This document shows, one piece after another, positions 1 through 32,000 of a DNA stretch of 32,000 nucleotides. Made by a program: the position numbers and the translations under genes. Under the pieces are notes generated by a model. The model was not told where the DNA came from. It was given only the letters and a program-made list of their open reading frames with translations, and ran no database searches. This DNA is from Ignavibacteriales bacterium (GTDB taxonomy: Bacteria > Bacteroidota > Ignavibacteria > Ignavibacteriales > Ignavibacteriaceae): positions 376,593-408,592 of the forward strand of contig JADJMD010000013.1 in NCBI GenBank assembly GCA_016709765.1, in the 5' to 3' direction. Positions within the stretch are counted from its first letter, which is position 1. The number at the start of each line of letters is the position of its first letter.

Positions 1-312
1 TCTGTTAGGGCTTATGTTTAATTCTGTTATCACTAAAGAAAGGTAACCAATCATTGAGACTTTTAAAGAATATTTTCCAGGCACTACATCTTTTATAACA
101 TAATAACCATTCTCATCACATGCAGAACCAAGATTTGTTCCATCAATTAAGATATTTGCACCTGGAAGTGGTTGTTTAGTAATAGCGTCTCTCACTTCGC
201 CTGAAATTATACCGGTTTTACTTTGACTAATTATCTCGCCAGTAAGGAATAGAAAAAATAACAGAGTAGTCGCAACCAGATAATGGGTGCGGAGGGATGA
301 GGTTTTAATCAA
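1..312 (-). CDS. N-terminal fragment (cut by window edge) of a CarboxypepD_reg-like / TonB-dependent-receptor-type outer membrane protein
   Basis: Not in the ORF track because it runs off the window. My minus-strand translation from TTG at 312 reads LIKTSSLRTHYLVATTLLFFLFLTGEIISQSKTGIISGEVRDAITKQPLPGANILIDGTNLGSACDENGYYVIKDVVPGKYSLKVSMIGY... It has a signal-like start, then the G-x-V-x-D..PLPGA..G..T/C-D-x-x-G-x-Y..PG-x-Y pattern of the carboxypeptidase-regulatory-like domain that heads SusC/TonB receptors. An in-frame TAA at 328-330 bounds the start. Confidence 0.5.
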   Translation of the reverse strand, partial: MIKTSSLRTHYLVATTLLFFLFLTGEIISQSKTGIISGEVRDAITKQPLPGANILIDGTNLGSACDENGYYVIKDVVPGKYSLKVSMIGYLSLVITELNISPNR

Positions 313-348
313 ACTTAGAATTCCTTTTTAAAAAGTAATTATTACAGA

Positions 349-819
349 CTAAAATATATTTGCTGGTGTATCCAACTTTAATTCACTTGGGATACTCAAT
401 TCATTCCCAAAAACATCTTCTTTCTTAAGCTCTTTTAGTTCCGGTTTTTCGATATCATTAAATTTTATTTTTTGCTGATCAGTTAATTGATCTTCGATAT
501 CATCTGTCAAGTCTTCAATTTTAGAGGAACGTTTGTCGTGTCCTCTTTTTACACCGATTTTTTCGAAGAAACCCGGTTCATCTCCATTATTAACTCGTTC
601 CTTTATCTCAGCAATTATATTTCTATCCTCTTCAAGAATACTTTTTATCTGTTCGATCATTGGATTAATTTTTGAAATTTGCTGCGAGCTAAGCGATAAA
701 TAATCGTTTACTTTTTCTGTGTCCAATAGTGATATTTGACTTTGTGCGAAAATTGGAATTAATAGAACTATGCCAAAAATGACTGCAATGATTTTACTTT
801 TCATACAATATTCTTTCAT
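349..819 (-). CDS. Periplasmic LTXXQ-motif (Spy/CpxP-like) protein
   Basis: 156-aa ORF with a signal peptide (MKSKIIAVIFGIVLLIPIFAQSQ). Two L-[ST]-x-x-Q motifs (LSSQQ, LTDQQ) sit in a charged helical protein. ATGA overlap with the upstream gene at 816-819. The start could instead be Met6 (804). Confidence 0.5.
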   Translation of the reverse strand: MKEYCMKSKIIAVIFGIVLLIPIFAQSQISLLDTEKVNDYLSLSSQQISKINPMIEQIKSILEEDRNIIAEIKERVNNGDEPGFFEKIGVKRGHDKRSSKIEDLTDDIEDQLTDQQKIKFNDIEKPELKELKKEDVFGNELSIPSELKLDTPANIF

Positions 820-1226
820 TTGTTTGTTGTTATCGTCTCATTATTTATTTCACTTGATTTATTTGTTTTCCACGTAACTAATGTAATTGCTAACCAGATT
901 GCAGATCGGATAGTCATAGCTTGTACGCTATGCATAGATACTGGACCATCTGAAATAAAAATTACTGCTACAATAATCAGTACAGTTAAATGTAAGATTG
1001 TTACAATTGATGTTAGCATTAGTGCCTTTTTATGGTTAACCCAAATCAACACACCAACAAACAGCCCAACAATACCTATAACAACATTATAAATTAGTAG
1101 AGGTGTAAAGACAATATAATCATGTTGGGTTAGTCCAAGTAAAACCTGCGAGCCTTCAACAATTGTTAGTAGACTAAAAAGTACAGCAACAATTGCTGCT
1201 ATTTTAAAAAAGAAAGTTTTGTTCAT
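816..1226 (-). CDS. Small integral membrane protein (about 4 TM), unknown function
   Basis: 136-aa ORF with four long hydrophobic segments. Translationally coupled to the neighbouring genes. No family recognised. Confidence 0.55.
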   Translation of the reverse strand: MNKTFFFKIAAIVAVLFSLLTIVEGSQVLLGLTQHDYIVFTPLLIYNVVIGIVGLFVGVLIWVNHKKALMLTSIVTILHLTVLIIVAVIFISDGPVSMHSVQAMTIRSAIWLAITLVTWKTNKSSEINNETITTNK

Positions 1227-1245
1227 TTAAGCGTCCTTTTTTGTT

Positions 1246-2688
1246 TTAAATGTTCTGTGAAAGAAATAACCTGATTGCAGCGTTAGAAGTTTGAGTATCA
1301 GGGAAATATTTATAATCGCCATATCGTTCATACAATAGAAGATTCAAGCCAAGTTCTGTTTTGTTATAAATGTCAAAGCTAATTCCTGTATTCAGTAATC
1401 CAACAAATTCTTCACTCTCAGCGCCGCTTAATGTATGAATCCAGTATCTCTTAAAATTTGCAAATACATTACCAAAATCTTTTAAGGAAAATTTGATTCC
1501 GATTTTTGCACTGGCACCTGGGCCAATATTATAATCTTTCCCAAATTCGCTGGCATATTGAGAATTGGTCGCACCCATCAGGATAGCAGAAACGCCAATA
1601 TGATTTATCATCGATAATTTTGAAGATAGGGGAATTGTATTTATCATTTGCCCGGTAACACTTGTAGCAGAGAGTTTATAAATTGTATTAATAAGAATAT
1701 CTACTTCTTTGTAGATACCAAGTATGTTTTTTGAATTGTCAAAAAGTTTAATGCGATAACCCCAAAGAACACCGCTGGCAAAAATTCCAACAATATTATC
1801 ACCCGGTCCAATATTAACATCCGTGTGTACAGTGAAATAATCGAATGGTTTATTGTGACTTGTAACAGCAAATTGATTCCCATAATTTAAATCAACACCT
1901 AAATGCACATACGATTTGCTTTTATTAAAAGTATTATCAAAAAAAACATTGTGTGCTCCTAATGAAATTAAAATACCGAAATCCTGTTGTTCTGGAGAAG
2001 CACCTGCTCTCCACATATCACCCCTAATCATTCTATTCAGCCCCTGCATAGGATCAATAAGTGTTGATGAGAACTCTCGAAGGAATCTTTCAAATCCAAT
2101 TGTACTTTCATCAATGATAAGGTTTGATACCCGAAAAGATATTTCACCCAAAGTAATTCCAGTAACTGGAGTATTAACAATGTCATTATATGACGGCTGT
2201 TGATTTTCCATAAAATATTCCCACGTCAAGCTTCCGAAAAAAGCATAAGGGGCAGATTCCCAAAATCCTAGGCCATTTGATCTTGCAGCATTATAATAGT
2301 TGGCGCCGTGGAAAGGATGCCAAAATTGATTTGTTAGATAACCGTCATCATCCCACACAAAGCCATATTTTAAATTATATTTTATTGTTTCCCAATTTAT
2401 ATTAGACCAATTTTCACCACTTAAATATCTGTGATAGCCCCAGACACCAAAGTTTAAACCAATAATTTCAACCACCGGAAGCCAGTAGTTTTTCTCAACT
2501 TTTATTTCTGAAATAGTAGTATCATTAACATTTATAATAGAGTCATTTGATAAACCAGAAGGTAGATCTTTTGAAAAATTGGATTGTGCAAGATTTTGTT
2601 GTGTAAAAGTAATTATAAAAAAAATACCTATATAATATTTTACAAATTTGTTAATTACGTATTTCATTTTTCTTTTATTAAACAACAA
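1246..2688 (-). CDS. DUF3943-like envelope protein
   Basis: 480-aa ORF with a hydrophobic N-terminus. The block WDDDGYLTNQFWHPFHGANYYNAARSNG resembles the conserved core I recall for DUF3943 proteins of Bacteroidota. This was not searched. Confidence 0.5.
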   Translation of the reverse strand: MLFNKRKMKYVINKFVKYYIGIFFIITFTQQNLAQSNFSKDLPSGLSNDSIINVNDTTISEIKVEKNYWLPVVEIIGLNFGVWGYHRYLSGENWSNINWETIKYNLKYGFVWDDDGYLTNQFWHPFHGANYYNAARSNGLGFWESAPYAFFGSLTWEYFMENQQPSYNDIVNTPVTGITLGEISFRVSNLIIDESTIGFERFLREFSSTLIDPMQGLNRMIRGDMWRAGASPEQQDFGILISLGAHNVFFDNTFNKSKSYVHLGVDLNYGNQFAVTSHNKPFDYFTVHTDVNIGPGDNIVGIFASGVLWGYRIKLFDNSKNILGIYKEVDILINTIYKLSATSVTGQMINTIPLSSKLSMINHIGVSAILMGATNSQYASEFGKDYNIGPGASAKIGIKFSLKDFGNVFANFKRYWIHTLSGAESEEFVGLLNTGISFDIYNKTELGLNLLLYERYGDYKYFPDTQTSNAAIRLFLSQNI

Positions 2689-2702
2689 TAAATGCTGTGA
2701 TT

Positions 2703-3821
2703 TTAAACAGTTTTTTTGTACTTAAATATTGCTAATCCATTAAATACGATTGCAAAACCGGTTACTATTAAAAAGTGATAACGCAAATCCCAAAAACCGC
2801 TGCCTTTTAAAACAATCATTCTCATTGCTTCAATCAAATAACGAACGGGATTGATGTACGTTAAGTATTGTGCCCAATCAGGCATATTCTCTATCGGTGA
2901 AAACAATCCGCCTAGCAAAATAAAAATTAGCATAAAGAAGTAAGCTATAAACATTGCTTGCTGCTGTGTATCTGCATAAATAGAAGTAAGCAAACCAAAT
3001 CCAAGCAGTGCTATCAAATATATTCCTGCAAAAAGAAATCCAACCCAGAAACTTCCTTCGGGATAGATTCCATAAAGAATAAAGCTGATAATAAGTCCTA
3101 TTATCAAAACAACTAAACCAAGTACCCAAAATGGAATTAGCTTACTTAAAATGAACTGATATTTTTTTATTGGTGAAACATTAAGCTGTTCTATTGTTCC
3201 AATCTCTTTTTCTTTTACAATATTTAATGATGCCATCAGGAAACCCACCAATGTAACAAGCAGCGCCAGCACTCCCGGAACAATGAACAATTTATAATTC
3301 ATTTGCGGGTTAAACCAATTAGAACTAGTAATATCAATAGCTGGAATGGCATTTAAACGCGGTTGCTGCATCCATTGGATGCGCACATCATTATTAAAAT
3401 CTCTTAATATAGTATTAGCATACGCTACAGCCAGTCCGGCAGTTTGTCCGCTTATTGCATTAGCAGCAAACAAAACTATTGTTTCATTATCTCTTATAAG
3501 ATCTCGTTCAAATCCTTCTGGAATTTCAACAATCAAATCCGCTTTATCCTTTTCAACCTGATCTAATGCATCAGCGTATGTTTTAGAATTATCTACAAGT
3601 TGGAAATATCCGGAAGAAGTAAAATTATTAATAAGTTTTCTTGAATATTCGGAATGATCATTATCAACAACGCTAAGTGTAATATTCTTAATCTCATAAG
3701 TTGCAGCATATGGAAGCAGAATAAGTTGGATAACCGGTAAAGCAAAAATCATTCTTAGAATAAGTTTATCACGAAAGATTTGGAGGAATTCTTTTCTTAG
3801 TAAAAATTTTAATGTTCTCAT
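2703..3821 (-). CDS. ABC-2 type transporter permease (YbhR/YhhJ-like)
   Basis: 372 aa with an N-terminal TM, a large extracytoplasmic loop and a C-terminal bundle of about 5 TMs. Sits in an operon with ABC ATPases. 1-nt stop/start overlap with the upstream permease at 3821. Confidence 0.85.
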   Translation of the reverse strand: MRTLKFLLRKEFLQIFRDKLILRMIFALPVIQLILLPYAATYEIKNITLSVVDNDHSEYSRKLINNFTSSGYFQLVDNSKTYADALDQVEKDKADLIVEIPEGFERDLIRDNETIVLFAANAISGQTAGLAVAYANTILRDFNNDVRIQWMQQPRLNAIPAIDITSSNWFNPQMNYKLFIVPGVLALLVTLVGFLMASLNIVKEKEIGTIEQLNVSPIKKYQFILSKLIPFWVLGLVVLIIGLIISFILYGIYPEGSFWVGFLFAGIYLIALLGFGLLTSIYADTQQQAMFIAYFFMLIFILLGGLFSPIENMPDWAQYLTYINPVRYLIEAMRMIVLKGSGFWDLRYHFLIVTGFAIVFNGLAIFKYKKTV

Positions 3822-4924
3822 TATAACCTGATCTTAAATCTCTTTATGCTGATTAGTAAAAATGTTCCGGTCATTGCTAATAGAATTAATAATTCTTTCC
3901 AGATTTGTTCTATCCCAATTCCCTTTATCATTATATTTTTTACGATTATGATGTACCATTTTGCAGGCACCAAATTAGATAGTATTTGCAGAATAGTTGG
4001 CATATTTGCAATTGGGTAGGCATAACCGCTTAACATTACAACAGGAAGCATTAAACCAAGCAGCGAAATTAACATTGCTGCTTGCTGTGTTTCTGTTACA
4101 GTCGAAATTAGAATCCCGAGTGATAATGCACAAAAAATATAGATAATTGTAGAAGCAATTAGTAAAAACAAACTTCCTTCAATTGGTAATCCAAGAACAA
4201 ACACACTCAATATTAGAATCGTGGCTACATTTATCATTGATATTATAAAGTATGGAATTACTTTACTTATAATCACGAGCCCTGGTTGCATTGGTGAAAC
4301 AAGAAGTATTTCCATCGTGCCCAATTCTTTTTCTCTTACGATTGCTATTGAAGTCATCATTGCAGAGATGAGGAGAAGAATCATTCCCATTACACCGGGT
4401 ACTGAAGTGTAAGCCCCTTTTAACTGCGGATTGTAAAGCATCCGCATTTCTGTATTAATATTATAAGGTAATTTATTTTGTTGGTTCAACTCATTTTGAT
4501 AATCTTTTACAATCGAGCTTAAATAATTTGTAAGAGTAGTGGCTTGGTTTGGATCAGTTGCGTCTGCTATTATTTGAAGTTGAGCTTTGTTTGAATGTGA
4601 TAATTCATTTTGAAAGTTTTGCTGAAATACGATAGCCAGTTTTATTTTCCCGGTTTTAAAAGCTTCTTCAATTTGGTCATTTGAAGTAATCGATCTATCG
4701 ATATCAAAATACTGAGAACTTTCAATTTTGGTTATTATACTTTGCGTGACTTCATCTTTTGAATTATCCAGTATCGCAATATTGGCATTTCGCACTTCGG
4801 TTGTAATAGCAAAACCAAAGAGAAGAAGTTGAACAATCGGCAAACCAATCAACACCAACATAGAACGAGTATCTCGTAGTATGTGATGAAATTCTTTTTT
4901 TATAAAAGTAATTAACTGTTTCAT
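3821..4924 (-). CDS. ABC-2 type transporter permease (YbhS-like)
   Basis: 367 aa with the same architecture as the neighbouring permease. They are paralogous, sharing N-terminal (R/H)DxxxLxxxxxxPxxQLLLFG/LLP motifs. Confidence 0.85.
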   Translation of the reverse strand: MKQLITFIKKEFHHILRDTRSMLVLIGLPIVQLLLFGFAITTEVRNANIAILDNSKDEVTQSIITKIESSQYFDIDRSITSNDQIEEAFKTGKIKLAIVFQQNFQNELSHSNKAQLQIIADATDPNQATTLTNYLSSIVKDYQNELNQQNKLPYNINTEMRMLYNPQLKGAYTSVPGVMGMILLLISAMMTSIAIVREKELGTMEILLVSPMQPGLVIISKVIPYFIISMINVATILILSVFVLGLPIEGSLFLLIASTIIYIFCALSLGILISTVTETQQAAMLISLLGLMLPVVMLSGYAYPIANMPTILQILSNLVPAKWYIIIVKNIMIKGIGIEQIWKELLILLAMTGTFLLISIKRFKIRL

Positions 4925-4930
4925 TATAAA

Positions 4931-5686
4931 TTATTCTCCACGTTTGGCTCCGCGTGCAAGCATAATAAATACTTCATCCATCGAGTGAGCATTAAATTGT
5001 TTCTTTAATCCTGCCGGTGAATCAAGTGCTTTGATTACTCCATCAACCATAATGGAAACGCGATCACAATATTCTGCTTCATCCATATAATGCGTAGTTA
5101 CAAAAACTGTTATACCGTTATGTGAAGCTTCGTAAATCATATCCCAAAATTGTCTTCTTGTAATCGGATCAACACCGCCAGTGGGTTCATCAAGAAAAAC
5201 AATTTTTGGTGTGTGAAAGATTGCAATACTGAATGCTAGTTTCTGTTTCCATCCAAGCGGCAGGGAACCTACCAATTTATCAGCTTCATTTTGCAGATTT
5301 AGTTTATTGATAAGTTCACTACGTTTTTTTTCAATTTCATCATCGGATAATCCATAAATCCCGCCGAATAGCTGAATATTTTCATTGATAGTTAAGTCTT
5401 CATACAATGAAAACTTTTGACTCATATAACCAATACTTTTTTTAATCATTTCGGTTTCTTTATAAACATCAAAGCCTGCAATTGTTGCATTGCCTCTGCT
5501 TGGTTTTGAAATTCCGATTAACATTTTCATAGCTGTAGTTTTACCCGCACCATTTGCACCAAGAAAACCAAATATCTCTCCTTTAAAAACTTCAAAAGTA
5601 ATTTCACTCACGGCAATAAAATCACCAAATTTTTTAGTGAGTTTATCAGTTTTTATTACAATTTCTTTATCCATCAAACTGCTCAT
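4931..5686 (-). CDS. ABC transporter ATP-binding protein
   Basis: Walker A GANGAGKTT, signature-like LPLGWKQKLAF, Walker B IVFLDEPTGGVD, H-loop TTHYM. Confidence 0.9.
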   Translation of the reverse strand: MSSLMDKEIVIKTDKLTKKFGDFIAVSEITFEVFKGEIFGFLGANGAGKTTAMKMLIGISKPSRGNATIAGFDVYKETEMIKKSIGYMSQKFSLYEDLTINENIQLFGGIYGLSDDEIEKKRSELINKLNLQNEADKLVGSLPLGWKQKLAFSIAIFHTPKIVFLDEPTGGVDPITRRQFWDMIYEASHNGITVFVTTHYMDEAEYCDRVSIMVDGVIKALDSPAGLKKQFNAHSMDEVFIMLARGAKRGE

Positions 5687-5689
5687 TTC

Positions 5690-6634
5690 CTAAAGCCCTT
5701 CCCTTAGGGAAGGGTTGGGATGGGCTTTCATCAATTGCATAAAACGGTCTTCAATGTTTGGTTTGATTTGCTTGATCTCAAGTTCAGCGTGATCTTTTAA
5801 ATATGATTTTAGTTCATTTATGTCTGGCTGTTCCTCATTTAAAACGAGATGATGATATTGCCCAAATGCAAAACAGGATTCCGTTTTAGAATAGGCTCGT
5901 AAATCGTTTAAAAGATTAAACATACTTTTTGATTTAATCGCATACAGATTTTTATCAAATCTGTTTATAATGTTTTGTGGGGTATCAATTTCTAAAATTC
6001 TACCTGTTTGAATAAGCGCAATCCTATCACACAATTTTGCCTCATCCATATATGGAGTTGAAACAAGTATACTAATGCCTTGTTCCTTTAATCGTTTTAG
6101 CATTTCCCAAAATTCTTTTCGCGAAACGGGATCAACTCCTGTTGTTGGTTCATCAAGGAAAAGAACTTTAGGTTTATGAATTAATGCACAGCTAAGAGCA
6201 AGTTTCTGTTTCATTCCACCGCTGAGTTTACCTGCACGCCTTGTTTTGAATGGTTCGAGCTGCTTGTAAATATCGGCGATTAAATCATAATTCTCTTGAA
6301 CAGTCGTGTTAAAAATCGTTGCGAAGAAATTTAGATTTTCTTCTACGGTTAAATCCTGGTAGAGTGAAAATCGTCCCGGCATATAACCAACAATATTTCT
6401 GATTGCTTTATAATCTTTCACAACATCAAGCCCAAGCACTGCTGCATTTCCTTTATCAGCAAGCAGTACTGTAGTCAGAATTCTAAAGATTGAAGTTTTG
6501 CCTGCACCATCCGGTCCTATCAATCCGAAAAGTTCTCCTTCATCAACAGAAAATGAAATATCATCAACCGCTGTGATAACATCTTTTTTTGCAGCGTACG
6601 TTTTGGTGACACTATTTAATTCAATTGCATTCAT
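5690..6634 (-). CDS. ABC transporter ATP-binding protein with C-terminal extension
   Basis: Walker A GPDGAGKTS, signature LSGGMKQKLAL, Walker B VLFLDEPTTGVD, plus a ~90-aa C-terminal domain. Together with 4931..5686 it equals the two halves of a YbhF-type tandem ATPase. Confidence 0.9.
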   Translation of the reverse strand: MNAIELNSVTKTYAAKKDVITAVDDISFSVDEGELFGLIGPDGAGKTSIFRILTTVLLADKGNAAVLGLDVVKDYKAIRNIVGYMPGRFSLYQDLTVEENLNFFATIFNTTVQENYDLIADIYKQLEPFKTRRAGKLSGGMKQKLALSCALIHKPKVLFLDEPTTGVDPVSRKEFWEMLKRLKEQGISILVSTPYMDEAKLCDRIALIQTGRILEIDTPQNIINRFDKNLYAIKSKSMFNLLNDLRAYSKTESCFAFGQYHHLVLNEEQPDINELKSYLKDHAELEIKQIKPNIEDRFMQLMKAHPNPSLREGL

Positions 6635-6640
6635 AAAAAA

Positions 6641-7546
6641 TTAGAATTTCACTTCTCCGCACATACCGATCTTTAGATAACCGTTGTTTAATACTTTTAC
6701 TTTGATTGCATAAACAAGATTTGCACGTTCATCTTTAGTTTGGATTGTCTTTGGAGTAAACTCAGCTTTTGAAGATACCCAATAAATTTCTCCCAGCATC
6801 TCTTTTTGTTCACCTTCACCTTTATCTACAAATACTTTTACTTTTTGCTCAAGTTTTATTTGTCCAAGTTGATCACCATCAACGTACGCACGTAAAGTCA
6901 TTTCAGAAAGATCAGCAATTTTATAAAGTGCCTTGCCATTTACAGTAATCTCATCTGGTTTCGCGTAACGGGTTAAAACTGTTCCATCAATCGGATTTTT
7001 TATAATACTCTTTTTGATTTGATCTTCAATCTGTTCAACTTGTGCGATTAGCGGAAGAGTTTCACTTTGTATCCCTTGTTTCGTAATTGTTAAACTGGAT
7101 TTGGCTGCTGTGTATTGCTTGATTAAAACTTCTAACTGTGAGTTTATATCATCAAGTTGTTTTGTAGTTGCGGCATCCAATTTAACAAGATTTTCAATTC
7201 GCTTTTTCTCAACCTCAGTAGTTTCAATTTGCTTTTGAAGAGCTGCAAGTTGAGCACTAATATCAGGTTGTTTACTTAATACAGCTTTGATATTTGCCTG
7301 AAGTTGTTTTTTCTTAAGATATAATTGTGTTGTGTCAACTACTCCAACAATTTGATTTTGTTTAAGCTGCATTCCTTCTTCAACTTGAAACATTACAAGT
7401 TTTCCCATCGCTTCCGATGAAACAATAATCTCTTCTGATTCAAATGTACCCGTGGCATCAAAATCTCCATTACCATTCGAGCAGCCAAACAAAAGAGCTA
7501 CAGCTAAAATAAATGCAATGTTTAAAAATCTGTTTTTCATTTTCAT
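6641..7546 (-). CDS. HlyD-family membrane fusion / periplasmic adaptor protein (YbhG-like)
   Basis: 301 aa with a lipoprotein-type signal (LLFGCSN), a long Q/K/E-rich coiled coil and a beta-rich C-terminus. Located between the TolC-family and ABC genes. Confidence 0.85.
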   Translation of the reverse strand: MKMKNRFLNIAFILAVALLFGCSNGNGDFDATGTFESEEIIVSSEAMGKLVMFQVEEGMQLKQNQIVGVVDTTQLYLKKKQLQANIKAVLSKQPDISAQLAALQKQIETTEVEKKRIENLVKLDAATTKQLDDINSQLEVLIKQYTAAKSSLTITKQGIQSETLPLIAQVEQIEDQIKKSIIKNPIDGTVLTRYAKPDEITVNGKALYKIADLSEMTLRAYVDGDQLGQIKLEQKVKVFVDKGEGEQKEMLGEIYWVSSKAEFTPKTIQTKDERANLVYAIKVKVLNNGYLKIGMCGEVKF

Positions 7547-7560
7547 CTCTATAATATTTT

Positions 7561-8829
7561 TTAATTTCCTGTTGTGATTTTGTAGTTATACTGTGCGAGC
7601 AATAATTGAATTTTGTGAATCTCTAAATTTTGTTTTGAAGTATCTTCCGCATTTAAATCACGGACATAGTCACTGGAGGTAATCACCCCGTTTTCAAGTT
7701 TTGCTTTAGCTGATTCTTTAACTGAGGCTCTTAAATCAATTATACTTTTATCTACTTCAATCAATTTTTTAAGTTTATCAATTTCTTGTAGCTGCTGATT
7801 AGTGGTGATCTTTGTGTTTAGTAGGAATGTTTCCGTTTGAGCATCAATGCTTTGCAGATTTAACTGATTGATTTCACTTTCATTTCCATAGCTGTATAGA
7901 TTTGATAGTGACCATGAAAATCGAATACCGGTTATGTAATACCAATCAAAATCATTTATGAACATATTCAGTCCTGGTTTTCCGTATCCACCCTGAAAAA
8001 ACAAATTAGCTTTTGGAATAATTTTGGAAACAGTAATCCCATCCTGATTTTCTATCAGATTTTTCTGAGCTGAGTACATCTTCAATTCAGGTCTAATTAT
8101 TTCTTCGGCAGATAGATAATCAATTTGCGGTGGAGTAGAGAAAATAGTCGATTCATTTAAACTTTCATTTATTAACAAACCAAGTATATTGATATAAGAT
8201 ATACGTGAAGAGTTAAGTTCAATTTTGCGCTGCTCTGTTTTTAATAGCTCTGCCCTTAAAACATTGACATCAGATTTAGTTGCTGTGCCATTTGCATAAG
8301 CAGCATCAAGTTTTGAAATGCTGGCATTTAAATCATTTATAACAAGCTCAATTTGATTTACTTGAGATTCAATAAGAATAATGCCTAAATAAATTTGATT
8401 AACTCTTTCTTTAATCTTTAATAGTTCAATCTCAATTTTTTGATCATCAATTTCATTTACAGATTCCTGAATACCAGCTTGCGAACCCATTATTCCGCCG
8501 TCATAAATTGTCTGTGTTACATCAACTGCAGCCTTATATTGATCTTTTGAGAGTCTTTGAATTACAACTCCGGGCAATGGCATTGGAACCTCTGTCACAT
8601 CGGATTGATATGAAGCCTGTGCAATAAGAGTTATCTGTGGAAAGTATCCGTTCCAAATATTGCTGACGCTGTAATCCTTTGTTTTAGCAATGTAATCTTT
8701 CTGTTTTATAAGCGGATAATTTATTCTTGCCTTCTCATAGCAATCTTCAAGAGTAAGCTGCGTTTGAGGAATAATAAAATCCTGACTTATTAATAACAGG
8801 GTTATAAATAATAATCTTTTCATAATCAC
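7561..8829 (-). CDS. TolC-family outer membrane efflux protein
   Basis: 422 aa with a signal peptide and two tandem coiled-coil/beta repeats typical of the OEP family. 4-nt overlap with the upstream TetR gene. Confidence 0.85.
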   Translation of the reverse strand: MIMKRLLFITLLLISQDFIIPQTQLTLEDCYEKARINYPLIKQKDYIAKTKDYSVSNIWNGYFPQITLIAQASYQSDVTEVPMPLPGVVIQRLSKDQYKAAVDVTQTIYDGGIMGSQAGIQESVNEIDDQKIEIELLKIKERVNQIYLGIILIESQVNQIELVINDLNASISKLDAAYANGTATKSDVNVLRAELLKTEQRKIELNSSRISYINILGLLINESLNESTIFSTPPQIDYLSAEEIIRPELKMYSAQKNLIENQDGITVSKIIPKANLFFQGGYGKPGLNMFINDFDWYYITGIRFSWSLSNLYSYGNESEINQLNLQSIDAQTETFLLNTKITTNQQLQEIDKLKKLIEVDKSIIDLRASVKESAKAKLENGVITSSDYVRDLNAEDTSKQNLEIHKIQLLLAQYNYKITTGN

Positions 8830-9461
8830 ATCTTATTAATTGTTTGATTAAAAATTTTCTTTCCCCTTTTTTTTAGAATGCCATTTAATAGAATATTAAA
8901 TGTTAGTCTGAATTCTTGATGATAAGAGTAATTAGATAAATTATCTGATTTCGATGTTGCGATTGCTCCCAAAGCGGAAGTAAAAACTTTTATTATTATT
9001 TCATCAGGTATATCAAGAATCAATTCTTTCTCTTTACCATCTTTCAAAAGTCGATTTATCAGAGGGTTAATGTGGTGAATCCTGAATTGCTCGATGTAGT
9101 CAGCTAAATCTCTAAAATCATATCTCAATCTTTCAATGGATATTTCATTGAAAGCAGAGTAGTATTGTTCAACTATTTTTGATAGCTCAATAAATTTTTT
9201 AACAGTATTTCTTTCCTCTTCAATAATATTGATTAAATATCTGTACGGGTTGTTTAATTGATTTATTATGGCAGATCTTATTATTTCTTCTTTGGTTCGG
9301 AAAGTTTTATAAATTGTTTTTTTACTTATATGTAGCTCATTTGCAATTTGATCTACTGTAAAATTCCTAAAACCCTGAGTTGATAATTTCTTCTCGATAT
9401 GGTCGAGTATTCGAGATTTTAATTGATCTTCATTTTGATTTATGATTTCTATGGGTTTCAT
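8826..9461 (-). CDS. TetR/AcrR-family transcriptional regulator (first gene of the efflux operon)
   Basis: N-terminal HTH FTVDQIANELHISKKTIYKTFRTKEEI, followed by a helical ligand domain. Occupies a CecR(YbiH)-like position next to the YbhGFSR-type genes. Confidence 0.8.
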   Translation of the reverse strand: MKPIEIINQNEDQLKSRILDHIEKKLSTQGFRNFTVDQIANELHISKKTIYKTFRTKEEIIRSAIINQLNNPYRYLINIIEEERNTVKKFIELSKIVEQYYSAFNEISIERLRYDFRDLADYIEQFRIHHINPLINRLLKDGKEKELILDIPDEIIIKVFTSALGAIATSKSDNLSNYSYHQEFRLTFNILLNGILKKRGKKIFNQTINKM

Positions 9462-9476
9462 TTTTTTTATTTAAGT

Positions 9477-9496
9477 TTGTTATCGTTCACTAACAA
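9477..9496 (-). promoter_or_regulatory. Candidate TetR operator: TTGTTA-N8-TAACAA palindrome
   Basis: Perfect 6-bp inverted arms, 16-35 nt upstream of the TetR start at 9461. A near-identical site (shared core GTTAnCnTTCACTAACAA) lies upstream of the second TetR gene. Confidence 0.35.
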
Positions 9497-9518
9497 TATT
9501 TCAATATTTTTTTAATGA

Positions 9519-10106
9519 TTATTCTATAAAAATTAATTTATCCAATGTTTTGATTATGCTCTTTCCTCTCTCGGACAAGGAGAAAGTGAAATTACTAAGT
9601 CTCCATTCAAGTACAATCATTCTAATTAATCCTAAAATTAAGGTTATTAAATCCTTATTATCTATTTCGGAAATTTTTCCATTTGTGCTGGATTCTTGAA
9701 GGATTGTGTTCAGCAAATTCTTCCTTTTTTTTATAATAAACATTAATCGCCGCCTCAAAATCTCACTTTGATCAAACATATCTTCGGCAAATAGTACAGA
9801 AGTCATTTCTTTCTTTTTTTCCAAAAAATCAAAATGAAATAGAATAAAATGATTAATTTTATCTTGAGTTGTTTTTTGCTTGATTATATCCTTTTCCAGC
9901 AAATGATCGAAATCCAACATTCTATTTAAGATCCCAAGAATAATATCCTCTTTATTTAAGAAGTGGCGGTATATCGCAGGTTCACTAATTTTTACTTGCT
10001 TTGCAATTTCCCTTATAGACAGGGATTGATATCCGCTCTTATGAATAATTTTTATTGCTTCATCGATGATCATTTCTTGTCTCTGTTCAGTATTTAGCCG
10101 TGACAT
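9519..10106 (-). CDS. TetR/AcrR-family transcriptional regulator (second paralogue)
   Basis: N-terminal HTH LSIREIAKQVKISEPAIYRHFLNKEDI. 195 aa. Confidence 0.8.
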   Translation of the reverse strand: MSRLNTEQRQEMIIDEAIKIIHKSGYQSLSIREIAKQVKISEPAIYRHFLNKEDIILGILNRMLDFDHLLEKDIIKQKTTQDKINHFILFHFDFLEKKKEMTSVLFAEDMFDQSEILRRRLMFIIKKRKNLLNTILQESSTNGKISEIDNKDLITLILGLIRMIVLEWRLSNFTFSLSERGKSIIKTLDKLIFIE

Positions 10107-10124
10107 TTTATCCTTTGAATAAAT

Positions 10125-10144
10125 TAGTTAACATTCACTAACAA
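10125..10144 (-). promoter_or_regulatory. Candidate TetR operator: TAGTTA-N8-TAACAA (one arm mismatch)
   Basis: Lies 19-38 nt upstream of the TetR start at 10106. Shares GTTA-(a/t)c(a/g)ttcac-TAACAA with the site at 9477..9496. Confidence 0.3.
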
Positions 10145-10248
10145 AGATAACATAAAAATATGATTTGTCAAGAGTTATTATCTTATTGTTTCTGACTTGT
10201 GACATCAATCAATGATTTTGCGAAAATAAACATAAGGTAATAAACTAA

Positions 10249-10563
10249 TTATTTAATCATAGTCAAAAGCATTTTTGATTTTACAGTTGCTTTCAACCCG
10301 TGAGGAATATCCGCAGGTAGCACAAGTATCTCTCCTGCTTTAACATTATAAGGATTACCGCCAATCTTAATTTCCATTTCACCATCAACCATATAAACAA
10401 CTGCTTCATAAGGCGAAGTATGTTCTGTTAACGATTCATCTTTATCAAATGCAAACAAAGTAATATTTCCATTGGGTTTTTTAAGAATCTGTTTACTAAC
10501 GATTGAACCATTTTGATATCCGATTGTATCAATCAGCATTTCTTTATTTGTTGTTTCTGCCAT
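10249..10563 (-). CDS. Single-domain cupin protein
   Basis: 104 aa. The segment GEMEIKIGGNPYNVKAGEILVLPADIPHGLKA fits the cupin beta-barrel motif-2 region, and EHTSPYEAVVYMVDG fits the motif-1 region. Confidence 0.7.
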   Translation of the reverse strand: MAETTNKEMLIDTIGYQNGSIVSKQILKKPNGNITLFAFDKDESLTEHTSPYEAVVYMVDGEMEIKIGGNPYNVKAGEILVLPADIPHGLKATVKSKMLLTMIK

Positions 10564-10664
10564 TTTATTTTTTCCTTAGTGATATAACTATCTTTTAACT
10601 AATCCAGCATCTTTAAAAGTTAAGAAGTAAACTTCTAACAATTATTTAATTTTTATTCTGATGT

Positions 10665-11255
10665 TTAATGCCCTGAATGTGAGCCGCTGCCATGTTCAAT
10701 AATATCGTGTATTGCTTCAACTGTATGCGTATAGTCAACATAAGCCGCTACAAATTCTCTTCCTATTTCAACTGAATCATCTTTTACTTTATTGAGTTCA
10801 GAAACTTTTTGATATTTATCGCGAACAACTTTATCAATATGATTATTCAGCTTGACCAAAAAATCATCCACATTTTCTTCTTTAATTGCTTTATCAGTCA
10901 TTTGAATAATCGGTTTTGTAGTTCCTGCAGGTTTTAAGCCTGTGTATGGAGCACCTTCTGTTTCACGATGCAATCGAACAAGTGTCTCGAAAAAATGTTT
11001 CTCCACGATCTCATAAACTTCTTTATCTCCATTGCGCAATTCGAAGGTTTTTCGAAACAATGTTGTTATCTCTTTCTCTTGTTCTTTAGTTACCCATTTA
11101 AGAACTAAATTAACATTGTTTGTTTCGAGTGCCATTTCAGCATCTTTAATTACTGGTCCATCATAAGAATCACAGTGTGCTGATGCTGTTTTAGTGAATA
11201 TGAAAATGAATGATGCAAATAACAACATCATTGAAAGTTTTGATTTGAGTAACAT
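10665..11255 (-). CDS. Secreted protein of unknown function (DUF6448-like by recollection), with predicted mature N-terminal His-Cys and a His-rich C-terminal tail
   Basis: Signal peptide ending in an AXA site (TASA|HCDSYDGPV). C-terminus is EHGSGSHSGH. Only 24 nt downstream of the ferredoxin gene, so probably in the same operon. Confidence 0.55.
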   Translation of the reverse strand: MLLKSKLSMMLLFASFIFIFTKTASAHCDSYDGPVIKDAEMALETNNVNLVLKWVTKEQEKEITTLFRKTFELRNGDKEVYEIVEKHFFETLVRLHRETEGAPYTGLKPAGTTKPIIQMTDKAIKEENVDDFLVKLNNHIDKVVRDKYQKVSELNKVKDDSVEIGREFVAAYVDYTHTVEAIHDIIEHGSGSHSGH

Positions 11256-11279
11256 GTTTTATCTCCCTTAATTTTTAAT

Positions 11280-11504
11280 TTATTTTCTTTTAATTGCATT
11301 CATCGGACAGATAGCAATACATTTTATTTTGTTTAAACCAGCACATTCGTCGCAAATTTCAGTTATAATAAAAAAATGATCCTCCGAAATCGGCGACATA
11401 AAGTTCTCTTTTATTTTCCAAACAATGCCAGGTTCATAAATCGCTTCTGTTGGACATTCTACTGCACAGGCTCCGCAGTTAATGCAATCTTCGGTAATTT
11501 TCAT
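11280..11504 (-). CDS. 2x[4Fe-4S] ferredoxin
   Basis: Contains CINCGACAVECP and CDEC-x8-C-x3-CP cluster motifs. 74 aa. 4-nt overlap with the upstream gene. Confidence 0.8.
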   Translation of the reverse strand: MKITEDCINCGACAVECPTEAIYEPGIVWKIKENFMSPISEDHFFIITEICDECAGLNKIKCIAICPMNAIKRK

Positions 11505-11956
11505 TTCACTTCACCTTTTGATTTTACATATTGAATTCGAACAGGTCTGATTCTTCCCCATATTGAATAAAAAAATAATCCTATAGCTAAAATTTGAAAT
11601 GTCGAGGCGATCGTTATCCAGATACCTATCCAATCATAAAAGTAAAATCCCTTCATAATCTGGAGTACAAATCTTATTAATGTAGTAAATGTCATCGCCC
11701 AATATGTTATATAGATTAGCAGAGGGTTGTATTTTTTATCCTCTTTTTCTGCTTTTGGGAAAAACCACAATGCAACACCCATAATCATCATCAATACTGA
11801 ACCTGCTAAAATTATATGTGTATGTGCAGTTATAATTTCTGGATAATAACCCGACTTAAAAACGTATCTAGAAAAAGACATAAAAAGTCCGCTTAATATT
11901 CCAATAATTAAAAATACTATGCTTGTTTTTATAAAATATCGTACTGTTGTAAACAT
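11501..11956 (-). CDS. 4-TM membrane protein, a single-module paralogue of the repeat unit in 12270..13535
   Basis: 151 aa. The motif AHTHIILAGSVLMMIMGVALWFFP (H45, H47, P67) aligns with the H-x-H...G...P modules of the 421-aa protein. Confidence 0.6.
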   Translation of the reverse strand: MFTTVRYFIKTSIVFLIIGILSGLFMSFSRYVFKSGYYPEIITAHTHIILAGSVLMMIMGVALWFFPKAEKEDKKYNPLLIYITYWAMTFTTLIRFVLQIMKGFYFYDWIGIWITIASTFQILAIGLFFYSIWGRIRPVRIQYVKSKGEVK

Positions 11957-11959
11957 AGC

Positions 11960-12262
11960 TTAACCTATATGTCCTAATTCCTGTCGAGCTTCATCAGTCA
12001 TTTTATCAGGTGTCCATTTAGGTTCCCAGACAAGATTTATAATTACTTTTTTTTCTGGTTCTAAGTGTCCGACTACATTTTCAACCCAAGCTGAAATACT
12101 GCTGTGCATCGGACAGCCCGGCGTAGTTAGGGTCATTGTGATTACATTTGCTTCATTGTTGGATTCAACTTCATAAACGAGCCCAAGATCAACGATATTA
12201 ATTCCTATCTCTGGATCAATAACACCTTTTAGAACTTCCAATATTTCTTCTTTGTTTGCCAT
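11960..12262 (-). CDS. DUF59 / SufT-like Fe-S (metal-sulfur) cluster assembly factor
   Basis: VIDPEIGINIVDLGLVY and TLTTPGCPM are hallmark motifs of the DUF59 (MIP18/PaaD-like) family. Confidence 0.8.
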   Translation of the reverse strand: MANKEEILEVLKGVIDPEIGINIVDLGLVYEVESNNEANVITMTLTTPGCPMHSSISAWVENVVGHLEPEKKVIINLVWEPKWTPDKMTDEARQELGHIG

Positions 12263-12269
12263 ATAGTTT

Positions 12270-13535
12270 TTACTTCCTGAAAATTGTTATCATATTAAAT
12301 AGAAAGATTACAGAACTGATAAACATTATTGAAAATGAAATCATTACTCCTATTACACTTCCAAATGCCAAAGAGTAAAGAGAGCCGAAAACTGCTGTAA
12401 TCATTAAATAGAACTCAATCTGTGCAAACTTTTCATTGAACATATCTTTTAACATCGGCACCGGTTCAAGCCCGACTTTACTGCTGTATTTGTGGTACCA
12501 AACAAGAAATGGTACAATCTTGTACATCTGTCCAACAATAAGCATAGAGATGTAACCGAAGATTATCATATAACCGTAAATAAGTGTAAGGTTGATAATG
12601 TTTTGATAATCAACAAATGCAATAAAAGTTCCGAGTATGGTTGTTAGTCCAAGCATAAGATATGCAACAACAGAAAACTTAATACCTATATCATACTTTT
12701 TTCTAATTCTGTTTTTGAAAATGATACGAATTTGAAGAAGGAAGAAAATTATCCCTAAAACAATTAGTCCGGTGAATATGTAATAAAGAAACGTTGTATC
12801 CTTGTAATGCATAATAGTAGATATCCCAAGTAAGCCTACGTTAAGAATCCAGAAGGCTAGTTTTGCATTTGTTAAAGGAAAACCATGTGAAAGAGTAAAC
12901 ATTGGAATAAGCTTAAATGAAACTCCCATTATCACCATAGAAACCCAGCCAATGAAAGCAATGTGTGCGTGTAAATTTAAATATTGAAGATGATCTAACT
13001 TTACGTATGGTGTCCATAGATTTATAGCCAGCAAAAGTCCTGCTATCGCAGTTACAATCAAATAGAAAATTGCCGCTGCAAGGTACCACGCAGTAACGTT
13101 CCATTTCTTAACGCTTTTCATAGTAATGATTATATTAAACGAAAAGATGAACATTGCAAGATTAAGTAGTACTGCTGAAAATGTCATATTAATTCCGGTA
13201 TCGAATACCCAGAAGCAATAGACTAAACCGATAACGCCAGGCAGATAAATCCAGAACTGAATCTCCGCGAGTTTTTCACTGAACAATTTTGTTTCGAGAA
13301 CTACAGGAACAAGCTGAAACATCGCACCAAATATTATCATCGTTATCCAACCGAGTGTTGCAACGTGATTGATTGAAAGAATCTTAGGATTGAAATGATG
13401 CCCCACTATTTCAGAATAATTAAGAAGTAAAAGAAAATTTAAAAGTACAAACGAAACAATGGCTGCGATAAAATATTTTGCAACTAATTTGAATGGGGGT
13501 GCATATGCAGAAACTATTGATTCGGATTGAATCAT
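12270..13535 (-). CDS. 12-TM membrane protein with threefold internal repeat, distantly related to heme-copper oxidase subunit I
   Basis: 421 aa. Three ~132-aa modules carry SINHVATLGWITMIIFGAMFQLVP (H57-P76), LHAHIAFIGWVSMVIMGVSFKLIP (H189/H191-P211) and IYGYMIIFGYISMLIVGQMYKIVP (Y320/Y322-P342). These resemble the helix-2 heme-ligand segment of the adjacent HCO (TAHPLVGIFGSTYSIVFGAFLFLVP). Confidence 0.6.
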   Translation of the reverse strand: MIQSESIVSAYAPPFKLVAKYFIAAIVSFVLLNFLLLLNYSEIVGHHFNPKILSINHVATLGWITMIIFGAMFQLVPVVLETKLFSEKLAEIQFWIYLPGVIGLVYCFWVFDTGINMTFSAVLLNLAMFIFSFNIIITMKSVKKWNVTAWYLAAAIFYLIVTAIAGLLLAINLWTPYVKLDHLQYLNLHAHIAFIGWVSMVIMGVSFKLIPMFTLSHGFPLTNAKLAFWILNVGLLGISTIMHYKDTTFLYYIFTGLIVLGIIFFLLQIRIIFKNRIRKKYDIGIKFSVVAYLMLGLTTILGTFIAFVDYQNIINLTLIYGYMIIFGYISMLIVGQMYKIVPFLVWYHKYSSKVGLEPVPMLKDMFNEKFAQIEFYLMITAVFGSLYSLAFGSVIGVMISFSIMFISSVIFLFNMITIFRK

Positions 13536-13537
13536 AA

Positions 13538-14347
13538 TTAATCGTTTCTCTTTTTCATTATTACAACCTTAAAATAATTTTCATCAATCTTATTTGTAAT
13601 TGCTGTGTAACCTCGTTCCTCAAGTTTTGGATAAAGCATCATCGGTTCACGATGATGATGAACAACCATTACTGTTTTTTCATCAACTCTGGAAATGTTT
13701 TCAAGTATCTTCATCATTGGTTCGGGCGGAGCTAATTCACGAACATCAAGCTCGATGACATTTTCATACTCAGCAAGAGATACCTGACTTATGTTCGATT
13801 CTACTTTTACTTTAGATTTGTTTACATCATTTTTGTAGAAGAAAACATTAAACACGCTGCCATCGTTTTCTGTCCAGTGCTCAAAACCTTTATTCTGCAT
13901 TACTGAATAAAGCGGAATTGGTTCAAACGAATTTATCAAATGAAAAACTTCCTCATCTTTTAGAGATTTTACTTTTGCCATTATCTCAAGGAAAGGATCT
14001 TTTCCAGAATCGATTATCGATCTTACATCCATCTTTTGAATTTTATCAGCACTTTTGTTTTTTAGAAGTTCAGGTTTTTCTATTTGAGTCATTTTTTCTT
14101 CCGTGCTTTCTTCATTAATAGTTTCAGTAATATCTGCATTGATTGATTTATTTAATTCATTTAATAAAAGAACGAGATTCACACCTGCAATTCCAGCTGC
14201 TTGCTCAACATTCACTCTGCTTGCAAGTGTTTTTCTCAGAATTTTGTTTTTGAGCCTAGCAAAATGAGGACTAAAGTTAACCAGCAACTCGAGCGTATCT
14301 GGATATTCTGCCAGCAGCTTCGATATTTTCACATCCTTGGTAATCAT
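13538..14347 (-). CDS. DUF1858 + two DUF2249 domain protein
   Basis: The N-terminus ITKDVKISKLLAEYPDTLELL...VNVEQAAGIAGVNLVLLLNELN is ScdA-N/DUF1858-like. It is followed by MDVRSIIDSGKDPFLEI...FHLINSFEPIPLY and LDVRELAPPEPMMKIL...MVVHHHREPMMLY, which are DUF2249-like. Confidence 0.7.
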   Translation of the reverse strand: MITKDVKISKLLAEYPDTLELLVNFSPHFARLKNKILRKTLASRVNVEQAAGIAGVNLVLLLNELNKSINADITETINEESTEEKMTQIEKPELLKNKSADKIQKMDVRSIIDSGKDPFLEIMAKVKSLKDEEVFHLINSFEPIPLYSVMQNKGFEHWTENDGSVFNVFFYKNDVNKSKVKVESNISQVSLAEYENVIELDVRELAPPEPMMKILENISRVDEKTVMVVHHHREPMMLYPKLEERGYTAITNKIDENYFKVVIMKKRND

Positions 14348-14364
14348 TGTTGAAATATTTTTAG

Positions 14365-14586
14365 TTAAACTTTCGAAATATTTACACGCCAGACTTCAGG
14401 ACCACGCTCGATATATTCCCAGCCAAACTGATTTGCTTTTTCTGCCTGGAACTGATAATAAAGCGGAATCGGGTCGTGATCATTTATAAGCTGAAATGCT
14501 TCGCCGCTTTGCAAATCATCAAATGTCTTCATAATTGTTGAATGCTTCTCTCGTGGTACAACTGGTCTGATATCTAGTTCTGTCAT
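14365..14586 (-). CDS. DUF2249 domain protein
   Basis: 73 aa. LDIRPVVPREKHSTIMKTFDDLQSGEAFQLINDHDPIPLYYQF...WRVNISK matches the DUF2249 pattern. Confidence 0.7.
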   Translation of the reverse strand: MTELDIRPVVPREKHSTIMKTFDDLQSGEAFQLINDHDPIPLYYQFQAEKANQFGWEYIERGPEVWRVNISKV

Positions 14587-14647
14587 AATATTTTCCTGAT
14601 TTATTATTGTTACACTTCAAACGTATAACATTGGTATACTAATTTCC

Positions 14648-14661
14648 TTGACTTAAGTCAG
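14648..14661 (-). promoter_or_regulatory. Candidate FNR/Dnr-type box TTGAC-TTAA-GTCAG
   Basis: The core TGACTTAAGTCA is a perfect 12-bp palindrome, centred ~68 nt upstream of the DUF2249 start (14586). A TAcgTTTG element (minus strand, 14618-14625) lies ~30-36 nt downstream of the box centre. The adjacent regulator has an FNR-type E-x-x-S-R recognition helix. Confidence 0.4.
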
Positions 14662-14728
14662 GTTTGTTATCTTTTTTGGAAAATGAAAATCGAAGGGAAT
14701 GGTTTCTGGTTTTATGATATAATGAGGT

Positions 14729-15445
14729 TTACTTTGCGAGATCTTTTAATCTTTTTATATCATTAACAAAAATAGATTTTCCATTAACGCGGATAACACC
14801 TTCATCTTGTAATTTTTTCAGACTTCTTGATAGGGTTTCGGTAATTGTACCGAGATACGCGGCAATGGTTGTTTTGGGAACTGATAATTTCACGAAAGGT
14901 TCTGCCAGCTTTTCAGTTCCCGAAGTTTTAATTTCTTTAAGAATATATTTTGCCAAACGATTTGGTATTTCCTTTGAAGTAAGGTCCTCAACCTGATTAA
15001 CCATTGCTTTTAGTCTCTTCGCAAATCCAGCAAGCATCCTAAGCGAGATTTCAGGGTTCTCATAAATTAGTTCTAAAAATCCTTCTTTTGATATACATAG
15101 TACCAGAGATTCTTCTAAACACTTTGCAGTTACAGGATAATCTGTTCCCTCAAAAAGCGGAATATCTGCAAAAGAGTTTAGAGGTTTTATGATATGGACT
15201 ACTGCTTCTTTTCCATCAGATGAGACTTTATAAACTTTAATCGTACCCTTTAGTAAAATATAAAATCCTGTATAAAAATCACCTTGATGAAATAAAAAAT
15301 CATTTTTCTGGAATTTTTTAACTCTGCTAAATGATGTAACTTTTCTTAAATCCTCAATACTCAACTCAGAAAAGAGGGGTAGCCTTCTTAATGTCTCTTT
15401 GCTGTCTATAGATTCAGTTGAATTGTCTTTTAGATGATTATTCAT
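14729..15445 (-). CDS. Crp/Fnr-family transcriptional regulator (no N-terminal Cys cluster; Dnr/NnrR/HcpR-like class)
   Basis: 238 aa with a cNMP-binding-like N-domain (LPLFSELS...FLFHQGD...) and a C-terminal HTH TIAAYLGTITETLSRSLKKLQDEG. Confidence 0.85.
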   Translation of the reverse strand: MNNHLKDNSTESIDSKETLRRLPLFSELSIEDLRKVTSFSRVKKFQKNDFLFHQGDFYTGFYILLKGTIKVYKVSSDGKEAVVHIIKPLNSFADIPLFEGTDYPVTAKCLEESLVLCISKEGFLELIYENPEISLRMLAGFAKRLKAMVNQVEDLTSKEIPNRLAKYILKEIKTSGTEKLAEPFVKLSVPKTTIAAYLGTITETLSRSLKKLQDEGVIRVNGKSIFVNDIKRLKDLAK

Positions 15446-15471
15446 AGTAAAAAAATAGACTTATCTTCTTA

Positions 15472-15509
15472 TAAAAAAAATCCCTTACTAATTATATTTA
15501 ATAAGGGAT
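15472..15509 (-). terminator. Rho-independent terminator after the HCO subunit I gene
   Basis: 8-bp stem ATCCCTTA/TAAGGGAT (15480-15487 and 15502-15509) with a 14-nt loop. On the minus strand it is followed by T8 (the plus-strand A-run at 15472-15479). Confidence 0.6.
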
Positions 15510-15529
15510 TCCAAAAAGAGAAACAATGT

Positions 15530-17152
15530 TTATTTTCCTGCTGGCAACAAATCTTTTGTATTAGATTTTGCAGGCATAAAAATTCCAATAACACCTTTTA
15601 ATCCAACACTCATAACGATATTAAAAAAGAAAGCAAGAAAAGCTAACAGTAAAAGAGTTCCGGAAAGTGCAGCTAAGATCATATAAAGACTATACTCACC
15701 ATCAAAATAAATTGTACGTCTTAACATTCCTTTTAATCCTGCCATTCCCATAAATGCACCCATTCCAATTCCACCTAATAAATGTGCCCAGAAATGGAAG
15801 TTGGCCAACTTTTGACTGTACAGTTTTGCATTGTTAGTTACTATAGGAAATAAAAAGTAAATAGCTGAGTAAAGTGTCATTGTTAATCCAACTAATATTG
15901 CAACGTGTACGTGCGGGCCAACAATCCACTGTGTGTTGTGCAAGATTCTATTCAAACCTAAATCGGCCTGCATTATTCCAGCCGGTACAGCAAGCGCAAA
16001 TCCCAACAATCCTCCTAATAAAAATTTTAGTGGATTTGTCATCTTTAATGGTCTTGCACTCCAAAGTGTTATTAAAGTTATAAAGAAAGCAAGTCCTTGT
16101 GTGATAAGCTCAAAAGCTGTTACCATTTCACCAGATAGTATCTTTAAAATCCCTGGTTGAGCCTGATCTGACATTAAATGATGTGACCAAACTGTCCAGC
16201 TAACAACCATCTCAACAAACAACGCCGCACGTGCCCAGTTTTCCATAAATAATTTTTTGCCGGTAATCAATGTTGCAAGTAAATACCAGGTGCCTGCTAC
16301 AAAAATTAAAACCAATCCATCGGCAATTAAATCCAAACCCCACCAGAACCAGTTTTTATAAAGCAAAGCATCTATTGAAGAATGTTTTAAACTTGATCCT
16401 GCAATTTCTGCAATCATATAAATTAAAATTAAAACACCTGTAAAAAGTATTATACCTGCATTTAAAGCAGTATCAACAGTACCTCTTGCAATTGCAGCAA
16501 CAGGTAGAGAAACCATATGTTCTTTTTTATTTTTTCTGAAAAGATTTTTTAATCCGCTTAACCCTAATGCTGAAGCTAATAATCCTTTTCCATCCTGCTT
16601 TTCCCAACCTTCCGGTGTGTAAGCAATTGTTCTAAAAATATTAAGGACAAAGAAAACAGTACCAACCATTATTAAAGCAATACCAAGAATAAAAAATGTA
16701 CCGCCCCAAACGCTAAATTGATTAAAGTCTGCAGGTAATGGCCAGTACAATGTATAAAGTGGTGCATAGTGAGTTAAAAATCCTGCAAACCAAAATGTAA
16801 ATGTTCCAACTGCGATTAAGCCGCAAGTCCAGTTAGCAAGTTTAATACTCCATAAAGGTTTGCTCATTAGAAATGGTACAAGAAATAAAAATGCACCAAA
16901 AACTATTGAGTAAGTTGATCCGAAAATTCCAACAAGAGGATGTGCAGTAAGCATACCAAAATATTGATCAGGTGGTATTGCTGCAATTGGTGTTACCTGG
17001 TAAACCCGCATAAGCATTCCCTCAACAAGAGCGAATAAGTAGTAAACCAATCCAACAACAACAAACCTTAAAATCATTTTTTGCATTGGAGTAAGTGAAT
17101 TGGGTTTGAATAACCCCTCTTCTCCATCCATAAATGTTTGTATAAAATTCAT
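15530..17152 (-). CDS. Heme-copper oxidase superfamily subunit I homologue with a non-canonical (NOR-like) active site
   Basis: 540 aa, about 12+ TM. H71 (MLTAHPLVG), H324-H325 (WSHHLM) and H414/H416 (GPHVHVA) are present. Helix 6 reads NWFWWGLDLIADGLV, so the canonical GHPxVY is absent, with D274 and D278 at the His and Tyr positions. Confidence 0.85.
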   Translation of the reverse strand: MNFIQTFMDGEEGLFKPNSLTPMQKMILRFVVVGLVYYLFALVEGMLMRVYQVTPIAAIPPDQYFGMLTAHPLVGIFGSTYSIVFGAFLFLVPFLMSKPLWSIKLANWTCGLIAVGTFTFWFAGFLTHYAPLYTLYWPLPADFNQFSVWGGTFFILGIALIMVGTVFFVLNIFRTIAYTPEGWEKQDGKGLLASALGLSGLKNLFRKNKKEHMVSLPVAAIARGTVDTALNAGIILFTGVLILIYMIAEIAGSSLKHSSIDALLYKNWFWWGLDLIADGLVLIFVAGTWYLLATLITGKKLFMENWARAALFVEMVVSWTVWSHHLMSDQAQPGILKILSGEMVTAFELITQGLAFFITLITLWSARPLKMTNPLKFLLGGLLGFALAVPAGIMQADLGLNRILHNTQWIVGPHVHVAILVGLTMTLYSAIYFLFPIVTNNAKLYSQKLANFHFWAHLLGGIGMGAFMGMAGLKGMLRRTIYFDGEYSLYMILAALSGTLLLLAFLAFFFNIVMSVGLKGVIGIFMPAKSNTKDLLPAGK

Positions 17153-17193
17153 TTCAAATCTCTTCTATTATTAAAAATTTATTATTTGATTTT

Positions 17194-17742
17194 TTAATCG
17201 ATTACTTCAACAACGTTTTTTTCAATCATTCCGATGCCTTTTGGGCCAGAGTATTCTGTTGAGCGAATTGTATAAACTCCGGGTCTATCAAAATGCCAGA
17301 GTATATCGTTATTATGTCCGGGTAGAACCTGCATCTGGAACATCATTGTATTATCCTCACGGAATAATCCGAAACCATAAGTAAGGTCTTCTGATTTAAC
17401 ATTGAACATAACTTTGTCATTTGTATTGATAATCATTTTTTCTGAAGGAAGAATAAACTTATGATCAACAACCGTTATGTTAAATGTTTTATCAGGGATA
17501 ATTTCTGCACGGTTCAAATCCAGTGGCTTCCACGGGATTGTTTCGTGTGTAACTATGTGAAGTGAAACCCCAAGAAGAACGAGAAAACCAACCAGGGAAT
17601 AAAAAAGCGCAGGTTTAATTTCTTTAGACCCTTCGCTTTTTGTTACATTATAAGCAAACCAACCCATAAGCAGCATAATTGCCAGCACATAAAATGTGTA
17701 CGCAAATGTTTGGCCAAGAAGAACTGTATTTGAATCAACCAT
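17194..17742 (-). CDS. HCO subunit II-like cupredoxin protein lacking all CuA ligands
   Basis: 182 aa with two N-terminal TMs and a cupredoxin-like domain. The CuA motif C-x-E-x-C-G-x-x-H-x-x-M is replaced by STEYSGPKGIGM (C->S, C->S, H->G). The upstream His position reads DLTYGFGLF (H->Y). Confidence 0.7.
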   Translation of the reverse strand: MVDSNTVLLGQTFAYTFYVLAIMLLMGWFAYNVTKSEGSKEIKPALFYSLVGFLVLLGVSLHIVTHETIPWKPLDLNRAEIIPDKTFNITVVDHKFILPSEKMIINTNDKVMFNVKSEDLTYGFGLFREDNTMMFQMQVLPGHNNDILWHFDRPGVYTIRSTEYSGPKGIGMIEKNVVEVID

Positions 17743-17768
17743 ACTACATTCCTTATAAAATAAATTAA

Positions 17769-17790
17769 AATGCTACCCAAACGTAGTATT
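17769..17790 (-). promoter_or_regulatory. Imperfect palindrome AATGCTAC-N6-GTAGTATT, a candidate Rrf2/NsrR-type operator
   Basis: 7 of 8 arm positions are complementary. It lies in the 62-nt gap between the Rrf2 gene stop (17805) and the HCO subunit II start (17742). Confidence 0.25.
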
Positions 17791-17804
17791 TAAGTTTAAA
17801 TAAA

Positions 17805-18215
17805 TCAATTAGCTTTAGATTTATTGATTAAATCTGACAAACGTGTTTTATTTAGCATATTTATAAGGTCTTTCTGTGATCTGGTCCATATATCGTGCAT
17901 TGAACAAGGATTGTCTAAAGCGCACGTATCGAAACCAAAAAAACAGCCTGGTTCTTTCTTAAATCCTTCAACTGCATCTATTATTTCCGATATTCTAATT
18001 TTATCTGCTTTTCTAGCGAGTAAAAATCCACCGCTTCTTCCCTGGATACTTTTTATTAAACCACTTTTAGAAAGGTCTGTAAGCAGTCTCTGCAAATATT
18101 TTTTAGGAATTTTAAGTTCTTTATGTAATTCCAGTGATGAATGTAATTTTTTTTCTTCACCTGCCATAAGTGCTAAAACCCTTAATGCATATTCTGTAGT
18201 TTTTGAAAAAGTCAT
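17805..18215 (-). CDS. Rrf2-family transcriptional regulator (NsrR/IscR-like, three-Cys cluster ligands)
   Basis: N-terminal wHTH (TEYALRVLALMA...LQRLLTDLSKSGLIKSIQGRSGG). C-x6-C-x5-C motif in CFFGFDTCALDNPC. Confidence 0.85.
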   Translation of the reverse strand: MTFSKTTEYALRVLALMAGEEKKLHSSLELHKELKIPKKYLQRLLTDLSKSGLIKSIQGRSGGFLLARKADKIRISEIIDAVEGFKKEPGCFFGFDTCALDNPCSMHDIWTRSQKDLINMLNKTRLSDLINKSKAN

Positions 18216-18238
18216 ACTATTAAATTATTAACTTATAC

Positions 18239-18592
18239 TTAAAACGTAAACACTTTATCAGCTTCAACAGTCCACTGAGCAAGTTCACTCATATTACTCC
18301 TTGAACAGCCATCTATAAATTGAAGCGCAGCAACTCCACGCGCATCAATACATCCGCCGCAGAGTTTTACTTTTCCGCCTTTGTTTATAATGGCTTTTAA
18401 CATTCTTTCGATGTTATAATATCCTTGTGGTGTGTTTTGATTTAACAATGCACCTGTTACTGAATCAGCCATTAGAAAAACATTAACTTCAACTTCAGAG
18501 TGTTCCTTCTGGATCGTCATTGCAAGTCTGCAAGCGTTATAGAATTTTTCTGTACCGTAAGGTGCATCGTTAATTAAGAAAAGTATTTTCAA
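18239..18592 (-). CDS. DsrE/DsrF/TusD-like family protein
   Basis: 117 aa. MKILFLINDAPYGTEKFYNACRLA...VNVFLMADSV...KLCGGCIDARG is typical of the DsrE-like fold. Confidence 0.65.
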   Translation of the reverse strand: MKILFLINDAPYGTEKFYNACRLAMTIQKEHSEVEVNVFLMADSVTGALLNQNTPQGYYNIERMLKAIINKGGKVKLCGGCIDARGVAALQFIDGCSRSNMSELAQWTVEADKVFTF

Positions 18593-18655
18593 TTTAGATA
18601 CCTTTAAATCTGAGATTTAGTGTTGAATTTAATTTAACTATTGTTGTTAAATGAC

Positions 18656-19282
18656 TTATTTCTTGCTTTTTTTCTTTTCCAAGCGAGTTGCTTTTCCCTT
18701 CTTGTCTTTAGCCTTTTCTCTTCGAATTATGTTCGCTATTGTTTTTGCCAATTCCTGATTCACTTCAGGCATTGACATATCATCAGTGATTGCATCATAA
18801 ATCTTTTGGACTTGAAAAGTTGCTTTAGTTTCTTCAGCAATCTTAGGATGATGATTGATATGATAATCAATCTTTAATTTCAAATCAGGAATTTTTTCTA
18901 AAGCTTTTTTCTGCGAAGGATAATTAACTGAGTGAAAATTTTCTAGAATGGCGATTGACCCTCTTAACTTCAGAAGGTCATCTACAGAGAATTCATTCTT
19001 ATATTTTGAAAAGAAATCAGACAAAAGAGATACAACTTTATCAAACACAACTGGGATGTATGGCTTTAGTTTTCTAGCTTTGTTATAGCAAAGTATCGCA
19101 TCAGTTAGAAAACTTTTTTCTTCAAGATATTGAGCTGCTAACTTCCAGCCTTTATACATCAGCTCTTCTGAAATATCATACTCTTCGCCAACAGGCAAAG
19201 CATCCAGTAATTTTTTATACTCTTTATCTTTAATATTCTTGGTAATTCTAGCTTTCAGAATTACTTCACCGGTTATATCCAT
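18656..19282 (-). CDS. Hypothetical protein with Lys-rich C-terminal tail
   Basis: 208-aa ORF, helical and possibly TPR-like, ending in KAKDKKGKATRLEKKKSKK. No family recognised. Confidence 0.45.
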   Translation of the reverse strand: MDITGEVILKARITKNIKDKEYKKLLDALPVGEEYDISEELMYKGWKLAAQYLEEKSFLTDAILCYNKARKLKPYIPVVFDKVVSLLSDFFSKYKNEFSVDDLLKLRGSIAILENFHSVNYPSQKKALEKIPDLKLKIDYHINHHPKIAEETKATFQVQKIYDAITDDMSMPEVNQELAKTIANIIRREKAKDKKGKATRLEKKKSKK

Positions 19283-19446
19283 AAGCTAAATAAATGATTC
19301 TGTGTATTTATGATTATCTGTAAATCAAAAATAAACCTTACATTCCATAAAAGGTATTATTTCTGAGAAAGTTAAGCTATTTAATTTTAGTATGTTAACT
19401 TCTCAAACAATCATTCCATAAACCTTTACTTTCTTGGAAAACATTA

Positions 19447-19985
19447 TTATTTATTAATTTTAATATTCCTAAAAGTCAGACTCAATCTTACTCCCCTATC
19501 AACTCCATTGTCCTTCAATCTCGCTGGTATACTATGCTTCCATTTATATCTAGCTCCACCATACATCATCACTAAAGATCTTGGTAATAATAAAATCTCT
19601 TTCTTTGGAATGCCCTGCTGAGTAAATTCCATTATAGCAGTGCTTCCTAATGACAAGCTGAATATCCTTGGACCGAAACAACTTTCACAATCAATGTGCG
19701 GTGATATTCCTTGTCCAGGTTTGTATTCGTTTATTATAACTTGATCCGGAACAACTTCACATAAACCATCATCAAATATTTTTGTTGTTAATTCATTTAA
19801 CCATTTTGGCAATTTGCCAAGGTACATATCCTCTGTTACATTACGTGCCTGGTAATCATAACGATATCCATAGTGTTGCACTCTGAACTGTCCCAATCTT
19901 GTTTATCTATTGTTTTAGTAGACTGCTTTTCTTCAACTTCAGTAATATAATCTGGGATGTAGAGGAGGCTTCGTATTCCGAACAT
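19447..19985 (-). pseudogene. AlkB-like Fe(II)/2-oxoglutarate dioxygenase, disrupted by a 1-nt frameshift (or sequencing error)
   Basis: The track ORF (TTG start at 19896) carries RVQHYGYRYDY, PDQVIINEYKPGQGISPHIDC, RSLVMMYGGARYKWKHSIP and RLSLTFR. A 31-codon piece from ATG 19985 in another frame (MFGIRSLLYIPDYITEVEEKQSTKTIDKQDW) supplies the missing N-terminus. Adding one G to the GGG run (plus-strand CCC at 19892-19894) fuses them into ...KQDWGQFRVQHYGY. Confidence 0.7.
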
Positions 19986-20090
19986 ATGATATCTCTAATG
20001 TGTTAACCTATGATTGTAAAATTAAGTAATCGTTCGCTAATTATTATTCGGAAATTTTAAGATAATGGTGGAAAGCACCACCAGCTGCAG

Positions 20091-20516
20091 TTAAAAAAGT
20101 TCTTTCAGCTCATTATAGTATTTCAGATACTCAGCCAATCTTGCGTAGTCTCTAAACTTTGGATGTGCAATCCTTTTTATATCCAGATTATCTTCAAGAT
20201 CAGCAAGCTTAACTTTCAGCGCTATCTTATTTGTTTTAATTGCCTCAATATATTTTTTGTAGGGAACTTTTTTATCGTGGGTTAATAATCTAAGGGCAAT
20301 AATAACTTCTTCATTAAATCCTTCAACTTCTAATTGTTCAATAGTCCAATCTGTATCTTCGACAACATCGTGTAACACAGCAGCTATCATTTCATTTTCT
20401 GATTGCATCTTAAGCATAAGTCTTAGTGGATGTAAAATGTAAGGCTTCCCTGCTTTATCAACTTGATCTTTATGTGCTGAGATAGCTATTTCGATTGCGC
20501 GTTCAAGTAGATTCAT
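20091..20516 (-). CDS. Small HD-domain hydrolase of the RelA/SpoT (Mesh1/SAH-like) type
   Basis: 141 aa. AHKDQVDKAGKPYILHPL and AAVLHDVVEDT match the (p)ppGpp-hydrolase HD motifs. Confidence 0.7.
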   Translation of the reverse strand: MNLLERAIEIAISAHKDQVDKAGKPYILHPLRLMLKMQSENEMIAAVLHDVVEDTDWTIEQLEVEGFNEEVIIALRLLTHDKKVPYKKYIEAIKTNKIALKVKLADLEDNLDIKRIAHPKFRDYARLAEYLKYYNELKELF

Positions 20517-21339
20517 AAATAATTTTAATAGTAATTTATTGAATTAAAAATTTACTGTGAAATTTTATTAACGACTAACCAAACATCCTCAATCAAATTC
20601 AAATAAAAAAGAATCAAGAATTATTATTTTAATTAGGTATGACCATCTATGAGTAAAAGAACTTCAAATAATATTTATTTGGGTTGATAGTAAGTAGTAC
20701 ACCACGACTAAAATACAAATGAGAACTGCTGCTATCATAACTTCTAAAAATTATAGAGATGGATTCTTAAACTTCATAAAATTTTCAATCAATAGGGTGT
20801 ACAATAAAAACCGCATTACCCCGAGGTATTATCGAAGACTTTTTTTTACAGATAACTATAAAATGAGAATCTATAAAGTCTTTGGTTAGAGAGTTTATCT
20901 CAATTATCTTGTTGCCGTTCAATATAAGTCTTTCCAAAATTTGATTAAAATCATGATAAAGATAGTAACTAATCGAGAATTAAAAGATATATTTATTTTG
21001 AGCGGTAATTATTTTTGATGGAGAAGTTGAGATTTCCTAATGATGCTAAAATTAATTTATTGTCAAGAGTAAGTTGTATAAAATTTAATTTGTTTTTTTA
21101 ACAAATTATTTTCATTTTCGATTTGAATTAAGAGGGACTAGAAAGAATTTGCTTTTATAATTTGAAAAACCCAAAGCAGCTGTAACTACTTTGGGTTTAA
21201 AATGATAATTTCCGACAGCAAATTTAAGCTTGCGGTCGGATCATCTGATGTTAGTTGTGATAACTACAACCACAACTTAACCACTCTTTTGAATAAACGC
21301 AAGCGATTTTTTTTACTTTTTTAGAAAGGTGTCATTAAG

Positions 21340-21474
21340 ATGGCAAATCATAAAAAAGTGAAGCGCCAAGGTTTGCGTCTGATCTTTAGAAGATTTAGAA
21401 CTCTAAAAGACGGAAGAATTCTGGATGCTTACGATTATGGTTTAAGAGCTTGGCCAATGTGGGTCAAATCTTAG
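21340..21474 (+). CDS. Unannotated 44-codon basic ORF (MANHKKVKRQGLRLIFRRFRTLKDGRILDAYDYGLRAWPMWVKS)
   Basis: ATG..TAG. It uses GC-richer codons (CGC, CGT, CTG, GGT) than the surrounding AT-rich spacer and is followed 22 nt later by a clean terminator. It is too short for length alone to be significant. Confidence 0.3.
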   Translation: MANHKKVKRQGLRLIFRRFRTLKDGRILDAYDYGLRAWPMWVKS

Positions 21475-21496
21475 TAACTAATAATTGAACCGTTTG

Positions 21497-21525
21497 CCGG
21501 TGTCGGTCTACTACACCGGTTTTTA
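21497..21525 (+). terminator. Rho-independent terminator
   Basis: 7-bp stem CCGGTGT/ACACCGG (21497-21503 and 21513-21519) with a 9-nt loop, followed by TTTTT. Confidence 0.5.
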
Positions 21526-21703
21526 TATATTAAGATCGATTTTTCTTGAACACGAATACTTCTTTACCTAAATTAATCTCAATAATTAATTGATTTTGAA
21601 CTTTTGTACAAAGATTTTTTCTATTGCACATTTTCAAATCTATATTGTTCACTTCCAACTTTCTTACTGAGCGGGTAAAGGGTTAATACTATTCTTATAA
21701 TCT

Positions 21704-23278
21704 ATGGCAAAAAAAACTTCTAAACCTAAAAAACAAAAAAGTATCGAAGAAACTCTTTGGGATTCCGCCAACAAACTTCGCGGATCAGTAGAACCAGCCG
21801 AGTATAAACACGTTGTACTGGGACTCATCTTCCTAAAATTCGCTAGCGATAAATTTGAACAGCGTAAACAGGAACTCATATCAGAAGGCAAAGAAAAATA
21901 TATTGATATGGTTGAGTTCTATACTATGAAAAATGTTTTCTACCTTCCGGAAATTTCCCGGTGGACTTATTTAATTGAAAATGCAAAACAGTCAGATATC
22001 TCATTAAAAATTGATACTGCTCTTTTCACAGTTGAAAAAAATAATCCTGCTCTTAAAGGTGCTTTACCTGATAATTATTATTCCAGAATCAATCTAGAAC
22101 AAAGTAAAATTTCGGCATTATTAGATACTATTAATAATGTTGATACGCTCAGAGATAAAGAACAAGATCTTGTTGGTCGTGTATATGAATATTTCCTCAG
22201 CAAATTTGCTATTGCCGAAGGAAAAGGAAAAGGAGAATATTATACACCAAAATCTATCGTAAATTTGATCGCAGAATTGATCGAACCTTACAATGGTAAA
22301 ATATATGATCCCTGCTGCGGCTCAGGTGGTATGTTTGTTCAGTCTGTAAAGTTTGTAGAAAGTCATCACGGAAATAAAAAAAATATTTCCATTTATGGTC
22401 AGGAGGCAACAAACACTACTTACAAATTAGCTAAAATGAATCTTGCTATACGTGGTATTTCTGCAAACTTTGGTGAAAAAGCAGTTAGCACTTTTACAAA
22501 CGATCAGCATAAAGATCTTAAAGCTGATTTTGTTATGGCTAATCCCCCTTTCAATCAAAAAGATTGGCGTGCAAGTGACGAATTACTTTCTGATCCCCGT
22601 TGGAATGGATATGATGTACCGCCAGTCAGTAATGCAAATTATGCTTGGATATTAAATATAGTATCCAAACTGTCTGTAAACGGTGTAGCTGGATTTTTAT
22701 TAGCAAATGGTGCACTTGGCGATCCCGACACAATATCTATTCGTACACAACTAATTAAAAATGATCTTGTAGAATCTATAATTGTTTTGCCTCGTGATAT
22801 GTTTTATAGCACGGATATTAGCGTAACTCTTTGGATATTAAACGCTAATAAGAAATCGAGAACAATTGACCATGCGGGAAAAACTGTTAATTATCGTAAT
22901 CGCCAGAAGGAAGTACTCTTCATAGATTTACGACGATGTGGGGCTGAATATGAAAAAAAGTATATTCAACTTACAGAACAGGATGTTGAAAAAGTTAGAT
23001 CAACATATCATAATTGGCAATCAACCAAATACAAACAGGATTATCAAAATATTCCCGAGTATTGTTATTCTGCAACTTATAAAGAAATTGAAAATAATGG
23101 ATTTTCTTTAATCCCAAGCAAATATATTGAATTCGTTGATAGAGATAATAAGATTGATTTTGATAGAGAGATGAAACGGATTCAAAAAGAATTTAAAACA
23201 ATTCTAAAAGAAGAAATTGAATCGCAACAAGAATTACTAAATGCATTTAAAGGATTGGGGTATGAAATCAAACTTTAA
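21704..23278 (+). CDS. hsdM: Type I restriction-modification system, DNA methyltransferase subunit M
   Basis: HsdM_N-like LWDSANKLRGSVEPAEYKHVVLGLIFLKFASDKFE. SAM motif I is YDPCCGSGGMF. Catalytic motif IV is NPPF (VMANPPFNQKDW). Confidence 0.95.
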   Translation: MAKKTSKPKKQKSIEETLWDSANKLRGSVEPAEYKHVVLGLIFLKFASDKFEQRKQELISEGKEKYIDMVEFYTMKNVFYLPEISRWTYLIENAKQSDISLKIDTALFTVEKNNPALKGALPDNYYSRINLEQSKISALLDTINNVDTLRDKEQDLVGRVYEYFLSKFAIAEGKGKGEYYTPKSIVNLIAELIEPYNGKIYDPCCGSGGMFVQSVKFVESHHGNKKNISIYGQEATNTTYKLAKMNLAIRGISANFGEKAVSTFTNDQHKDLKADFVMANPPFNQKDWRASDELLSDPRWNGYDVPPVSNANYAWILNIVSKLSVNGVAGFLLANGALGDPDTISIRTQLIKNDLVESIIVLPRDMFYSTDISVTLWILNANKKSRTIDHAGKTVNYRNRQKEVLFIDLRRCGAEYEKKYIQLTEQDVEKVRSTYHNWQSTKYKQDYQNIPEYCYSATYKEIENNGFSLIPSKYIEFVDRDNKIDFDREMKRIQKEFKTILKEEIESQQELLNAFKGLGYEIKL

Positions 23279-24392
23279 ACGTATTGGAAATTATTTGCAG
23301 TTGGTTGATGAACGTAACACTGGACTAAAAATTACTCGCCTTTTAGGTATAAATATTACTAAAAACTTTATGCCTTCAGTCGCTAATACTTCTGGCGTCG
23401 ATTTATCAAGATACAAAACAGTTAAGAAAGATAGATTTGCTTGTAATATCATGCATGTAGGTAGAGATGAAAAACTGCCAATCGCTTTATACGCTGAAGA
23501 TGAACCGGCCATTGTTTCACCTGCTTATATGACTTTTGAAGTAATCAATACTCAAGAATTATTACCAGAATATTTAATGATGATATTTCAACGCGCTGAG
23601 TTCGATAGGTTTACTTGGTTTGTAAGTGATAATAGCGTAAGGGGTGGTTTGGATTGGGAAAGATTTTGTGAAATAGAAATTCCAATCCCAGATGATATTA
23701 AAGAACAAAAACTATTTGTTGAAATATATAGTAAATTACTTACCAATCAGGCGTGCTACGACAATAGTTTAAATGATCTTGAATTAATTTGTGATTCATT
23801 TATGGAATCACTTTTACAAACTGAAGTACCAAAAGTATTGGGTTCATACATTAAGCAATCAGAAGAGTACAACTCTAATTACACAATAAAAAATCTTTTA
23901 GGTATTAGTGTTGAAAAGAAATTTTTTCCATCTAAAACAAAACAAGAAGGTATTGATTTCAGAAGTTACAAGATTGTTAGAAAAAGGCAATTTGGATATG
24001 TTACTGTAACTTCAAGAAATGGTGAAAAAATTTCAATTGCATTATTGGAAGAGTCAGATGGCATTGTTTCAAGTACATATCTAGTATTTGATATTATTGA
24101 TAAAGATGTTCTTTTGCCTGAATTTCTTTTTCTATGGTTTAAACGACCAGAGTTTGATCGTTACGCTAGATACCACTCTTGGGGTAGTGCAAGAGAAACT
24201 TTCGACTGGACTGATATGTGCAATGTAAAATTGCCAATTCCAGATGTTGAAATTCAAAAATCAATTGTAGCGATCCACCATACACTTGAAACCCGAAAAA
24301 GATTAAATAATAAATTAAAAAACTTGATTGCTCCTCTATGCCCTATCTTAGTTAAAGGAGTTATTGGAAATTTTAAACTTGTAACTTCATAA
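23241..24392 (+). CDS. hsdS: Type I restriction-modification system, specificity subunit S
   Basis: Two tandem target-recognition halves. Each ends in a conserved block: LLPEYLMMIFQRAEFDRFTWFV...GLDWERFCEIEIPIPD and LLPEFLFLWFKRPEFDRYARYH...TFDWTDMCNVKLPIPD. It overlaps the hsdM end; the true start may be Met8 at 23262. Confidence 0.85.
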   Translation: MHLKDWGMKSNFKRIGNYLQLVDERNTGLKITRLLGINITKNFMPSVANTSGVDLSRYKTVKKDRFACNIMHVGRDEKLPIALYAEDEPAIVSPAYMTFEVINTQELLPEYLMMIFQRAEFDRFTWFVSDNSVRGGLDWERFCEIEIPIPDDIKEQKLFVEIYSKLLTNQACYDNSLNDLELICDSFMESLLQTEVPKVLGSYIKQSEEYNSNYTIKNLLGISVEKKFFPSKTKQEGIDFRSYKIVRKRQFGYVTVTSRNGEKISIALLEESDGIVSSTYLVFDIIDKDVLLPEFLFLWFKRPEFDRYARYHSWGSARETFDWTDMCNVKLPIPDVEIQKSIVAIHHTLETRKRLNNKLKNLIAPLCPILVKGVIGNFKLVTS

Positions 24393-24401
24393 ATAGATAC
24401 A

Positions 24402-25931
24402 ATGAAAATTAAGTCAGTCAAAATAAAAAATTTTAGAAGCTATAAAGATGAGATCAGTATTGAAATTGGTAATCTCACTGCTTTTGTTGGAAAGAATGAC
24501 ATTGGTAAATCTTCTCTTCTTGAAGTATTAGATTTTTTCTTCAACGAAGGAAAGGGTGTAATCAAATTAGATAAAGATGATATAAACAAATCAGCGTTAG
24601 CTGTTGGGGACAATGAAATTATTATTACTGTTGAATTTGAAGAATTACCTCCAACGATTGTAATTGACAGCACTAACGAAACCACACTCCAAAATGAATA
24701 TCTATTAAATCAATATGGACGCTTGACAATCATAAAAAAATATCCCAACGCAGGAAAAGAAAAAGTTTTTGTCAAAGCTTATCATCCAAACAATCCGCAT
24801 TGCAGAGATTTACTGAAGAAAACGAATACAGAGTTAAGAGCAATACTTAGCGATAGTAATATTGAATGTACTGATAGAACTAGGAATGCAGTGATGCGAA
24901 CTGCAATCTGGGATCATTATCGCGATTCACTTCAATTAGAAGATATTGAAATTGACGTTACAAAAGCGGATGTCAAATCCATTTGGGAAAAACTGCAAGA
25001 GTATTTGCCTTTATATTCATTATTTCAATCTGATAGAAAAAACAGTGATGGAGATAGTGAAGTACAAGACCCGTTAAAAGAAGCGGTAAAACAAATTCTC
25101 AAAAATGTAGAACTGAAAACTTTATTAAGCAGAGTTGCAGCTGAAGTTGAAACGAAATTAAGAGATGTAGCAAGTAGCACTCTTGAAAAACTAAACGAGC
25201 TGAATCCTGATGTTGCAAATTCTCTTAATCCAATCATTCCTTCTTCAGAAAATTTAAAATGGTTAGATGTTTTTAAAAGTGTTTCCATTGCTGGAGACGA
25301 GGATATTCCAATTAATAAAAGAGGTAGTGGAATAAAGCGTTTAATCCTGCTAAGCTTCTTTAGAGCAGAAGCAGAAAGAAGAAGGGCAGAAAAAAGTATT
25401 CCAAGCATTGTTTATGCTATTGAAGAACCCGAAACATCACAGCATACTGAACATCAGAAAAAATTAATGACCGCACTTTTAACTCTTGCAGGAGTTGCAA
25501 ACACTCAAATCCTTTTGACAACACACAGTGCAGTTGCAGTGAAAGAACTGAAGTTCGAACATATCCGCCTTATAGCTGAAACTGTAGAAGGCAAAACAAT
25601 AAAAGAAGTTATTCCAAATCAGTTGCCTTATCCCTCACTTAACGAAGTAAACTTTTTAGCGTTTAATGAAGTTACCGAAGAATATCACAATGAACTCTAT
25701 GGATTTATTGACGCAGAAGGATGGTTGAACAATTTCAAAAATGGCAAACCAACTATGAGTTACATCAAAGTATTAAGAGGTGGAAATACAAGATTAGAAC
25801 AAATAATACTTACAGAATATATCAGGCATCAAATTCATCATCCCGAAAACACGAACAATATAAGATTTACAAATGAGCAACTTTGTGAATCTATAAATCT
25901 AATGAGAGATTTTATTGAAGCACAACCATAA
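24402..25931 (+). CDS. ABC/SMC-type (AAA_15/AAA_21-like) ATPase with an uncharacterised ~130-aa C-terminal domain, embedded in the Type I R-M operon
   Basis: MKIKSVKIKNFRSYKD, Walker A GKNDIGKSS, RGSGIKRL, Walker B VYAIEEPE, H-loop LLTTHS. The C-terminus contains YIRHQIHHPEN (R-x4-H). It lies 9 nt after hsdS and 6 nt before hsdR. Confidence 0.8.
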   Translation: MKIKSVKIKNFRSYKDEISIEIGNLTAFVGKNDIGKSSLLEVLDFFFNEGKGVIKLDKDDINKSALAVGDNEIIITVEFEELPPTIVIDSTNETTLQNEYLLNQYGRLTIIKKYPNAGKEKVFVKAYHPNNPHCRDLLKKTNTELRAILSDSNIECTDRTRNAVMRTAIWDHYRDSLQLEDIEIDVTKADVKSIWEKLQEYLPLYSLFQSDRKNSDGDSEVQDPLKEAVKQILKNVELKTLLSRVAAEVETKLRDVASSTLEKLNELNPDVANSLNPIIPSSENLKWLDVFKSVSIAGDEDIPINKRGSGIKRLILLSFFRAEAERRRAEKSIPSIVYAIEEPETSQHTEHQKKLMTALLTLAGVANTQILLTTHSAVAVKELKFEHIRLIAETVEGKTIKEVIPNQLPYPSLNEVNFLAFNEVTEEYHNELYGFIDAEGWLNNFKNGKPTMSYIKVLRGGNTRLEQIILTEYIRHQIHHPENTNNIRFTNEQLCESINLMRDFIEAQP

Positions 25932-25937
25932 TTAAAT

Positions 25938-28900
25938 ATGAAATTCACAGAAGAACAATTGGAAAAAGCTGTTGTTGAGTTATTTGAATCTGTACATATT
26001 CCTCATCTGCACGGTGAAACGATTCATAAAGAAATCAGCGATGTTCTGCTTCGCGATGACTTAAAACAATTTCTCTTTACTCAGTATGCAGATGACAATA
26101 TTACTCCAAACGAAGTTCAATCAATTATTCGCCAATTAGATATTCTTCCCTCTTCATCATTATATGATAGTAATAAAACTTTTCTAAGTCTGTTAGCCGA
26201 TGGTTTTACAATAAAACGCGAAGATAGAAGCAAAAAAGATTTATTCATCCAGCTTATAGATTATAATCCTATTGTAAACTTTCAATCGGATTTATTTAGT
26301 AATACGATTCTGAAAGCAGCCGAGCCGAAATCAGATTACAAAGCACAAGACAACAACATCTACAAATTTGTTAACCAGCTTGAAATTCAGGGCTATGAAA
26401 AACGTATTCCTGATGGAATTTTATATATAAATGGCTTGCCTCTTGTTGCAATTGAATTCAAGAGTGCAATTAAAGAAGAAACAACAATTAAAGATGCTTA
26501 TACACAATTAACGATTCGCTACAAAAGAGATATTCCGGAACTATTTAAATACAATGCGTTCTGTGTAATTAGCGATGGAGTAAACAACAAAATAGGTTCG
26601 CTATTTGCAAAGTATAATTATTACTATGCCTGGCGCAAGATAAATCCTGAAGATGAAGCAGTTGATGGTATTGATTCACTTTATAGTATGGTTAAGGGTT
26701 TATTTAATAAAACCAGATTGCTAGATGTTATTCAAAACTTCATATATTTCCCTGATAGTGCAAAAGATGATACAAAAATTGTCTGTCGTTATCCCCAATA
26801 TTATGCAGCAAGAAAAATTTTCGAGAATATAAAACTCAATATGCGTCCGGATGGAAATGGTAAAGGTGGTACTTATTTCGGTGCAACAGGTAGCGGCAAG
26901 AGTTATACTATGCTTTATCTTAGTCGAATATTAATGAAAAGTACTCACTTCAAAAGTCCTACAATTATTTTAATTACTGATAGAAAAGATCTTGATGATC
27001 AGCTTTCAGCACAATTTACAAATGCAAAAAAATTCATTGGTGATGAAAATATAATAAGTGTTGAAAGTCGTGAGGAATTAAAATCCCACCTTAAAGACAG
27101 AAAAAGCGGCGGCGTATTCTTAACAACTATTCACAAATTTACTGAGGCTCTTGAACTGCTCACTGATAGAGCAAATGTCATTTGCATTTCAGATGAAGCT
27201 CATCGTTCACAAATAAATCTCGATCAAAAAATTGTAGTCACTGCTAAAGGTGTTGAGCGTAAATATGGTTTTGCAAAATTTTTGCACGATTCATTGCCTA
27301 ATGCAACTTATGTCGGCTTCACCGGCACTCCTATAGATGCAACTCTTGATGTATTTGGAAATGTTGTCGATGCATATACGATGAAAGAATCAGTCGCTGA
27401 TGAAATTACAGTAAAAATAGTTTACGAAGGCAGAGCAGCAAAAGTCTTACTGAATGAAGCTAAGTTAAAGGAAATTGAAGAGTACTATAAAAAATGTGCA
27501 GCAGAAGGGGCAAACGAATATCAGATTGAAGAAAGTAAACGGGCAACAACTCAACTTGAAGCCATATTGGGTCATCCGGATCGTATAAAGTTATTGGCAA
27601 AGGATTTTGTCGAGCATTACGAAAAAAGGATAGAGGAAGCTGCTACGGTAAAAGGTAAAGTTATGTTTGTTGCGGCAAGTCGCCCCATTGCTTTCAGTCT
27701 TTACAATGAAATTATAAAATTAAGACCTGCCTGGATTGAGATAAAGGAATGTGATGCAGGTATCGAGCTTAGTGAAAATGAACGCAGAGAAATTAAACCT
27801 TCTGAAAAAATAAAACTTGTAATGACTCGCAGTAAAGATGATCCTAAAGAACTCTGGGATTTAATAGGTACAAAAGAATATCGCAAAGAATTAGATCGTC
27901 AATTCAAGAATGATAAATCTAATTTTAAAATTGCAATCGTTGTTGATATGTGGATTACTGGTTTCGATGTACCGTTCCTTGATACTATGTATATAGACAA
28001 ACCGATTCAACAGCATTCACTTATCCAGACTATTTCAAGAGTCAACCGTGTTTATGAAGGCAAAGAAATGGGTTTGGTAGTAGATTATATCGGCATTAAA
28101 AGTAATATGAACATCGCTCTTGCTAAATATTCAAAAGTAGATGCAAATGATTTTGAAGATATCAATAAAGCAGTTATTCTTGTAAAAGATCAGCTCGACT
28201 TATTATCCAAACTCTTTCATCAGTTTGATACAACTGCTTATTTCCAGGGAACACCTTTGCAGCAGTTAGGATGTCTGAATCGTGGAGTGGAATTTGTACA
28301 GCTCACCGATGAATTGGAAAAAAGATTTGTAAATCTCACAAGAAAATTACGCTCTGCATATAATCTTTGCTGCAATAGCGATGCAATATCCCGCACCGAA
28401 AGAGATCATATTCATTTCTATCTCGCTATCAAAGCAATCCTCCACAAACTCACAAACGGTGATGCGCCGGATACTGCCCAGATGAATGAACAAGTTAGAA
28501 AAATGATTGTAGAAGCATTAATAAGTGAGGGTATTGAGGAAATATTCAAATTGGATGAAAGCGATCCAAAAAATAATTTGGATATTTTTAGTGAAGATTA
28601 TATGGCCAAAATAGATAAGATAAAATTACCGAATACTAAAATTAAATTGTTACAGAAACTTTTATCTCGTGCAATATCAGAATTCAAAAAAACTAATAGA
28701 ATCAAAGGCATAGATTTTTCGCAAAAGCTCAGAAAACTTGTGGAGCTTTATAACGAACGCAAAGATTTTGAAGTATTTAAAAGTGATGTATTGGATGACG
28801 TTGCTGAACAATTCACAAACTTATTCGAAGAATTAAAAAAAGAACGAAACTCATTTATTGAATTGGGAATTGATTTCGAAGAAAAAGCATTTTACGATAT

Positions 28901-29159
28901 TCTAAAATCAATTGCTGAAAAATATAAATTTGAATATCCGCACGATAAATTAATTGTGCTATCAAGAGCGATAAAAATAATCATTGATGATAAAGCTAAA
29001 TACACAGACTGGTCGCATCGTGATGATATAAAAGCTGAATTAAAAGTGGATCTGATTTTAATCCTGGCAGAACATGGCTATCCACCAGTTCCAAAAGATG
29101 AAGTCTTCAAAGAAATTTTTGAACAAGCAGAAAACTTTAAAAAGTATTCAAGCATTTAA
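25938..29159 (+). CDS. hsdR: Type I restriction enzyme, endonuclease/translocase subunit R
   Basis: 1073 aa. N-terminal PD-(D/E)xK-like PDGILYINGLPLVAIEFKS, Walker A GATGSGKSYTM, DEAH box ISDEAHRSQ, motif III GFTGTP, motif VI QTISRVNR, and a long helical C-terminal domain. Confidence 0.95.
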   Translation: MKFTEEQLEKAVVELFESVHIPHLHGETIHKEISDVLLRDDLKQFLFTQYADDNITPNEVQSIIRQLDILPSSSLYDSNKTFLSLLADGFTIKREDRSKKDLFIQLIDYNPIVNFQSDLFSNTILKAAEPKSDYKAQDNNIYKFVNQLEIQGYEKRIPDGILYINGLPLVAIEFKSAIKEETTIKDAYTQLTIRYKRDIPELFKYNAFCVISDGVNNKIGSLFAKYNYYYAWRKINPEDEAVDGIDSLYSMVKGLFNKTRLLDVIQNFIYFPDSAKDDTKIVCRYPQYYAARKIFENIKLNMRPDGNGKGGTYFGATGSGKSYTMLYLSRILMKSTHFKSPTIILITDRKDLDDQLSAQFTNAKKFIGDENIISVESREELKSHLKDRKSGGVFLTTIHKFTEALELLTDRANVICISDEAHRSQINLDQKIVVTAKGVERKYGFAKFLHDSLPNATYVGFTGTPIDATLDVFGNVVDAYTMKESVADEITVKIVYEGRAAKVLLNEAKLKEIEEYYKKCAAEGANEYQIEESKRATTQLEAILGHPDRIKLLAKDFVEHYEKRIEEAATVKGKVMFVAASRPIAFSLYNEIIKLRPAWIEIKECDAGIELSENERREIKPSEKIKLVMTRSKDDPKELWDLIGTKEYRKELDRQFKNDKSNFKIAIVVDMWITGFDVPFLDTMYIDKPIQQHSLIQTISRVNRVYEGKEMGLVVDYIGIKSNMNIALAKYSKVDANDFEDINKAVILVKDQLDLLSKLFHQFDTTAYFQGTPLQQLGCLNRGVEFVQLTDELEKRFVNLTRKLRSAYNLCCNSDAISRTERDHIHFYLAIKAILHKLTNGDAPDTAQMNEQVRKMIVEALISEGIEEIFKLDESDPKNNLDIFSEDYMAKIDKIKLPNTKIKLLQKLLSRAISEFKKTNRIKGIDFSQKLRKLVELYNERKDFEVFKSDVLDDVAEQFTNLFEELKKERNSFIELGIDFEEKAFYDILKSIAEKYKFEYPHDKLIVLSRAIKIIIDDKAKYTDWSHRDDIKAELKVDLILILAEHGYPPVPKDEVFKEIFEQAENFKKYSSI

Positions 29160-29172
29160 TTTGGTATGGTCC

Positions 29173-29856
29173 ATGGCAAATCAAAAATGGTATGAAAAGG
29201 CTACTGTCCAAGCTGCACTAGTAGCAATCGCTCCCTCAATTATTACAGCAATTATTGCAATCATTTCTATCGTGTTGACTTATAAGGCTGCTAATACCCA
29301 AATTGAATTAAATAAAGATCAATACGAACGTGACAGTATTAATTCAGCACTTCAACTTGAATTAGTTCTCAAACAAATTGAATTGGCGAACAGAAGTTTT
29401 TTAAATGATAGTGTTATCAGTCTCCAACAATTAAACATTACAAGAGAAAATTATAGATTATTAGAATCTGAAAGAAATATTAAGAGATCTGCCGATTGGG
29501 GAAAGTTACGTAATACTATGTGGGCAATATTTGATTTAACAACTTCAGGTGCGCATGGATTTGTTGCTTTAGATAGCCTTTCTGAAAAAGAAAAGGAAAA
29601 TAGAAGTAATAAAATTTTGATCCTGCTAAATTCTGAAATAGACAATCCTGTATTAATTGATAATAAAAAATGTCTAGGTTACTGGCGTAACGCAATATCA
29701 AAATCTAAAAACCTTAAAGACAAAGCACTAGCCAATCACTTTAAATTTTCTGAGCAAGTATCATCTTTAATGAATGATGTAATTGTTGTATGGGCAGAAT
29801 TAGTTTTAGACTCTAAAGAGGTATCTCCTACTGGCGGGAAACCGATAATAAAATAA
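29173..29856 (+). CDS. Membrane-anchored protein of unknown function, co-oriented 13 nt downstream of hsdR
   Basis: The track ORF begins at 29074 inside hsdR. The first ATG after the hsdR stop is 29173 (MANQKWYEK...). One TM (VQAALVAIAPSIITAIIAIISIVLTY) is followed by a coiled-coil-like soluble region. No family recognised. Confidence 0.5.
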   Translation: MANQKWYEKATVQAALVAIAPSIITAIIAIISIVLTYKAANTQIELNKDQYERDSINSALQLELVLKQIELANRSFLNDSVISLQQLNITRENYRLLESERNIKRSADWGKLRNTMWAIFDLTTSGAHGFVALDSLSEKEKENRSNKILILLNSEIDNPVLIDNKKCLGYWRNAISKSKNLKDKALANHFKFSEQVSSLMNDVIVVWAELVLDSKEVSPTGGKPIIK

Positions 29857-30077
29857 GGTATGAAATTTAAATAATCTAGTTCTAATTGAAATATTCAATT
29901 TTACCAGCTGGCTGGTCCAATTCTTTTCAGTGTCGCTTAAGTATCCAAATGAATAAACCTATTCTCATAAAACCCAATTCCTATACTACCAGCTTTCGAC
30001 AAAAACTAAAATTATGTAACTAAGTCAAGAATTGGGGTATAAGAAGGATATACTAACAACTAATTAGGAGTGTTACT

Positions 30078-30785
30078 ATGTCCTTCACTATTGGTGCAGA
30101 TCCTGAGTTGATCTGCCACAGAAACGGTCAGTTTGTTCCTGCTCATAATTTTTTCAAGAGTAATAGTTCATTTGGTTTAGATGGATGTGAATCAACTGCT
30201 GAGATTCGTCCAGGTCTTTCTGAATCCCCTGTTGATCTAACTTCAAAGATTTATCAAATCTTAGATTACGGTCACGACAAAGCACCTGACCTTGAGTTCA
30301 TATCAGGACACTACGTGAATGATTATTCAATAGGTGGTCACACACACTTTTCTATTGATCCACTTCCTGAGATTATAGATGGACTGGATATTGTTTTAGG
30401 TTCACTTAGCAACTGCATTGATGATAAAATGCAGAGACAGAAAAGAGAACGTTCTGGTTATGGTAAGAAAGGTGCATACAGAAGAAAATCTTACGGTTTT
30501 GAATATCGTACACCAGGAAGTTTTCTTCTATCACCTTCTGTTACACTCGTTCACTTCACGCTTGCAAAGCTTACTGTTGTCGGTGTCCTTGAAGACAAGG
30601 TAGATTTCAACGAATTAAAAAATCGTCAACATTCCTGTACATTTCTTAAATCACTCAAACATTCATTGCACACAATTCCGGATGATTGCAGAGAAGGCCT
30701 TAAAGAACTTGATACACTTCTAGGTAAAAGACTAAACTGGAATCAGGACATACTTCCAAACTGGGGATTAAGGAGGGCAGCATAA
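30078..30785 (+). CDS. Amidoligase-like (glutamine-synthetase/GCS2-fold, Amidoligase_2-like) protein
   Basis: 235 aa with SD AGGAG at 30066-30070. It has four ordered blocks: IGADPELI, FGLDGCESTAEIRPG, IGGHTHFS and YGFEYRTPGS. They resemble the GxExE, GxHxH and ExR blocks of carboxylate-amine ligases. The assignment is from memory only. Confidence 0.45.
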   Translation: MSFTIGADPELICHRNGQFVPAHNFFKSNSSFGLDGCESTAEIRPGLSESPVDLTSKIYQILDYGHDKAPDLEFISGHYVNDYSIGGHTHFSIDPLPEIIDGLDIVLGSLSNCIDDKMQRQKRERSGYGKKGAYRRKSYGFEYRTPGSFLLSPSVTLVHFTLAKLTVVGVLEDKVDFNELKNRQHSCTFLKSLKHSLHTIPDDCREGLKELDTLLGKRLNWNQDILPNWGLRRAA

Positions 30786-31384
30786 TGCACTGTCATAATT
30801 GTGAAGATGAACTCCGTGATGATCAGGTGCGTTGGGCATTTGAAGAACCATATTGTGAAGATTGTTTTGATAATATGTTCAATTACTGCTGCAGATGTGA
30901 TGGAGTTATCTACAGAGAATCCGCTCACTATAACGATGAGGGAGATCCATATTGTTCAGATTGCTATGAAAGTAATTATGATGACGATGCGCCCGACAAT
31001 CCTGCTGTAAGCGATAGTGACAGAGAACTTGTTGTAAAACTTTCACGAAGCTGGCTGCAGGGAAAGATTGAAACAAGGCGACCTCTATTTATAAACGATA
31101 AAGATATTTTGCTCAGAACAATCAAAGACAAAGTTGGATTAGTTGATAATCCAATCTATGTATTTGGTTTAACCGACAGAGATGAATATCAATTATCAGT
31201 AAGTGCTGATCTGTTTGATAAAGTTCAAACCTTCGTTCAGCTTAATGATCTAAAAGCAATTGTTGTATCCAGTCCTGGATGTAACAGACTTGGGATATCA
31301 TTAACACTTCGTAAGAATAATCAGAAAGAAATAATTGAGCTGATTAAACAGATCACCACGGTAAGAGAACTGGTTCCCGCCTAA
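30785..31384 (+). CDS. Double zinc-ribbon (4x CxxC) protein with acidic linker and unknown C-terminal domain
   Basis: 199 aa. C3xxC6-x17-C24xxC27-x7-C35xxC38-x18-C57xxC60, then YESNYDDDAPDNPAVSDSD. Its start overlaps the upstream stop (TAATG), with SD AAGGAGG upstream. Confidence 0.6.
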   Translation: MHCHNCEDELRDDQVRWAFEEPYCEDCFDNMFNYCCRCDGVIYRESAHYNDEGDPYCSDCYESNYDDDAPDNPAVSDSDRELVVKLSRSWLQGKIETRRPLFINDKDILLRTIKDKVGLVDNPIYVFGLTDRDEYQLSVSADLFDKVQTFVQLNDLKAIVVSSPGCNRLGISLTLRKNNQKEIIELIKQITTVRELVPA

Positions 31385-31407
31385 TCATTAACAAGGAGTA
31401 AAATATA

Positions 31408-32000
31408 ATGTGTGGAATAATGGGCTGGTATAGCTTCGGCAATACTCTGCCCGATAAAGATAAAATAACAAATATGTTTTCATTGCTTGAAAGCCGTGGG
31501 CGTGATGCCAGCGGCATTTGTTTTATAAAAGATAATAATCTTATAGTTCACAAAGATGCAATGAAGTCTTCTGAATTTGTAAAGACTGATGACTGGAAAG
31601 AACTTGTACTTCCCTCTTCAATGATCCTACATACGAGAATGAAAACTCAGGGATCAGAGAAGAACAATGCAAACAATCATCCTCTGTTCTCAAAGAATGG
31701 AATTGCAATTGTACACAATGGAATCATCTATAACGATAAAGAAATCTTTGGCAAGAAAGAACGTGATGCAGAGGTTGATTCAGAATCAATACTTCATCTT
31801 CTTTCAATGAAAGTTAAGGGAGATAAAATTAAAAGACTCTTTGATAAAGTAGAAGGTTCTTTTGCAGTTGCTATGCTTGATAAATATTTCCCTGAAAGAT
31901 TAGTTCTTATCAAAAAAGATAATCCAATTGATCTGTATTACGATTCAAAGGATGATATTCTTTATTTCTGCAGTGAACGAGAAATTATGCAGGAAGCATT
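31408..32000 (+). CDS. Class-II (Ntn) glutamine amidotransferase domain protein, 3' end beyond the window
   Basis: Not in the ORF track because it is open-ended. SD AAGGAG at 31393-31398. My translation is MCGIMGWYSF...LLESRGRDASGICF...ILHTRMKTQGSEKNNANNHPLF...AIVHNGIIYNDKEIFG...AEVDSESILHLL...VEGSFAVAMLD...LYFCSERE. That gives the Cys2 nucleophile and the canonical GAT-II blocks. Confidence 0.85.
   Translation, partial: MCGIMGWYSFGNTLPDKDKITNMFSLLESRGRDASGICFIKDNNLIVHKDAMKSSEFVKTDDWKELVLPSSMILHTRMKTQGSEKNNANNHPLFSKNGIAIVHNGIIYNDKEIFGKKERDAEVDSESILHLLSMKVKGDKIKRLFDKVEGSFAVAMLDKYFPERLVLIKKDNPIDLYYDSKDDILYFCSEREIMQEA

Follow-up and report, generated by a model that had tools for sequence, protein, structure and literature searches.

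Which reaction is catalyzed by an HCO subunit I homologue that carries aspartates in helix 6 in place of both the copper-binding histidine and the cross-linked tyrosine of the O2 reductases? This question is raised by a gene in the DNA stretch of 32,000 nucleotides from an Ignavibacteriales bacterium which was analysed here and is referred to below as the window. The G+C content of the window is 33%. The nearest GTDB contig is CAWEUT010000020.1 of an Ignavibacteriaceae MAG, with 94.5% nucleotide identity over 9 kb; it represents a close relative with a different sequence.

Subunit I and its heme ligands

The product of the gene has the fold of an HCO subunit I and retains the histidine ligands of the low-spin and high-spin hemes. 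The Pfam family COX1 matches residues 26–499 of the protein (E=3.8e-55), and the reading frame is intact and of full length. A structure model was calculated with AlphaFold2 using a 40-sequence alignment as input. The model reached a pLDDT of 81.7 and a pTM of 0.85, with values of only 53–68 for pLDDT near the metal site. The best PDB matches obtained with this model in Foldseek were all HCO subunit I proteins, with TM scores of about 0.7. The initial annotation had considered the heme ligands and the histidine pair of helix 7 to be intact, and H71, H324-H325 and H414/H416 are found exactly in the translation (Table 1). It had also placed the ligand spacing close to that of the ba3 oxidase of Thermus thermophilus (B-family; PDB 1EHK/1XME). 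The spacing of the heme ligands and of the HH pair is similar in the two proteins. In the alignment, a one-residue insertion (G-P-H) lies just before H414-V-H416.

Table 1. Features of the gNOR-type locus, with positions in the window
Feature	Position	Strand	Basis
gNOR-type HCO subunit I (NorG-like)	15530..17152	minus	540 aa; 12+ TM helices; single ORF
Low-spin heme axial ligand H71 (helix 2, TAHP)	16940..16942	minus	Invariant in 40-sequence alignment; nearly so across HCO relatives
Helix-6 motif N267-V281, NWFWWGLDLIADGLV	16310..16354	minus	Translation, residues 267-281
D274, replaces CuB/FeB His	16331-16333	minus	MAFFT alignment with GHPxVY relatives
D278, replaces cross-link Tyr, cNOR Glu211 equivalent	16319-16321	minus	MAFFT alignment with GHPxVY relatives
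Helix-7 pair H324-H325, two remaining non-heme-metal ligands	16178..16183	minus	WSHHL in 79/79; invariant across HCO relatives
Helix-10 H414-V-H416, high-spin and low-spin heme ligands	15905..15913	minus	Alignments
Subunit II (NorH-like), N-terminal TM helices and cupredoxin domain without CuA site	17194..17742	minus	ba3 subunit II matches
Y122, in place of first CuA His	17377-17379	minus	HMMER alignment to ba3
CuA-loop remnant R160-M172, RSTEYSGPKGIGM	17227..17265	minus	HMMER alignment to ba3
Palindrome AAATGCTAC-N6-GTAGTATTT, candidate Rrf2 operator	17768..17791	.	rrf2-subunit II spacer
Rrf2-family regulator, 136 aa	17805..18215	minus	Pfam Rrf2 E=1e-29
Terminator-like hairpin, 15-bp stem and T-run	15477..15512	minus	18 nt past subunit I stop codon

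Position of the two aspartates in helix 6

Residues 258–323 of the translation contain no histidine, as had been read from helix 6 in the initial annotation. The only tyrosines of this helix are Y265 and Y290. To place D274 and D278, the nearest relatives outside the family were drawn from a library of 1.84 billion proteins. These relatives are O2-reductase-type HCOs and read KN-x-L-W-[FW]-F-G-H-P-x-V-Y. In the MAFFT alignment K266-N267 falls on the K-N of the relatives, D274 on their histidine and D278 on their tyrosine. The GHPVVY of one relative, P0194, aligns to FGHPEVY of the aa3 oxidase of Paracoccus, and counting along the alignment leads to H276 and Y280 of the latter. These two residues are the canonical cross-linked pair.

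A different pairing is given by the hhalign profile–profile alignment of the family with the O2-reductase relatives. Within helix 6 it inserts a gap of 6 residues and then a counter-gap of 5, so that neither aspartate is set against the histidine or the tyrosine. The true difference in length between K266 and Y290 is one residue (24 residues versus 23), and the gapped alignment was rejected as an artefact of this difference. The register is fixed by P0219, an sNOR/bNOR-like relative which reads KHLIWWGLHSYVN, containing WWGLHSYVN. It shares the WWGL prefix and the helix length with subunit I and has a histidine at D274 and an asparagine at D278. Since the register is anchored by this prefix and the equal length, D274 occupies the histidine position. 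Hino et al. in 2010 reportedly placed the FeB ligand Glu211 of cNOR four residues past His207, and thus D278 also matches the position of that carboxylate. Both placements had been made in the initial annotation. They are borne out by the MAFFT alignment and the Paracoccus count, and that of D274 also by the register of P0219.

Conservation and distribution

The subunit I query has words in common with more than 3230 homologues, the best 120 of which are at least 81% identical to it. The GTDB species genomes that encode the family number at least 566 and come from the Ignavibacteriota, the Bacteroidales and other groups. Members from Ignavibacteriota and Bacteroidota share about 80% amino-acid identity; within the clade formed by them the identity is at least 74%, and to an archaeal/Chloroflexi clade it is about 42%. 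The second clade, at 40–46% identity, includes Thermoprotei, Methanomethylicia, Anaerolineae, Dehalococcoidia and Actinobacteria. Several of the related loci derive from sulfidic-cave MAGs.

The motif KNx[FYW]WWGLDxxADG is present in all 79 close homologues from 80 GTDB loci. An alignment of 40 sequences, which spans both clades down to 40% identity and includes archaea and Chloroflexi, contains about 100 invariant positions. In helix 6 these are Y265, K266, N267, W270, W271, G272, L273, D274, A277, D278 and G279, and elsewhere they include H71, H324, H325, H414, H416 and R478-R479 (each 40/40). As the motif is kept in 79 of 79 homologues and the aspartate pair in 40 of 40, D274 and D278 are not chance substitutions. 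The only further invariant histidines are H405 and H453, both of which are general HCO features. No family-specific histidine or tyrosine is positioned to serve as a substitute in the active site in the 40-sequence alignment or in that with the HCO relatives. The polar residues E44, R49, R223, D227, N231 and E348 are also invariant in the family.

Subunit II lacks the CuA ligands

The gene located 41 nt upstream of the subunit I gene encodes a protein for which no Pfam match was obtained. Its best PDB matches are subunit II of the Thermus ba3 oxidase and the CuA domain of that subunit. In the HMMER alignment, DVIHGF of ba3 is paired with DLTYGF and YRIICNQYCGL with YTIRSTEYSGP. S161 and S165 stand for the two CuA cysteines, and G169 is found at the offset of the second CuA histidine. 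The subunit II protein of the window contains no cysteine. Y122, S161, S165, G169 and M172 are invariant in all 71 subunit II homologues. The gene is directly upstream of the subunit I gene in 71–75 of the 80 loci.

Regulator, candidate operator and gene neighbourhood

An Rrf2-family regulator gene directly precedes the subunit II gene in 54 of the 80 loci. Its residues C91, C98, C104 and H107 form an IscR-type Cys3His set of Fe-S ligands and are invariant in 49 of 49 homologues. Position 8, which is an aspartate in NsrR, is variable among them. Identity of the regulator with NsrR was rejected, since the protein is equidistant by sequence from IscR, CymR, RsrR and NsrR and its ligand set is IscR-like.

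The spacer between rrf2 and the subunit II gene comprises 62 nt and holds a palindrome with the consensus AAATRCTAY-N6-RTAGYATTT. This is its single match in the window. When up to two mismatches were allowed, 38 matches were found in 1.23 Mb of related loci: 20 between rrf2 and the subunit II gene, 18 just upstream of rrf2, and none elsewhere. On the basis of this distribution, the palindrome is a strong candidate for the Rrf2 operator. At the other end, the operon is closed by the terminator-like hairpin behind the subunit I gene.

All ORFs were clustered across the 80 related loci, and the only conserved neighbours of subunit I in Ignavibacteriota and Bacteroidota were subunit II and the Fe-S-type Rrf2 regulator. 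None of the genes nirK, nirS and nosZ was conserved within 10 kb in these loci. Neither a conserved cytochrome c partner nor adjacent CcoO/CcoP-like genes were found. Downstream, the window contains Crp/Fnr, DUF1858-DUF2249 and DUF59 genes. A search for FNR-, CRP- and HcpR-type boxes near the Crp/Fnr gene gave nothing above background. Hemerythrin genes lie near both distant family members that were examined, and a DUF59 gene near one of the two. The hemerythrin, DUF1858/DUF2249 and DUF59 neighbours give a hint of nitrosative or Fe-S stress. The "NO-related context" seen in the initial annotation stands only in part: subunit II and the Rrf2 regulator recur, while the rest of the neighbourhood is not conserved across the 80 loci, and the wider neighbourhood was therefore rejected as a conserved feature.

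Assignment to the gNOR family

The gNOR family is said to have been described early by Sievert et al. and by Hemp and Gennis, both in 2008. According to Murali et al. (PNAS 2024, PMC11214002), it is the sole HCO family in which an active-site histidine is replaced, the substitute being aspartate, and the other families keep all three histidines. The same authors state that gNOR is without the tyrosine, that its subunit II is a cupredoxin from which the CuA ligands are missing, that it may oxidize quinol, and that it is found in Bacteria and Archaea with an enrichment in sulfidic habitats. In table A4 of another study the tyrosine position of gNOR is listed as "D" and no proton channel is given (PMC8756737), and the norGH genes have been named "quinone-oxidizing non-electrogenic" (PMC8906906). 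The class with a histidine-to-aspartate change that the initial annotation named agrees with the definition of Murali et al. and with the entry in table A4. Its remark that this class is biochemically uncharacterized also fits the literature, as the families tested by August 2026 are cNOR, qNOR, bNOR and eNOR only (PMC13592168).

The hallmarks observed at the locus are an aspartate for the CuB histidine, an aspartate for the tyrosine and the loss of CuA from a cupredoxin subunit II, all of which are shared with gNOR, and no defining feature differs. Because of these features and of the statement that all other families keep three histidines (PMC11214002), we infer that the locus is a typical gNOR. 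A His-to-Glu change of a heme ligand attributed to gNOR in a 2019 preprint (10.1101/592808) is absent in subunit I. When the family profile was compared with the PDB, A- and B-family oxidases scored 65–79 bits and cbb3 about 40 bits, and no cNOR or qNOR was matched at E<=1. The scores fit the origin proposed in the literature, from O2 reductases and independent of cNOR and qNOR. NCBIfam contains no model for the subunit I family, and databases mislabel the protein as "cbb3-type cytochrome c oxidase subunit I".

The protein is thus no new kind of enzyme, and its uncommon aspartates are an already published hallmark of gNOR. New are the Ignavibacteriota/Bacteroidota clade and its Rrf2 and palindrome context, which are not specifically described in the gNOR papers examined; the linkage to Rrf2 and the palindrome is not mentioned in them.

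Comparison with characterized enzymes

The two-subunit architecture of the locus is shared with the Thermus ba3 oxidase, to which subunit I aligns from helix 6 to helix 12. In ba3, H233 and Y237 are cross-linked and CuB is bound by three histidines, whereas the locus has D274 and D278. The CuA of ba3 subunit II is replaced by Y122/S161/S165/G169. The locus has also about 40 additional residues between TM4 and TM5 (178–215).

With cNOR (NorB of Pseudomonas aeruginosa, PDB 3O0R) and qNOR the locus presumably shares the chemistry of heme b3 and a non-heme iron. Glu211 of cNOR and D278 are both carboxylates located four residues past the helix-6 ligand, and neither protein has the tyrosine cofactor. 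However, cNOR has three histidines (H207/H258/H259) and the cytochrome c subunit NorC, for which a fused quinol domain stands in qNOR, and the locus has an aspartate in helix 6 and no cytochrome c gene. Judged by sequence, the likeness is convergent and the locus belongs to a separate lineage.

The top PDB match of the family profile is cytochrome bo3 of E. coli (78.9 bits). Its subunit II is also a cupredoxin without CuA, and the quinol electrons enter via subunit I, as is proposed for the locus. Unlike the locus, bo3 keeps the full O2-reducing site of CuB, three histidines and tyrosine. The quinol site of bo3 is formed by R71, D75, H98 and Q101.

Proposed function and alternative explanations

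From the sequence features, the conservation, the gene linkage and the restriction of the candidate operator to the cassette, we predict the metal, the substrate, the electron donor and the signal of the regulator. We consider it probable that the cassette, which consists of rrf2 and the genes of subunit II and subunit I in this order, encodes a two-subunit, copper-free quinol:NO oxidoreductase. Electrons of (mena)quinol would be transferred straight into subunit I. Direct entry is the most likely route because CuA has been lost from subunit II and no conserved cytochrome c partner is present. The electrons would then pass to the low-spin heme (H71/H416) and from there to the high-spin heme (H414) and the non-heme iron. 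The iron would be held by H324, H325 and D274, a ligand set of the Fe(II)-binding type with two histidines and a carboxylate, and D278, one helical turn past D274, may either be the fourth ligand or shuttle protons. The predicted reaction is 2 NO + 2 e- + 2 H+ -> N2O + H2O. Four-electron reduction of O2 would be impossible, as the His-Tyr cofactor is absent. The Fe-S Rrf2 protein, bound to the palindrome, probably gates expression of the cassette. The absence of conserved nir or nos neighbours suggests a detoxification system controlled by NO stress, and the cassette is likely to be a stand-alone, horizontally shared unit for detoxifying or scavenging NO and not part of a denitrification cluster.

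It is conceivable that the gNOR scaffold serves other small-molecule chemistry, such as reduction of N2O, dismutation of NO or turnover of peroxide or nitrite in sulfidic habitats. The option of N2O reduction parallels a proposal made for a cNOR-related family. That gNOR is not among the biochemically tested families would leave room for such an activity, and so would the absence of conserved nirK, nirS and nosZ genes, the IscR-type and not NsrR-type ligand set of the regulator, and the reassignment of related HCO families to other reactions (PMC11214002). Against it, a heme combined with a 2-His-carboxylate iron centre is known to support NO reduction, as in cNOR and in the myoglobin mimic FeBMb(-His), which is cited as the precedent for gNOR (ref. 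42 of PMC11214002), and the function of gNOR as an NO reductase is inferred in this way. The stress-related neighbours described above also argue against another chemistry, and we regard it as unlikely. FeBMb(-His) is a soluble designed protein and no homologue of subunit I. This engineered myoglobin, with a heme and a 2-His-1-Glu non-heme iron, is reported to reduce NO (Lin et al. in 2010). We give even less chance to the reading that the Ignavibacteriota/Bacteroidota clade is a mobile, copper-free quinol oxidoreductase switched by the Fe-S Rrf2 protein which either performs a chemistry other than NO reduction or is an energy-conserving NO reductase. In the latter case proton uptake might be carried by a family-specific polar ladder in helix 8, consisting of S340, T345, E348 and T351.

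That subunit I is a divergent yet functional O2 reductase of the B or C type is very improbable. The name assigned by PGAP and JGI would speak for it, as would a single-sequence phmmer search of the PDB, which matched only cbb3 CcoN, in helices 9–12. However, this affinity, which was also seen with a profile of close homologues, proved misleading, as the broader family profile reversed the ranking. The helix-6 histidine and tyrosine are both replaced in every member, and no tyrosine precedes the HH pair of helix 7 (SWTVWSHH), so that no migrated tyrosine of the cbb3-like C-family type is seen. CuA is gone, CcoO/CcoP-like cytochrome c genes are not adjacent, and the NCBIfam scores are far below the cutoffs (94.6 versus 670 bits for CtaD, 48 versus 583 bits for ccoN). 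The loss of the canonical catalytic residues and of both copper sites could also be taken as the mark of a degenerate, non-catalytic relic or of a heme-based sensor. Such a protein is hard to reconcile with the extreme purifying selection on the family, which keeps about 80% identity across phyla and some 100 positions invariant at 40% overall identity, among them the heme ligands, H324-H325, the two aspartates and Arg478-Arg479, or with the intact reading frame and the strict co-inheritance with subunit II. We consider it just as improbable as an O2 reductase.

As a probable NO reductase, the enzyme belongs to one of four NO reductase families predicted from sequence, to which much of the N2O produced in the environment may be due. 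The gNOR clade described here is very large and tightly conserved, and its members are carried on a cassette of three genes which includes a dedicated Fe-S regulator and a candidate operator and is without any set of copper ligands. The candidate operator and the two-gene enzyme offer a concrete handle for experiments. The locus also raises the possibility that many anaerobes which do not denitrify are cryptic sinks of NO and sources of N2O.

Gene neighbourhood of the gNOR operon

The best GTDB match to the window is L001, a contig (CAWEUT010000020.1) from an Ignavibacteriaceae MAG. The two sequences share only 94.5% nucleotide identity over 9 kb, and their subunit II proteins share 95% identity. 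Therefore, the window and L001 represent related but different genomes.

Features of the window outside the two gNOR subunit genes
Feature	Position	Strand	Remark
Efflux cluster	1246-9461	-	
DUF6448 entry	10665-11255	-	see alternative cassette layout (L020, L043, L053 and L057)
151-aa HCO-subunit-I-like membrane protein	11501-11956	-	
DUF59/FeS_assembly_P gene	11960-12262	-	between the 421-aa and 151-aa HCO-like genes
421-aa HCO-subunit-I-like membrane protein	12270-13535	-	
Protein with DUF1858 and two DUF2249 (TusA-like) domains	13538-14347	-	just downstream of the operon
Crp/Fnr regulator	14729-15445	-	just downstream of the operon
Operon-linked Rrf2 regulator	17805-18215	-	
DsrE-family sulfur-relay-like protein	18239-18592	-	directly upstream of rrf2
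Type I restriction-modification system	21704-29159	+	hsdM, hsdS, hsdR
AAA_15/DUF2813-type ATPase gene	24402-25931		inserted within the Type I system, hsdS/hsdR interval

The efflux cluster encodes a TetR regulator, an outer-membrane factor, an HlyD-type adaptor, two ABC ATPases, two ABC-2 permeases, and a DUF3943 protein.

The Crp/Fnr regulator carries no FNR-type cysteine cluster, its sole cysteines being C109 and C117. The vicinity of its gene was scanned for FNR, CRP and HcpR boxes, none of which was found above background.

Two further genes of the window encode proteins resembling different parts of heme-copper oxidoreductase (HCO) subunit I. The 151-aa protein shows likeness to HCO helices 1-4, including an ITAHTH motif, and the 421-aa protein to the C-terminal HCO helices. 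The HH pair, located in helix 7 of gNOR subunit I, is absent from the sequence of the 421-aa window protein. The family of the latter comprises at least 1200 members of about 421 aa each, which are carried by Ignavibacteria and Melioribacter and are named in databases either 'hypothetical' or 'cbb3-type subunit I'. Six histidines (H57, H182, H189, H217, H243, and H348) are invariant in this family. The 421-aa and 151-aa proteins may constitute a split HCO-derived heme protein.

An alternative cassette layout, Crp/Fnr - DUF6448 - (151-aa HCO-like protein) - subunit II - subunit I, is found in four of the related loci (L020, L043, L053, and L057), where the additional genes stand upstream of the gNOR genes and Rrf2 is missing. 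The DUF6448 protein combines a signal peptide with an N-terminal HCD and a histidine-rich C-terminus; it is encoded near gNOR genes in 11 of the 80 loci compared.

The DsrE-family gene is kept at its position upstream of rrf2 in only four of these 80 loci, and it is not part of the gNOR module. The presence of this neighbour is consistent with the reported bias of gNOR to sulfidic habitats. The operon-linked Rrf2 regulator carries the IscR-like ligands C91, C98, C104, and H107, which are invariant in 49 of 49 sequences, in place of the three cysteines and Asp8 that make up the NsrR ligand set. For an NO-reductase-like operon, this regulator would be an unusual choice of sensor.

Follow-up and report, generated by a model that had tools for sequence, protein, structure and literature searches.

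A carboxylate-amine ligase, a zinc-ribbon protein and a class-II glutamine amidotransferase as a conserved trio in a putative mobile-element operon of Ignavibacteriota

Pairs of an amidoligase and a glutamine amidotransferase are common in phages. The amidoligase cluster of the phiEco32 type was reportedly predicted by Iyer, Abhiman, Burroughs and Aravind in 2009 (Mol Biosyst), in a study which is said to be the source of the Pfam family PF14395. According to later papers that cite Iyer et al. 2009, the phiEco32 cluster was originally proposed to modify the cell wall and thereby exclude other phages. Three consecutive genes of an Ignavibacteriales bacterium, here called LIG, ZNR and GAT, share with this cluster the succession of a ligase, a protein of about 200 amino acids and a class-II amidotransferase in one transcriptional direction. 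PF14395 is common to both, and gp86 of phiEco32 matches the LIG profile at 1e-10. However, phiEco32 additionally has an Amidoligase_2-like gp84, a 676-aa amidotransferase, an ATP-grasp protein and a GGCT-like protein (YtfP), all of which are absent from the cassette that holds the trio, and its gp85 shows no similarity to ZNR. In addition, phiEco32 is a lytic phage whereas the Ignavibacteriota trio is linked to an Arc-like, a Gam and a post-Gam gene in an integrative element. The full set of PF14395 ligase, Amidoligase_2, class-II amidotransferase and ATP-grasp is present in phiEco32 and in locus L074, while neither Amidoligase_2 nor ATP-grasp occurs in the Pfam-annotated cassette loci and the recurrent gene families scanned. 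The trio is best read as a variant of the phiEco32-type amidoligase systems. In the literature we found no report testing the function of the phage pairs and no experimental test of any phiEco32-type or trio-type system; nor did we find a characterised system composed like the trio, in agreement with what the initial annotation of this DNA had stated.

The window, i.e. the whole analysed stretch of 32,000 nucleotides, contains the trio at its right end and a Type I restriction-modification (R-M) locus to the left of it (Table 1). Gene coordinates, Shine-Dalgarno sites, gene junctions and protein motifs given in the initial annotation were all reproduced. AGGAG (30066–30070) is situated upstream of LIG, AAGGAGG (30770–30776) upstream of ZNR and AAGGAG (31393–31398) upstream of GAT. 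The stop of LIG and the start of ZNR overlap in TAATG (30783–30787), and a 23-nt gap (31385–31407) separates ZNR from GAT. The operon had been recognised as cut by the window end, and its continuation is present in the near-identical contigs L001/L002, where the complete GAT has 297 amino acids (11331–12224 in L002) and is followed by the three further conserved operon genes that stand beyond position 32000.

Table 1. Features of the window around the LIG-ZNR-GAT trio
Feature	Position	Strand	Remarks
hsdM (Type I R-M)	21704–23278	+	
hsdS (Type I R-M)	23241–24392	+	
AAA_15/AriA-like ATPase, embedded in Type I R-M	24402–25931	+	
hsdR (Type I R-M)	25938–29159	+	
Variable cargo: Type I R-M and AriA-like ATPase, then 227-aa single-TM protein	21704–29856	+	Pfam, PADLOC
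GGTATAAGAA motif, TATAAT-like, at cassette left edge; candidate promoter/operator	30036–30045	+	
Gene 1 (LIG), carboxylate-amine ligase	30078–30785	+	235 aa, PF14395
Gene 2 (ZNR), LIM-like double zinc ribbon and C-terminal domain	30785–31384	+	199 aa
Gene 3 (GAT), class-II (Ntn) glutamine amidotransferase	31408–32000, cut by window end	+	

Judged by profile matches and a predicted structure, LIG is a ligase of the glutamine-synthetase (GS)/GCS2 fold, as had been proposed from its sequence blocks. It matches PF14395 (COOH-NH2_lig, phiEco32-like COOH-NH2 ligase type 2) with an E-value of 4.7e-33 and 114.9 bits against a cut-off of 25, residues 5–213 aligning to profile positions 1–221 of 254. 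A sequence search of solved structures in the PDB returned no useful match. The AF2 model (pLDDT 89.9, pTM 0.89) was searched against the PDB with Foldseek and retrieved YbdK/GCS2 (1tt4, 1r8g), Dop, PafA and glutamine synthetases, all with probability 1.0; YbdK/GCS2 is the best structural match and Dop and PafA score almost equally. Among 43 homologues, D8, E10, D35, E42, R44, H66, E73, H88, H90, E142 and R144 are at least 95% conserved, and the dN/dS of LIG is 0.03–0.06. The carboxylate-amine ligase fold shared with PafA and Dop (query TM 0.52–0.60) comes with a further presumed likeness, namely an ATP-dependent acyl-phosphate chemistry on a glutamate carboxylate in which a separate small protein would take part. 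However, LIG with its 235 amino acids is half the size of these enzymes, its partner is an Ntn amidotransferase rather than a second GS-fold enzyme, and the cassette contains neither a Pup-like protein ending in Gly-Gly-Glu/Gln nor proteasome genes.

ZNR had been described as a double zinc ribbon, and its N-terminal half indeed matches LIM domains. Residues 3–60 form a LIM-like double zinc ribbon whose eight cysteines are invariant in alignment A1, and are followed by an acidic linker and an alpha/beta C-terminal domain of about 120 residues. R80, R88, N104, D107, Y125, G128, D131, G165, G170 and R176 are also invariant in A1, and the protein evolves under a dN/dS of 0.03–0.11. The C-terminal domain belongs to no known family and gives only weak matches in fold searches with the AF2 model (pLDDT 84.8); it is a new domain. 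No conserved Pup-like Gly-Gly-Glu/Gln ending is present at the ZNR C-termini in A1. Phages have fusions of the zinc-ribbon module with amidoligases of either family, the PF14395 type and the Amidoligase_2 type, and the copy number of the module ranges from 1 to about 7. Multiple copies and fusion to ligases suggest a macromolecular partner. A tblastn search of annotated phage genomes with ZNR gave a single weak match, which fell in the zinc ribbon of an Amidoligase_2 protein, and the distant homologues P0139 and P0178 gave none; a cultured phage with a ZNR-type trio was not found among these genomes. The genes of about 180–205 aa that follow the ligase in L008, L009 and phiEco32 (gp85) were considered as possible ZNR homologues and rejected, as BLASTP, hhalign and HMM comparisons were all negative.

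The assignment of GAT to the Ntn-type class-II amidotransferases is equally borne out. GAT matches GATase_6 (E 8.1e-16) and GATase_7 (E 1.1e-12), both above the curated cut-offs, and begins with MCGI, so that Cys2 occupies the N-terminal nucleophile position directly after Met1. C2, R77, N104, G105, D124, C264, C267, C282 and C285 are at least 95% conserved among 38 homologues. The C-terminus is an extension of about 100 amino acids which contains a four-Cys zinc ribbon, and the protein carries no synthase or synthetase domain. From the conserved catalytic residues and the fold matches, both LIG and GAT look like active enzymes. The nearest solved relatives of GAT are the glutaminase domains of GlmS and PurF, and no match to GATase_4 was obtained in Pfam. 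The GATase_4/YafJ group is the one to which we take the hydrolase EgtC to belong; donation of ammonia by GAT is thus mildly favoured.

LIG, ZNR and GAT had been regarded as a three-gene unit. Comparison of related loci places them instead in a six-gene cassette of about 3.5 kb, in which they are followed by an Arc-like repressor, a Mu Gam-like protein and a post-Gam protein of about 145 amino acids. The cassette was found at 56 Ignavibacteriota loci, some genomes having several copies. Among loci with enough sequence, LIG is present in 52/53, GAT in at least 46/50, Gam in 44/47 and post-Gam in 43/46, with the succession LIG-ZNR-GAT preserved in at least 46 of 50. The Arc-like repressor was identified by profile search, Gam matches PF07352 (E 1.8e-9, 38.1 bits, cut-off 28.3) and the PHROG 'Mu Gam-like end protection' (1.4e-9), whereas a sequence search of solved structures with the post-Gam protein gave nothing useful. 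A dN/dS of 0.03–0.18 across LIG, ZNR, GAT and Gam indicates strong purifying selection. In eight pairwise comparisons, DNA homology between loci begins 42 nt upstream of the LIG ATG, near 30031, and ends at the post-Gam stop. Close to the left boundary, a GG[T/A/C]ATAAG[A/C] motif is located 36–52 nt upstream of the LIG ATG in 37/42 related loci (36–46 nt in 35 of these 37), and GGTATAAGAA is its sole occurrence within the window. A simple sigma-70 scan missed this motif, so we call it only a candidate promoter or operator.

The co-occurrence of the three genes extends beyond Ignavibacteriota: the LIG-ZNR-GAT order is kept in all three distant phage-like contigs tested. The trio neighbours in these contigs include SSB, RNA and DNA ligases, RtcB, RimK, a gamma-PGA hydrolase and NUDIX with NAMPT, the last two standing three genes downstream of the trio in one contig. 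The trio is best read as a phage-type module. It represents a minimal self-sufficient set with a previously unnoticed, obligatory zinc-ribbon partner, and in Ignavibacteriota it is tied to one setting, an operon with Gam and a repressor beside a hotspot for mobile-element cargo. With such a set at hand, the function of the phage pairs becomes easier to address.

Several features of the surroundings point to a mobile element. A tyrosine integrase is present at 9/56 cassette loci, mostly upstream, and primase-helicases of the DnaG or PrimPol-DUF5906 type are located 5–8 kb downstream of cassettes. DUF932 or RadC follows the cassette in 21/44 loci with enough sequence, and C39 peptidases are also among the downstream neighbours. 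Close relatives occupy at least four different downstream host contexts; a single 176-kb contig carries two cassettes, and one MAG has four. Relaxase, T4SS and capsid genes were not identified in the Pfam-annotated loci. The cassette is best interpreted as the conserved core of an integrative mobile-element family in Ignavibacteriota. In the window, the island itself has neither integrase nor primase, and its ends show no convincing att direct repeats or tRNA genes. With integrase and primase missing, the cassette may here be a domesticated remnant serving the host.

The upstream side of the cassette varies in content. Upstream of the cassette, the window DNA is not homologous to the corresponding DNA of eight related loci, and different loci carry Type I R-M, MmeI, Qat, GmrSD, a PglZ-containing (BREX-like) cluster, a KAP NTPase or non-defence genes in this place. 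Defence-type genes stand directly upstream in 7/7 distinct loci with Pfam calls (Type I R-M with AriA, MmeI, KAP NTPase with PLC, PglZ, GmrSD, Qat with Type III R-M, and DarT); LacI, FGGY kinases and periplasmic binding proteins, which are not of defence type, are also among the three nearest upstream genes. When 110 upstream neighbours were pooled and scanned with PADLOC and Pfam, the outcome was counts per family and not a defence fraction per locus, and we therefore claim no enrichment. Since the upstream region is unrelated between loci, the Type I R-M system is a swappable cargo and not a partner of the trio, contrary to the functional meaning that had been read into their adjacency. The cassette borders on a hotspot of variable cargo in which defence genes are frequent. 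The case is also a general caution that adjacency to defence genes can reflect the cargo slot of an element and not shared function. In searches of PADLOC-DB v2 (E <= 0.01), LIG, ZNR, GAT, the Arc-like, Gam and post-Gam proteins had no match, and neither had the C39-like proteins, DUF932 or RadC. The enzyme folds proposed in the initial annotation and the co-occurrence of the trio stand; the three-gene unit, the partnership with R-M and the role in host defence find no support. The phage contexts, together with Gam, DUF932, RadC, the primase-helicase and the integrase, point to a function in a mobile element. At several loci, defence genes adjoin the cassette, an observation which speaks against counter-defence.

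If the chemistry follows that of the GS/GCS2/PafA fold, LIG would use ATP to turn a carboxylate of its target into an acyl-phosphate, and GAT would hydrolyse glutamine and deliver ammonia to give an amide (-COOH to -CONH2). Operon linkage suggests LIG as the ammonia acceptor of GAT, although we know of no GS-fold ligase that takes ammonia from an amidotransferase partner. ZNR may be an adaptor that brings in the target or keeps LIG and GAT together, a role to which the fusions of its zinc-ribbon module with ligases lend support. GatCAB offers an analogy, though only that, as there a glutaminase, a carboxylate-phosphorylating subunit and a small adaptor amidate a carboxylate of a macromolecule; LIG, ZNR and GAT have no sequence or fold relation to GatA, GatB or GatC, and no link to tRNA was found. 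In a less favoured variant, LIG would add a gamma-glutamyl group which GAT later strips, as in EgtA/EgtC of ergothioneine synthesis and PuuA/PuuD of putrescine catabolism. The pairings of a GS/GCS ligase with a GATase that are known to us are add-then-remove gamma-glutamyl cycles of this kind, which counts against the amidation route. These pairs likewise have a GS/GCS-fold ligase encoded beside an enzyme of glutamine-amidotransferase fold. However, they are metabolic, chromosomal and without a zinc-ribbon adaptor, and EgtC, of the GATase_4/YafJ group, differs from GAT, a GATase_6/7 protein closest to GlmS/PurF.

The operon would most likely be active when the element or phage enters the cell or establishes itself there, a timing suggested by guilt by association with Gam and the repressor, and its role on entry would be counter-defence or host takeover and not a host defence beside R-M. 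We give about an even chance to the trio being the front half of a mobile-element operon and acting as an establishment or counter-defence module which amidates or gamma-glutamylates a target. A more specific version, which we consider rather doubtful, is that the three proteins are counter-defence enzymes made in a burst with Gam on entry, which by covalent amidation or gamma-glutamylation modify an immune protein of the host, a signalling molecule or partners of the incoming DNA, the target being picked by ZNR. Should the trio act as such a counter-defence enzyme, amidation or glutamylation would join the known chemistries of immune evasion. The proposed module resembles leading-region and early anti-defence modules of conjugative elements and phages (acr-aca operons, Gam, DUF932/RadC/anti-restriction clusters) in that effectors share one operon with a DNA-end protector and a small repressor, in having DUF932 or RadC after the operon and in being placed inside an integrative element. 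It differs from them in that the cassette has no known anti-restriction, Acr or SSB gene. A link of DUF932 and RadC to leading regions is presumed; PMC11541004 mentions neither of the two.

Genes for defence and superinfection exclusion are known from mobile elements and phages, and it is conceivable, though unlikely, that the cassette or the trio is an element-borne defence or exclusion system which modifies a cell-envelope component or a host factor. Such a role would agree with the defence-type genes in all seven Pfam-annotated loci, with the cell-wall modification and exclusion that Iyer et al. 2009 proposed according to later papers, and with the cassette remaining intact in islands without integrase, the window included, which fits a benefit to the host. 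However, the upstream defence genes are never alike and end exactly at the cassette boundary, non-defence-type genes also occur among the nearest three, and the cassette genes, DUF932, RadC and the C39 peptidases lack PADLOC matches. Furthermore, the protection of DNA ends, as by Gam, is characteristic of DNA that enters a cell and not of defence, no cassette gene contains an envelope-targeting or secretion domain, and the phage trios stand among genes of nucleic-acid repair and NAD salvage.

A DNA-modification role had also been considered. Here the product would be a new or hypermodified base, obtained for instance when the trio amidates a carboxyl group on the side chain of a base, and the element DNA would in this way be shielded from restriction. 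In viral contigs, Lee et al. 2021 (PMC8989533) reported an association of 5-HMUDK/aGPT-Pplase clusters with genes that Pfam assigns to amidoligases and glutamine amidotransferases. R-M systems adjoin the cassette, and the conserved arginines and zinc ribbons of ZNR could bind nucleic acid. Yet we consider this role highly improbable. The Pfam-annotated loci and scanned cassette families contain no gene of thymidine or deazaguanine hypermodification (kinase such as 5-HMUDK, aGPT-Pplase, dUMP hydroxymethylase, TET/JBP or DpdA type), none of these stands near the trio in the three phage-like contigs, and it is hard to see how an integrated element that its host replicates would be supplied with a modified precursor. 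Synthesis or recycling of a small molecule (for instance a gamma-glutamyl amine, a gamma-glutamyl peptide or an amidated nucleotide such as NAD made from deamido-NAD), with Gam and the others as mere neighbours, also appears improbable. It would suit the best structural match of LIG, YbdK/GCS2, which is a small-molecule gamma-glutamyl ligase, as well as the RimK, gamma-PGA hydrolase and phiEco32 GGCT-like YtfP of the phage clusters, all of gamma-glutamyl chemistry, and the NUDIX and NAMPT genes of one phage-like contig. However, the protein-tag enzymes Dop and PafA score almost as well as YbdK, and the ligase-fused LIM-like module, a protein-interaction module found in 1 to about 7 copies, suggests a macromolecular partner. 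The linkage to Gam in 44/47 loci is nearly universal, which makes a coincidental neighbourhood unlikely.

Three plus-strand genes, encoding a putative ligase (LIG), a zinc-ribbon protein (ZNR) and a class-II glutamine amidotransferase (GAT), occupy the right end of the window. The open reading frames described in the initial annotation are present, and the Shine-Dalgarno sites, the TAATG overlap (30783-30787), the 23-nt gap and every quoted protein motif can be read in the sequence or its translations. The three genes are translationally coupled and are co-inherited with a gene for a Mu Gam-like protein (Gam) and a small repressor. Values of dN/dS from 0.03 to 0.18 across LIG, ZNR, GAT and Gam indicate that these genes are functional.

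Features in and just beyond the window
Feature	Position	Strand	Description
Gap between HD_4-domain gene and hsdM	20517-21703		1.2 kb, mostly non-coding; no att-like repeat, no tRNA
Small basic ORF within gap	21342-21476		44 aa, MANHKKVKRQGLRL...
Type I R-M operon	21704-29159	+	hsdM, hsdS, embedded ATPase, hsdR
AAA_15 ATPase between hsdS and hsdR	24402-25931		509 aa; PADLOC AriA (PARIS) match, 2.7e-73, covers residues 1-377; last ~130 aa match no family
Protein between hsdR and LIG	29173-29856		227 aa; one N-terminal transmembrane helix; no Pfam, PADLOC or PHROG family
Weak terminator-like hairpin	29903-29916		between upstream gene and left-edge motif
Left edge of homology	~30031		42 nt 5' of LIG ATG
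Left-edge motif	30036-30045		GG[T/A/C]ATAAG[A/C]; single occurrence in window
LIG	30078-30785	+	235 aa; Pfam PF14395 'phage phiEco32-like COOH-NH2 ligase type 2', E 4.7e-33
LIG basic loop	30432-30491		residues 119-138, QRQKRERSGYGKKGAYRRKS
ZNR	30785-31384	+	199 aa; sub-threshold LIM match, no other Pfam family
GAT	31408 to past window end	+	Pfam GATase_6 and GATase_7
Arc-like ribbon-helix-helix protein	1st gene after GAT		55 aa; PHROG 3.4e-5
Gam	2nd gene after GAT		183 aa; PF07352 1.8e-9; PHROG 'end protection' 1.4e-9
Post-Gam protein	3rd gene after GAT		~144 aa; no family
C39-like cysteine peptidase (weak)	4th gene after GAT		269 aa
RND efflux operon	after peptidase gene	convergent

The AF2 model of LIG (pLDDT 89.9, pTM 0.89) is matched in the PDB by YbdK/GCS2, then by Dop and PafA and then by glutamine synthetases, and acidic, His and Arg residues characteristic of the fold show at least 95% conservation. 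GAT retains Cys2, R77, N104-G105 and D124. Its nearest relatives are the glutaminase domains of GlmS and PurF, and in Pfam it has no match to GATase_4, the family of the hydrolase EgtC. Longer contigs reveal that the full-length GAT is 297 aa long and consists of the glutaminase domain, an extension of ~100 aa and a four-Cys zinc ribbon, with no synthetase domain. These matches bear out the enzymology guessed initially, and by sequence LIG and GAT are predicted to be two enzymes with their catalytic residues intact. The N-terminal half of ZNR (model pLDDT 84.8) is LIM-like in structure and sequence matches; the C-terminal alpha/beta domain has weak fold matches and conserved Arg, Asp, Asn and Tyr residues, among which there is no metal-ligand set. 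The linker of ZNR is strongly acidic (YDDDAPDNPAVSDSD) and the LIG loop listed in the table is strongly basic, which suggests that the two might form an electrostatic docking pair.

The analysis points to a mechanism in which LIG would activate a carboxylate of the target as an acyl-phosphate, GAT would supply glutamine-derived ammonia to yield the amide, and ZNR would recruit the target or bridge LIG and GAT. Known pairs of GS/GCS-type ligase and GATase add and remove a gamma-glutamyl group, and the LIG/GAT pair could alternatively add and then remove such a group; the subtype of GAT favours ammonia donation. A direct partnership of ZNR with the ligase is supported by fusions of the zinc-ribbon module to both ligase families. 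The module by itself occurs in fusions with PF14395-type ligases (P0247, P0252, L094) and with Amidoligase_2 proteins (L007, L084 and L100 by Pfam match; P0258 assigned by sequence motifs only).

An identical LIG protein is encoded on 21 contigs, the longest of which supplied the sequence beyond the window. The window derives from an Ignavibacteriales MAG and shares 99.7% identity with JADJHL010000002.1. ZNR has 137 close homologues, all of about 199 aa, and each named one belongs to Ignavibacteriota. Scanning one genome per species yielded 56 loci, whose gene content was obtained by ORF calling, clustering and profile searches. Among loci with enough sequence, LIG is present in 52/53, GAT in at least 46/50, Gam in 44/47 and the post-Gam gene in 43/46, and DUF932 or RadC follows in 21/44. 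Coupling of the three genes, proposed earlier as an operon, stands, but the true unit is a six-gene cassette that also includes the Arc-like, Gam and post-Gam genes. Pairwise blastn of the window locus against eight relatives places the right edge of homology at the post-Gam stop and finds no shared sequence upstream of the left edge. The left-edge motif, a candidate promoter or operator, occurs in 37/42 loci, 36-52 nt before the LIG ATG (36-46 nt in 35 of the 37). In eight loci (L021, L024, L043, L058, L060, L061, L062, L071) an antisense pair resembling VapB (66 aa) and PIN-domain VapC (135 aa) lies between ZNR and GAT and destroys neither. Frameshift-split cassette genes occur in L020, L022, L024, L039, L054 and L115, many of them MAG contigs, where sequencing error and true pseudogenes are indistinguishable.

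The trio also recurs in phage-like contigs. An exhaustive ZNR profile search returned 997 proteins at E <= 1e-3, full-length relatives having one to several LIM-like zinc-ribbon repeats and the C-terminal domain of ZNR; in IMG/VR, the Ignavibacteriota ZNR has no close relative. In all three phage-like contigs looked up, the ZNR relative is flanked by a PF14395 ligase on one side and a GATase_6/7 protein on the other, in agreement with the earlier guess of co-occurrence. The trio is a phage-type module. These contigs additionally carry Amidoligase_2, GATase_4, RimK, SSB, gamma-PGA hydrolase and RNA and DNA ligases (L074, 181 kb), NUDIX and NAMPT, RlaP and RNA ligase (L076), or RtcB and RimK (L077). 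The NUDIX and NAMPT genes of L076 (7116-9434), three genes 3' of the trio, together with RlaP and the RNA ligase, resemble a phage NAD-salvage counter-defence pathway. In phiEco32 the ligase gp86 corresponds to LIG, but the following gp85 (205 aa) has no similarity to ZNR, and the cluster continues with Amidoligase_2-like gp84, the 676-aa amidotransferase gp83, ATP-grasp gp80 and GGCT-like gp77. The cassette can therefore be described, on gene content, as a stripped-down variant of the phiEco32-type cluster with a different middle gene. Pairing of a ligase with GAT-II is an already-known prediction; what appear to be new are the obligatory ZNR family with its own C-terminal domain, the minimal trio, and the cassette of six genes, Gam among them, that Ignavibacteriota elements carry.

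The Type I R-M operon with its embedded ATPase is real, and no AriB/Toprim partner of the ATPase is present at the window locus. The reading of the trio as a defence system beside it is unsupported, since upstream genes vary by locus and PADLOC models match no cassette gene, nor the DUF932, RadC and C39 representatives. Elsewhere the upstream position is held by MmeI-type IIG enzymes, a KAP NTPase with phospholipase C, a PglZ-containing (BREX-like) cluster, two GmrSD proteins with a helicase and Abi_C, QatABCD with Type III R-M, or a giant DarT-containing protein; LacI regulators, FGGY kinases and periplasmic binding proteins are also among the nearest neighbours. The cassette adjoins a cargo slot of variable content, often filled by defence genes, and comparison of loci identifies the R-M operon as probable cargo and the cassette as a likely component of mobile elements. 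The 227-aa gene lies on this variable side, outside the cassette. Two contigs from the MAG of the window, L018 and L022, share one chromosomal site (RND efflux flank 91.7% identical), but the identity of their cassette alleles is just 85% and their upstream cargo is unrelated, which could mean either that the MAG mixes strains or that recombination has replaced an allele. Fuller loci have DnaG- or PrimPol-DUF5906 primase-helicases 5-8 kb downstream, and a tyrosine integrase is present in nine of the 56 loci, upstream of the cassette in three (L037, L052, L068). Two divergent copies occur on one 176-kb contig and four in one MAG. The window's island has neither integrase nor primase, and searches for att repeats and tRNA genes found none there, so it may be a reduced element.

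Guilt by association suggests a role in establishment or counter-defence: the trio is linked to Gam, its operon includes a repressor, DUF932/RadC genes are among its neighbours, and its phage contexts involve RNA repair and NAD salvage. Defence or superinfection exclusion by the cassette is possible; papers citing the original work give this as the function put forward for phiEco32. DNA hypermodification is unlikely, as the Pfam-annotated loci encode no base-activating enzyme in the neighbourhood, even though amidoligase and amidotransferase genes accompany such clusters elsewhere. Synthesis of a small molecule fits in part, given the YbdK match of LIG and the gamma-glutamyl enzymes of phage clusters, but sits less well with the repeated protein-interaction module.

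Genes for papain-like cysteine peptidases are a recurrent feature of the region downstream of the cassette (L030 13082-13579, L002 13481-14290, L031 18004-18960). A clear Peptidase_C39 among them has 165 aa (E 4.6e-16); the rest form a weaker C39-like family of 269-319 aa that includes the gene just past the window end. A peptidase adjoining an amidoligase could act as its partner by removing a tag.
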